From Macrostomum lignano (taxonomy: Eukaryota), in contig NIVC01001380.1 in NCBI GenBank assembly GCA_002269645.1, positions 124,001 through 188,000 on the forward strand: a stretch of 64,000 nt of DNA, read 5' to 3'. The notes under the pieces were generated by a model, which was given only the letters and a program-made list of their open reading frames with translations, had not been told where the DNA came from and did not search any database. A program made the translations under genes and the position numbers. This document shows positions 1 to 64,000 of the stretch, piece after piece (within the stretch, counting starts at the first letter, position 1; each line of letters opens with the position of its first letter).

Positions 1-96
1 CTGTTCCGCTCTTATATTCTGCCTGATATGTCCTCTAATCCGCCCCCAATCCGCCCTATATTCCGCCCAACCCGCCACCGAATCCGCCCCTCTTCA

Positions 97-347
97 GACC
101 TGTTTCTCACCCAACCGCTCCCAAATCCGCCCCTCTACAAACCTGTCTCTCACCCAACCGCTCCCAAATCCGCCCCTCTACAAACCTGTCTCTCACCCAA
201 CCGCTCCCAAATCCGCCCCTCTACAAACCTGTCTCTCACCCAACCGCTCCCAAATCCGCCCCTCTACAAACCTGTCTCTCACCCAACCGCTCCCAAATCC
301 GCCCCTCTACAAACCTGTCTCTCACCCAACCGCTCCCAAATCCGCCC
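97..347. repeat. 43-bp minisatellite (CCAAATCCGCCCCTCTACAAACCTGTCTCTCACCCAACCGCTC)
   Basis: ~5-6 tandem copies ending just before the exon A acceptor. Confidence 0.9.
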
Positions 348-372
348 CGCCCCGTGTCGGCCAATCCCGCAG

Positions 373-636
373 TCCGAGTTGCGCGCCAGACGCGCCGAAG
401 CGCAGGACCGCCTGGCCGCCGTCAGCGCCGAGGTTGACGAGCTCCGCGCCGAGCGCGCCGACATGGAGCGGCGCCTCGGCCGAGCCGGGGCCGAGTTGGA
501 CGCCCTGGCCGCCGTGGGCGAAGAGCAGCGGGCGCGGCTGGAGGCCCGGCTGGCCGAGCTCACCGACACGGCGGCCGACTTGCGCGAGCGCCTCGCCGCC
601 AGCCTGGCCAGCCAGCGGCGACAGCAGATGGAGCTG
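373..636 (+). CDS. Coiled-coil protein, internal exon A (5' part of the gene lies outside the window or is unrecognised)
   Basis: cccgcag| acceptor at 371-372 and |gtgagg donor at 637, phase 0/0; GC-rich heptad-like SELRARRAEAQDRL...RRQQMEL. Confidence 0.8.
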
Positions 637-711
637 GTGAGGGAGTTGATGCTCGGGTGTTTGGATAATTTTAATCTTTAATTCCTCTGTGGTACTTGGC
701 TTCACTGATTC

Positions 712-1910
712 CACATCCTGATCCCAGATTCTGAATTCCCACATCCTCAGTTGCTTGGGTCATTATCCTCAAATCCCAGATCCCACATCCTCAAATCCTA
801 GATCCCACATTCTCAAATCCCAGATCCCATATCCTCAAATCCTAGATCCCACATCCTCAAATCCCAGATCCCATATCCTCAAATCCTAGATCCCACATCC
901 TCAAATGCCAGATCCCATATCCTCAAATCCCAGATCCCATATCCTCAAATCCCAGATCCCACATCCTCAAATCCCAGATCCCACATCCTCAAATTCCAGA
1001 TCCCGCATCCGCAAATCCTAGATCCCACATCCTCAAATTCCAGATCCCGCATCCGCAAATCCTAGATCCCACATCCTCAAATTCCAGATCCCACATCCTC
1101 AAATCCCAGATCCCACATCCTCAAATGCCAGATCCCACAACCTCAAATTCCAGATCCCATATCCTCAAATCCTAGATCCCACATCCTCAAATCCCAGATC
1201 CCACATCCTCAAATCCCAGATCCCACATCCTCAAATTCCAGATCCCGCATCCGCAAATCCTAGATCCCACATCCTCAAATTCCAGATCCCACATCCTCAA
1301 ATCCCAGATCCCACATCCTCAAATCCCAGATCCCATATCCTCAAATACCAGATCCCACTTCCTCAAATCCCAGATCCCACATCCTCAAATCCCAGATCCC
1401 ACATCCTCAAATCCCAGATCCCATATCCTCAAATACCAGATCCCACTTTCTCAAATACCAGATCCCACTTCCTCAAATCCCAGATCCCACATCCTCAAAT
1501 CCCAGATCCCACATCCTCAAATTCCAGATCCCACATCCTCAAATGCCAGATCCCACTTCCTCAAATACCAGATCCCACTTCCTCAAATCCCAGATCCCAC
1601 ATCCTCAAATTCCAGATCCCACATCCTCAAATGCCAGATCCCATATCCTCAAATCCCAGATCCCACATCCTCAAATGCCAGATCCCGCATCCGCAAATCC
1701 TAGATTTCACATCCTCAAATCCCAATTTTCATATCCTCAAATCCCAGATCCCACATCCTCAAATGCCAGATCCCATATCCGCAAAACCCAAATCTTCAAA
1801 TCCCAAATACTCAAATCCCAGGTCCCACATCCTTAAATCCCAAATCCCAAGTCCTCAAAACCCAAATCTTTAAATCCCAGATCCCATATCCTCAAATGCC
1901 AGATCTCACA
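712..1910. repeat. 22-bp minisatellite (ATCCTCAAATCCCAGATCCCAC)
   Basis: ~50 tandem copies, intronic. Confidence 0.95.
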
Positions 1911-1919
1911 TTCTCATAG

Positions 1920-1935
1920 GCCGAGGAGCAGCTGT

Positions 1936-1966
<31 letters not shown>

Positions 1967-2345
1967 AAGCATGATAACTTCGCCATCGACTCCCTCATCT
2001 TCTTCTCACCTGCTATTCCTGTCCGCCTCTGGCGGAGCCGCAATCTCATCTTTCGCCACCGCGGGCACCCCGACCGGAGCAGCTGGCAGGTTCGGTTTCG
2101 ACTCCGGCCTCGCCGGCGACTGTCTGGGCGAGTCGCTGTTTAGCGAGCTTGCCGGGTTCGGCGCCTCCGCCGCTCGCATGGACGGCCTTTATGACGAGGA
2201 CATCGAAGAGGACGAGGCCGATGCGCCAGTTGCTGCGTCGGCGGCGGCGCCAGCGGCTTCTGGCGAAGCGGAGACTCGGTCGGAGGAGTTCTTTGAAGAG
2301 GACGGCGTCGGGCGGCGGTGGGACAGACAGGGTGTTGAATCGCTG
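1920..2345 (+). CDS. Coiled-coil protein, exon B (polyQ, GESLFSEL motif, acidic tract)
   Basis: ctcatag| acceptor at 1918-1919 and |gtaagc donor at 2346; 426 nt, phase 0/0, in frame with ORF 1971-2363. Confidence 0.75.
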
Positions 2346-3109
2346 GTAAGCATACTAGGCTAGTGGTTGTGGGCATGTTGATGCGATACTCCCATTCAAG
2401 CAAGTCAGGGTTTCTTTGGGATTCTTTTTTTGAGTGATTTGGAATTCCATGGAATGCCTTATTTAAGCGATTCTTGATTCTCTAGAGATTCTCTTGTTTT
2501 TGCGATTCGGAATTCCATGGAATTGCCTTATTTAAGCGATTCGGAATTCCCTGAGGATTCCCTTGTTTGCGCGGTTCGGAATTCCTTATTTATTTATGCG
2601 ATTCGGAACTCCCCTGGGGGTTCCCTAGTCTGTGCGATTCTGAATTCCATGGAATTCCCTTATTTAGCTATTTGGGTCTCCCTTAGGATTCATTCCCTTG
2701 TTTGTGCGATTCGGGATTTACTATGTTAATTCCCTTATTTTCAAACAAGTTGGAACTTCCGCATTGGGTAAGTCGGGATTCCCCAATTGAAGCACGTGGG
2801 GATATCCTATTACGTCGGAGATTCTCTCATTAAGAAATTATTTATTCCATCATGAGAAAACTATTCGAGACTCCCTTATATAACAAGTTATGGCTCCTCT
2901 AAAACAACTTTGAAACAAACCAACAGTTCTAAAACAAACGAAATTTTTTTATTTAAGAAATTCGGGATTCTTCCTTTTTGGCAATCAAGAATTACTTTGT
3001 TTTTGCAATTTGGAATTCCAATATATATTTTTCAATAGGGAATTCCCCTATTAAGGCAATTGGGAATTCCCCTATTTCAGCAATTGGAAATTTCTCTATA
3101 AAAGCAATT

Positions 3110-5135
3110 GGGATTTCCCTATTTGAGCAATGGGGATTCTCCTATTTGAGCAGTCGGGATTCTCGTATTTGAGCAGTCGGGATTCTCGTATTTGAGCAGT
3201 CGGGATTCTCGTATTTGAGCAGTCGGGATTCTCGTATTTGAGCAGTCGGGATTCTCCTATTTGAGCAGTCGGGATTCTCCTATTTGAGCAGTCGGGATTC
3301 TCCTATTTGAGCAGTCGGGATTCTCGTATTTGAGCAGTCGGGATTCTCCTATTTGAGCAGTCGGGATTCTCCTATTTGAGCAGTTGAGGATTCTCCTATT
3401 TGAGCAGTCGGGATTCTCGTATTTGAGCAGTTGAGGATTCTCCTATTTGAGCAGTCGGGATTCTCCTATTTGAGCAGTCGGGATTCTCCTATTTGAGCAG
3501 TCGGGATTCTCCTATTTGAGCAGTTGAGGATTCTCCTATTTGAGCAGTTGAGGATTCTCCTATTTGAGCAGTCGGGATTCTCCTATTTGAGCAGTCGGGA
3601 TTCTCCTATTTGAGCAGTCGGGATTCTCCTATTTGAGCAGTTGAGGATTCTCCTATTTGAGCAGTTGAGGATTCTCCTATTTGAGCAGTCGGGATTCTCC
3701 TATTTGAGCAGTCGGGATTCTCCTATTTGAGCAGTCGGGATTCTCCTATTTGAGCAGTCGGGATTCTCCTATTTGAGCAGTTGAGGATTCTCCTATTTGA
3801 GCAGTCGGGATTCTCCTATTTGAGCAGTCGGGATTCTCCTATTTGAGCAGTTGAGGATTCTCCTATTTGAGCAGTCGGGATTCTCCTATTTGAGCAGTCG
3901 GGATTCTCCTATTTGAGCAGTCGGGATTCTCCTATTTGAGCAGTCGGGATTCTCCTATTTGAGCAGTTGAGGATTCTCCTATTTGAGCAGTTGAGGATTC
4001 TCCTATTTGAGCAGTCGGGATTCTCCTATTTGAGCAGTTAAGGATTTTCCTATTTGAGCAGTCGGGATTCTCCTATTTGAGCAGTCGGGATTCTCCTATT
4101 TGAGCAGTTGAGGATTCTCCTATTTGAGCAGTTGAGGATTCTCCTATTTGAGCAGTCGGGATTCTCCTATTTGAGCAGTCGGGATTTTCCTATTTGAGCA
4201 GTCGGGATTCTCCTATTTGAGCAGTCGGGATTCTCCTATTTGAGCAGTCGGGATTCTCCTATTTGAGCAGTCGGGATTCTCCTATTTGAGCAGTTGAGGA
4301 TTCTCCTATTTGAGCAGTTGAGGATTCTCCTATTTGAGCAGTCGGGATTCTCCTATTTGAGCAGTTAAGGATTTTCCTATTTGAGCAGTCGGGATTCTCC
4401 TATTTGAGCAGTCGGGATTCTCCTATTTGAGCAGTCGGGATTCTCCTATTTGAGCAGTCGGGATTCTCCTATTTGAGCAGTTGAGGATTCTCCTATTTGA
4501 GCAGTCGGGATTCTCCTATTTGAGCAGTCGGGATTCTCCTATTTGAGCAGTTGAGGATTCTCCTATTTGAGCAGTCGGGATTCTCCTATTTGAGCAGTCG
4601 GGATTCTCCTATTTGAGCAGTCGGGATTCTCCTATTTGAGCAGTTGAGGATTCTCCTATTTGAGCAGTTGAGGATTCTCCTATTTGAGCAGTCGGGATTC
4701 TCCTATTTGAGCAGTTAAGGATTTTCCTATTTGAGCAGTCGGGATTCTCCTATTTGAGCAGTCGGGATTCTCCTATTTGAGCAGTTGAGGATTCTCCTAT
4801 TTGAGCAGTTGAGGATTCTCCTATTTGAGCAGTCGGGATTCTCCTATTTGAGCAGTCGGGATTTTCCTATTTGAGCAGTCGGGATTCTCCTATTTGAGCA
4901 GTCGGGATTCTCCTATTTGAGCAGTCGGGATTCTCCTATTTGAGCAGTCGGGATTCTCCTATTTGAGCAGTTGAGGATTCTCCTATTTGAGCAGTTGAGG
5001 ATTCTCCTATTTGAGCAGTCGGGATTCTCCTATTTGAGCAGTTAAGGATTTTCCTATTTGAGCAGTCGGGATTCTCCTATTTGAGCAGTTAAGGATTTTC
5101 CTATTTGAGCAGTCTGGATTCCCCTATTTAAGCAG
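3110..5135. repeat. 23-bp minisatellite (GGGATTCTCCTATTTGAGCAGTC)
   Basis: ~85-90 near-identical copies with GTTGAGGATT variant units. Confidence 0.95.
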
Positions 5136-5220
5136 GCGGGGAACTCTCCAGTGAAATCTTTGCGCTAGAAATCCAAGCATCTAAAGAAATTCTAACAATA
5201 ATTCAACAATTGTATTTCAG

Positions 5221-5313
5221 AATCGCCTGATAGAAAATCTGCAAACCGAATTGCAATTAAAAAATCAACAACTGGAGGAGCAGAGCTGCGAGTTGCGGCA
5301 GACAAAGAGCGAG
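5221..5313 (+). CDS. Coiled-coil protein, exon C (NRLIENLQTELQLKNQQLEEQSCELRQTKSE)
   Basis: tttcag| acceptor and |gtaatt donor; 93 nt, phase 0/0, heptad pattern. Confidence 0.75.
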
Positions 5314-5689
5314 GTAATTCAGTTTTTTTAATTTTTAGAAAAGTTATTTTAAAATATTTTTATTTATGACCCTCATACATGGCTCTTGTGTCACGATCTT
5401 TCAGCTGCAAACACTTCAGGTATACCATATATGTATATGTGCTGTCTTCCATGTTGTTATAGTTTTAGTGTTTTAAAATATTTCATAATCAATGTTGTAC
5501 TTTAATTCAAATTTGTTTTATGCTTGTTGTATTTTTTATTTCTAAGCATGAATGTTTAAACTGTTAAAATAAGCCATAGTTCAAGGAGTTCTTAACGAAA
5601 CATCTGGTGTGGAGACTCCGAGTATGCAATTCAAATTTTCACTTCGTGCTGCAGTCCGAATGCTATTTTTAGAATCCTCCCTTTTTCAG

Positions 5690-5772
5690 TTGAGCTTCCA
5701 GCAACGCCAGACGGAAGCGCTATTGGCTAATGAGTCCGCTATGAAACGAGATCAAAAGGACGCTGCTGAGAA
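5690..5772 (+). CDS. Coiled-coil protein, exon D (LSFQQRQTEALLANESAMKRDQKDAAEK)
   Basis: tttttcag| acceptor and |gtaaga donor; phase 0 to 2, matching the next exon. Confidence 0.75.
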
Positions 5773-5904
5773 GTAAGAGCCAGCTGCTGTAGATTTCCTT
5801 TGTGGGGGATTCCCCGTAGCTATTTTAGCTATTTTTGCATTGGTTTCCCCATTGGTTCTGTAGTTTTCTTGGAAGGGATTCCCGTGTCTGCTCTTCTAAA
5901 AGGG

Positions 5905-6320
5905 GTTCCCCCATATCTACTGTAGTTTACTAATAAGGGGATTCCCCATTGCTACTGTAGTTTACTAAGAAGGGGATTCCTCATTGCTACTGTAGTTTAC
6001 TAAAAAGGGGATTCCTCATTGCTACTGTAGTTTACTAAGAAGGGGATTCCTCATTGCTACTGTAGTTTACTAAGAAGGGGATTTCCATTGCTACTGTAGT
6101 TTACTAAGAAGGGGATTCCCCATTGCTACTGTAGTTTACTAAGAAGGGGATTCCCCATTGCTACTGTAGTTTACTAAGAAGGGGATTCCCCATTGCTACT
6201 GTAGTTAAGTAAAAGGGGATTCCCCATTGCTACTGTAGTTAAGTAAAAGGGGATTCCCCAGTTACTAAGAATAGTATTCCCCATTGCTAATGTAGTTTAC
6301 TAAGAAGAGGATTCTCCATT
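5905..6320. repeat. 35-bp minisatellite with GGGGATTCCCC core
   Basis: AAGGGGATTCCCCATTGCTACTGTAGTTTACTAAG tandem copies. Confidence 0.9.
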
Positions 6321-6417
6321 TTATTAACTATTTTTATGGGAAGAGGATTCCCTGTTCTTATCAATTGAGATACTGTACTGGGTTTTAAAAAATGTGCACT
6401 ACTATTTTCACCTACAG

Positions 6418-6514
6418 GCGAATCTGCTTGGAGTCGCAGCTGTCAAGGATGAAAGCCGAAGTTGAACGGCTCAATAGCGAGCTAAACATCGGCGGATGCT
6501 CTCGTGAAAACTGA
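6418..6514 (+). CDS. Coiled-coil protein, terminal exon (RICLESQLSRMKAEVERLNSELNIGGCSREN*)
   Basis: cctacag| acceptor, phase 2 completes an AAG codon, TGA at 6512-6514, ATTAAA at 6598-6603; the five exons sum to 963 nt with no internal stop. Confidence 0.75.
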
Positions 6515-6686
6515 GAACTTTATCAGTGTTCTGCTGGTTGGCTATTAATGTGGATGATTATTTTTCGATTTTATTGTTTATCAGCTACGAGCGTCGTATT
6601 AAATTTGCGTCACAATTTCGTTTGCGTAATCAGCGTTTCTTTATGAAATTTGTTGTTCCATTTCGCTTACATTCCGTCTAGGATTC

Positions 6687-6935
6687 CCGCATGTACATAA
6701 AGGGTATTCTCCATTGATGCATGTACATGAAGGGGATTCCCCATTGATGCATGACATGAAGGGTATTCCCCATTGATGCATGTACATAAAGGGGATTCCC
6801 CATTGATGCATGTACATGAAGGGGATTCCCCACTGATGCATGTACATTTAGGGGATTCCCCATTGATGCATGTACACAAAGGGTATTCCCCATTGATGCA
6901 TGTACATGAAGGGGATTCCCAATCGATGCTTGTAC
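6687..6935. repeat. 30-bp minisatellite (CATGTACATGAAGGGGATTCCCCATTGATG)
   Basis: ~8 tandem copies. Confidence 0.9.
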
Positions 6936-7547
6936 ATGTAGGGGGTTTCTTTATAGAGTTTTTTACGTGAATTAAAAGGATTCGATCAATCTGTATATAC
7001 GAAGGAATTCCCCATCGATATATGTACTTAGATGACATTCAACATCAATGTGCAAGAACAGGGATTCCCCCCACAACGCGTACATCGGTGTGTGTACTTT
7101 TTTAGGATTTCCCTTTGCTCTGTAAGAAATTTCTTATCTTTGCTGCTGAAAAATTTCGCATGCCAATTTCCCCTGACATTCCATTTTGGGTTTATACGTG
7201 TTTGGATCTTCTTTTCTAATAAATTAACTCCATCTTCTTGCATAAGCTAGCATATTTATTTGTTTACTATAAGCAAAATAAGAGTCTTGTTAAGTAGCAG
7301 AGAGTTACTCAATGCAAAACAGCTATAGATCAGCTATTGTTTACATTTTAAAATATTTTATTTCAATTTTTAATTTTAGAGTTTTACGCACCGACAATCC
7401 TTTATTCTGTGCTGTCAATGCTGTTTTTTTGAGAACGTACACAACTTCACGATGTACTTTTAAGTCGCCATTATCTTGCTGGGATTTATTTTTGTGTTAA
7501 ATAATTTTCCTGCATTCCAAAACTAAACTACGAGAGTAGAGTGGTAA

Positions 7548-8335
7548 AAACTACAGGTAGAATCCTAAAAACTACAGATAGTTGTAGTTTTCTATTCTAC
7601 TATAGATAATTTAGTAGATAATGTAGTTTCTCAGAAACTACAGGTAGAATCTCAGAGACTACAGGTAGAATCTCAGAAAATACAGGTAGAATCTCAGAAA
7701 CTACAGGTAGAATCTCAGAGACTACAGGTAGAATCTCAGAAAATACAGGTAGAATCTCAGAGACTACAGGTAGAATCCCAGTAACTACAGGTAGAATCTC
7801 AGAAACTATAGGTAGAATCTCAGAAACTACAGACAGAATCTCAGAAACTACAGACAGAATCCCAGAAACTACAGGTAGAATCCCAGAAACTACAGGTAGA
7901 ATCTCAGAAACTACAGGTAGAATCGCAGAAACTACAGGTAGAATCTCAGAAACTACAGGTAGAATCGCAGAAACTACAGGTAGAATCTCAAAAACTACAG
8001 GTAGAATCTCAGAAACTACAGATAGAATCCCAGAAACTACAGGTAGAATCGCAGAAACTACAGTTAGAATCTCAGAAACTACAGGTAGAATCTCAGAAAC
8101 TACAGGTAGAATCCCAGAAACTACAGGTAGAATCGCAGAAACTACAGTTAGAATCTCAGAAACTATAGGTAGAATCTCAGAAACTACAGGTAGAATCACA
8201 GAAACTACAGGTAGAATCCCAGAAACTACAGGTAGAATCCTAGAAACTACAGGTAGAATCCCAGAAACTACAGGTAGAATCCTAGAAACTACAGGTAGAA
8301 TCCCAGAAACTACAGGTAGAATCCTAGAAACTACT
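7548..8335. repeat. 21-bp minisatellite (ACTACAGGTAGAATCTCAGAA)
   Basis: tandem copies; source of the VSEILPV ORF. Confidence 0.95.
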
Positions 8336-9132
8336 GTTATAACTTTGCACAAACTAATTTATCTGAGCTAAGGCTTGAATTTGGGTTGCAGTTAAACAAA
8401 TTTTAGTTAAGTTTTCCTCGCACCTAATGTTATATAAACTAGGTTAAGAATTTTAAACTATAAGAGCAAAAATTTAATTATCTTCTATGGCTTTATTTAT
8501 AGCAATATTTATGCAGAGTTTTTGTGTGTTCGAATTTTCTTTTACATTGCCATTTTCCCGACAAAAATCGCCAGATTTAATTAAATTCTTTTTCGTTGTT
8601 TCTTTGTGTTGGGTGTCCGATATTGATTTTGCTTAACCGACTTTTTCCCAATGCTACTACTGTGTGCAGTTAATAACATTTTTTGTAAGCATTTTTAAAT
8701 TTAAACAAAAACACTCCGTTCGTACTACTGTAACTACAGCAGCATATATAAATGCGGATGCAAGTGTGAGCATTTTTAACCAATTGTTGCAATGCAAATA
8801 TTCTTCTAGAATTCATAATTTGCAATATCTGATATACACTTCGTTTATACACAGCTAGAACTCTGTTTAAACTGCTTTTTGTAAAAAGGGCACATCAGTT
8901 GAAAACGTTTCAAATTATTCATATGACTCGACATTCCGACATTTTATAAATATATGGTTGCGAGTCTTCGTTACTGAAATTTGGCATGTGCAAATGCTGC
9001 CCTTGCTAGACTTTTGGAACATTTAAACTTTTCCTGTTAATTTAATTCCTAAATCTGATTCTTTTTAGTGAACTCAAAGTTAGAACATTGCTGATTGAGC
9101 GGTTCGTTGTTTTGATGCTCTTAGTGTGCTAA

Positions 9133-9363
9133 TCTGTCTGTCCATCTATCTGTCTGTCCATCTATCTGTCTGTCCATCTATCTGTCTGTCCATCTATCTG
9201 TCTGTCCATCTATCTGTCTGTCCATCTATCTGTCTGTCCATCTATCTGTCTGTCCATCTATCTGTCTGTCCATCTATCTGTCTGTCCACCTATCTGTCTG
9301 TCCATCTATCTGTCTGTCCATCTATCTGTCTGTCTATCTATCTACCTATCTATCTATCTATGC

Positions 9364-9398
<35 letters not shown>

Positions 9399-9408
9399 CA
9401 TCTATCTT

Positions 9409-9467
<59 letters not shown>

Positions 9468-9492
9468 GTCTGTCTGTCTGTCCATCTATCTG

Positions 9493-9564
<72 letters not shown>

Positions 9565-9565
9565 C

Positions 9566-9643
<78 letters not shown>

Positions 9644-9776
9644 GTCTGTCCATCTATCTGTGTATCTATCTATCTATCTATCTATCTATCCTTATATCTG
9701 TGTATCTATCTATCTATCTATCTTTCTATCTATCTATCTTTCTTTCTATTTATTTATCTATCTATCTATCTATCTT

Positions 9777-9808
<32 letters not shown>

Positions 9809-9827
9809 CCTATCTATCTATCTATGC

Positions 9828-9881
<54 letters not shown>

Positions 9882-9932
9882 ATATCTATCTATCTATCTA
9901 TCTATCTATCTGTCTGTCTGTCCATCTATCTG

Positions 9933-10003
<71 letters not shown>

Positions 10004-10004
10004 G

Positions 10005-10045
<41 letters not shown>

Positions 10046-10060
10046 TCATCTTTCTATCTG
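9133..10060. repeat. (TATC)n/(TGTC)n compound microsatellite
   Basis: ~930 bp of tetranucleotide repeat ending ~130 bp upstream of the GNPAT ATG. Confidence 0.95.
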
Positions 10061-10193
10061 TCAGAAAAATACAGCAAAAGTACACAATATTTAAAACAAA
10101 TTGCAGACTGCATACGTAAAAACCGAATGCTACAGAAAGTTACCCGTATCTTATTAAAAAAAACAAAAACCGTCTTACTGAGGCGCCTCGGCC

Positions 10194-10637
10194 ATGTTTA
10201 ACGGCAGTTTCTCGGACACTTGGCAGGCCAACGAAAAAACTGGCCGACCTCGCAAAGGAGTCTTCGAGGATCTGGTGGACGAAAGGCGGCAGCGAGGCGA
10301 CCTGGGCTGGGTGCTCAGGACTCGGCGGTCGGTGCCGAGCCCGGCATTCTGCGCCGCCGGGACGTCGGCAGCGTCGGCAGCGATAAAGTCATCGAAATCG
10401 CCTGCAGACATCAATCGAGACGTTCTATCGAGCGACCGGTTGACTTACGGACTGCGCGAGATCAGCTTGGAGACTGGGCGGCCCATGCCCGAGTTGATGT
10501 CGGAGGCTGGGGCTATACTAGACGAGATGTCGCACTGTTTGAGTATGTTTGCTATTCGCAGTTTCGGCTATGCCGTTGCCAAGGTGATGAAACGAATCTA
10601 TCGAGGCGTGTTCGTTAATACGGAGGGGATAACGCAG
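10194..10637 (+). CDS. GNPAT: Dihydroxyacetone phosphate acyltransferase (GNPAT/DHAPAT), exon 1
   Basis: GCCATG start; FEDLVDERR and ILDEMSHCLSMFAIR resemble the GNPAT N-terminus (FEDILEERR, ILDEMSHKL); |gtgaga donor at 10638. Confidence 0.9.
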
Positions 10638-10687
10638 GTGAGAGTTCCATGAAGTCTGTCTTCTAACCTGGGTCAGTTGGAGTGCTC

Positions 10688-11660
10688 GCTCTCACTTTAG
10701 CTGTCACTCTCGCTCTCACTCTAGCTGTCACTCTCCCTCTGTCACTCTACATGGCCGTCACTTTCCCTCTCTCACTCTAGCTGTCACTTTCGCTCTCACT
10801 CTAGCTGTCACTCCCCCTCACTCTAGCTATCACTTCCCCTCACTCTAGCTGTCACTCCCCTCTCACTCTAGCTGTCACTTTCGCTCTCACTCTAGCTGTC
10901 ACTCCCCCTCACTCTAGCTATCACTTCCCCTCACTCTAGCTGTCACTCCCCTCTCACTCTAGCTGTCACTTTCGCTCTCACTCTAGCTGTCACTCCCCCT
11001 CACTCTAGCTGTCACTCCCCCTCACTCTAGCTGTCACTTCCCCTCACTCTAGCTGTCACTCCCCCTCACTCTAGCTGTCACTTTCGCTCTCACTCTAGCT
11101 GACACTCCCCCTCACTTTAGCTGCCACTCCCCCTCACTCTAGCTGTCACTTCCCCTCACTCTAGCTGTCACTCCCCCTCACTCTAGCTGTCACTTCCCCT
11201 CACTCTAGCTGTCACTCCCCCTCACTCTAGCTGTCACTCCCCTCTCACTCTAGCTGTCACTCCCCTTCACTCTAGCTGTCACTCCCTCTCACTCTAGCTG
11301 TCACTTTCGCTCTCACTCTAGCTGTCACTCCCCCTCACTCTAGCTGTCACTCCCCCTCACTCTAGCTGTCACTTCCCCTCACTCTAGCTGTCACTCCCCC
11401 TCACTCTAGCTGTCACTTCCCCTCACTCTAGCTGTCACTCCCCCTCACTCTAGCTGTCACTCCCCTCTCACTCTAGCTGTCACTTTCGCTCTCACTCTAG
11501 CCTTCACTTTTCTCTGTCACTCTACATAGCAGTCACTCTCGCTCTCTCACTCTAGCTGTCACTGTCGCTCTCTCACTCTAGCTGTCACTCACACTCTCAG
11601 TCTAGCTGTCACTGTCGCTCTCTCACTCTAGCTGTCACTCTCCCTCTCTCACTCTAGCTT
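10688..11660. repeat. ~22-bp minisatellite (CACTCTAGCTGTCACTCCCCCT), GNPAT intron 1
   Basis: tandem copies with length variants. Confidence 0.95.
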
Positions 11661-11745
11661 TGCTCTATTAATTTTTAACTTGGTTCTGTCAAACGCGCTG
11701 CCCGCCTACTATAAGTAGTCAAAAACCTACCCCTCTTTCATTCAG

Positions 11746-11875
11746 CTGCGCAAAGCCTGCTCAGAGTATCCTGTGGTGCTCATGCCCATGCACCGCAGCT
11801 ACGCTGACTTCCTGCTGCTCTCGCTGGTCTGCTACGACTATGACCTGCCCCTGCCGGCCATCGCCTCCGCCATGG
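11746..11875 (+). CDS. GNPAT: GNPAT exon 2 (catalytic HxxxxD motif, PMHRSYAD)
   Basis: ttcattcag| acceptor; LRKACSEYPVVLMPMHRSYADFLLLSLVCYDYDLPLPAIASAM; |gtgagc donor, phase 1. Confidence 0.95.
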
Positions 11876-12014
11876 GTGAGCCTGGGGTGGGCCGAGTTTA
11901 GAGGCGTTCTGAGAATCCACTGAAGCTTTTAGAGATATCGAGAGAAGCGTTTGACCTGTTTTGTGATGCAACTGGCGTCTTTACTTTAGCCTTGCATGAT
12001 ACCCCAGGACTCCA

Positions 12015-12435
12015 GCCAACTCTCCCGCTCTCCCTCTCAGCCCTCCACTCTTCCCTCTTACCCTCACACTCTCCTCTCTAACCCTCCCACTCTCCTCTCT
12101 CACCCCCAACTCACTCTATCACCCTCCCACTCTCCTCTCTCACCCTCCCACTCTAACCTCTCACCCTCTCACTCTGACCTCTCACCCTGCCACTCTCCCC
12201 TCTCACCCTCCCACTCTCCCCTCTCACCCTCCCACTCTCCCCGCTCTCCCCTCTCACCCCCGCTCTCCCCTCTCACCCCCGCTCTCCCTCTCACCCCCGC
12301 TCTCCCCTCTCACCCCGCTCTCCCCTCACTCTCCTACTCACCCTATCACCTTCCCACCCTCCCACTCTCCCTCTCACCCTCCCACTCTCTCCTCTTAGCC
12401 CTCCGATCTCCCCTTCTCACCCCCACTCTCTCCCT
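12015..12435. repeat. CT-rich degenerate repeat, GNPAT intron 2
   Basis: CTCTCACCCTCCCACT-like units. Confidence 0.85.
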
Positions 12436-12649
12436 CTCAATTTTCCGGGATGCTTTGACAAACTCTAAACTTCAAAGGCCTTAAGATTACATTTATTACA
12501 CACTTTCACAAAGCCAAAATGAAATTTGTATAGGAAGTATATTTTGCCTGTGTGATTGAAATGCTTTTAGGAGCAGCTTAAAACAACTCACCTTCCCCCC
12601 TCCATTCTCTCGCTCTAATAAAGTCCCGTGTCCCTCTCTTTTATACCAG

Positions 12650-12853
12650 ACTTCATGGGCATGCAGCTCATTGGCAGCATCCTGCGCAACTGCGGCGCCT
12701 TCTTCATCAGGCGCAGCTTCGCTACAGATAGAGTCTATTGGCTCACCTTTGTTGAATACGTCAAAACCCACGTGCGCGACGGCCTGCATCCTGTGGAATT
12801 CTTTATCGAAGGCACCCGCAGTCGGACTGGGAAGTCGCTGTACCCCAAGACAG
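12650..12853 (+). CDS. GNPAT: GNPAT exon 3 (acyltransferase blocks GAFFIRR and FFIEGTRSRTGK)
   Basis: ttataccag| acceptor, |gtaagt donor at 12854, phase 1/1; PlsC/GPAT-family motifs. Confidence 0.95.
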
Positions 12854-13104
12854 GTAAGTTCCGTGCTCCTGACCCCGTGACCTCAGTTGACCCCTTTGAC
12901 CTCTCTTGACCTCATAACTCCACTGTACCCAATAAGTTCGGTATATCCGATGACCTCACCTGACCCCATGACCTCAGTTGATCTATTGACCTCCCATGAC
13001 CCCACTTTCCTAATGATCTTTGTTGATCCAATGACCCCACTTTACCTCAGACCTGACGAGGCCTTTCTTGCTTTGACTCGTTGCCTCACCGGATTTCACT
13101 GACA

Positions 13105-13600
13105 CTTCTCTCTCCGCCTCCCACTTTCCTTCTCCCCACCTCACTCTCCTCTCCCCCTCTCACTCTCCCTCCCCCCTCTCACTCTCCTCTCCCCCTCTCA
13201 CTCTCCCTCTCCCCCTCTCACTCTCCCTCTTCCCCTCCCACTCTCCCTCTCCCCCTCTCACTCTCCCTCTCCCCCTCCCACTCTCCCTCTCCCCCTCTCA
13301 CTCTCCCTCTCCCCCTCCCACTCTCCCTCTACCCACCTCACTCTCCTTTCCCCTCTCACTCTCCCTCTCCTCCCTCCCACTCTCCCTCTCCCCACCTCAC
13401 TCTCCTCTCCGCCTTTCACTCTCCCTCTCCGATTCCCACTTTCCTTCTCCCCACCTCACTTTCCTCCCCCCCTCTCACTCTCCCTCTCCCCCTCCCACTC
13501 TCCCCATCTCACTCTTCCTCTTCCACTCTCCCTCTCCCTCTCACTCTCCCTCTCTCCCTCTCACTCTCCCTCTCCCCCTCTCACCCTCCCTCTCCCCCTC
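13105..13600. repeat. CT-rich degenerate repeat (CACTCTCCCTCTCCCCCTCT)
   Basis: pyrimidine-only tandem units. Confidence 0.85.
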
Positions 13601-14509
13601 TAACACGGTGGCCTGGTAGTGACCTCATTACCATGTTAAAGTATATTTTTTAACAACTAATTACTTGGTTTTGCATTTTTTATGCGCAAATTCTTAGCTT
13701 AATTTCTATAGATACTACTTGTCGTTTATAGTAGCATAGCAGGAAAGTAATTCAAATACGTTTCAACGAATTTTTGGGCTCAATTTCAAGACAATCTATT
13801 TCACGGTTGAAGAAGTGACCATGAATTGTAATAAAGAATAATTTCAACACCTTCGTAGAAAAATGTGATTTTTCGTTACATTTTAACCGACTCTTTTATT
13901 AAAGTAGGAAAACTTTAAAGTTTTGCAACATCTCAGCCTGGCGCCCGCCGCCCAGGCCTCAAATTGCTGTGAAATTTGCAGAGTAAAAATCTACCGTGGT
14001 CTTGTAGGTTGGCTCTTCTTTTGCTTATTATGATAATTCTTATAGCGATCATAAAGTGGCCAACAGAACCAACTCGAGGTAGGTTTTTTAGTTGCTATGC
14101 GGGGGACATCCTGTCCCTGTGCTGTGTGTCGAGCTGAAGATTCCAGTTGAGTTGAGGTGCTACCCTCCACTCCCTCCCTTGTTGTTGGCGGTTGGGTGGC
14201 CTTTGGTCTGGGAGCCGTCCGTGTCTCAGTCTGTTCTCCAATTCTCAACTCTAAGTGTTGCGCCTGAGTGTGAAGAAGCATGGCATGGCCCAGTTTCCCA
14301 GCCAGCATCAAATCGCTAAGTCTGAAAGGTTGCTAACCTGCTCGCGCGTGTTTTCTCAGCCAGTGGGGTCTGCGTCTGTCTGTCTGCCGTCTTGTCCGGT
14401 CTTTTGGTTTTATGCATAATAATAATCATATTTAATATTTGGGCACATTTACAACTCAAGGTATTTATGACTTATGACTGACTGTTCAGGAGCAGTCCAG
14501 GAGTTAGGG

Positions 14510-14546
14510 AGTAGGCAGGAATGCGATCTATCTATCTGTCTATCTG

Positions 14547-14605
<59 letters not shown>

Positions 14606-14698
14606 GTCTATCTGTCTATCTATCTATCTATCTATCTATCTATCCATCTATCTATCTATCTATCTATCTATCCATCTATCTATCTATCTGTCTATCTG

Positions 14699-14753
<55 letters not shown>

Positions 14754-14832
14754 GTCTATCTGTCTATCTGTCTATCTGTCTATCTATCTATCTATCCATC
14801 TATAGATGTAGGCAGGAGTAGGCAGGAATGCG

Positions 14833-14903
<71 letters not shown>

Positions 14904-14904
14904 C

Positions 14905-14935
<31 letters not shown>

Positions 14936-14984
14936 ATCTATCTATCTATCTATCCATCTATCTATCTATCTATCTATCTATCTG

Positions 14985-15015
<31 letters not shown>

Positions 15016-15020
15016 GACTG

Positions 15021-15101
<81 letters not shown>

Positions 15102-15128
15102 CTATCTATCCATCTATATCTATATCTA
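14510..15128. repeat. Two (TCTA)n microsatellites, each preceded by GTAGGCAGGAATGCGA
   Basis: leader at ~14510 and ~14819 followed by TCTA arrays. Confidence 0.9.
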
Positions 15129-16009
15129 TTACACTTTAATTTTTCGTTCTTGGCAATATGATCCTTTTTCAAGTTTTAGGCTGTTAAAAAAGTATGAAAC
15201 AAGCCGAATACGTTCAAGCTTAGAAAAAATAATATCTGCAAGCCAGATAGAAGTCTAGTTTGCAGTCCGACCCTGCTGCTCTTATAGAGAACAATTTACC
15301 GAAATGTATGAAACGACAGAAGCTCAACATGACCAATAGAGCGACAGTATGAGAGCCCAGGAAATATAGCTTGAGACGAGAGAGAGTCGGAGAATTTGAA
15401 ATTTGACACAGCTGCTGTTGCAAGTGGAAATTGAAAAAGAAACAATAAGTGCTCGCATCAGGTGTTCCGGGGCTCTCCCTCACCTCCCTCTCTCACCGTG
15501 TCTTTTTCTGCTCTCAGTTTTTGTTTCGGCGGTTTTGATCGGAATTGGTTTCCATAGAATTTAGTATATCCTATAATTCAAACCGAAGGAAGTAACGACA
15601 GGTTTTTCTAAGAATCTCGAAGCAATGAAAGTTGAACTGCTCTGAAAATATGTTTTAGATATGGCAAGAAGAAGGAGAGAGAGAGAGAGCGGGCGGGGGA
15701 TCTGTTGAAGTGAGCATTTTCGTTTTAAACTGGCGTATATTATTATAACTGAGAAGTGAGGAGTTCCCGGCCTCACACACAATGCTCTGCTCAATTGCAG
15801 CTGTCCGGGGGTTCTCCGCTACAAGTGGGCAGCGGTAGTGCTCGTGCGGGCGAGGGTTAGCCGCTCTAAGGAGGTGTTGAAACAGCGTTTTCGGCTGTAA
15901 ATCCGCAATAGCTTCTCTCTGTGTCTCTTTGGCATGTATCCATTTCTGCAGTTTTGTTGCGATGCGGCCTGGAGCCAGATGGGATTGACAGCTCTGCACC
16001 CCAGCTTTC

Positions 16010-16510
16010 ACACTTCTTGTCACTCCGCTATTCACACTTCTTGTCACTCCGCTATTCACTCTCCTTGTCACACCGCTATTCACTCTCCTTGTCACTCTCC
16101 TCGTCACTCTAGCTTTCACTCTCCTTGTCGCTCTCCTCGTCACTCTAGCTTTCACTCTCCTTGTCACTCTAGCTGTCACTCTCCTTGTCACTCTCCTTGT
16201 CACTCTAGCTGTCACTCTCCTTGTCACTCTAGCTGTCACTCTTCTTGTCACTCTTCTTGTCACTCTAGTTTTCACTCTCCTTGTCACTCTAGCTGTCACT
16301 CTCCTTGTCACTCTAGCTGTCACTCTCTTTGTCACTCTAGCTTTCACTCTCTTTGTCACTCTAGCTTTCACTCTCCTTGTCACTCTAGCTGTCACTCTCC
16401 TTGTCACTCTAGCTGTCACTCTCTTTGTCACTCTAGCTTTCACTCTCCTTGTCACTCTAGCTGTCACTCTCCTTGTCACTCTAGCTTTCACTCTCCTTGT
16501 CACTCACTCT
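16010..16510. repeat. 24-bp minisatellite (CACTCTAGCTGTCACTCTCCTTGT)
   Basis: 12+12-bp subunits; shares its core with the 10688-11660 array. Confidence 0.9.
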
Positions 16511-17042
16511 CTCTATTAGCTTTAAAACGAAAGCAAGTTTTTAACCGTCTGCAAAAGTAAAACGAAAAAGACAGAAGAACCTGCCAGCCTACAGTTGTCT
16601 GAAAAAAACAGTTTTTGCAATTCCTAACTGCCACTTCGCATGCTTATTATAATCCTAAGTGTAGCGTTCCGTATTTAATATTATATCGTCGTGGCTGCTC
16701 ATACTTGAAATTATAACATTACAGAAATGCAAGTGTGAGAAATTTTTCTAATGCAGCTGGTTTCTCTCTCTGCGTTTGCTTTGAATATCTTAGTTGGCCA
16801 TTCTGCAAGTCTATTATACTGGCTATGATCTCGTATTCTGGCTCTGAGGTGTTGGGGGGGGGTTTGTGTCATTTGTGTTAGTATGCGGGCGATACTTATA
16901 AGATCCGTATATTGTTATAGCACTTGTTTGGGCGATTCATGCGCTGCGACCACGTTGCAGTGCGTTTTTAGCGGCTTGGGATCTGCTATAGTGGAATGAA
17001 ATTTTTCTAGGTGTTATAATATACATGTAGGGTTTTGTAATA

Positions 17043-17495
17043 TAGGGTTCTGTGAGGGTTCTGTAATCTAGGGGGTTCTGTATTCTAGGGTTCTGTAATC
17101 TAGGGGGTTCTGTAATCTAGGGGGGTTCTGTATTCTAGGGTTCTGTAATCTAGGGGGTTCTGTAATCTAGGGGGGTTCTGTATTCTAGGGTTCTGTAATC
17201 TAGGGGGTTCTGTAATGTAGGGTTCTGTAATCTATGGTTCTGTATTCTAGGGTTCTGTATTCTAGGGGGTTCTGTATTCTAGGGTTCTGTAATCTAGGAT
17301 TCTGTAATCTAGGGTTCTGTAATCTATGGTTCTGTAATGTAGGGGGTTCTGTATTCTAGGGTTCTGTAATCTAGGGGGTTCTGTATTCCAGGGTTCTGTA
17401 ATGTAGGGTTCTGTAATCTATGGTTCTGTATTCTAGGGTTCTGTATTCTAGGGGGTTCTGTATTCTAGGGTTCTGTATTCTAGGGTAGGGGTTCT
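17043..17495. repeat. 16-19-bp minisatellite (GGGTTCTGTAATCTAG, variable G run)
   Basis: tandem copies. Confidence 0.9.
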
Positions 17496-18284
17496 ATAAT
17501 CCAAGATCTCAACCTACAATCGCTAATCTAGGATCTCTAATCTAGCGTCTCTAATTTAGAAACTTATGGGATCTAAGCTCAGTATTTCTCTTCTCTTCAC
17601 ACATCCTATAACTAATTATTGGCAAACAGTTAATATTCCTGTAGCAATGTCACCCGCAAAGCAAGAACTGGTGCACTTGTACTTAACTTTAGACAGACTC
17701 ATATGAATAAGCTTTGCTATAACAGCAGACAAGTTCTATAATTGGAAATAATTAAGATTTCATTGAGTCAGTAATAATTGCTGTCTAAATCCTTCATTGG
17801 GTCGGTTTCATCTTGGTTGTTAAATTTAGCAATGCCATATAATATATATTTTGATTGTGCTGTGATGATTAGATGGGAAAAATAGTGTTAATTAAAGAGC
17901 TTTGCCGACAAACTATAGAACTAGTGCTAAAACTGAATTATTAATTAGATTGAGGTGTGCACGTGTTTTGCTCTCGGAGTAACGCAGCATTATTTCTCTG
18001 GGTTTGTTGCCGCTGCTGTTAAGCCTAAAAAGCAATTTCTTTACGAATCCCTCACTCACAAGCTGCAAAGCCGCTCTACCAGCTGAGGGTTCTTCATCAA
18101 CCAGCTAAATTGCAGGTGTTGAATTACAAACACTCAATGCCGACACTTAATAATGTAGAGAGGTTTTTCTACAGCCATTTCTCTAGTCCAATTTTGCCAT
18201 CTTCTTTCAAGCTCATTTTTGTTTCCTGAAATTCACGATACTGACAATTTATAGTTTATCCAACATTGAGAGAGTCATTGAAGT

Positions 18285-19700
18285 GAGAGTCTGGTCATTG
18301 GGAGACTGGTCATCGGGAGTCTGGTCATTGCGAGACTGGTCATTTGAGAGTCTGATCATTTGAGAGTCTGGTCATTGGAAGTTAGGTCATTTGAGAGTCT
18401 GGTCATTTGAGAATCTGGTCATTTCAGAGTCTGGTCATTTGAGAGTCTGGTCATTTGAGAGTTTGGTCATTGGGAGTCAGGTCATTGGGAGTCAGGTCAT
18501 TGGGAGTCAGGTCATTTGAGAGTCTGGTCATTTGAGAGTCTGGTCATTTGAAAGTCTGGTCATTGGGTGTCAGGTAATTTGAGAGTCTGGTCATTTGAGA
18601 ATCTGGTCATTGGGAGTCAGGTTATTTGAGAATCTGGTCATTTGAGAGTCTGGTCATTGAGAGTCTGGTCATTTGAGAGTCTGGTCATTGGGAGTCAGGT
18701 AATTTGAGAGTCTGGTCATTTGAGAGTCTGGTCATTGGAAGTTAGGTCATTTGAGAGTCTGATCATTTGAGAATCTGGTCATTTGAGAGTTTGGTCATTG
18801 GAAGTCAGGTTATTTGAGAATCTGGTCATTTGAGAGTCTGGTCATTGAGAGTCTGGTCATTTGAGAATCTGGTCATTTGAGAGTTTGGTCATTGGAAGTC
18901 AGGTTATTTGAGAATCTGGTCATTTGAGAGTCTGGTCATTGAGAGTCTGGTCATTTGAGAGTCTGGTCATTGGGAGTCAGGTAATTTGAGAGTCTGGTCG
19001 TTTGAGAGTCTGGTCATTTGAGAATCTGGTCATTTGAGAGTCTGGTTATTGGAAGTTAGGTCATTTGAGAGTCTGGTCATTGGAAGTTAGGTCATTTGAG
19101 AGTCTGGTCATTTGAGAATCTGGTCATTGGGAGTCTGGTCATTTATGAATCTGGTCATTTGAGAGTCTGGTCATTTGAGAGTCAGGTCATTGGGAGTCAG
19201 GTCATTGGGAGTCGTGTCATTGGGAGTCTGGTCATTTGAGAGTCTGGTCATTGGGAGTCTGGTAATTGAGAGTCTGGTCATTTGAGAGTCAGGTCATTGG
19301 GAGTCTGGTCATTGAGAGTCTGGTCATTTGAGAGTCTGGTCATTTGAGAGTCTGGTCATTTGAGAGTCAGGTCATTGGGAGTCGTGTCATTGGGAGTCTG
19401 GTCATTTGAGAGTCTGGTCATTGGGAGTCTGGTCATTTGAGAGTCTGGTCATTTGAGAGTCAGGTAATTGGGAGTCAGGTCATTGAGAGTCTGGTCATTG
19501 GGAATCTGGTCATTTGAGAGTCTGGTCATTTGAGAGTCTGGTCATTGGGAGTCAGGTCATTGGGAGTCGTGTCATTGGGAGTCTGGTCATTTGAGAGTCT
19601 GGTCATTGGGAGTCTGGTAATTGAGAGTCTGGTCATTTGAGAGTCAGGTAATTGGGAGTCAGGTCATTGAGAGTCTGATCATTGGGAGTCTGATCATTGG
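18285..19700. repeat. 15/16-bp minisatellite (GAGAGTCTGGTCATTT)
   Basis: ~90 tandem copies. Confidence 0.95.
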
Positions 19701-20467
19701 GTGTTTATTGGAGTCTAGTAGCTAGTAACTAACTCTCAACGCTTAGCAAACATCAACAAACAGACTGCCAGAATCCATTGTCACTGGCACAATATAATTA
19801 TACTCATAATCCTTACTTTCTGATTGCTTAGTCATCCGTGTCAAACCTTTCTGACACTCTCTTTCATTTGTATATAGCAGATTGATTTCAGTAATTGAGA
19901 CAAGAGGTGGAATCCTCTTGTTTTTGTTGCTTACAGCGCTGTTAGGGCTGACCCACTAGCACAGGTAATAAAGGGATCTCATCTTCATTTACAGTCGATG
20001 CATATTTCATTTCTTGCCACTATGATAGTTTAGCTCACACAAAGTATGCAATGCAGAAAATTGCTGACACACACATGAGCTCACATTTGGCATGGCAATT
20101 GAGGCTTGGGACAGAGAGTTGTTGGCCACTCACTCCCTCTATGCACCCGCACCTCCCGCGCCTCTCGTTTCCCCACCCTGCAGCCCAGCGGCCACCCGTT
20201 TTTAACCAAACTAATATAATAGTCCCTGGTTTATGGCGCCCGACTGTCTGCCGGAGTTTCCAAGACTTGACTGCGATGCCCTCCTGCCGCTGCCTTCATT
20301 CATTCATTTCCAGTTCACGCTGTTTTTTGTCCTCTCTGCTCTGGCCCCCTCTCTCTGCAGCTCTTCATTTTGACAAGTGGAGCTTATTTATTTATATATA
20401 TATACATATATAGCTACTGCTAAAGGCTGTAGTGTCGCGATTAAACGGCCAAGTAAATTTCAGTTTG

Positions 20468-20498
<31 letters not shown>

Positions 20499-20817
20499 AG
20501 CTGTGACTATGCAGCATGCATTGGCATTTTTATAGTGTAGTCTTCTAAACCCGCTGGAGTTAAGCTTTAAGCCCGCTGATGGTAATTTTCTCGCATTGTG
20601 CGTTTGGGATTGCTAGTACCGCTCCTTGCCCAACTTGGCTTTTCCCATGCCACTCTCTCGCGCACTGGTATTAATAACCATATAAAAATAATAACATTTG
20701 TTTTTATGAATCATCCGAGTGTGATTGAGACGAGTGAATGCTAGGGATTTGAGGGTTCGGGATTGAATTTCTGGCCAAGCTGTCATTGATGATTTTAGCT
20801 TGTGTAATGACTGCTTC

Positions 20818-21730
20818 TGGTGGCTGACCTGAGTCAAAGATGGTGGCTGACCTGAGTCAAAGATGGTGGCTGACCTGAGTCAAAGATGGTGGCTGACCTG
20901 AGTCAAAGATGATAGATGAACTGAGTCAAAGATGGTGGCTGACCTGAGTCAAAGATGATAGATGAACTGAGTCAAAGATGGTGGCTGACCTGAGTCAAAG
21001 ATGGTGGCTGACCTGAGTCAAAGATGGTGGCTGAACTGAGTCAAAGATGGTGGCTGACCTGAGTCAAAGATGGTGGCTGACCTGAGTCAAAGATGATAGA
21101 TGAACTGAGTCAAAGATGGTGGCTGACCTGAATCAAAGATGGTGGCTGACCTGAGTCAAAGATGATAGATGAACTGAACCAAAGATGGTGGCTGACCTGA
21201 GTCAAAGATGGTGGCTGACCTGAGTCAAAGATGGTGGCTGAACTGAGTCAAAGATGGTGACTGACCTGAGTCAAAGATGATAGATGAACTGAGTCAAAGA
21301 TGGTGTCTGACCTGAGTCAAAGATGGTGGCTGACCTGAGTCAAAGATGATAGATGAACTGAGTCAAAGATGGTGGCTGAACTGAGTCAAAGATGGTGGCT
21401 GAACTGAGTCAAAGATGATAGATGAACTGAACCAAAGATGGTGGCTGAACTGAGTCAAAGATGGTGGCTGACCTGAGTCAAAGATGATAGATGAACTGAA
21501 CCAAAGATGGTGGCTGAACTGAGTCAAAGATGGTGGCTGACCTGAGTCAAAGATGATAGATGAACTGAGTCAAAGATGGTGGCTGACCTGAGTCAAAGAT
21601 GATAGATGAACTGAGTCAAAGATGGTGGCTGACCTGAATCAAAGATGGTGGCTGACCTGAGTCAAAGATGGTGGCTGACCTGAGTCAAAGATGGTAGATG
21701 AACTGAACCAAAGATGGTGGCTGAAGTTAG
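20818..21730. repeat. 23-bp minisatellite (TGGTGGCTGACCTGAGTCAAAGA)
   Basis: ~40 copies with GATAGATGAAC variant units. Confidence 0.95.
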
Positions 21731-22054
21731 TCAAACATTGCGGATGAAGATAAGTGAAGTGTGTGACGCAAAACTTGTCAGTGGGATGATTCGAAATCAA
21801 ATGCTGATTAAAAAGAACTGCATTAGTTAAGTTCCTATTGTCTCAGTCTCATCCAGCTCTGTAAAAAAATCAATCAAACAGTAAATTGAGCAAGTTTAAA
21901 GCAGAACCGGAATCAATATGTATATATAAATATATATAGGCCCGCTTGGCACTTCATGTTTGCAAATAAAGTAGGAAAAAACGTAGAGAGACACAGTAAA
22001 CACAGAGGAAATTGGGTCGAATTCTAAAACTCATTTCTTTTTAGGCGTTGTTAG

Positions 22055-22057
<3 letters not shown>

Positions 22058-22132
<75 letters not shown>

Positions 22133-22134
22133 GA
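22058..22134. repeat. (GA)n microsatellite
   Basis: direct reading. Confidence 0.95.
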
Positions 22135-22435
22135 GGTTTAAGTGGCTCCTTGGGTTCCTGTTGAATTGTCAGGTAGGTTGGTTGGCTGGTGTCGACTTAC
22201 CCACTTGTGCTGAAGTCGATTCTGCCAACTGAGTGAGTCTATAACCAGTTCAAACAAAAAAGTTATTTACCGTATCACCACCAGCTTATGTAGAGTTTGG
22301 GAAGCGAAGTCAGCTGGTGGTAGAGGGAAGAGAGACTCATTGATCGAATAGGAACTGTGTATTTCTTTTGGAAATCGAAAGAAAAGCTTCTACATGTATC
22401 TAAACTTTTGTTATCTGCTGGGGGTTAGTTGGTGG

Positions 22436-22707
22436 TGGAATCCCATTCCCCTGATATTCAGGAATCCCATTCCTCTGAGATTCAGGAATCCCATTCCCCT
22501 GATATTCAGGAATCCCATTCCTCTGAGATTCAGGAATCCCATTCCTCTGAGATTCAGGAATCCCATTCCTCTGAGATTCAGGAATCCCATTTCCCTGATA
22601 TTCAGGAATCCCATTCCTCTGAGATTCAGGAATCCCATTCCCCTGATATTCAGGAATCCCATTCCTCTGAGATTCAGGAATCCCATTTCCCTGATATTCA
22701 GGAATCC
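22436..22707. repeat. 24-bp minisatellite (GGAATCCCATTCCTCTGAGATTCA)
   Basis: ~11 copies. Confidence 0.9.
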
Positions 22708-23349
22708 CTTTTTTGTTTTAGTTTTTGAGAAGACACTGCGATGACGGATTTATAAAGTTGACAATTTTGCTTCAGACAACCAGTCGGATAATTTTACAAC
22801 TTAATTGGACAGTTCAAATATTGCGCAACCAAGCATGAGTTTTATTGCGAATTGATTGAGTGAGACTATATTATAAAATTTGGCTATAATGCGATTGTGT
22901 CAAAGTCTCCAGTTGGTGAACAATGCGTTCTAGCTATATCCCCCTTGAGAATTGAGCAAGTTTAACACCTAAATCGGCTTAGCAGCTGAGCTCAGGGGTG
23001 TATTTAATCCGTCCTAGAGACAAAAATCTTCCAGCACACCTGGTAAAAATTTATTGGCCACTTCTACCCCCCCCCCCTGTCAGTCACGCAGTTGATTGCT
23101 TGTGCTGACAATAAGGGACTGAAAACCGGATCAAGTGAAATGAAAACAATGAGGCTCTAATAAAGCATTGGTTTAACTGAAAGTTGAAAATGATTGCAAA
23201 AAGAATGCAAAGGCTACTTAAGGAGCTTTTAATCTCGTGCGCACTGAACCGTGGTGAAGTATTTTGGTTGCAAAGTTTGCTTTGTTATATTGCTCAAGAA
23301 AATTTTGTTTAGTGAGATACTAAATCATAGTTTATTTCATAATCTGTTG

Positions 23350-23926
23350 ATGAATACTCAAGGCGCCATTGACTGCGCGCTATTAAATACTCAAGGCGCC
23401 AATGGACTGCGCGCGCTATTAAATACTCAAGGCGCCATTGGCCAATCGAACAGGCGCGCTATTAAATACTCAAGGCGCCAATGGAACAGGCCCGCTGTTA
23501 AATACTCAAGGCGCCAATTGACTGCGCGCGCTATTAAATACTCAAGGCGCCAATGGAACAGGCGCGCTATTAAATACTCAAGGCGCCAATGGAACAGGCG
23601 CTCTATTAAATACTCAAGGCGCCAATTGACTGCGCGCGCTATTAAATACTCAAGGCGCCAATGGAACAGGCGCTCTATTAAATACTCAAGGCGCCAATGG
23701 AACAGGCGCTCTATTAAATACTCAAGGCGCCAATGGAACAGGCGCGCTATTAAATACTCAAGGCGCCAATGGAACAGGCGCGCTATTAAATACTCAAGGC
23801 GCCAATGGAACAGGCGCGCTATTAAATACTCAAGGCGCCAATGGAACAGGCGCGCTATTAAATACTCAAGGCGCCAATGGAACAGGCGCGCTATTAAATA
23901 CTCAAGGCGCCAATGGAACAGGCGCC
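23350..23926. repeat. 36-bp minisatellite with GGCGCC core (TTAAATACTCAAGGCGCCAATGGAACAGGCGCGCTA)
   Basis: ~16 copies. Confidence 0.95.
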
Positions 23927-24811
23927 ACTAATTAGTTGCTAAACGCTATAAAATGTGTCAACCAGTTAACACTCGGCAGAAAACGCGGGGCCCTGATAAA
24001 ATTCAATTGAAAATCGTTTCCAACTGAAGTTTGAACGGGAACGTGAGGGGGGGCATAGTAGCCAGCATGCACACACTTAACTTCAGCTGTTGACCGTTTC
24101 AATTCAATTCGAATGGTGAAAATATGTGTATATATATGCATATCGGTAGAACCAGAGCCCAGGATAGACGCAGAGAGCATCTACTCATAGAGAGGGAATA
24201 GACTCAAGATGATGACACTTCAATTCGTGCATTAAAAATTTGCCGAATTGCGATATAAATAAGGCATTCTTGAGCTTTAGCCATAGCTTGATATATAGTG
24301 TTTCAACAACTGGAGTGGGGGTTGGCTGAGGAGGTCTTTTACACACACACACGCGGCCGTGAACTGAGATTGAGTTGGGAATTTTGGGATCCAAGTGAAG
24401 CCATTTGGCGTGTAATATTTACGTGTGATATATGAGGGCTTGGTTTGGCTTGAAATATTGAAAAAGAAATTGGGAAGCGGCGATCTCGAAAAAAATTCCC
24501 ATACTTAAGTTGCTCACATCTGGGCGTCTAGTAACTCAATCTCCTCTGACGGGGCCGGTCACAAAAATGGGAGAGGAGAACAGGGGGGGGGGTGAGCAGC
24601 ATGACTGACATTCGATTTCCTAATGAGGTTAATTTTCTTACCCTAGAAACTCTTCCAGTTCGCATAGTTAACGGTCCCTGAGATTTATAATTCGAGTAAA
24701 TAGAGCTTGATTTCAATATTAATTGATTGATGACACACAATATGCTACCAGTTTTATTTTCTTTACTATATGCTGCTCCATTACTTCATGTTTTGCTCTA
24801 TTTTTTATTTG

Positions 24812-25657
24812 TTGGCGCCATGAGACAGAGTAGCCAGTGTTTGGCACCATGAGAAAAGCCTGTGTTTGGCGCCATGAGACAGAGTAGCCAGTGTTTGGCG
24901 CCATGAGAAAAGCCAGTGTTTGGCGCCATGAGACGGAGTAGCCAGTGTTTGGCGCCATGAGAAAAGCCTGTGTTTGGCGCCATGAGAAAAGCCAGTGTTT
25001 GGTGCCACGATAAAAGCCAGTGCTTAGGCGCCACGAGAAAAGCCAGTACTGTGCTTGGCACCATGAGAAAAGCCAGTACAGTGCTTGGCACCATGAGAAA
25101 AGCCAGTGTTTGGCACCATGAGAAAAGCCAGTGTTTGGCGCCATGAGAAAAGCCAGTGCTTGGCGCCATGAAAAAAGCCAGTGCTTGGCACCATGAGAAA
25201 AGCCAGTGTTTGGCACCATGAGAAAAGTTAGTGCAGGGTACCATGAGAAAAGCCAGTGCTTGGCGCCATGAGAAAAGCCAGTGCTTGGCACCATGAGAAA
25301 AGCCAGTGTTTGGCACGATGAGAAAAGCCAGTGTTTGGCGCCATGAGAAAAGCCAGTGTTTGGCACCATGAGAAAAGTTAGTGCAGGGTACCATGAGAAA
25401 AGCCAGTGCTTGGCGCCATGAGAAAAGCCAGTGTTTGGCACCATGAGAAAAGCCAGTGCTTGGCGCCATGAGAAAAGCCAGTGTTTGGCACCATGAGAAA
25501 AGCCAGTGCTTGGCGCCATGAGAAAAGCCAGTACAGTGCTTGGCTTCATGAGAAAAGCCAGTGTTTAGCGCCATGAGAAAAGCCAGTGTTTGGCGTCATG
25601 AGAAAAGCCAGTACAGTGCTTGGCGCCATGAGAAAAGCCAGTGCTTGGCGCCATGAG
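24812..25657. repeat. 25-bp minisatellite with GGCGCC core (GAGAAAAGCCAGTGTTTGGCGCCAT)
   Basis: ~30 copies. Confidence 0.95.
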
Positions 25658-26854
25658 AGTTGTCAGTTTAAATCATGTTATTATAGTCAGGCAGCCCTCG
25701 AGCTGTAAATTCAGAATCCAGAAAAGAAAAGGCCAAGAAAGCCAGCACAGGAAGTCGGCAGTTGAAGTCCGGCCTTGACGAAGAAGGAGTCGTTAAAAAA
25801 GCCACAGCCAAAAAAATGGCTCGGAAGTGACAATGCAAAGTCGTTAAAGAAAACATTTTATTAACTATTTTAATCCGCTTGCTGCTACTGCAAGCAGAAA
25901 AGAATCAAATTTGCACACAGGAGGCAGCTGAGGAGTGAGCGTCATTAAAATCGAAGGAGGAGAAAGCTTGGGAAAAAAGGCAAACACGTCTTAAACACAG
26001 AATATTGGATATCATAAATTCAGGCTTACCCAAACTGGTAATTCACCATAAATCATTTTTCCTCAATGCGCATCTGCGTTGAGAATGCGAATATTTCTAC
26101 CTATACTCCTTGGTCTTGACTTTATGTTGTTGTTTAGAACTAAATTGAAAATATCTCACCTTCTGGACTGGAATTTCTAATTTAGCTGTCCATGAAACTT
26201 ACCAAAGACCTCAGTTGCTTGCGGCACGGCACGTATTAAGCAGTCTAAATGCAATTTCGCTTAGCTAACAATCCTTAGAAACCCTCCAATTCTTTTTGGC
26301 ATTCATCGCAGCGCTGCCTAAGCATCACGCACTGCTCTTATTTGTGCTGTTTTACTATCTAAATCCTTTTTCTACACAGTTTTAAACGAACCAAGTTGTG
26401 ACCCTTGACATCGCTGGGCGCGTGTTAAGTGTATCAGAAACTGTGCGCCTCACTGGCCTCAATTTAAGAGTATCAGTGCTTTTTTTCTCTCTTCTGTGTT
26501 TCTATACTAGCGCCATGGCTCGTTAGGTGACAGATTACTCGCTTCAAGGCGGGCGAGTGGGTAATTTCAGTGTCTAAGAAGATGACGCTCCAGTTCTCGT
26601 TACCTTTGCTCAGCTCGCTTCTTAATTGTTTTCCTTCTACTCGTAATCAAGCGAATGGCGTTGCTTTTCACGCTTTTCTCTAGAATCTGATACGAGTATT
26701 CTGTCTCTGAGCAGGCTGTCTTTTTTTCTCTATTCTGTTAACGCCATTGTTAGCCGTATAACATATATCACAATTTATAACTAATACTGTTTATATATTC
26801 TAGGCTAGTTTAGGGTTCAGCTTAGGATGGCTTAGCTGTAGCAGTATGTAGCTA

Positions 26855-27605
26855 TCGGCGCCTTTCCTGGTTGCCTTGGCGCCTTTCCTGGTTGCCTTGG
26901 CGCCTTTCCTGGTTGCCTTGGCGCCTTTCCTGGTTGCCTTGGCGCCTTTCCTGGTTGCCTTGGCGCCTTTCCTGGTTGCCTTGGCGCCTTCCCTGGTTGC
27001 TATCGGCGCCTTTCTTGGTTGCCTCTTGGCGCCTTTCCTGGTTGCTATCGGCGCCTTTCCTGGTTGCCTCTTGGCGCCTTTCCTGGTTGCCTCTTGGCGC
27101 CTTTCCTGGTTGCTATCGGCGCCTTTCCTGGTTGCTATCGGCGCCTTTCCTGGTTGCTATCGGCGCCTTCCCTGGTTGCTATCGGCGCGTTTCCTGGTTG
27201 CCTCTTGGCGCCTTCCCTGGTTGCTATCGGCGCCTTTCCTGGTTGCCTCTTGGCGCCTTCCCTGGTTGCCTTGGCGCCTTTCCTGGTTGCCTCTTGGCGC
27301 CTTTCCTGGTTGCCTTGGCATCTTTCCTGGTTGCTTCTTGGCGCCTTTCCTGGTTGCCTTGGCGCCTTTCTGGTTGCCTCTTGGCGCCTTCCCTGGTTGC
27401 CTCTTGGCGCCTTTCTTGGTTGCCTCTTGGCGCCTTTCTGGTTGCCTCTTGGCGCCTTCCCTGGTTGCTTTTGGCGCCTTCCCTGGTTGCTTTTGGCGCC
27501 TTCCCTTGTTGCTTTTGGCACCTTCCCTTGTTGCTTTTGGCGCCTTCCCTGGTTGCTTTTGGCACCTTCCCTTGTTGCTTTTGGCGCTTTCCCTGGTTGC
27601 CTTTC
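26855..27605. repeat. 21/24-bp minisatellite with GGCGCC core (GGCGCCTTTCCTGGTTGCCTT)
   Basis: tandem copies. Confidence 0.95.
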
Positions 27606-28384
27606 GCACCTTCTCTCGTTGACTCTTGCGCTTTTCCAGTGTTTCTTCCCGATGTCTTCCGGATGATCATCGCAAAAATTAGTGGAACACAGTTTGTTTG
27701 ATCAGTATAACGCAGCTACTCAAGAGACAGTGGAATTTGTGCTGGTATCCTGCTGTGATCTTAAAGTGTTTGCCATAAGCGCGTTGCCAGGCCTCGAACT
27801 TATTGCAACTGTCAAATTAAAGCGAGTTAAAACAAAAAATCTTGCAGTTGGTAAAACAAACAGTTGGCCTAAAACCCGAAGACTTTTTTTTAATATTTGA
27901 CAGTGTGGCCATGAAGTTTAGTGCAGTTGATTATTGATGGTTCCCTTTTTTGTCCAACTTAAAACACCTGCTTAATTTTGCTAGCCTTTCACGGGCGGCA
28001 CGGAACCCCTTTTACCTACCGCGAAGAAATTGTTCTCAAGCAAATAAAGAAAGTTCAATGAATGCTTTGTTTAATCCGGCTGTTTGAAATAAGTGATTTT
28101 ATTGAGTTGCTCGGGCGCGTGACAAATTGTGTGATTGTTTGAAGCTGGGGGGAATTTCTCACTTGATGCGAATTTTTATCTCACAACTATCGCCTAATGG
28201 CTTGGGGACAGATAATATCGAGCGCTGTTCTCTGCTTGGGAAGTTTTTCTTGTCTACAAAAGTTGCCAGAATGGGAATGGCTGTGAAGGGAAGTGTGAAG
28301 AATAGAGAAAGACAATGAGAAAGAAGGGGAGACAAAAAATGGAGAGGGGGAGAGGAGGCAGAGAGGTAGACAGTGGAGAGACTG

Positions 28385-29190
28385 AGGACGGTGAGAGGGA
28401 GACAGAGGAGACAGATAGGGAGATAGAGGAGACAGAGAGGGAGACAGAGGAGACAGAGAGGGAGACAGAGGAGACAGAGAGGTAGACAGAGGAGACAGAG
28501 AGGGAGACAGAGGAGACAGAGGAGACAGAGAGGGAGATAGAGGAGATGGAGAAGACAGAGAAGACAGAGAGGGAGACAGAGGAGACAGATAGGGAGACAG
28601 AGGAGACAGAGAGGGAGATAGAGGAGATGGAGAAGACAGAGAAGACAGAGAGGGAGACGGAGGAGACAGAGAGGGAGACAGAGGAGACAGAGAGGGAGAC
28701 AGAGGAGACAGATAGGGAGACAGAGGAGACAGAGAGGGAGACAGAGGAGACAGATAGGGAGACAGAGGAGACAGATAGGGAGACAGAGGAGACAGAGAGG
28801 GAGATAGAGGAGATGGAGAAGACAGAGAAGACAGAGAGGGAGACGGAGGAGACAGAGAAGGAGACAAAGGAGACAGAGAGGGAGACAGAGGAGACAAAGA
28901 GGGAGATAGAGGAGATGGAGAAGACAGAGAGGGAGACGGAGGAGACAGAGAAGGAGACAAAGGAGACAGAGAGGGAGACAGAGGAGACAGAGAAGGAGAC
29001 AGAGGAGACAGAGAGGGAGACAGAGGAGACAGATAGGGAGACAGAGGAGACGGAGAGGGAGACAGAGGAGACAGATAGGGAGACAGAGGAGACGGAGAGG
29101 GAGACAGATAGGGAGACAGAGGAGACAGAGAGGGAGATAGAGGAGACAGAGAAGTAGACAAAGGAGACAGAGAGGGAGACAAAGGAGACA
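28385..29190. repeat. Purine-rich GAGACAGAG-based repeat
   Basis: 9/12/21-bp units; source of the ETE and LCL ORFs. Confidence 0.9.
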
Positions 29191-30159
29191 GAGAAGGGTA
29201 ATGGAGCAGTGGACGGGAAGACAGAGGCAGAGGATGTAGCGATAGGGAAGCAGGTGAGGGAGAAAGGAGTAGGACAATTATGCAGGTATTTTTTATCCCA
29301 TCAATAAAAAGCCACCCAGCGTCAAAAAAGAAGCGAGAGAGACTAAGCGCAGAAAAGTGAGCCACCGCAGTTTGATAGAATTAAATTGTTCAAACTGCGT
29401 TAATGTCACGTTTTCATCTCGTTCGAAGAACTCGTTTTTAACACTTGGTTAGCAGAGTCTCTTTTGTCTGCACGAGTTTACCAGTAAGTAGATAGGCTCT
29501 AAGTTTTTAATTCGTCTATTTATCAGTCTGCAGTGCTGCTTCTATTTTGTTTTAAATAGATACGGTTGTGTTCACAATGCCCCCTCCCCCGTTTGAAAAC
29601 TTTGCTTGCTTGAGTTTTTGTGGTTGGAGTGGCGACACATGCTGCTGGGTATATGCCATCCTTTTTTCTCATTTCATTTCATTATTCTTTCCTCTGGCTC
29701 TCTCTCTCTCTCTCTCTCTCTGACCAGATCGTGCTCTCTGGATGAATTTTTGATTCTAATATTGCTCTGCATCTGTCCACAGCCTGGGCGCGACATTTTG
29801 TCTGGGGGCGATTCCTGAGTTGATGCTGCTCTGCTCTTGTGGACAATTAACACACACACACACACCTGAAATTTGATGCAGCACTGAGAGTATGAGTGAG
29901 AGAGAGAGAGAGAGGGCTTACAGCTAGGCTTACAGCTTGTATCTAAGTTTTAAATTGATTGTGTCTGTAATAAGGAAGCGACTTCAACTGCAATTTCAAT
30001 GATTGACTAAGTCCAGTTGGAATTCCAACGCTAGCTGGGCACATAGTGGGCGGGGCATGTAGGGTCATTTCGGGGCCCGCGCCCACCGACCAATTTCAAC
30101 TAATATCAGTAGCTCAACTTTTGCCACCTCTTGGAGGAAGCCATTCACCAGCCTAAGCG

Positions 30160-30885
30160 ACAGGGGGCGCCAACCAAGAGACAGGGGCGCCAACCAAGAG
30201 ACAGGGGGCGCCAACCAAGAGACAGGGGGCGCCAACCAAGAGACAGGGGGCGCCAACCAAGAGACAGGGGCGCCAACCAAGAGACAGGGGGCGCCAACCA
30301 AGAGACAGGGGGCGCCAACCAAGAGACAGGGGGCGCCAACCAAGAGACAGGGGGCGCCAACCAAGCGCGACAGGGGGCGCCAACCAAGAGACAGGGGGCG
30401 CCAACCAAGCGCGACAGGGGGCGCCAACCAAGAGACAGGGAGGCGCCAACCAAGAGACAGAGGCGCCAACCAAGAGACAGGGGGCGCCAACCAAGAGACA
30501 GGGGGCGCCAACCAAGAGACAGGGGGCGCCAACCAAGAGACAGGGGGCGCCAACCAAGAGACAGGGGGCGCCAACCAAGAGACAGGGGGCGCCAACCAAG
30601 AGACAGGGGGCGCCAACCAAGAGACAGGGGGCGCCAACCAAGCGCGACAGGGGGCGCCAACCAAGAGACAGGGGGCGCCAACCAAGCGCGACAGGGGGCG
30701 CCAACCAAGAGACAGGGAGGCGCCAACCAAGAGACAGAGGCGCCAACCAAGAGACAGGGGGCGCCAACCAAGAGACAGGGGGCGCCAACCAAGAGACAGG
30801 GGGCGCCAACCAAGAGACAGGGGGCGCCAACCAAGCGACAGGGGGCGCCAACCAAGAGACAGTGGCGCCAACCAAGAGACAGGGG
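30160..30885. repeat. 21-bp minisatellite with GGCGCC core (GACAGGGGGCGCCAACCAAGA)
   Basis: ~33 copies. Confidence 0.95.
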
Positions 30886-31194
30886 CACTCATTAAAACAC
30901 CAAATATTTATGCGTGTGTTTGTTTTCCTAAAAAGCTGAATAATAAGGTGTGGAATGTTAAGTAGAAAACTTATGCCATTATATTCATTTATATTAAAAC
31001 AATAATATAAATGATAAAGAAATAATAACATACATATTTTTGTATGTTTTAAAACTGTATTATCTCTTATTGATTTCTCTAACCGGATTTTAGGCTTGTA
31101 CAGGAAATTATCATAATTTCTAAGGGAATCGCTTGTTCAAATAAAATTAGTCAATATTTATGTTTTGGCTTGTTGCCAATACAATTAGGAATCC

Positions 31195-32280
31195 ATAATG
31201 GAAGATAGAACAGCTAGAATCGGAGATAGAACAGCCATAATGGGAGATAGAAGAGACAGAATGGGAGATAGAACAGACAGAATGGGAGATAGAACAGACA
31301 GAATGGGAGATAGAACAGACAGAATGGGAGATAGAACAGACAGAATCGGAGATAGAACAGCCATAATGGGAGATAGAAGAGACAGAATGGGAGATAGAAC
31401 AGACAGAATGGGAGATAGAACAGACAGAATGGGAGATAGAACAGCCAGAATGGGAGATAGAACAGCCATAATGGGAGATAGAACAGCTAGAATCGGAGAT
31501 AGAACAGCTAGAATGGGAGATAGAACAGATAATGGGAGATAGAACAGCCAGAATGGGAGATAGAACAGCTAGAATGGGAGATAGAACAGCTAGAATGGGA
31601 GATAGAACAGCTATAATGGGAGATAGAACAGCCAGAATGGGAGATAGAACAGCTAGAATGGGAGATAGAACAGCTAGAATGGGAGATAGAACAGCTAGAA
31701 TGGGAGATAGAACAGCTAAAATGGGAGATAGAACAGCTATAATGGGAGATAGAACAGCTATAATGGGAGATAGAACAGCTAGAATCGGAGATAGAACAGC
31801 TAGAATGGGAGATAGAACAGCCATAATGGGAGATAGAACAGCCATAATGGGAGATAGAACAGCTAGAATGGGAGATAGAACAGCCATAATGGGAGATAGA
31901 ACAGCCATAATGGGAGATAGAACAGCCATAATGGGAGATAGAACAGCCAGAATGGGAGATAGAACAGCTAGAATGGGAGATAGAACAGACAGAATGGGAG
32001 ATAGAACAGCCATAATGGGAGATAGAACAGCTAGAATGGGAGATAGAACAGACAGAATGGGAGATAGAACAGCCATAATGGGAGATAGAACAGCTAGAAT
32101 GGGAGATAGAACAGACAGAATGGGAGATAGAACAGCCATAATGGGAGATAGAACAGCCATAATGGGAGATAGAACAGCCATAATGGGAGATAGAACAGCC
32201 ATAATGGGAGATAGAACAGCCATAATGGGAGATAGAACAGCCATAATTTGAGATAGAACAGCCATAATGGGAGATAGTAC
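31195..32280. repeat. 21-bp minisatellite (ATGGGAGATAGAACAGCCATA)
   Basis: ~50 copies; source of the MGDRTAI ORF. Confidence 0.95.
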
Positions 32281-32884
32281 TATAATTAAGTTTAAAGCAC
32301 TGTTCTGCACTTTATTAAAATCGCCCCTAGAATAAATATGCCTGAATTTGCAGTATGTTCAATTCATTAAATTTGAGAACAAGTGAGCGATAGGAGAAGC
32401 GAGAGATGACAGATTAGATATAAAATTGCCAAACAGAAAATTGTCAAACACACACGCGACACTGCTACCTGTTCAGCTAGTTAATCAGCTTGTCAGAGAA
32501 ATTGTTTTATTAAAACAAACTAGACCTAACTGACTGCGATTGAACGGATTCCTACTAAATTACTCTTTAACCAAATCTTGTTCTCTTATCTGCTCAGCAA
32601 TTTGAGCAGCTAATTTTGATTTCTAATAAGGGACTCTCTTTCTCTTTCAGCGCGATAAAAAGCATAAAAAACTATATTGAAATCATGCCTGTCTGCTTAT
32701 CTTTAGTCAGCAGTGCTGCTCTGGCATTCTTTGTGGCTGTTAATTATTCGAAATTGAAATCTTTTTAATTTTATTGCCTGGCTAGTATTTTAGTAATTTT
32801 GCACCTGCTGGGTCTGCTTTTGATAGCGCAACTTTATAGCTTAATCAATGGCGCCTCTTTAAAGCAATTGGCTTTCATTGGCCA

Positions 32885-33215
32885 TCTAGGTGGGGCTACT
32901 TGTGGCGCCTGTTTTGTTTTACATCTAAGTGGCGCCTGTTTTACATCTAGGTGGCGCTACTTGTGGCGCCTGTTTTGTTTTACATCTAAGTGGCGCCTGT
33001 TTTACATCTAAGTGGCGCTACTTGTGGCGCCTGTTTTGTTTTACATCTAAGTGGCGCTACTTGTGGCGCCTGTTTTGTTTTACATCTAAGTGGCGCTACT
33101 TGTGGCGCCTGTTTTGTTTTACATCTAAGTGGCGCTACTTGTGGCGCCTGTTTTACATCTAGGTGGCGCTACTTGTGGCGCCTATTTTACATCTAGGTGG
33201 CGCTACTTGTGGCAC
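32885..33215. repeat. 39-bp minisatellite with GGCGCC/GGCGCT cores
   Basis: TGGCGCTACTTGTGGCGCCTGTTTTGTTTTACATCTAAG units. Confidence 0.9.
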
Positions 33216-33685
33216 CTTTTTGGCGCTAAACTTTGACGCAATTTTTAGTTAATTTCAGTTCCATTTGTGTCAGCTAAATACAGGCAGAAAGGCAGAAATT
33301 AAGGGCCTTGGCTAAACCCAAGGAACACAAAAAACAATTGGTTTGTGTGTGCACACTGATTTCGGTGGTCGGTATTTAATGTTCCATAAAGAGACACTCT
33401 GACCTTTGTATTCTTTTGCAGCAATTAAAGACTGTATACTGTATAGCTAGAGAAACCATACTGACTTTGCCCACACCTGATGCAAGCTGTCTATCAAATA
33501 TTGTGGCTTAATCGGATTCAACTTTCTCTTGCATATTGGCTTCATTTATCTGTTCAAAGAAAGTTAAAACCTTAGGCGCTGTCCCATTGTTGATATTGCA
33601 TGCCTTCAAATAAACAGATTGCATTAAACAAAGAATTAAATGACGTTAAAAACTCAATCAACACGGATAAAGAAAAGAATTTCCG

Positions 33686-33936
<251 letters not shown>

Positions 33937-34696
33937 AGGACAGGAAGACTGAAATGATCTCGCAATATCGTTATAAAGCTAGCAGTGGGACTCCAGATTT
34001 CATTAATAATTTTGTAAGCAGCACTTTTTACACGCGCAGAAACATTTTCAACAAGTTTAATCAATGTTGAATTAATATTTATATTTCATATTCGTATACT
34101 CATATGCACTTGATAGTTTTGGGTAGGCAATGTGCACAATTAAAGGCAGAAATTTTGTTCATTTGTGACAGTGTTAATTACAATTCCATTAATATGCGAT
34201 AGATTCCTATTATAATTATGAACAATAAAATGACTGTTACACACGCTTAGTTAAACAAATAAACAAATTATTAGTTTAAGTACAAATAAAGTCCACGTGG
34301 AGCTAAATTCTTCACCCGCATGGGGGGCTTTAAACAGAAAAATTGATCTAAGTTCTAAGTCATTTGTCTGAACTGACTAGTATTAACAAAACCATTAGAC
34401 ATAATATTAATTAACAATTGATAGCAATGCGACCATTTTCGATAAGCAAGCTAATTTAAAAGTAGATTTTTTTGTACTTTTTTTCAATTAAAAAAGTAAA
34501 AATTAAATATGAAGTTACCTGTTGGATCTGTACAACATTGGGAGCAAGCAATATGATGATGATTTATGAATTATGAAACATTTCTCAGTCTAGATGGACA
34601 GAAACAGGCAGATGTATAAGGACACACGGAGACTTATAATTGTGATATAAGTTTCAGTTTATGTAAAATCATATTTATATCGGTGCATTTGCACCT

Positions 34697-35110
34697 GTGT
34701 GTCTCTGTGTGTTTATGAGTGTGCCTGTGTGTTTATGAGTATGCCTGTGTGTTTATGAGTGTGCCTGTGTGTTTATGACTCATTATGAGTGTGCCTGTGT
34801 GTTTATGAGTGTGCCTGTGTGTTTATGAGTGTGCCTGTGTGTTTATGAGTGTGCCTGTGTGTTTATGAGTGTGCCTGTGTGTTTATGAGTGTGCCTGTGT
34901 GTTTATGAGTGTGCCTGTGTGTTTATGAGTGTGCCTGTGTGTTTATGTGTGTTTATGTGTGTTTATGACTCATTATGAGTGTGCCTGTGTGTTTATGAGT
35001 GTGCCTGTGTGTTTATGAGTGTGCCTGTGTGTTTATGAGTGTGCCTGTGTGTTTATGAGTGTGCCTGTGTGTTTATGAGTGTGCCTGTGTGTTTATGAGT
35101 GTGCATGTGT
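34697..35110. repeat. 20-bp minisatellite (GTGTGCCTGTGTGTTTATGA) just 3' of the Irx stop
   Basis: ~20 copies. Confidence 0.95.
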
Positions 35111-35168
35111 GTTTATGAGTGTGCCTGTGAGTGAGTGAGTGAGCGAGTGAGTGAGTGAGTGTGTTTAA

Positions 35169-36026
35169 TCAATTGCCTGTCGCCTGCTCCATCGCTGGCG
35201 AAGACTTTGGCTCGGGGCTGGCGTCACCAAATCCTGCTGCTCTCGCTGATGATGAGGCGGCGGCCGCAGCTGCCGACCTGCTGCTGCTGCTGTTGAATGC
35301 ATTGAATAGCGAATAATACAACGGGGGCGGCAGGAGCAGCTGATGGTGCGGAGGCGGCGGCGGCATCGGCAGTTTCGCCTGCTGTTGGCTGAAGAATGCG
35401 AACGGCGACGATGGATGATTATTGAGCTGGCCGTGATGCTGGAACTGATGATGAAGATGCTGATGATGCTGATGATGAGGATGGAGAGGCATCGGCGGCA
35501 ACGGCAGCGGCGGCTGCGGCGGCGGAATCTGCAGAGGTCGGTTTTGCTGCGGCCTTGGCTCCGCTTTGTTGAGCGTGTCTACGATGGACCAGATCCTGGG
35601 CTTGGCGACCTTCGCCGCTAGACCATCCTCGCCGTTAGTTGCCGCCGCTGTCGCCGCCTTGTTTGTCGGCGTCGACTTTGTCGATATCTCGTCGATTGGT
35701 CGCTTGCGCTGATTCGTCAAGCTCTCAGGATGCACCGGAAGCCCAGTGGGCGAAGAACTATTATCTTCGACGTAGCCGTCTTGATCATCGCCGAGAGCTC
35801 CCCCGCCGGTCACGTCGATAGCGACACCGTCTTCATCGTCAAAGTCTTCGTCGTCTTCGTCGATGCCTCTGGCAGCAGCAGCGGCGGCGGCAGCGGCAGC
35901 GGCGGCTGTCGAAGTCGCTTCCTCGTCGTCGTCCTCGTCGTCCTCGTCTGGCCGGTTGCGCGGCACCCAGGTCATCTTGTTCTCCTTCTTTAGCCGGCGT
36001 CTCGCGTTGGCGAACCACGTGGACAC
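35169..36026 (-). CDS. Irx: Iroquois exon 4 ([20 protein letters not shown], acidic tract, IRO-box-like [10 protein letters not shown])
   Basis: ctcgccag| acceptor, phase 0; helix 3 plus IRO box; TGA at 35171-35169; whole protein ~524 aa. Confidence 0.95.
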
Positions 36027-36112
36027 CTGGCGAGGAGTAGGGGTCGCATTTGATTAGTCTTTGATGGGGAGCGCGATGTCAACTTGACGACTTGTTTAAC
36101 TTGATGTGGAGG

Positions 36113-36585
36113 ATAGGGGCAGATGAAGGGGAGGAGAGAGGGGCGGATGAAGGGGAAGAGAGGGGCGGATGAAGGGGAAGAGAGGGGCGGATGAAGGGGA
36201 AGAGAGGGGCGGATGAAGGGGAAGAGAGAGGGGCGGATGAAGGGGAGCAGAGAGGGGCGGATGAAGGGGAAGAGAGGGGCGGATGAAGGGGAAGAGAGGG
36301 GCGGATGAAGGGGAAGAGAGGGGCGGATGAAGGGGAAGAGAGAGGGGCGGATGAAGGGGAAGAGAGAGGGGCGGATGAAGGTGAAGAGAGGGGCGGATGA
36401 AGGTGAAGAGAGGGGCGGATGAAGGTGAAGAGAGGGGCGGATGAAGGGGAAGAGAGGGGCGGATGAAAGGGAAGAGAGAGGGGCGGATGAAGGTGAAGAG
36501 AGGGGCGGATGAAGGGGAAGAGAGGGGCGGATGAAGGTGAAGAGAGGGGCGGATGAAGGGGAAGAGAGGGGCGGATGAAAGGGGT
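36113..36585. repeat. 22-bp minisatellite (GAAGAGAGGGGCGGATGAAGGG), Irx homeobox intron
   Basis: ~21 copies. Confidence 0.9.
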
Positions 36586-37048
36586 AGGAGAGGTGAGCAG
36601 AGAAGTGGGAGGCGATGCATGAAGGGCAGATTGGGGGGGGGGGATTTGATGCGCAGTAAAATATGATTTTGCCGCTATGCCACGGGCTAAATTAGGGCAA
36701 GTGCTGCTGCTGATGCGGCTTCCCACTTGAAAAGATATCGAATAAAATTGTCTGAGAAACTTTCCCTATACCAGTGTATAAAATAACTTTTTAAAGTCGA
36801 TTAACATTTTGAAATAGTTGCTATGCTTAGGGGAATAACGAGACAATAAACACAAGTTGATCGATAGCTAAATGACGGCGTAATTAAGATGGCGCGCAAG
36901 CTGAACGCGGTGAAAAATTCGCAATTTTTTGCTTCTGGCTTATTTTGTTTGTAAAGTAAACTGTATGAACTGCAGCCGGAGCCACGCAGATGCGCAGTTG
37001 CTCTTAGGTAGGGTAATACAATAAGACACGCCCCCCTTAGCAACCAAC

Positions 37049-37392
37049 CTGCGTTAGCGTCATAGTTGTGATAATTGCCAGCATAATCTTCTCTCCCTTA
37101 GTTGGATAGGGATTCTTCTTGTGCTCGTTTAGCCAGGCCTTCAGGATGCTGGTTGTCTCTCTGGTTGCATTCTTCCTGCGGGCGCTGAGATCGCCTCGAT
37201 GATGATGGTGATGATGATGCTGCGGATGATGCGGATGCAGGGGATGCTGGCCGCCGAAGCCGAAGCCACCGCCGCCTCCAATGACTGGAGGTGGGCCGCC
37301 GCCGCCGCCGCCGCTGCCGTACATCGCAGCCAGCATTTGCGGGTCCAGATTGTAGTTGTAGGCCGCTTGTTGAAACTGCCGCCAGTTTTCGG
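37049..37392 (-). CDS. Irx: Iroquois exon 3 (TALE homeodomain 5' part: [44 protein letters not shown])
   Basis: ttatccag| acceptor, phase 1; diagnostic Iroquois homeodomain; |gttggt donor at the Q/V position. Confidence 0.95.
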
Positions 37393-37494
37393 CTGGATAA
37401 ATTAAATGTTTTTTTACCATATAGAATATAAACTTTCTAGGAATTCATGTATTATACGCAATGGATTCTGAATTTACAGAATATGTAATCGAAT

Positions 37495-37850
37495 CTATAA
37501 ATGGTAGACTCTGGAATTGAATATTCTGTGATCTATTCTCTACAGATGGTAGAATCTGAGATTGAATATTCTGTGATCTATTCTCTACAGATGGTGGTAG
37601 ACTTTGGGATTGAATATTCTGTGATCTATTCTCTACAGATAGTAGACTCTGAGATTGAATATTCTGTGATCTACTCTCTACAGATGGTGGTAGACTTTGG
37701 GATTGAATATTCTGTGATCTATTCTCTACAGATAGTAAACTCTGAGATTGAATATTCTGTGATCTACTCTCTACAGATGGTGGTAGACTCTGGGATTGAA
37801 TATTCTGTGATCTACTCTCTACAGATAGTAGACTCTGAGATTGAATATTC
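37495..37850. repeat. 45/48-bp alternating minisatellite, Irx intron 2
   Basis: TGAATATTCTGTGATCTATTCTCTACAGATGGTAGA... units. Confidence 0.9.
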
Positions 37851-37921
37851 CATACTCTGCACCCTACAGAATCCATCCAATAGATGTAGAATTTGATCAA
37901 ACAAAAGTACACTAAACTTAC

Positions 37922-38159
37922 CCAGCGATTCAGTTTGCGGATCCATGGGCAGCAGCGCTGGATGACCATAGGCCCAGCTAGGTAGAGGTGCCAAAGGTGG
38001 CTGCTGCTGCTGTTGTTGTGATATCGGCGGTGGCGGCGGCTGCGGAGAAGAGGTTGGCACTGTTGGCAGGTTGGGCGGCGGTGGGGCAGCCATCTGGGCA
38101 GCGGCCGCCAGTTGAGCAGCGGCGGCGACCGCGGCTGCCGCAGCGGACGAAGGAATCGC
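37922..38159 (-). CDS. Irx: Iroquois exon 2 (Ala/Pro/Gln-rich)
   Basis: gtgcag| acceptor, |gtaagt donor at 37921, phase 0 to 1. Confidence 0.75.
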
Positions 38160-38244
38160 CTGCACATTGCGGATGCAGCGTTAATAAATGAATTCAACTG
38201 ATGGAAAAGTAAAATGCAACACAAAAGAAGCGCCGCAAACTGAC

Positions 38245-38379
38245 CTGCATGTGGTGCTGGTTTAGAAAAGTCATCGGTAGAGACAGAGGCGATTGAGTCT
38301 TCTGACCACCGCCGGGACTTGTCGCCGCAGTCAGCTGACTAACTGCGTATCCGTGACTTGTTGTAGTCGATGTGGCCAT
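38245..38379 (-). CDS. Irx: Iroquois homeobox gene, exon 1 (MATSTTTSHG...QHHMQ)
   Basis: ATG at 38379, |gtcagt donor at 38244, phase 0; joins exon 2 across an 85-nt intron. Confidence 0.65.
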
Positions 38380-38499
38380 TAAACAGTTTGAGAAGGGTTT
38401 AGATGGAGAATTTGTCCTGACAGGTTGTGAATTCTGGTCTGCTGACTCTGCTTGAGAATGATGGAGGTCTGTCTTTCTCGCGCAGTGGCGTCCGTCTGT

Positions 38500-39070
38500 C
38501 TGTGGGGCGGCCCCCGCTCAATTTAAGGCTCTATAATAGTCTGCCACTCCAGTTACCCCAACTCCCTCCCTCCCCACTCTCCACTCTCCTGTCAGCCACC
38601 CCAGCTGTCTCTCAGCGGAGTTGAGGTTGCTGCACCCGTTTGGGGTTGGTTAGATTTTTAATTTTTGCTCTTCAATAGGAGGGTGGGACAGAGGCTTGGG
38701 GGGCAGGGCGCGGCGGTGCGGGTTGGTCGGGGGGTTTGGTTAGAGAAATTCTCTCTCAACGAAAATAACAGGCAACCAACGCTCGTATTTCCGGTTTAGT
38801 TTAGGCTCCCAAAACTGAGGGGTCTCCAGTCTGTCTGGGGGGTTGTCTCCCAACCACTCAAAGCTGGCCCCGCGCTATCCAACCCTCTACCCTCCTCTTA
38901 CCATATAGTTCTTTTTCACCTTAATGCAATTCCTCTGCTTGCAAGAAGCAGAAACCGTTTTTGCAAATATGAGCCATGCACAGCACTTGCAAACCAACCC
39001 GGGCTCTGTCTTTCTCGCTCTCCCATTGGTTGCGACCTCTGGCCGAACAGCCAATGGCAAATGTTTTAGA
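38500..39070 (-). promoter_or_regulatory. Putative Iroquois proximal promoter
   Basis: unique sequence upstream of the ATG with GC-box-like GGGGCGG (~38505), an AT-rich TATA-like element (~38533) and CCAAT motifs (~39025, ~39052); TSS unknown. Confidence 0.35.
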
Positions 39071-40089
39071 TTTTCAGTATCAACACTCAGAGGCTGATGA
39101 TGTGCGTGTTGTGTGTGTGTTGCTGGTGTATAATTGTGTCTTTTATGCTGGTTAATGGCATGCTGGTTTGCAATGCGACCCCTTGTTTTTTCCCTGCTGT
39201 CTTTTGTAAGTTTCCCGTGTCTTTTATTAGTTTTAGAAGAACTTTTGTTATATTACTTGAGCATATAGTCTAGGTGAGTGAACATCCGTCTGATAGAATA
39301 CTCACAATTATGAATTATGAATAATAAATTAAGTAGAAGAGACTACAAAAAAGCAAGACAATAGAGCGCTTTACTGAAAATTGAATATCAACTCAAAAAG
39401 ACAATCATCAATTTATAGACAGAATCCCAAACGCCTTAAAAGTAACACTTTAGCACGGAAATTGAGTGGTTGACCTTCCCCTCATAGTTTATAATAAATG
39501 ATCCCCGCACACCCCAGTTTTTCCTTTTTCCCTCCTATCCGGTCCATGCAAAGTGTTTTTATTTCTTCCTATCAAAGCTCCCGAAAAAATCCCAATTTAA
39601 GAAAAGGCAAAGGCAAGGGCTGTGAGAAAAAACCTGCTATTCAACTGAAATCTGTGCCCCTGTTTTATTGTTATAATATGCTAAACGAGTGTGAGTGTGT
39701 GCGGGCCAGACTGACGCAAGCGAACGAAGCATAGGAAAAGTATTGAGCACTAAACTTCGCACCAAGTTGGTATAATAAGAGAGAAACGGTCATGATGGAG
39801 CAAGCAGTTCTTTTACCCGACTCTATCATTTTTTATGGCTTAAGTGTCTTTCCACGCTTTTGAATAGTCGGGAGCTTCATCTTCATGGGCTTAATATTCA
39901 GAACCGCAATGCTCTAAGCATCGACATCTGTTGCTGTGTCTGTGTGTGCCTTTATAACTTGCTCTTTTTTCATGCAGTCTGCTCTTTCTAAGTTTCTTGT
40001 GCGCGCATATTTAGCTAATAATTTTATGCGCTTTGGGACACTTCTGACTTCTTTCTGCACAGTTAATTCACCGTTTTGGTATAAAAAAG

Positions 40090-40500
40090 CTTAGAGTCTT
40101 CTGACAGATTCCTGATCAATCGCGCTTAGCGTCTTCTGACAGATACTTGAAATCTTGATCAATCGGGCTTAGAGTCTTCTGACAAATTCCTGATCAATCG
40201 GGCTTAGAGTCTTCTGACAGATTCCTGAATCCTGATCAATCGGGCTTAGAGTCTTCTGACAGATTCCTGAATCCTAATCAATCGAGCTTAGAGTCTTCTG
40301 ACAAATTCCTGATCAATCAGGCTTAGAGTCTTCTGACAGATTCTTGAAATCTTGATCAATCGGGCTTAGAGTCTTCTGACAGATTCCTGATCAATCGGGC
40401 TTAGAGTCTTCTGACAGATACTTGAAATCTTGATCAATCGGACTTAGAGTCTTCTGACAGATTCTTGGTCGTTGCGCTTAGAGTCTTCTGACGGATTCCT
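40090..40500. repeat. 35-44-bp minisatellite (GGGCTTAGAGTCTTCTGACAGATTCCTGATCAATC)
   Basis: ~10 copies. Confidence 0.9.
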
Positions 40501-42234
40501 GCTCAAGCTCTCTTTGAGTTTTTTAAGGGACTGAAAGAGCAATCTTGATAATATTATTTTAGTGGAAACAAAGGTTGTGATTTATAAATTATTCAAGCTT
40601 AAACCTTCCGACATCTCATGCTTTGGATTGCCCTAGCTAACAGGCTCATTTCTTGACTTGAATAAATCTGTCACTGTTTCGTATGGTTTGCTTTAATTGG
40701 TTTGTCTCCATCCATCCGTATCTGAGCACAGTTGCTTTGCTCTTAGCGACTGGAACTGTTAAATAGCTAGTCAACTAGAAAAATAGATGCAGTTTGTAGA
40801 AGGAACTTGAATCCCTTCTGTCTATTGTCATAAATATAAAAGGCCCAACGCGAACGTGTGAAAGCAAGAAGGAGGAGTTGGAGACCGCTTTAGGTAATTA
40901 ATATAAATCTTTGTGGGAGGATACCTGGGGGGTTGCTTCATTCGCCCGATTCTGTCATTAATTCATTATCGACTTTGCCACATCTTCCCATGCGCGCGAA
41001 ACAGCAATATTCCAGGGACCTTTTTATGTAAGATGGCGTTGGATTGGAAACTCGCAATCTGGGCGTGCTTGTAGTAGGTAGCGTGTCCATTTTTTCGTAT
41101 CCTGAATTTCGACCCCGGATGCCAGGCCAGATACCCGGGGAGGGGCCGTAGCCCATGCAGTGGTCCGGCGCGGCGCTCTGATGCGCCAGCGGCCCAGGCT
41201 CGATTCCAAGTGCAGTCGCATTAATTTGGGGCTGAATTGGAATCTCGGCTTGGCTCTGCTCGTGCAGTTAACGGCCTTAAGTGCCAACCCCCAAGGCGCA
41301 GTGAAGTGTACATGCCTAACGATAAATGAAGTTAGGGCCGCTGTACACTCCTGTGTGAGTGTGTGCTTGCGTACGTATCCGCGCGCTTGTATGCCTGCTC
41401 AGGGGAGTCGGGGGAATGGACAGTAATGCCTCTCGCCGGTTGTGTGCCTATGTCGCTTAAAGTGCGCCAGGGTGCACATTTTCTGTAGTTCACATTTCCA
41501 ATTTCATATTTCTTGGGATTCTATTCTGTTTCCTAAACGATTGTCAAATTTGATTAATCTGTAAGCATGGAGTCTGCAGGTGGCTGCAAGTTCTGCGGGT
41601 CAGAGAGGCTCTGATTTTATTATTAGTCTTAGCAACAGGAAAGTCGATAATATCGGAAATATTCGGCTTGAAAATTGATTTCTACAGCCACCAGTCCAAT
41701 TATGAACAGAAGTCCTTGAAGGCTTCAGCAACCGAACCGTGTGAATAAGTGTCTATAGATAAAAAATCTAGATAAAAATACTGTTATTTTTTCTTAAATA
41801 TTTTTGGAATTCCCCCCCTCCTACGTATACGCTGAAAAGTTTCTCACGCTCTCTGCAAGTATAGAAATTAGACCAGATTTCATCAAAACTGATGCCTGCC
41901 GCCCAAAAGATACGTTCGAAATTTGGCTCGATTAAAAATGAAACACAAAGCAACCACAATTTTGACAGTATAAAATATAACAATAAATAGTCTCTGACAA
42001 TGATATTATAGACACTTGCGTGTTATGCCATAACACTTCAGAGAGGCTGGATTGATGCGGATTTTTTTATATTTGATTTTTGTCTGCGTGTTTGCAAACC
42101 GATGGATAGTGATAGTCTCTCTTATAAGCTGGTAATTTTGTTTTTTAAGTCCTGCGTCAGTGCAGATCTGCTGAGCCTATATTCCACTGATTAGTCCAGG
42201 GTTAGTGAAATCTGTACTGATAAATGGGTTCATG

Positions 42235-43050
42235 AGGAGAGAGTTTAGGTAGAGAAGGAGAGAGTTTGAGGTAGATGAGAGTTTGAGGTTGAGAAGGAGA
42301 GAGTTTGAGGTAGAGGAGAGTTTGAGGTTGAGAAGGAGAGAGTTTGAGGTAGAGGAGAGAGTTTGAGGTAGAGAAGGAGAGAGTTTGAGGTAGAGGAGAG
42401 AGTTTGAGGTAGAGAAGGAGAGAGTTTGAGGTAGAGAAGGAGAGAGTTTGAGGTAGAGAAGGAGAGAGTTTGAGGTAGAGAAGGAGAGAGTTTGAGGTTG
42501 AGAAGGAGAGAGTTTGAAGTAGAGAAGGAGAGTCTGAGGTAGAGAAGGAGAGAGTTTGAGGTAGAGAAGGAGAGAGTTTGAGGTAGAGAAGGAGAGAGTT
42601 TGAGGTAGAGAAGGAGAGAGTTTGAGGTAGAGAAGGAGAGAGTTTGAGGTAGAGAAGGAGAGAGTTTGAGGTAGAGAAGGAGAGAGTTTGAGGTAGAGAA
42701 GGAGAGAGTTTGAGGTAGAGAAGGAGAGAGTTTGAGGTAGAGAAGGAGAGAGTTTGAGGTAGAGAAGGAGAGAGTTTAGGGTAGAGAAGGAGAGAGTTTG
42801 AGGTAGAGAAGGAGATAGTTTGAGGTAGAGAAGGAGAGAGTTTGAGGTAAAGAAGGAGAGAGTTTAGGGTAGAGAAGGAGAGAGTTTGAGGTAGAGAAGG
42901 AGAGAGTTTGAGGTAGAGAAGGAGTTTGAGGTAGAGAAGGAGAGAGTTTGAGGTAGAGAAGGAGAGAGTTTGAGGTAGAGAAGGAGAGAGTTTAGGGTAG
43001 AGAAGGAGAGTGTTGAAGTAGAGGAGAGAGTTTGAGGTAGAGAAGGAAAG
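42235..43050. repeat. 22-bp purine-rich minisatellite (GAGTTTGAGGTAGAGAAGGAGA)
   Basis: ~37 copies. Confidence 0.95.
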
Positions 43051-43723
43051 AGTGCAATCTACCTACACTATGGCAGAAGCCACTAACATTAACTGATAAG
43101 TGACAATGGAATTCCTATACTTACTGGTTGGTTGGTGCTCACCAATACCTTTATATTCCTTGTTTCTTTGCTAAGCTGAGCAAACTTATAGGGCCTGCAC
43201 AGGTGATAGAGGCAGAGAGGCAGACAACTAGAAGACCTGAGCTGGCCATGTGCAACAAGTGGTGCTACAACTTGTAAAAGCGAGCCCAGCGGGTGTTAGG
43301 GTAAATCAAGTTAGCCAGTCAGTCATTGAAAGAGCTTTCTGCGTGTACCATCTAGTGCGCCAATTGGCGTTGGTAAACATTGTGAGCTTCTGGTCTGATA
43401 GAAGCAGAGCATTTTTCTTCTCTCAAAAGTTGAATTGAGTGAAAGACAAAGAGTGAGTGAGAGAGGTGAGTTTAGGGAAATTCAACTCTAAAAATTGTAC
43501 GCTACACAAATTTGCGCGCCGCACAGGCATTAAAAATGTGCCTTGTATGCGTAGCTTTCTATAGGTACTCAACAGAACCAACAAGTAGCTATGTTGTGCT
43601 GATTGTCTCAGCTGTGCTATTCTCAACAGTTAAAATCATTTGATTGGCTCAGCTTTCTATCTGCTGCTTTGATTGAAACTATAGCACTAACCAAAAAGTT
43701 AGAATGGCAGGTGCTAAGTTCTA

Positions 43724-44499
43724 AAGGGGGGGGCATCATAAACCCGAAAAATCATAACTCCGAAAGCACTTCCCATCACAAACCCGAAGTATCACAAACC
43801 CGAAATATCACAAACCCGAAATATCACAAACCCGAAATATCATAAACCCGAAATATCACAAACCCGAAATATCATAAACCCGAAATATCATAAACCCGAA
43901 ATATCATAAACCCGAAATATCACAAACCTGAAATATCATAAACACGAAATATCATAAACCCGAAATATCATAAACCCGAAATATCATAAACCCGAAATAT
44001 CATAAACCCGAAATATCACAAACCTGAAATATCATAAACACGAAATATCATAAACCCGAAATATCATAAACCCGAAATATCACAAACCTGAAATATCATA
44101 AACACGAAATATCATAAACCCGAAATATCATAAACACGAAATATCATAAACCCGAAATATCATAAACCCGAAATATCATAAACCCGAAATATCACAAACC
44201 TGAAATATCATAAACACGAAATATCATAAACCCGAAATATCATAAACCCGAAATATCATAAACCCGAAATATCACAAACCCGAAATATCATAACTCCGAA
44301 AGTTCTAGCAATGTCCAACACTAGTTTGGTTTTCGGAGTTGTGATTTTTCGGGTTTATGATGTGTGTTGCTATTAATTTCGCAGTTTATGATATTTCGGG
44401 TTTATGATGGGCGTTGCTATTTTGTTTTTCGGAGTTATGATATTTCGTGTTTGTGATATTTCGGCTTTGTGATTTTTCGGGTTTATGATGGCGACCCTT
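43724..44499. mobile_element. Foldback-like element with arms built from the 16-bp subrepeat AAACCCGAAATATCAT; left arm expanded
   Basis: terminal AAGGGnnGnCATCATAAACCCGAAAAATCA inverted at both ends; tandem array ~43733-44300, inverted copies ~44330-44490. Confidence 0.6.
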
Positions 44500-45914
44500 C
44501 TGAAGTCTATAGATATTTCATAATAAGCTTTGCAAAGATCAGAAGCTTTGCAAGCTTAGAAATATCGATTTCTACACAGTGGTCACCTGTTTGTGAATAG
44601 CCAGACTCAGCTTCCATAGAAGTTGAGATCGGGTCGGGTGTTTTGCAATTGGGAAGTCAAACTTCTCAATCAGATCGGAAATCCCCTCTTCAGCTGGTCG
44701 CGGCTAGCATAATGGATACTGCTTTGAAAAGGAAAACTGAAAGAAAAAGTTAGTTGGCCAATTTCAAACCCAAGCCACTTTTATAATATAGAGCTGAAGT
44801 GACTTTATGAAGTGGCGGCAGTTGGAGAGATTTGCCTCCCAGGAAAATTCTTTCATACCAGCCTCTCGTCATTGGTAACTGTTGTTGACCTGAAGTGAGT
44901 CGAGTTCTCAGGGTGGACAGCTTTCTTATAGGGGTGAGACCTGACTGAAGAGAGCCGTGCTGGTCTCAGAGGCAACAGGCCTTTCAGAAGTGGTCAGGGA
45001 TCGGCTCACGCTAAGGACCTCTGCATCATTTGGACAACCTGGATTGGAACTGTGGACCGCGCCAAAACACACACACGCGACTAACTAAATAAAGTTAGAG
45101 AATTTTTAACATTTCAACAAATCTTGAGGTCCTTGGCTTGGAGGCGTTTTATGAGTTGAGAAGGCAGGCGCAAAACTGAAACTGACGCAAAACTCTAAGT
45201 GTGTTCAATCACTCTCAGGTGCTGTATTAGTAATATATTTACTAGTTTGTGTAACAGTATTCAGTTAGTATTGGTCTTTTGCCTTGAGCAGCCTGTTGCT
45301 CCACTCTTGCCCTGTCGCGTGGTCAGGCAAACTGAAGTTGGCCTCCTTGAAGATTGAATTGTGCCTGCGGATATTCAGGCAGCAGCTATGCTAGCTTTGG
45401 AGAGCGAGTGGCTGAGTGGCTTTGCGGAGGAGAGAGTGAAGTTGGGAAGGGTTTACGGTGTGAGGCAGGGGCACACACACCACACACACACACCTTTGAA
45501 GTGTCCTGTGTGTATGGGGGGGCGTTAATTCAGGGATCTCTAAACTGAACCGTTTTTTAATTAACCCCCGTCTCGCCTCGACTGCCCCCCCCCCCAATAT
45601 CCCATTCTTAACCGTTCATTCCTAAGCATTGAATAGCAAGCGCTCAAGTCGAGACCGGCAAGGATCAAGTCAGGAAGTTCGCCCCCCCCCCCCCCACCGA
45701 ACCAGCCCTCCGCCTCAGCGACTGAGCTGGGGGGAAGAGGCCAGAATGGACAATCTAATATAGTTGGTAAAAAGAGTGATTTCCAAAACCCTTTACTAAA
45801 AGACTATAATTTCCTAACTTCCTACGGTGAGAAGGGCGTTGAAGTGCTGCTCTGTAGCTCACTGCAACACCGATTCAGTAGAAGTAAACAAGTTTGAAAA
45901 TTGTGGTTTCATCA

Positions 45915-47925
45915 TAATCACATTTCTTGATAATCACAATTCTTGAGAATCACATTTCTTGATAATCACATTTCTTGAGAATCACATTTCTTGATAAACA
46001 CATTTCTTGAGAATCACAATTCTTGATAGTCACATTTCTTGATAATCACATTTCTCGAGAATCACATTTCTTGATAAACACATTTCTTGAGAATCACATT
46101 TCTTGAGAATCACATGTCTTGATAAACACATTTCTCGAGAATCACATTTCTTGAGAATCACATTTCTTGATAAACACATTTCTCGAGAATCACATTTCTT
46201 GATAATCACATTTCTTGATAAACACATTTCTCGAGAATCACATTTCTTGATAATCACATTTCTTGAGAATCACAATTCTTGAGAATCACATTTCTTGATA
46301 ATCACATTTCTCGAGAATCACATTTCTTGATAAACACATTTCTTGAGAATCACATTTCTTGAGAATCACAATTCTTGATAGTCACATTTCTTGATAATTG
46401 CATTTCTTGAGAATCACATTTCTTGAGAATCACAATTCCTGATAATCACATTTCTTGATAATTGCATTTCTTGAGAATCACATTTCTTGATAATCACATT
46501 TCTTGAGAATCACAATTCTTGATAGTCACATTTCTTGATAATTGCATTTCTTGAGAATCACATTTCTTGATAGTCACAATTCTTGAGAATCACATTTCTT
46601 GATAAACACATTTCTTGATAATCACATTTCTTGAGAATAACATTTCTTGATAAACACATTTCTCGAGAATCACATTTCTTGATAATCACATTTCTTGATA
46701 ATCGCATTTCTTGAGAATCACATTTCTTGAGAATCACATTTCTTGAGAATCACATTTCTTGAGAGTCACATTTCTTGAGAATCACATTTCTTGAGAATCA
46801 CAATTCTTGAGAATCACAATCCTTGATAGTCACATTTCTTGAGAATCACATTTCTCGAGAATTACATTTCTTGAGAATCACAATTCTTGAGAATCACATT
46901 TCTTGATAAACACATTTCTTGAGAATCACAATTCTTGAGAATCACATTTCTTGATAAACACATTTCTTGAGAATCACATTTCTTGAGAATCAAATTTCTT
47001 GAGAATCACAATTCTTGAGAATCACATTTCTTGAGAATCACATTTCTTAATAATCACATTTCTCGAGAATCACATTTCTTGAGAATCACATTTCTTGAGA
47101 ATCACATTTCTTGAGAATCACAATTCTTGATAGTCATATTTCTTGATAATCACATTTCTTGAGAATCACAATTCTTGATAGTCACATTTCTTGATTATTG
47201 CATTTCTTGATAATCACATTTCTTGATAATCACATTTCTTGATAGTCACATTTCTTGAGAATCACATTTCTTGATAATCACATTTCTTGATAGTCACATT
47301 TCTTGATAATTACATTTCTTGATAATCACATTTCTTGATAGTCACATTTCTTGAGAATCACATTTCTTGATAATCACATTTCTTGATAATCACATTTCTT
47401 GATAGTCACATTTCTTGATAATCACATTTCTTGAGAATCACAATTCTTGATAGTCACATTTCTTGATAATCACATTTCTTGATAATCACATTTCTTGATA
47501 GTCACATTTCTTGAGAATCACATTTCTTGATAATCACATTTCTTGATAGTCACATTTCTTGATAATTGCATTTCTTGAGAATCACATTTCTTGAGAATCA
47601 CATTTCTTGAGAATCACATTTCTTGATAATCACATTTCTTGATAATCACATTTCTTGATAGTCACATTTCTTGAGAATCACATTTCTTGAGAATCACATT
47701 TCTTGATAGTCACATTTCTTGATAATCACATTTCTTGATAGTCACATTTCTTGAGAATCACATTTCTTGAGAATCACATTTCTTGATAATCACATTTCTT
47801 GATAGTCACATTTCTTGAGAATCACATTTCTTGAGAATCACATTTCTTGATAATCACATTTCTTGATAGTCACATTTCTTGAGAATCACATTTCTTGATA
47901 ATCACATTTCTTGATAATCACATTT
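45915..47925. repeat. 16-bp minisatellite (CACATTTCTTGAGAAT)
   Basis: ~125 copies with GATAAT/GATAGT variants. Confidence 0.95.
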
Positions 47926-48934
47926 AGATACCATGCTTCAGAGTCAAGTTTTCATGCTTAATTGGTCAGCAAACCTTTATTAATAAAAATGTCTTGGCGC
48001 CACTACAGCCCAGACTCCCGCCGACATCATCAGCATCAGCTGCTTGATTGACGCTTAACAGTTGCTGATGTAGAAGTTTTTCTCCTTGAAGTTTTTTTTG
48101 ATTGTTATTGTTGGCATCGGGGCCTTCACTCATCTCTCTCTTCTCTCCCTCTGTGTCTCGGTCTTTAGTTAACATAACGGCAGATATTCAGCCCCAGTTT
48201 TCATTCAATCAGTGTTGTTGGGACACAGCTGAGAGTTAAGGTAAATTATTATGATTTCAGCATCTACCTAAGCAAGCAGAACTTATGGCTGTATAAGTCT
48301 GAAAACAAACAGAAAGACGCAAAGAGAGGACACGGGCATCGGGTGACAGACAAGTTGTGTGGGAACTCTCTCTGTGTGTGTCTAATCTCTGTGATGGACA
48401 GAAGGCAGCAGACACAGGCCCTATTTGATCTGATGATCTCGTTTCGGGTTAATCCCCCCCGAGTTCGGGAATTGGAATGGCAAATTAAATCGCAAAGCTC
48501 CGTCTTTCACACTCTCCGCGGTGTGTTTAGCAACCTTTTTTATTTACTAAAGAGAATATCGCTATGTGTGTCCCCTATAGTATGAATCATAATCAATCCA
48601 TAGGCTTGCAAATCTTATGTTTGCTTTTAGGGAGGTTTATATATCAGGTTGATACACCACTAGTAAGTGTGTTTAACATATGATTATTCAAATATATTGA
48701 GCTGGCATGGACAACTAATCAAAAAAAATTACTGTGCGAAAGAGATATCTTTATTCTCATTGAGTCAAAATAAAACATTATTTACTCACATTTCTAATTG
48801 CACTACTTGCATTAGTAGCAATGGTAGGGTTTTTAACTAGCTAAATGCATTGAAAGTAGGTAAAATTGTGTAGATTATTTAAAACAGCGACAAGATTACC
48901 GTAATTAGTGCCAAACCTTTATTTATACTAGCAT

Positions 48935-49475
48935 TGGCGCCAAATTTTATGTAATTGGCGCCAAAATTTCTTCATGCTAGCATTGGCGCCAAATTTTATG
49001 TAATTGGCGCCAAAATTTATTCATGCTAGAATTGGCGCCAAATTTTATGTAATTGACGCCAAAATTTCTTCTTGCTAGCATTGGCGCCAAATTTTATGTA
49101 ATTGGCGCCAAAATTTCTTCATGCTAGCATTGGCGCCAAATTTTATGTAATTGGCGCCAAAATTTATTCATGCTAGCATTGGCGCCAAATTTTATGTAAT
49201 TGACGCCAAAATTTCTTCTTGCTGGCATTGGCGCCAAATTTTATGTAATTGGCGCCAAAATTTATTAATGCTAGAATTGGCGCCAAATTTTATGTAATTG
49301 ACGCCAAATTTTATTTAATTGGCGCCAAAATTTATTCATGCTAGAATTGGCGCCAAATTTTGTGTAATTGGCGCCAAAATTTATATTCATACTAGAATTG
49401 GCGCCAAATTTTATGCAGTTGGCGCTAAAATTTATATTCATACTAGAATTGGCGCCAAATTTTATGTAATTGGTG
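48935..49475. repeat. 49-bp (21+28) minisatellite carrying two TTGGCGCCAA palindromes per unit
   Basis: ends ~65 nt before the GNPAT exon 4 acceptor. Confidence 0.95.
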
Positions 49476-49540
49476 CCGCATTTCTGTGTAAACCTGCAAA
49501 ATAATTTCAAAACTTCTCAATCCAAACCTCACCCGCCCAG

Positions 49541-49830
49541 GTATGCTTGGCGCCATCCTTGAATCGTGGTTCATGTGCGAAGTCCCTGACGTCTACCTGG
49601 TGCCCGTGAGCATCAGCTACGATAGAACCCTTGAGCAAAAACTTTACGCCTACGAACTGCTTGGGGTGCCGAAGCCAAAGGAGAGCACCTCGGGCCTGTT
49701 GAAAGCTCGCGCCCTGCTAGACGAAGACTTTGGCAGTGTGCACTTTTATTTTGATCAGCCAATCTCTTTGAGAAAATTTGCGACCGAGTATGGCGGTGTT
49801 GACAGATCTGTGCACAGCCTGGCGCCTAAG
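49541..49830 (+). CDS. GNPAT: GNPAT exon 4 (VYLVPVSISYDR...ELLGVPKPKESTSGLLKAR)
   Basis: cgcccag| acceptor; phase 1 joins exon 3 as PKT-G-MLG; highly GNPAT-specific peptide; |gtgagt donor at 49831. Confidence 0.95.
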
Positions 49831-49858
49831 GTGAGTCGCCTGTTTTTTTACTGCCAGC

Positions 49859-50165
49859 GCACTCTGTCCAATGTACACTCTGTCCAATGAACACTCTGTC
49901 CAATGAACACTCTGTCCAATGTACACTCTGTCCAATGAACACTCTGTCCAATGTACACTCTGTCCAATGTACACTCTGTCCAATGAACACTCTGTCCAAT
50001 GAACACTCTGTCCAATGAACACTCTGTACAATGTACACTTTGTCCAATGTACACTCTGTCCAATGTACACCCTGTCCAATGAACACTCTGTCCAATGTAC
50101 ACTCTGTCCAATGTACACCCTGTCCAATGAACACTCTGTCCAATGTACACCCTGTCCAATGTACA
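49859..50165. repeat. 16-bp minisatellite (CACTCTGTCCAATGTA), GNPAT intron 4
   Basis: ~19 copies filling the intron. Confidence 0.95.
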
Positions 50166-50203
50166 CTTGGTCACTAATCGCCATCACCAATATAAAACTG
50201 CAG

Positions 50204-50595
50204 GTGAAAGCCCAGCTCACGGACGCGGAGACCAGAATGCTCAAGGCCATGGCTCATCACGTGGTGTCCCGTCACTGCTTAAACGCCGTCGTGTCGCCCT
50301 TCTGCCTGCTCGCCGCTCTGCTGCTGGCCGACGGTCGAGCCTGTCGGCCGGTGCCGCTGACGGAGCTGGCCGCTGATCTGGAATGGCTGCGCCTGCGGCT
50401 GGCCGATGTTGGCAGCTTGGCCAGTCTGGACTGGCCGGCCCAGCTGTCAACTGAAGCCGTCATCGCTGAGCAGTGCCGGCTGCACTCGGATCTGGTAACT
50501 CTGCTGACTAAGGATCAGGCGGTTGCCTTGGTTACCGCGCCGGATTCCGATCTGGAAGCCAGGGCGGCCCAGCGACTGCAGCTGAGTTCATACAG
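50204..50595 (+). CDS. GNPAT: GNPAT exon 5
   Basis: actgcag| acceptor; VVSPFCLLAALLL...LDWP...SSYR matches the GNPAT mid region; |gtgaag donor, phase 2. Confidence 0.85.
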
Positions 50596-50685
50596 GTGAA
50601 GTGCAATGGGCCCAACTTGTGTAGTGTTTGAAGTTATTTTCGTTACATGTCGGTGACTCATCACGCTGTGGCTATTTGAATTTAC

Positions 50686-51008
<323 letters not shown>

Positions 51009-51019
51009 CAACCTACCAG

Positions 51020-51528
51020 GAACCACATCATGTGTCACGTGATCGAGCTCGCTCTGTACGACGCCGCGACTTTAAAATCGTCGGATGGCGGCCTCGGCGC
51101 CGCGGCCGTATTCGACACGCTGCGCCATCTGCTGCACCGGGAATTCCCTACCATCTCGGACGCAGAAGAAATGCCGGACATGGCCGATGCGCTGCCCAGG
51201 CTTCGCAATTTCGCCCGGGCGTGCCTGCGACCGAGCCTGGCTGGCTGTAGCCAGGTGTGCTCAGTTCTGCTCGAACAGCCCGAGCTGGCTGCTCAAAGCT
51301 CCGAGCGGCACATCGCCATGGCTGCTCAGAAGCGGGCATTTGCTAATCTTGTTAGTAACCCGAGTCTCTGGGACGACTGGGAGAGCGTCTCTCTGGACCT
51401 GCTGGTCAACGCTGTGCACGGCCTGCATCGATTGAGGATTCTGACCAAGTCGAGAGGCGCCGCGGCCACGGGCGATGGCGGCTCGTCGTGCGATTTCGAG
51501 AGGCTGCGTCGGCTGCATCTGATTCTGG
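51020..51528 (+). CDS. GNPAT: GNPAT exon 6
   Basis: cctaccag| acceptor gives SYR-NHI (cf. AYRNQL); SVSLDLLVNAVHGL resembles the GNPAT C-terminal region; |gtgagc donor at 51529. Confidence 0.8.
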
Positions 51529-51596
51529 GTGAGCACTTCAGCTGTGGCCGGGGTGACCGGACAGAACTCTTTAAATGGTAGAAAAGCTGAGGTGCT

Positions 51597-51885
51597 GACA
51601 GCTAATCACAGAACAGATAGAGTGATGTCAGCCAATCACAGAACAGAGGTGGTGGCAGCCAATCACAGAACAAATATTGGTGTCAGCCAATCGGAGAACA
51701 GATAGAGTGATGTCAGCCAATCACAGAACAGATAGAGTGATGTCAGCCAATCACAAAGCAGATAGAGTGATGTCAGCCAATCACAGAACAGAGGTGGTGG
51801 CAGCCAATCACAAAACAAATATTGGTGTCAGCCTATCGGAGAACAGATAAGAATGGTGGCAGACAATCACAGCACAGATAAGGTG
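51597..51885. repeat. 27-30-bp CCAAT-containing minisatellite, GNPAT intron 6
   Basis: CAGCCAATCACAGAACAGATAGAGTGATGT units. Confidence 0.9.
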
Positions 51886-51922
51886 ATGAAAGCAAATCAA
51901 AAAACCCGCTATTTGCTTTCAG

Positions 51923-51987
51923 ACCCGCTGACCAGAACCCAACCAGATGGCGTCCATGAAGTGCCGTCGACTCGATCGAGGCTCTGA
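51923..51987 (+). CDS. GNPAT: GNPAT exon 7, terminal, ends in the PTS1 tripeptide SRL (DPLTRTQPDGVHEVPSTRSRL*)
   Basis: tttgctttcag| acceptor, phase 1 matches exon 6; TGA at 51985-51987; total CDS 2034 nt = 677 aa plus stop. Confidence 0.85.
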
Positions 51988-52508
51988 TGACTTCGATGTG
52001 TTTACCAGTAATGGATGACATTATTAGTTTTAATAAGACAGGGATCAACTTTCCTGTTGTCGTAAATTTTCGCAATATTTTTAAGTTATAACAAATCATA
52101 TATGACGTATTATATTTTATCGTACGTATTGATTATTTCGATTTAATTTTTTGCTGCATGATCAACGTTATTAGTTAGCTACTCATAAAGAAGAATAATT
52201 TTAAGTCATAAATTATCATTGTCATTGCAATCTACGATGACTACTATTGTTAGTAGTGCTTGAAGTAAACGGCTAAGTCAATAGTTTTTAGGTTAGAAAA
52301 AACATGCTGGTGCTACATAAACTATAGCTACTGTTGGCAGTAGTACTTTTTGTAACATTGATTTACAGTCATGACAGGTTAATTCATAACTTCATACGTT
52401 GTAGTTTTTACTATTTTAATTGGGTTAAAAAGTTGTCAATAAAACAGGCTCTTTTCTAATCATAAAAAGCAAGAATTCGTTTCCTTCAATTAGCAGTCAT
52501 TTGCATTC

Positions 52509-52540
52509 AATAAAAACGTGTTTTTTAAATACCTTTTATT
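52509..52540. terminator. Convergent candidate poly(A) signals (AATAAA on + at 52509-52514; AATAAA on - at 52540-52535)
   Basis: between the GNPAT stop (51987) and the SR gene stop (52886); another + AATAAA at 52438. Confidence 0.4.
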
Positions 52541-52885
52541 TTTTTAACTTTTCGACTATTTTTGAACAGAACTAGCATAACAAAAAAAGGAAAAGTGATT
52601 TTACCGGGCCAGAAAAGTATTAAAAAAACATGACACGCACAGATAACCGAGCACCAATGTCTTAAACAAACTAGATGAAGTAATTATTTTTTTCAAACCA
52701 TTGATACAAGCATTAAAACTATATTGGGTGATTTTTTGGTTTTGTAAGAAATTGCATGAGATCCGTATCTATGCCGTTACTATGGTAACTGGGTCTATGT
52801 ACGTTGCTGATGAGAAACAAAGGCAAAAACAGCTGCAGAAAACTAACAAGTTATCCACTTTTTAAAAGTACATCGAGTCCTTTTC

Positions 52886-53126
52886 TCAGCGAGACCCCCG
52901 GGAAGACGAACTCGATTTTTCGTTGCTTCTCCGAGCTTGTCGACAATTCGGCGACGGCAACGGCGACTGCGGTGGCGATCGGCGGGATCGGCGAGAGGTC
53001 GACAACGAATTTCTGGGCTTCTGTTTGTCTCCTGAGATCGAGGATTTGCTGGACTTTGCGGCTGGCGAGGCGCTGCTGCGGCGGTGGCCGGAGCGGCCGC
53101 GACTGCGACTGTGGGAGCGGCTGCGG
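52886..53126 (-). CDS. SRSF10: SRSF10/12-like exon 4 (RS domain RSRSHSRSRGRS...)
   Basis: pyrimidine-rich ccctccgccag| acceptor, phase 2; RS/SP-rich frame of ORF 52886-53152; TGA at 52888-52886. Confidence 0.8.
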
Positions 53127-53204
53127 CTGGCGGAGGGGGCAGGCGAAGTCACGTGATACGTTTTTTGGCAGGCGAGTTATTAATATTTTAGGTGTGATTC
53201 CTGA

Positions 53205-53385
53205 TTGATCTGAGATGCTGGCCCAACAACTGAGGATCTGGGAGGCTGGCCCAGCAACCGGGGATCTGGGAGGCTGGCCCAGCAACTGGAGATCTGGGAG
53301 GCTGGCCCAGCAACCGGGTATCTGGGAGGCTGGCCCAGCAACCGGGGATCTGGGAGGCTGGCCCAGCAACCGGGGATCAGGGATC
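53205..53385. repeat. 28-bp minisatellite (TGGGAGGCTGGCCCAGCAACCGGGGATC), SR gene intron 3
   Basis: ~6 copies. Confidence 0.9.
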
Positions 53386-53400
53386 GCGCAGCAGCCTCAC

Positions 53401-53571
53401 CGTCGAGTCCCGCCAGTGTCCCGCCCGGAACCCTCCATCCGCTCCATCCGCATCATCTCAGCGGGAGTTCGCCGCTGCCCTCTCGCAAACTCGATCTCGA
53501 TAGCTCGGCCAAGAAAATTGGTCCCATCCAGCCGCTTGTGCGCCTCTTTAGCGTCGCTCGAATGATTGTAA
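53401..53571 (-). CDS. SRSF10: SRSF10/12-like exon 3 (YNHSSDAKEAHKRLDGTNFLGRAIEIEFARGQRRTPAEM...)
   Basis: matches the SRSF10 RRM end (FEDVRDAEDA...GRQIEIQFAQGDRKTP); 5' boundary at AC 53573-53572 inferred; |gtgagg donor at 53400, phase 2. Confidence 0.8.
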
Positions 53572-53859
53572 GTGAAATTTTTGTCCGGATTGGCAATCGA
53601 TGGGGATTGCCTTTGTCGGTGAGTTAAAGACTCATTAATTGATGTTATTTGAGTGATAGAATTTACACATTATTACACAACTACCTACTACAAGCCTTAC
53701 TATACAATTACTTAGCTATGACAGCTCCTTAGTTACTCCTTCCTACAGAAGGAGTAATTCTAAAACTGAATAGGGTTTCAGAACCCTTACCGTACAGATC
53801 GGCTCATTTTTTAACTACAAGTCGAGATAGAGAATCTAGCGTCTGATTGTGGGCCAGAG

Positions 53860-55000
53860 AGGGGAGAGGAGAAAGGAGAGAAGGCAGGGGAGGGGAGAGA
53901 AGATAGGGGAGGGGAGAGAAGATAGGGGAGGGGAGAGAAGATAGGGGGTAGGGGAGAGAAGATAGGGTAGGGAAGGGGAGAGAAGATAGGGGGGAAGGGG
54001 AGAGAAGATAGGGGAGGGAAGGGGAGAGAAGATAGGGGAGGGGAGAGAAGATAGGGGGTAGGGGAGAGAAGATAGGGTAGGGGAGAGAAGATAGGGGGTA
54101 GGGGAGAGAAGATAGGGGGTAGGGGAGAGAAGATAGGGGAGGGGAGAGAAGATAGGGGGTAGGGGAGAGAAGATAGGGGGTAGGGGAGAGAAGATAGGGG
54201 AGGGAGGGGAGAGAAGATAGGGGGTAGGGGAGAGAAGATAGGGGAGGGGAGAGAAGATAGGGGGTAGGGGAGAGAAGATAGGGGAGGGGAGAGAAGATAG
54301 GGGGTAGGGGAGAGAAGATAGGGGGTAGGGGAGAGAAGATAGGGGGTAGGGGAGAGAAGATAGGGGAGGGAGGGGAGAGAAGATAGGGGAGGGGAGAGAA
54401 GATAGGGGGTAGGGGAGAGAAGATAGGGGAGGGAGGGGAGAGAAGATAGGGGAGGGGAGAGAAGATAGGGGGTAGGGGAGAGAAGATAGGGTAGGGAAGG
54501 GGAGAGAAGATAGGGGAGGGGAGAGAAGATAGGGGAGGGGAGAGAAGATAGGGGGTAGGGGAGAGAAGATAGGGGAGGGAGGGGAGAGAAGATAGGGGAG
54601 GGGAGAGAAGATAGGGGGTAGGGGAGAGAAGATAGGGGGTAGGGGAGAGAAGATAGGGGAGGGAGGGGAGAGAAGATAGGGGGTAGGGGAGAGAAGATAG
54701 GGGAGGGGAGAGAAGATAGGGGGTAGGGGAGAGAAGATAGGGGAGGGGAGAGAAGATAGGGGAGGGAAGGGGAGAGAAGATAGGGGAGGGAAGGGGAGAG
54801 AAGATAGGGGGTAGGGGAGAGAAGATAGGGGAGGGGAGAGAAGATAGGGGAGGGAGGGGGAGAGAAGATAGGGGAGGGAAGGGGAGAGAAGATAGGGGAG
54901 GGAAGGGGAGAGAAGATAGGGGAGGGAGGGGAGAGAAGATAGGGGAGGGGAGAGAAGATAGGGGGTAGGGGAGAGAAGATAGGGTAGGGAAGGGGAGAGG
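53860..55000. repeat. G/A-rich minisatellite (GGGGAGAGAAGATAGG core) inside the U12 intron
   Basis: ~21-26-bp units. Confidence 0.95.
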
Positions 55001-55039
55001 AAACAGGAGAGAAAAGAGAAGAGAGATGAGACCAGGGAA

Positions 55040-55168
55040 CAGAGGCGTAGTGAGGGGTGATGGGGGGAGGTGTTTCACCTCCTTCGAATAGCCAAAACGT
55101 GTTTTCAGTCTGTATTTCTCCTAGGGGCAGCCTATCCCCTAAAGAAGAAATTTCTGGCTACGCGCCTG
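55040..55168. mobile_element. ~129-bp MITE related to the 59604-59747 element
   Basis: TIRs CAGAGGCGTAG / CTACGCGCCTG (9/11); shares GCGTAnnCAGAAATTT...GGGG with the other MITE; no clear TSD. Confidence 0.5.
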
Positions 55169-55314
55169 CAAGAGAGAGATTAGTGAGAAGAGACACAAAC
55201 CCTGAGCAAGCCGCAGTTTTCCAACCCCTGCTTTATCTTTAAAGTATAACAAGTAAATTCTAGCAAAGATTAGCCGAACAGTCAAAACAGTTTCAGATGA
55301 ATTCATATTTCTTT

Positions 55315-55324
55315 AAAAGGATAT
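55315..55324 (-). other. U12-type (minor spliceosome) 5' splice site ATATCCTTTT
   Basis: exact U12 AT-type donor consensus directly after the phase-2 exon end GTGCA. Confidence 0.85.
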
Positions 55325-55429
55325 TGCACAAAAGCGTAGCCCTTCATTCGACCTGAATAATAGTCCAGCGGCACAGTCAGATCATAAATCGAGCCGTATT
55401 TGGAGAATAAGTGACGAATCTCTTCGTGC
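55325..55429 (-). CDS. SRSF10: SRSF10/12-like exon 2 (HEEIRHLFSKYGSIYDLTVPLDYYSGRMKGYAFV), ends at a U12 donor
   Basis: actttcag| acceptor; 105 nt; aligns without gaps to [34 protein letters not shown] (SRSF10, from recall); followed by ATATCCTTTT. Confidence 0.9.
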
Positions 55430-55714
55430 CTGAAAGTTTTCAAGTTATAAGCAGGTCAGTAACTCTTAACAACTTCAATATGCAAAGAATAAGGTTTTCA
55501 AATAATTTAAGATAATTAAAATTCCTTCAAAAATCAACTTCCCAGCATAGTGATTTGAATGCAAAATTTAATATGCATGTATGCACTTTATGAAGGCAAA
55601 CGTGTACTCTTTATTGTACTTACTTTATGTACTTTACGCACATGCACTTTTACATTCATTACTTTTTAATTCTACCTGCAAAATACATTGCCTGTGAAGT
55701 ATCTCTGGGTGGAT

Positions 55715-56080
55715 TCTGTACGTTTTGGATGAGTTATGTATGTTTTGGATCGATTCTGTATGGTTTTTTATGGATTCTGTATGCTTTGAATGAGTTTCTG
55801 TATGATTTTGGATGAGTTCTGTATGCTTTGGGTGAGTTCTGTATGCTTTGGATGAGTTCTGTATGCTTTGGATGAGTTCTGTATGCTTTTGATGAGTTAT
55901 GTATGCTTTGGATGAGTTCTGTATGCTTTGAATGAGTTCTGTATGCTTTGGATGAGTTCTGTATGCTTTGGATGAGTTCTGTATGCTTTGGATGAGTTCT
56001 GTATGCTTTGGATGAGTTCTGTATGCTTTGGATGAGCTCTGTATGCTTTGGATGAGTTCTGTATGCTTTGGATGGATTCT
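55715..56080. repeat. 20-bp minisatellite (GGATGAGTTCTGTATGCTTT)
   Basis: ~17 copies. Confidence 0.9.
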
Positions 56081-56523
56081 GTGCGAATGGTGCGAATGCT
56101 ACTTCAACTGTCACTTTATAAGTCGAGGAAGCAAGAGACAGCAAGCACAATGTCCTTGAATAAGCATGCCCTCCCGCCTGTTGAAGCAATACCTGTAATT
56201 GATTTCTCGCTAGTTTGAATTGAATTGCAACAGGAAGGAACCCACATTAACTTCTTTCAATCTTCATAATCGATGCTTTGCAATTGAAAATTCAAACCGG
56301 AAAAATTTGAATTGAAAACAATTTGAATAAAATGTTTCACTGAATCAAAACGCTTTTATTTGCGACAGACAATAGGGGGTGGCGACAGACAATAGGCTAT
56401 TATAGGAGCGACTAGTCCAACACAAAATCATTCAAAACACAATAAGATTCAACCGTTAACTGTGACAAATTTCACTATAATGAGAGTCCATTCCAACTGA
56501 CTTTCTCAACACGTCCCATTTCC

Positions 56524-57618
56524 TCAGTTTTCGTTTATTAACATTAAACGCTTGAAGCATTGCCGGAATTGCGGACTACGACGCAGCAGCACAAAGAAAC
56601 TCGCGCACTGATTAACGAGAGCCAGAGTGAGGCTGCAATAAGCAAAGTTAGTTATCATGCTTAAATAGTCAATATAGTCGCCCATGTCTAGCAGATTAAC
56701 GGAGATTTCGCCAGCAAGCCTCAGAGTCATAGCTGGCAAGTTTAGTGCCAAGTAAACAATCGATAGAATAAAAACAATTATTGTTCCATTAATTTCGGCA
56801 ATCGAGTAGCGCATAGCAACGCTTTGAGGCGACAGAATTCGACGCCTATTGTTGGCAGCCAGTCGAACCCGACTCAACAGAAATCCATTCAGGCCCAACA
56901 TCAGTAGCATGAAAACCAGTGGAGGATTTGACAGCAACGAAGTGTAAGCCAGCATGGCTAATCTAACCTCGTGGCCGCGATAGCAATACTTCAGCACTGT
57001 TCCGTCTGGCATGGTGGCAGTCACGTGACCAACTAGAATCCCATTCGGCAGGGCAATTAAAACCGACAGCAAGAATGAAGCAACCAAAGCTTTAATGGCC
57101 CATCGTATGCCTACTTTTTGCATGACGAGCGGTCGGTGAACAACCAAAACCCGGTCGATCACCAGGACTAACATCCATAAACACGAGAGCGTGTGACAGA
57201 AATTCAGAGCATAGCGAGACACTTTGCACATGTTATCGCTCAGATTGTAGCTGATAAAAGCCAGTCGACCTCTAGTGATCCACGGCAGGCCTTTGGTGAG
57301 GAACACGTTAAACACTCCAATAACTACGAGGCTCAATATGTCGACAATGGCATTGCAGCCAAGGAAAAGATTCTGCCGAGTTAGCGGTCGAATCCGGTTC
57401 AGCATGATATGAGCAACAATGATGTTTCCAATTGCTCCAACAATTATTATAATTGGTAGCACGATGCCCGATATTGAGCCAACCACGTGAGACATGATGC
57501 AGAATAAGCGCCTGGATGGATCTCCACTCAGGCAGTCTCTCACCATTTGCATTGCATTCTCAGTGTATCCGGTTTTTACTACCACAGTTTCAGAGTTGTT
57601 TTGAGCACCTTGCAGCAT
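56524..57618 (-). CDS. Intronless class A (rhodopsin-like) 7TM GPCR, Srw/FMRFamide-receptor-like orphan, ~364 aa
   Basis: seven hydrophobic segments, GN in TM1, D in TM2, C at the top of TM3, DRV for DRY, NLP in TM6, N-terminal NNS sequon; first ATG at 57618 (the ORF track start is TTG). Confidence 0.9.
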   Translation of the reverse strand: MLQGAQNNSETVVVKTGYTENAMQMVRDCLSGDPSRRLFCIMSHVVGSISGIVLPIIIIVGAIGNIIVAHIMLNRIRPLTRQNLFLGCNAIVDILSLVVIGVFNVFLTKGLPWITRGRLAFISYNLSDNMCKVSRYALNFCHTLSCLWMLVLVIDRVLVVHRPLVMQKVGIRWAIKALVASFLLSVLIALPNGILVGHVTATMPDGTVLKYCYRGHEVRLAMLAYTSLLSNPPLVFMLLMLGLNGFLLSRVRLAANNRRRILSPQSVAMRYSIAEINGTIIVFILSIVYLALNLPAMTLRLAGEISVNLLDMGDYIDYLSMITNFAYCSLTLALVNQCASFFVLLRRSPQFRQCFKRLMLINEN

Positions 57619-57822
57619 TTCACTGTACTTGTCAGTGTCTAACAAATTCCAAAGACGATTTTTGCTTTGCGCAAAGGTTTTGAATGCAAGCTATTATTAA
57701 TGAAAATTTCTTCGATTCATCATCCAATAAGAATGATGATGGCAGCACAAGCACAGCTGTTCAATCTTTCCTGGTTGATGATTTGCTGACAAAAAAAGAA
57801 TGTATCGCTGGTATGCTGGTTG

Positions 57823-59370
57823 CCCCCAGGAACCCGGGTCCTGCACATAATAGTGTGATGAACTACAGATATCTGTGCAGTATGAGTCTGGTATGGTCTC
57901 TTTCCCAGCCAGCGATGCTCACACCTGTCTCATCAGACGGGTTGATAGTTCAAGAGACTCCGCGGCCATACCATCTGCCACCATCGGGGCGCCCCAGCGA
58001 GACCAAGCAGCTGAGTACCATTGCCCACGACAGCGGAAGCTTCCCAATCTGGGGCCCTGAGCCCACTGAAGTCCCTGCCCAGGATAGGGAGGCTGATGCA
58101 GCCGGAAGGGTGGACAGTTCACCTGATGAAGGCTCCACCGAACCCCGGGCCCCCTACGCTGAGGCGGCAAAGAGGCAACCGGCGGTTGTCATCCTGGGAA
58201 GGACGTGCGCCTGTTCCCCGACCAGTTGAAGCAGAAGAGCTGCACTGTTGATGGCCTACTGTGGAAGCTCACTCTGAAAGGCACACCTCTGAACATTCAC
58301 TAGAATGCGACGAGGGACTCGTGCCTTCTTATTTGGCCCGTGATGCTGACCCGGGATGGCGGCTCCTTTGAGCTGCTGCCCTAGCAGAGCTGGGACCTCA
58401 AATTAGCCTTCTGTGCAGAGGACGAGCGCCTCCGGACCAAGAGGCATAGAATCTGGGTTCTGGCCAGGAGCGTCGTTACCTCTGCTGACGAGCTCCGGAA
58501 GAGACTGCTTTCAGTCAACCGAGAGCTTCCCGCTAGTGGTGCATGACACCCTAAAGCGCACCGACGGAACCGGGAATTTACTTTTTTTTCACTCCGACAG
58601 CCAAGCAGCCCTTCGGGCCCTCTGCCGCAGCACCACCAGCTTCAGATCTGTCCCGGACTGCAACGCTCAGTTCAATGGACTCGCTCAGGGCAACCAGGTG
58701 GGGCTCAGATGGATCCCGAGCCACGCTGGTTTCCTCGGCAACGAGCGCGCTGACCTGCTGGCCAAGGCTGGCTCCGCCGGCGCGCTGCTGGGGCCGGGCC
58801 CAGGGATCCCCATCCCCGCCTCGGTGATCAAATCCCGCATCAAGCGCTGGACTGACTCCAAGCATCTCCAGAGGTGGCGCGACACTTGGAACGGCAGGCA
58901 ATCCCGTGCTGCCGTCCCCTGTCTCTCTCCCCTCCTGCGTAGAGCCCTCCTCAGGCTCAACCGCAGAGACTTCAGAGCAGTCAGCATGGCCCTCTTCGGG
59001 CATGGCTGCTTCTCTCGCCACCGTTTCCTTCAGGGCCAGGTACCTGAGGAGCGGTGCCCCTTCTGCCGCTCAGGCAGTGAAAACGCTGAGCACTCATCAG
59101 GGCCAAGCTACCTCGGGCCAAACCCGGTTCTCTCAGACGTTTTCAGACCCGAGAGCATCCCGCTGCTCCCCCGGTACCTCAAGGACACGGGACGAGCTGA
59201 GTTCTTTCCCAACGCCGGTAAGGAGGACCGCGCTGCAGGCGAGACCGACGGGTCCCCCTGAGCGACAACGCTTCGACGGAAGTCATTGGTCGCCAGAAGC
59301 CAGCGAAATGGGCGGTCTCCTCCACCTCCTCGCTGCATCCGCCGGCCGATGCCCCCTGCAGCTGAGTCAA
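57823..59370 (+). mobile_element. Degenerate, internally deleted non-LTR retrotransposon (Loa/Lian-like): ORF1-like remnant plus RNase H and C-terminal Cys region
   Basis: DSQAAL and WIPSHAGFLGNERADLLAK RNase H motifs; RQSR...LLRLNRR...LFGHG...CPFC tail; GGTATGCTGGTTG duplicated at 57810-57822 and 59371-59383. Confidence 0.8.
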
Positions 59371-59595
59371 GGTATGCTGGTTGATGATTTGCTCACAAGA
59401 AGAGAGAAGGCGTCATTGGTATGCTGGTTGGTGATTTGCTCACAAGAAGAGAGAAGGCGTCATTGGTATGCTGGTTGGTGATTTGCTCACAAGAAGAGAG
59501 AAGGCGTCATTGGTATGCTGGTTGGTGATTTGCTCACAAGAAGAGAGAAGGCGTCATTGGTATGCTGGTTGGTGATTTGCTCACAAGAAGAGAAC
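59371..59595. repeat. 47-bp minisatellite (GGTATGCTGGTTGGTGATTTGCTCACAAGAAGAGAGAAGGCGTCATT)
   Basis: ~4.7 copies, with diverged copies at ~57770-57822 and ~59750-59800. Confidence 0.9.
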
Positions 59596-59603
59596 GTATC
59601 GCT

Positions 59604-59747
59604 CAGTGGCGTAAACAGAAATTTGTTGAAGGGGGTGGATTCTAGAGGGTAAAACCCAAAGGGGGCGGAGTGAGTGGCTCTGTATTTTGGCGAAAATGGG
59701 CTTGGAAAATGCACAGAACAGAACACCCCCTCCCAGTTACGCTAAAG
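59604..59747. mobile_element. 144-bp MITE, hAT-like
   Basis: 8-bp TSD GTATCGCT at 59596-59603 and 59748-59755; imperfect TIRs CAGTGGCGTAA / TTACGCTAAAG; internal GGGGGTG...CACCCCC. Confidence 0.65.
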
Positions 59748-60344
59748 GTATCGCTGATATGCTGGTAGGTGATTTTCTTACAAAGAAGAGAAGGCATCGA
59801 CACTCAAGGAGGCAATCTATTTTGCTGAAATCTTTTGATTCAAAAGGAACCTGTCAGTAATTATGTAAGTGTGAGAAAAACAAGCACAGGTATCTATTAG
59901 TACTAGCTTCAGGCGTGCTCTTGCAGTGCCCTTTTTTTCTTGCAAGTCTCATGCAAGTTTTAATCCAACTCTATAGTTGTGCAATGTGATTTACTGCTTG
60001 TTCTGTCTTAATTGTCTCTAAATTCTATAAGTCCTAGAGAATTTCTATTTGATTACTCCGGTTCAATACTTGAGTTTGCTTTTCTTTTACCATCTTAGGT
60101 TACTTCATGATTCAGTTTTCAAACAGTTTTCAATTCTGACTTCTTATCAAAGGCTAACAGAAATTTTCTACTGGCACTCATAGTACTCAGTCAGTTTGCT
60201 TGTTGCATAGCATAAGGTATGTAGCTTGGTGCTGCTAAAATAAAAAAGTTGACCCACAAACATTGAGGGGACAAGCAGTTCTGCTTATTCTGCAAACCAA
60301 TGACAACATACATGAAATATGATAATTCAGATGACCAAAAATTA

Positions 60345-60990
60345 AGTTTTTATAATTTTTCAAGGACAACTTAAGTAGAATAGAAAACCTTGTTTCTTGG
60401 AAATTTTTTTGAAGGCAATACATTACAGAGATAAGAAATTTTCATCTTTATAGCACAAAAATTGTTATTGCTTTTGATAGGAGGCAGATCCAGCATTCAC
60501 CTTTTGATATGTTGTGCCTTTCTTATTGCTCTATTGATATTCATAAAGCTTTTTGTTCAGAAAATTAGGATTCTATGTTAATTTTTATTCTATATACATT
60601 TGCACATATCTTGTGCCGAGAAACCCTTATAATGGCATAGCTAGGCTCTTTGGTTTTGAGTCTATTTTATCATTATTAGCTGACTGTGTAACATGGGTAG
60701 CAGAGATGATACAATAGATTAAAAATATTAGAACTATGCATGATTAAAAAATTAACATGGAATCCTAATTTTCTAAACAAAAAGCTTTATATCAATAGAG
60801 CAATAGAAGGGCACAACATATTAAAAGATGAACATTGGATCTGCCTCCTATCAAAAGCAATAACAATTTTTGCATTGAAAAATGAAAACTTCCTATCTCT
60901 GTAGTCTCTTTAAAAACTGCCTTCAAAAATTTTCTAAGAATTGAGGTTTCCCATCCTTCTACCTAAGTCATCTTAGAATTTTTTTATTTT
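60345..60990. repeat. Long imperfect inverted repeat (~245-bp arms, ~155-bp spacer), probable MITE/foldback
   Basis: ATTGTTATTGCTTTTGATAGGAGGCAGATCCA at ~60460 has its reverse complement at ~60840; similarity extends across both arms. Confidence 0.75.
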
Positions 60991-62336
60991 TATGAGCAAC
61001 ATAAATAATTATTCAAAATAAGATTTTAGCTACAAAAAACTTGCATAATTTCATTTTAAAATTTTGTATATTTCACTTTTTACATGTAAAGCAGATTTAT
61101 TGCATTTAGAAGCAAAGCCACTAAGCACAATATTAACATTTAGGAAAGAAAAGAAAAGAAAGAAAAGAAAGAAAAGAAAGAAAGAGTCTTATAAAATTGT
61201 TCCTTACATTATGCAATGTGAACAAAAAGGCAGACATCAAAAAGTGCTCATTTTAACCATATAGAAAGTTAAATTCAAAGGCAGAATATGTCTATATAAA
61301 ATGATATAATAAATTTCCTGTTGTTTTTTAAATGTCTTATGCTCATATTTTTTATATCATTGCAATGGCCTCCAGGCTATTGTCAGGAAGGTGCACTTTT
61401 TGCACTAGATTAAATTTATCCCATTGTGCCATGCACTAAAGAATTTTTTCTTTGCACCAATATGGGCACTTTGGGTTGCCATACCCCAAAATTAAAAAAG
61501 TAAAAAAGCTATTTTAACTTTTAGTAGTTTTACTATTTTATTATTTTTTTAGATTCCAATTTTTGTCTAAGCCAAAAATAGTAAATAGCAATATTGAATA
61601 GCAAATTAGTGGCAAAATGAATTTGAACTTCAAGGAGTCTTTTATGTTTGTAATAAAATTAAAGTTATAACTATAACAAACAAACTTCCAAAAATAAAAA
61701 ATATATATAGCATGGGCCTATCACAAAATCTGCTTAATTCTTATATTATTTATAATCAAAGAAATCTATACCATATGCCTATAATGCCAAGTTGCAGGCT
61801 CTCATTATTCCTTTTATACTAAATGCACTGAGTATACCAGAGAAATAGCCTATTTGTAGCAAAAAATTGGTGAAATCTATTGCCTCTTTGACCATGGCCT
61901 TGCTTGAGGTTATCATTATATTCTTAAAGTTTTGTTTGAATTACTCTCAAACATTTTTTTTAATAATTGCTTCAGTGCAACTTAATAATCAGGGGCTTAG
62001 AATTTTTAGGCATTCTTAGTATACACCTAAACTTTAGTCTAAAAAACCTCTTTGTATACAATACACTAGATACCTTTTTGATGATGGAGTAGTAGGCTAG
62101 TAGCTCTAAATATTTAGTCAAAATTATTTGATTTCATAAAATTTCAGAATGACCCTTATCATAATTTTGAATCTCTAGGAAATTTTGGTATCCAATGGAA
62201 TTTACTTTAATCAATAATCAAAGTACTAAATTTAAGTTAAACATTAAAACAATAAAAGAGGAACCTAAACTAAACCTAGCTTAATAATTATTAGGGCAAA
62301 GATAAAATTTGACAGCAGCAATAAATTTATACTTAC

Positions 62337-62392
62337 TTAGCCTGATTAGAAATATTGCGAACATACAAAACACGATAATTTGTTTTCGACAT
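62337..62392 (-). CDS. SRSF10: SRSF10/12-like SR protein, exon 1 (MSKTNYRVLYVRNISNQAK)
   Basis: RNP2-like LYVRNI; |gtaagt donor at 62336, phase 2 matching exon 2; too short for the ORF track. Confidence 0.8.
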
Positions 62393-64000
62393 GTCTTTTA
62401 TTTTTGTTTGTAAAAGACTAAAAGCAAATTCAGATTGGATATAGGGATATTATGTAAGACACAGGCTTTGGTTGGGCGATTTAATTGTCAGCTGTATTTG
62501 ATATTTTTATTGAATTAATTATTATTATTTAGAATAGTATAGTCTCAAGGAAGTCGCTAAGCCTACACTTTACACCGAGGCTTAAGTGCAGCGTACAGTC
62601 GTACAGATTGGCTTGCTGCTACAAAAAATAAAAAGGTTATTAGGTAAAAGTGTAGACCTATCTTAAAATAGCAGATTGGATGAATAGCAATTTTTATAAT
62701 AGCCTTAGGAAAGAAAATCACATTAGTGGTTAAATTTGGGTAAATTTTTATCAATTCGGTCAACTAAGGCTGAAGTCCAAGACGACCTAAATATCATTTC
62801 ATTGTAAATAGAGTGTTCTCAATAAGCATATGTTTCTCTGAAAGCACGAAAGTCGAAACTAGACAATTTTAAAATATGTTAACAAAGTTTAAAAGTTACT
62901 TTTTAAATAATCTAAAAAAAGTTAGTAAATTGTCGCTTTTAAACCAAAAATGTTTCAACAATGTAAAAAATAAATAATGCTGATTTTGTGCAAACCAAAT
63001 TTTTAATATTTTTTTTCCAAGACATTACACGCAAAGAGCACTATCACTTATTAACCTCCTTGACTAATTTATTGGCATCTTGAATAATGAATGAGTGAAG
63101 TGAATCCTATTTAATTAGCGATTTATTCTGAGATAAGCCTAGATGTCATTACAGTACTTTTATACAATTCATACAAGTACTTCCATTCCATGAATATAAC
63201 GATTTCCATTGTAATTTTGAGTGGTAAATCTAAAACTAAAAGCTATGCTAAAATTAAACATGATAAATGAATAAATCGTATTACTCAAATCATTGAGTGT
63301 GCTGTGTGCTATGTGCTAAAGATTGATAAATAAGTAAATGCATTAATATAGAAAGGTCCTCACATGTATTAGGCTTTAATCAAAGTAAACACTTATCTGT
63401 TTTCATTAAAGCAAACTTACATTTTATTGTATACTGTAGTATTCAATTTCCAAGTACAAAAATAACAATTGCAGTCAAATTCTAAAAATGCTATTAACAT
63501 TTCTATTTAGCAATTTTCATTATTAAGAAAAGACTAATTTTTCTTAATAACACATGTTATAATATGTGGAAGTGCTATTTCAATTGATATAAATTAATAG
63601 CATATTTATTTCTTTTTAAAAAATCTGTTGTGCTTTCTATTATTTGAAAAGGTTTCTGTTAGTTTTTAAATATTTTTTGCCTATTTTATTAAGTTGTATC
63701 AAGTAAATAGTTTTTTTCTTTTATTTTTAGCAATAGCATGTTTCTAATATATTGTCATGGATCCAATTATCAAAATGTTCAGTTAGTAGCCACTTAAAAT
63801 CAATTTTTAAATAATGAAATTTAATGTTTTAGCTTTACTTTAAAAAACAAATAAAGTATTTAATTTCTAGATTATTTTATAATATATTATTATACTTTGG
63901 GTGTGTCATAAGTAATGTCACTGATGTGAAAACAGACAAACTTGCAATCGCAGATGAACAAAACCCCTATTGGAATAAGTTTCAAAAACCCACGGACGTG

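What the first reader, a model, noticed from the sequence alone, without database searches (positions are those of the whole stretch)
53572..55324. U12-type AT-AC intron at the conserved RNP1 position of an SRSF10/12 orthologue
Seen: the 105-nt exon ends GCTTTTGTGCA and is followed by ATATCCTTTT, an exact minor-class donor. No GT donor restores the RRM, and read-through gives QYPFKEI*. An AC at 53573-53572 restores KGYAFVH-YNHSSDAKEA in register with GFAYVQ-FEDVRDAEDA. Established: vertebrate SRSF10 has a minor AT-AC intron at this position that controls its expression, and the minor spliceosome has been lost in several invertebrate lineages such as C. elegans. Inference: this organism retains a functional minor spliceosome and this ancient intron, which standard gene predictors would miss.
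Basis: partly seen in the sequence, partly recalled or inferred. Interest (0 to 1): 0.8.

Follow-up and report, generated by a model that had tools for sequence, protein, structure and literature searches.

The report
Minor-class AT-AC intron in flatworm SRSF10
The flatworm Macrostomum lignano keeps the ancient minor-spliceosome (AT-AC) intron that splits the RNA-binding domain of splicing factor SRSF10; this is a real but expected feature, and its one oddity is a branch site unusually far from the 3' splice site.

Summary
The window is Macrostomum lignano contig NIVC01001380.1. On the minus strand, a 105-nt exon (55429-55325) ends ...GTGCA and is followed by ATATCCTTT. Joining it to 53571, after the AC at 53573/72, rebuilds the RNP1 motif KGYAFVHY.

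The spliced CDS is identical to GenBank protein BOX15_Mlig026735g1. That protein comes from a purely RNA-seq-based annotation, so the junction has transcript support.

The same intron occurs in four cestodes, a trematode, a brachiopod, a rotifer and a frog: same codon, phase 2, ATATCCTT donor, AC acceptor and U12-type branch site. A monogenean has lost it.

Four flatworm gene models read through the donor as "EYPF". This confirms that ab initio predictors miss the intron.

Minor snRNAs and minor introns were already reported in Schistosoma, and the vertebrate SRSF10 minor intron is published. This is therefore a new member of a known kind, of modest interest.

One feature is atypical. The only good branch site, TCTTTAACTCAC, lies 52 nt upstream of the AC, against 10-26 nt in the orthologues and a functional range of 10-20 nt. 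A 35-nt hairpin between them could shorten the effective distance to about 17 nt.

Minor-spliceosome dependence, and the presence of its components in this genome, could not be tested directly.

The parts
62337..62392 (-). Predicted exon 1: ATG at 62392-62390, MSKTNYRVLYVRNISNQA(K), contains RNP2 (LYVRNI); followed by the GTAAGT donor at 62336
   Evidence: The phase fits exon 2 (aa|g = K), and the intron position matches the cestode and frog genes. Inferred: the GenBank model is 5'-partial and does not include this exon.
55430..62336 (-). Intron 1, 6907 nt, GT-AG (GTAAGT...ttcAG)
55325..55429 (-). Exon 2, 105 nt: (K)HEEIRHLFSKYGSIYDLTVPLDYYSGRMKGYAFV + CA (first two bases of the RNP1 position-7 codon)
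   Evidence: The GenBank CDS starts inside this exon at 55392.
55316..55324 (-). U12-type 5' splice site ATATCCTTT, 9/9 match to the RTATCCTTT consensus
   Evidence: consensus as given in PMC8199999
53572..55324 (-). Intron 2, 1753 nt, AT-AC, phase 2, inside RNP1 of the RRM
   Evidence: the spliced CDS is identical to P0001. Orthologous introns.
53868..54984 (-). About 1.1 kb tandem array inside intron 2, CT-rich on the sense strand, period 21/40 nt
53619..53630 (-). Branch-site sequence TCTTTAACTCAC. Predicted branch A at 53624/53625, with 52 nt between A53624 and the end of the intron
   Evidence: Best U12-snRNA duplex in the last 90 nt (-8.6 kcal/mol, bulged A), comparable to the orthologues. 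The degenerate motif TYYTTRAC is expected about once per 5 kb.
53585..53619 (-). Predicted hairpin (CCG...GGCAAUC-loop-GAUUGCC...CGG, -11.6 kcal/mol) between the branch site and the 3' splice site
   Evidence: z = -4.1 against shuffles, but 12-14% of genomic 52-mers fold as well. Any role in shortening the spacing is inference.
53611..53612 (-). Alternative in-frame AG, 12-13 nt after the branch A; use would insert 13 aa (QSPSIANPDKNFT) and break RNP1
   Evidence: RRM_1 match truncated to 1-45/70. Not in the annotated transcript.
53572..53573 (-). 3' splice site AC (ttTCAC|T), with no polypyrimidine tract upstream
53401..53571 (-). Exon 3: (H)YNHSSDAKEAHKRLDGTNFLGRAIEIEFARGQRRTPAEMM..., the rest of the RRM plus the SRSF10-type motif
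53127..53400 (-). Intron 3, 274 nt, GT-AG (GTGAGG...CCGCCAG), containing a 28-nt x3 repeat
52886..53126 (-). Exon 4 coding part: RS domain (RRSRSHSRSRGRSGHRRSS...), stop TGA at 52888-52886

Best explanation
Intron 2 (55324-53572, minus strand) of the Macrostomum lignano SRSF10/12 orthologue is a U12-type AT-AC intron. It is orthologous to the minor intron after exon 2 of vertebrate SRSF10.

Proposed mechanism:
1. U11, and later U6atac, pairs with the perfect ATATCCTTT donor.
2. U12 pairs with TCTTTAACTCA (53630-53620), bulging A53624/5 as the branch point.
3. The intron is cut after the AC at 53573/72. This joins GTGCA to TTAC and completes RNP1 (KGYAFVHY) and the RRM.

Shown here: the motifs, the exact junction in a transcript-derived protein, and positional conservation across Bilateria.

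Inferred: dependence on the minor spliceosome, the identity of the branch A, and a role for the 35-nt hairpin (53619-53585). That hairpin may bring the unusually distant branch site (52 nt) to an effective distance of about 17 nt from the AC, and may mask the nearer AC, AA and AG dinucleotides.
For: - Donor: 9/9 match to the U12 consensus, placed exactly at the exon end.
- Junction: the spliced CDS 55392-55325 + 53571-53401 + 53126-52886 translates to a protein identical to P0001, BOX15_Mlig026735g1. That annotation was built only from RNA-seq (STAR/StringTie, BLAT-mapped de novo transcripts, TACO, TransDecoder; PMC5730564).
- Domain: the AC join gives a full Pfam RRM_1 match (62 bits, 1-69/70).
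- Orthology: the same codon and phase, an ATATCCTT donor, an AC acceptor and a TCCTTAAC-like branch site occur in Echinococcus, Mesocestoides, Anoplocephala, Dibothriocephalus, Opisthorchis, Lingula, Brachionus and frog SRSF10.
- Published counterpart: mammalian Srsf10 exon 2 uses an AT-AC U12-type 5' splice site (PMC7244321).
- Branch site: TCTTTAACTCAC forms the best duplex with the U12 branch-site-binding sequence in the last 90 nt (-8.6 kcal/mol against -6.1 to -11.5 in the orthologues).
- There is no polypyrimidine tract before the AC.
- No GT/GC-AG pair restores the RRM.
- The minor spliceosome is documented in other flatworms.
Against: - The branch site to 3' splice site spacing is 52 nt. 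The orthologues have 10-26 nt, and the literature gives a functional range of 10-20 nt (PMC8199999 citing Dietrich 2001).
- Several A-N dinucleotides, including an in-frame AG, lie at the 'right' distance from the branch site.
- The hairpin is not exceptional against the genomic background (12-14% of windows fold as well). It cannot be tested by covariation, because the duplicate locus is identical there.
- No minor snRNA or minor-specific protein of M. lignano could be examined.
- I did not see reads myself. RNA support is indirect, through the annotation.
Confidence: 0.85

Rival explanations
1. The minor spliceosome often or mainly uses a 3' site close to the branch site: AG 53612/11 (in frame, +13 aa) or AC 53616/15 (frameshift). 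The annotated AC junction would then be only one of several isoforms, possibly forming an unproductive-splicing control analogous to vertebrate SRSF10 autoregulation. This is not exclusive of the main explanation.
For: These dinucleotides lie 9-13 nt after the branch A, the optimal U12 spacing. The AG join keeps the frame.
Against: The only protein in the RNA-based annotation carries the distal AC junction. No isoform with the 13-aa insert was found in the protein collection. The insert truncates the RRM match. No orthologue has such an insert.
Confidence: 0.2
2. The branch point used for the AC site is a cryptic adenosine near the 3' end (for example in CCGGACAAAAA, 53588-53578), not TCTTTAAC. 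The upstream motif would be a relic or decoy and the hairpin irrelevant.
For: ATCCGGAC sits 12 nt before the AC, the canonical distance. The U12 spliceosome is reported not to scan for distal 3' sites (Dietrich 2001 abstract, from my own knowledge).
Against: Pairing of that sequence with U12 is poor and it is absent from the four best duplexes. TCTTTAACTC shares the extended TTAACTC complementarity seen in the orthologues. A TYYTTRAC motif within 60 nt of the acceptor is expected by chance only about 1% of the time.
Confidence: 0.2
3. It is a U2-dependent AT-AC intron removed by the major spliceosome.
For: U2-type AT-AC introns exist (PMC1557818). The distant branch site would be unremarkable for U2.
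Against: The donor is the exact U11/U6atac-binding consensus ATATCCTTT rather than a GTRAGT-like ATAAGT. There is no polypyrimidine tract. A U12-complementary branch site is present. The intron is orthologous to a demonstrated minor intron.
Confidence: 0.03
4. It is an annotation or assembly artefact, or a pseudogene, with the two exons not really joined in vivo.
For: The GenBank model is partial. The assembly is highly duplicated and reads multi-map between two near-identical loci.
Against: The ORF is intact through the RRM and RS domain. The annotation is RNA-only and reproduces the junction exactly. Both loci carry identical splice signals. The same structure occurs in eight other species.
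Confidence: 0.02

Closest known systems
Vertebrate SRSF10 (FUSIP1/SRp38) exon 2-exon 4 minor AT-AC intron (Meinke et al. 2020, PMC7244321)
   Same: Same gene family. Same codon of RNP1 and same phase 2. ATATCCTT donor, AC acceptor, U12-type branch site and a 105-nt upstream exon (frog locus L008).
   Different: Branch site to 3' splice site spacing is 52 nt here against 10 nt in frog. No consensus-like competing U2 donor lies within 150 nt downstream, and no recognisable poison exon was seen, so the autoregulatory circuit shown in mammals is not evident. The intron carries a 1.1-kb tandem repeat.
Orthologous AT-AC introns of parasitic flatworm FUSIP1/SRSF10 genes (Echinococcus multilocularis, Mesocestoides corti, Anoplocephala perfoliata, Dibothriocephalus latus, Opisthorchis viverrini)
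   Same: Identical position and phase. ATATCCTTTT donor, AC acceptor and TTCCTT(A/C/G)AC branch site.
   Different: Their spacing is 12-26 nt. M. lignano has TCTTTAAC (one C-to-T change, G-U wobble with U12) at 52 nt, with an intervening hairpin.
U2-dependent AT-AC introns (class II AT-AC)
   Same: AT-AC termini.
   Different: Those have GTRAGT-like donors with A at +1 and a polypyrimidine tract. Here the donor is the U12 consensus and there is no such tract.

Membership tests
U12-type (minor-class) intron | 5' splice site matching /RTATCCTTT | tested here: met
   ATATCCTTT at 55324-55316, 9/9 (consensus)
U12-type (minor-class) intron | Branch-site sequence resembling TCCTTAAC and complementary to U12 snRNA | tested here: met
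   TCTTTAACTCAC at 53630-53619, 7/8 with one G-U wobble. Best U12 duplex in the last 90 nt, -8.6 kcal/mol with a bulged A. The U12 sequence was written from memory.
U12-type (minor-class) intron | Typical property, a functional constraint rather than a classifier: branch site 10-20 nt from the 3' splice site | tested here: not met
   52 nt in linear sequence, against the 10-20 nt range. A predicted hairpin would leave 4 + 13 unpaired nt, but that is inference.
U12-type (minor-class) intron | No polypyrimidine tract; AT-AC (or GT-AG) termini; 3' end YAC | tested here: met
   ...CCGGACAAAAATTTCAC|T
U12-type (minor-class) intron | Removal depends on U11/U12/U4atac/U6atac snRNPs | not testable with these tools
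   Needs knock-down or in vitro splicing. Only precise removal is supported, via the RNA-derived annotation.
U12-type (minor-class) intron | The host genome encodes minor snRNAs and U11/U12-specific proteins | tested here: inconclusive
The ZCRB1 searches listed only vertebrates, or for the 10 sampled clusters oomycete, arthropod, plant or unnamed Logan/JGI sequences. These components are documented for Schistosoma.
U12-type (minor-class) intron | Positional orthology to an established minor intron | tested here: met
   Same codon and phase as the frog SRSF10 AT-AC intron and the mammalian one described in PMC7244321
SRSF10/SRSF12 (FUSIP1) SR proteins | Single N-terminal RRM followed by an RS-rich C-terminus | tested here: met
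   RRM_1 at residues 9-78, 62 bits. Exon 4 encodes RRSRSHSRSRGRSGHRRSS....
SRSF10/SRSF12 (FUSIP1) SR proteins | Closest named relatives are SRSF10/12, with the shared post-RRM motif IE(I/V)xF(A/T)xGxR(K/R)TPxxM | tested here: met
   Top named hits are FUSIP1, SRSF10 and SRSF12 from cestodes, molluscs, a brachiopod and vertebrates. TRA2 and SRSF2 score far lower. Motif shown in the alignment.
SRSF10/SRSF12 (FUSIP1) SR proteins | Function as a phosphorylation-dependent splicing regulator | not testable with these tools

The most novel reading that the evidence does not exclude
The M. lignano intron is a natural U12-type intron whose branch site lies 52 nt from its 3' splice site. That is more than twice the 20-nt upper limit reported for mammalian U12 introns. 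It would work because a 35-nt hairpin loops out the spacer and hides the proximal A-N dinucleotides. This would be RNA-structure-assisted 3' splice-site choice by the minor spliceosome, or evidence that the flatworm minor spliceosome has relaxed spacing rules (cestode orthologues already sit at 20-26 nt).
Probability: 0.3. Interest if true: 0.5.

Novelty: new member of a known kind. Interest (0 to 1): 0.27.

Why it matters
- It places the SRSF10 minor intron in the bilaterian ancestor and shows it survives in a free-living, early-branching flatworm (Macrostomorpha) as well as in cestodes and a trematode. This gives a simple marker for minor-spliceosome retention in the phylum.
- It explains recurrent mis-annotations ('...EYPF...' read-through models) of this gene in helminth genome releases.
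- The atypical 52-nt branch-site spacing offers a small, testable natural experiment on how the minor spliceosome picks its 3' splice site.
- None of this overturns current understanding.

Tried and rejected
- **GT/GC-AG alternatives:** I enumerated all GT/GC donors (55370-54990) against AG acceptors (53720-53530). Twelve are in frame. None keeps RNP1 and the loop, and none equals P0001.
- **AG 53612/11 join:** in frame, but it truncates the RRM match and is absent from the databases.
- **Duplicate locus L001 as a conservation or covariation test:** the last 120 nt of the intron are identical, so it is uninformative.
- **Hairpin significance:** z = -4.1 against shuffles, but only the 12-14th percentile against real 52-mers of the window, so I keep it as a hypothesis.
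- **Minor-spliceosome components in M. lignano:**
  - Rfam on the window found nothing.
  - A human ZCRB1 query returned only vertebrates in the 120 listed hits.
  - A representative-library search plus a name look-up of 10 divergent clusters gave oomycete, tick, mite and plant names, with several clusters unnamed (Logan/JGI only) and no flatworm name.
  - Text search of the supplements of two M. lignano papers for RNPC3, ZCRB1, SNRNP25, SNRNP35 and ZMAT5, plus SNRNP48 in one paper and SRSF10 in the other, found nothing.
  - Literature searches found no paper combining 'U12-type' or RNPC3 with Macrostomum.
- **Competing downstream U2 donor as in mammals:** none scoring at least 7/9 within 150 nt in M. 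lignano.

Full report
**Observation.** On the minus strand, a 105-nt exon (55429-55325) is preceded by ttcAG. It ends GCTTTTGTGCA and is followed by ATATCCTTTT (55324-55315). Read-through gives QYPFKEI*. An AC lies at 53573/53572, and joining 55325 to 53571 gives ...KGYAFVHYNHSSDAKEAHKRLDG... in frame. The intron is 1753 nt and phase 2. The coordinates and sequences of the finding are therefore exact.

RTATCCTTT as a bare motif is not rare: there is 1 match and 1.7 are expected in the window. What is significant is where it sits, exactly at the nucleotide where RRM homology to SRSF10 breaks off.

I enumerated GT/GC donors against AG acceptors around the two exons. Twelve combinations are in frame. 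All delete or disrupt RNP1 and the loop, all use weak donors, and none matches the known protein.

**Gene model and identity.**
- Exon 1 (62392-62337): ATG, MSKTNYRVLYVRNISNQA-, followed by a GTAAGT donor.
- Exon 2: 55429-55325.
- Exon 3: 53571-53401, followed by a GTGAGG donor.
- Exon 4: 53126-52886, an RS domain ending in TGA.

Together these give a 190-aa protein. Pfam finds a complete RRM_1 (62 bits, model positions 1-69 of 70). The best named relatives are FUSIP1, SRSF10 and SRSF12 from cestodes, molluscs, Lingula and vertebrates; TRA2 and SRSF2 score far lower. The post-RRM motif IEIEFARGQRRTPAEM is shared with them.

**Source and RNA support.** The window is Macrostomum lignano assembly Mlig_3_7, contig NIVC01001380.1. 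A 95-98% identical duplicate lies on NIVC01001679.1. GenBank protein BOX15_Mlig026735g1 (P0001, 159 aa, 5'-partial) is encoded at both places. Translating 55392-55325 + 53571-53401 + 53126-52886 reproduces it exactly.

According to Wudarski et al. 2017, that annotation was produced only from RNA evidence: STAR and StringTie, BLAT-mapped de novo transcripts, TACO, TBONE and TransDecoder (PMC5730564). The AT-AC junction is therefore supported by transcripts, although I did not see the reads myself. At the nucleotide level the junction cannot be shifted without changing the protein.

**Orthologous introns.** The same intron is present in eight other species. In each it has the same codon (RNP1 position 7), phase 2, an ATATCCTT donor, an AC acceptor and a TCCTTAAC-like branch site:
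- Cestodes: Echinococcus multilocularis, Mesocestoides corti, Anoplocephala perfoliata, Dibothriocephalus latus.
- Trematode: Opisthorchis viverrini.
- Brachiopod: Lingula anatina.
- Rotifer: Brachionus calyciflorus.
- Frog: Rhinophrynus dorsalis SRSF10.

Meinke et al. 2020 describe the mammalian counterpart as an AT-AC, U12-type 5' splice site in exon 2 (PMC7244321). The monogenean Cichlidogyrus casuarinus has no intron at this codon, which is a lineage-specific loss.

Gene models of M. corti, D. latus, O. viverrini and Sparganum proliferum read through the donor as '...EYPF...'. This directly confirms that ab initio predictors miss the intron.

**Splicing signals and the one anomaly.** The donor matches the U12 consensus 9/9, and there is no polypyrimidine tract before the AC. 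The only good branch site in the last 90 nt is TCTTTAACTCAC (53630-53619). It forms a bulged-A duplex of -8.6 kcal/mol with the U12 branch-site-binding sequence, within the range of the orthologues (-6.1 to -11.5). It also shares their extended TTAACTC complementarity (the U12 sequence was written from memory). A TYYTTRAC motif within 60 nt of the acceptor would occur by chance about 1% of the time.

However, 52 nt separate the branch A from the end of the intron. The corresponding distances in the orthologues are:

| Species | Distance (nt) |
|---|---|
| Frog | 10 |
| Rotifer | 11 |
| Lingula | 11 |
| Opisthorchis | 12 |
| M. corti | 20 |
| D. latus | 20 |
| A. perfoliata | 23 |
| E. multilocularis | 26 |
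| M. lignano | 52 |

The literature gives a functional range of 10-20 nt with an optimum of 11-13 nt (PMC8199999 citing Dietrich et al. 2001).

Between the branch site and the AC lies a predicted hairpin (53619-53585; a 3-bp and a 7-bp stem; -11.6 kcal/mol). It would leave 4 + 13 unpaired nucleotides, and it would bury the proximal AC (53616/15), the AAA run and the in-frame AG (53612/11). The fold has z = -4.1 against shuffles, but 12-14% of real 52-mers in the window fold as well. The duplicate locus is identical there, so no covariation test is possible. I therefore offer the hairpin-bridging idea as a hypothesis with probability of about 0.3.

The alternatives are a cryptic branch point near the AC, or partial use of the proximal sites. 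The in-frame AG would add 13 aa and truncate the RRM match. No such isoform is in the protein collection.

**Minor spliceosome in the organism.** This could not be tested directly. Searches with human ZCRB1 returned only vertebrates. The representative-library search and cluster look-up gave oomycete, tick, mite and plant names, or clusters with no source name. Text searches found nothing for M. lignano.

The literature establishes U11, U12, U4atac and U6atac in Schistosoma (PMC2770079), and minor introns and snRNAs there (PMC10639083). Combined with precise removal of an intron carrying a perfect U11/U6atac-binding donor, retention of minor splicing in M. lignano is the natural inference. It is not a surprising one.

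**Comparison with the vertebrate regulatory circuit.** In mammals the minor donor competes with a downstream major donor that leads to a poison exon. In M. lignano no GT site scoring at least 7/9 against MAG|GTRAGT lies within 150 nt downstream. Such sites exist in Lingula (+16) and M. corti (+72), but their use is untested. The claim that the intron 'controls expression' is therefore not transferable on present evidence.

**Verdict.** The finding is real and correctly interpreted. It is a new, RNA-supported member of a known kind: the conserved SRSF10 minor intron, in a phylum already known to have minor splicing. It is already implicit in the GenBank gene model. Its only unusual aspect is the long, possibly hairpin-bridged spacing between branch site and 3' splice site.

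Confidence that it is a U12-type AT-AC intron spliced at 55325^53571 is 0.85. Interest is 0.27.

Noticed in passing
window 53868-54984 (inside intron 2) and 53300-53395 (intron 3): A 1.1-kb tandem array (period 21/40 nt, CT-rich on the gene's sense strand) fills most of the minor intron. A 28-nt x3 repeat follows the exon 3 donor. The array length differs between the two genomic copies (intron 2 is 71 nt shorter in L001).
   Followed up: partly
P0016 (Mesocestoides corti, L004), P0397 (Dibothriocephalus latus, L011), P0398 (Opisthorchis viverrini, L009), P0399 (Sparganum proliferum): Deposited gene models read through the ATATCCTTT donor ('...FAF[VI]EYPF...') and then truncate or mis-join. These are systematic annotation errors caused by the AT-AC intron.
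   Followed up: yes
L010:2700-2760 (Cichlidogyrus casuarinus, monogenean): The orthologue has no intron at the RNP1 codon (GTAGAG TATGAGGAT is contiguous). This is loss of the minor intron in this lineage, while cestodes and a trematode keep it.
   Followed up: partly
L005:2698 (Lingula), L004:2759 (M. corti), L008:4822 (frog): Consensus-like U2 donors lie shortly downstream of the minor donor: Lingula cag|GTAAAA at +16, M. corti caa|GTAAGT at +72, and frog ttg|GTGAGG at +26 (6/9 match). This is reminiscent of the competing major 5' splice site of mammalian Srsf10. None is evident in M. lignano. Usage is untested.
   Followed up: partly
window 62337-62392; L001:1-3313: The GenBank model is 5'-partial, starting at 55392. 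A plausible exon 1 (ATG, RNP2) lies 6.9 kb upstream in the window. The duplicate locus loses homology upstream of about L001:3313 and has no copy of this exon within its 10-kb flank.
   Followed up: partly
L006:1501-2268 (JGI metagenome contig Ga0620986_01084, 207 kb): An intronless SRSF10-like gene (P0010, 255 aa) lies on a long metagenome contig of an unidentified eukaryote. Related Logan transcript contigs (P0003, P0004, P0006, P0007, P0012) are the closest non-flatworm relatives of the M. lignano RRM.
   Followed up: no
window 20833-21691; 50700-51010; 4037-5095: Three other repeat features: a 23-nt tandem array (about 38 copies, contains TCTTTGAC); a roughly 300-nt trinucleotide (TAG/TAC-type) microsatellite; and TCCTTAAC recurring at about 330-nt intervals, which indicates a longer tandem repeat.
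   Followed up: no
window ~42885-51988, + strand (L002:13406-22507): The neighbouring gene downstream of SRSF10, on the opposite strand, encodes a glycerol-3-phosphate acyltransferase-like protein (Pfam Acyltransferase + GPAT_C, 677 aa model running off the locus).
   Followed up: no
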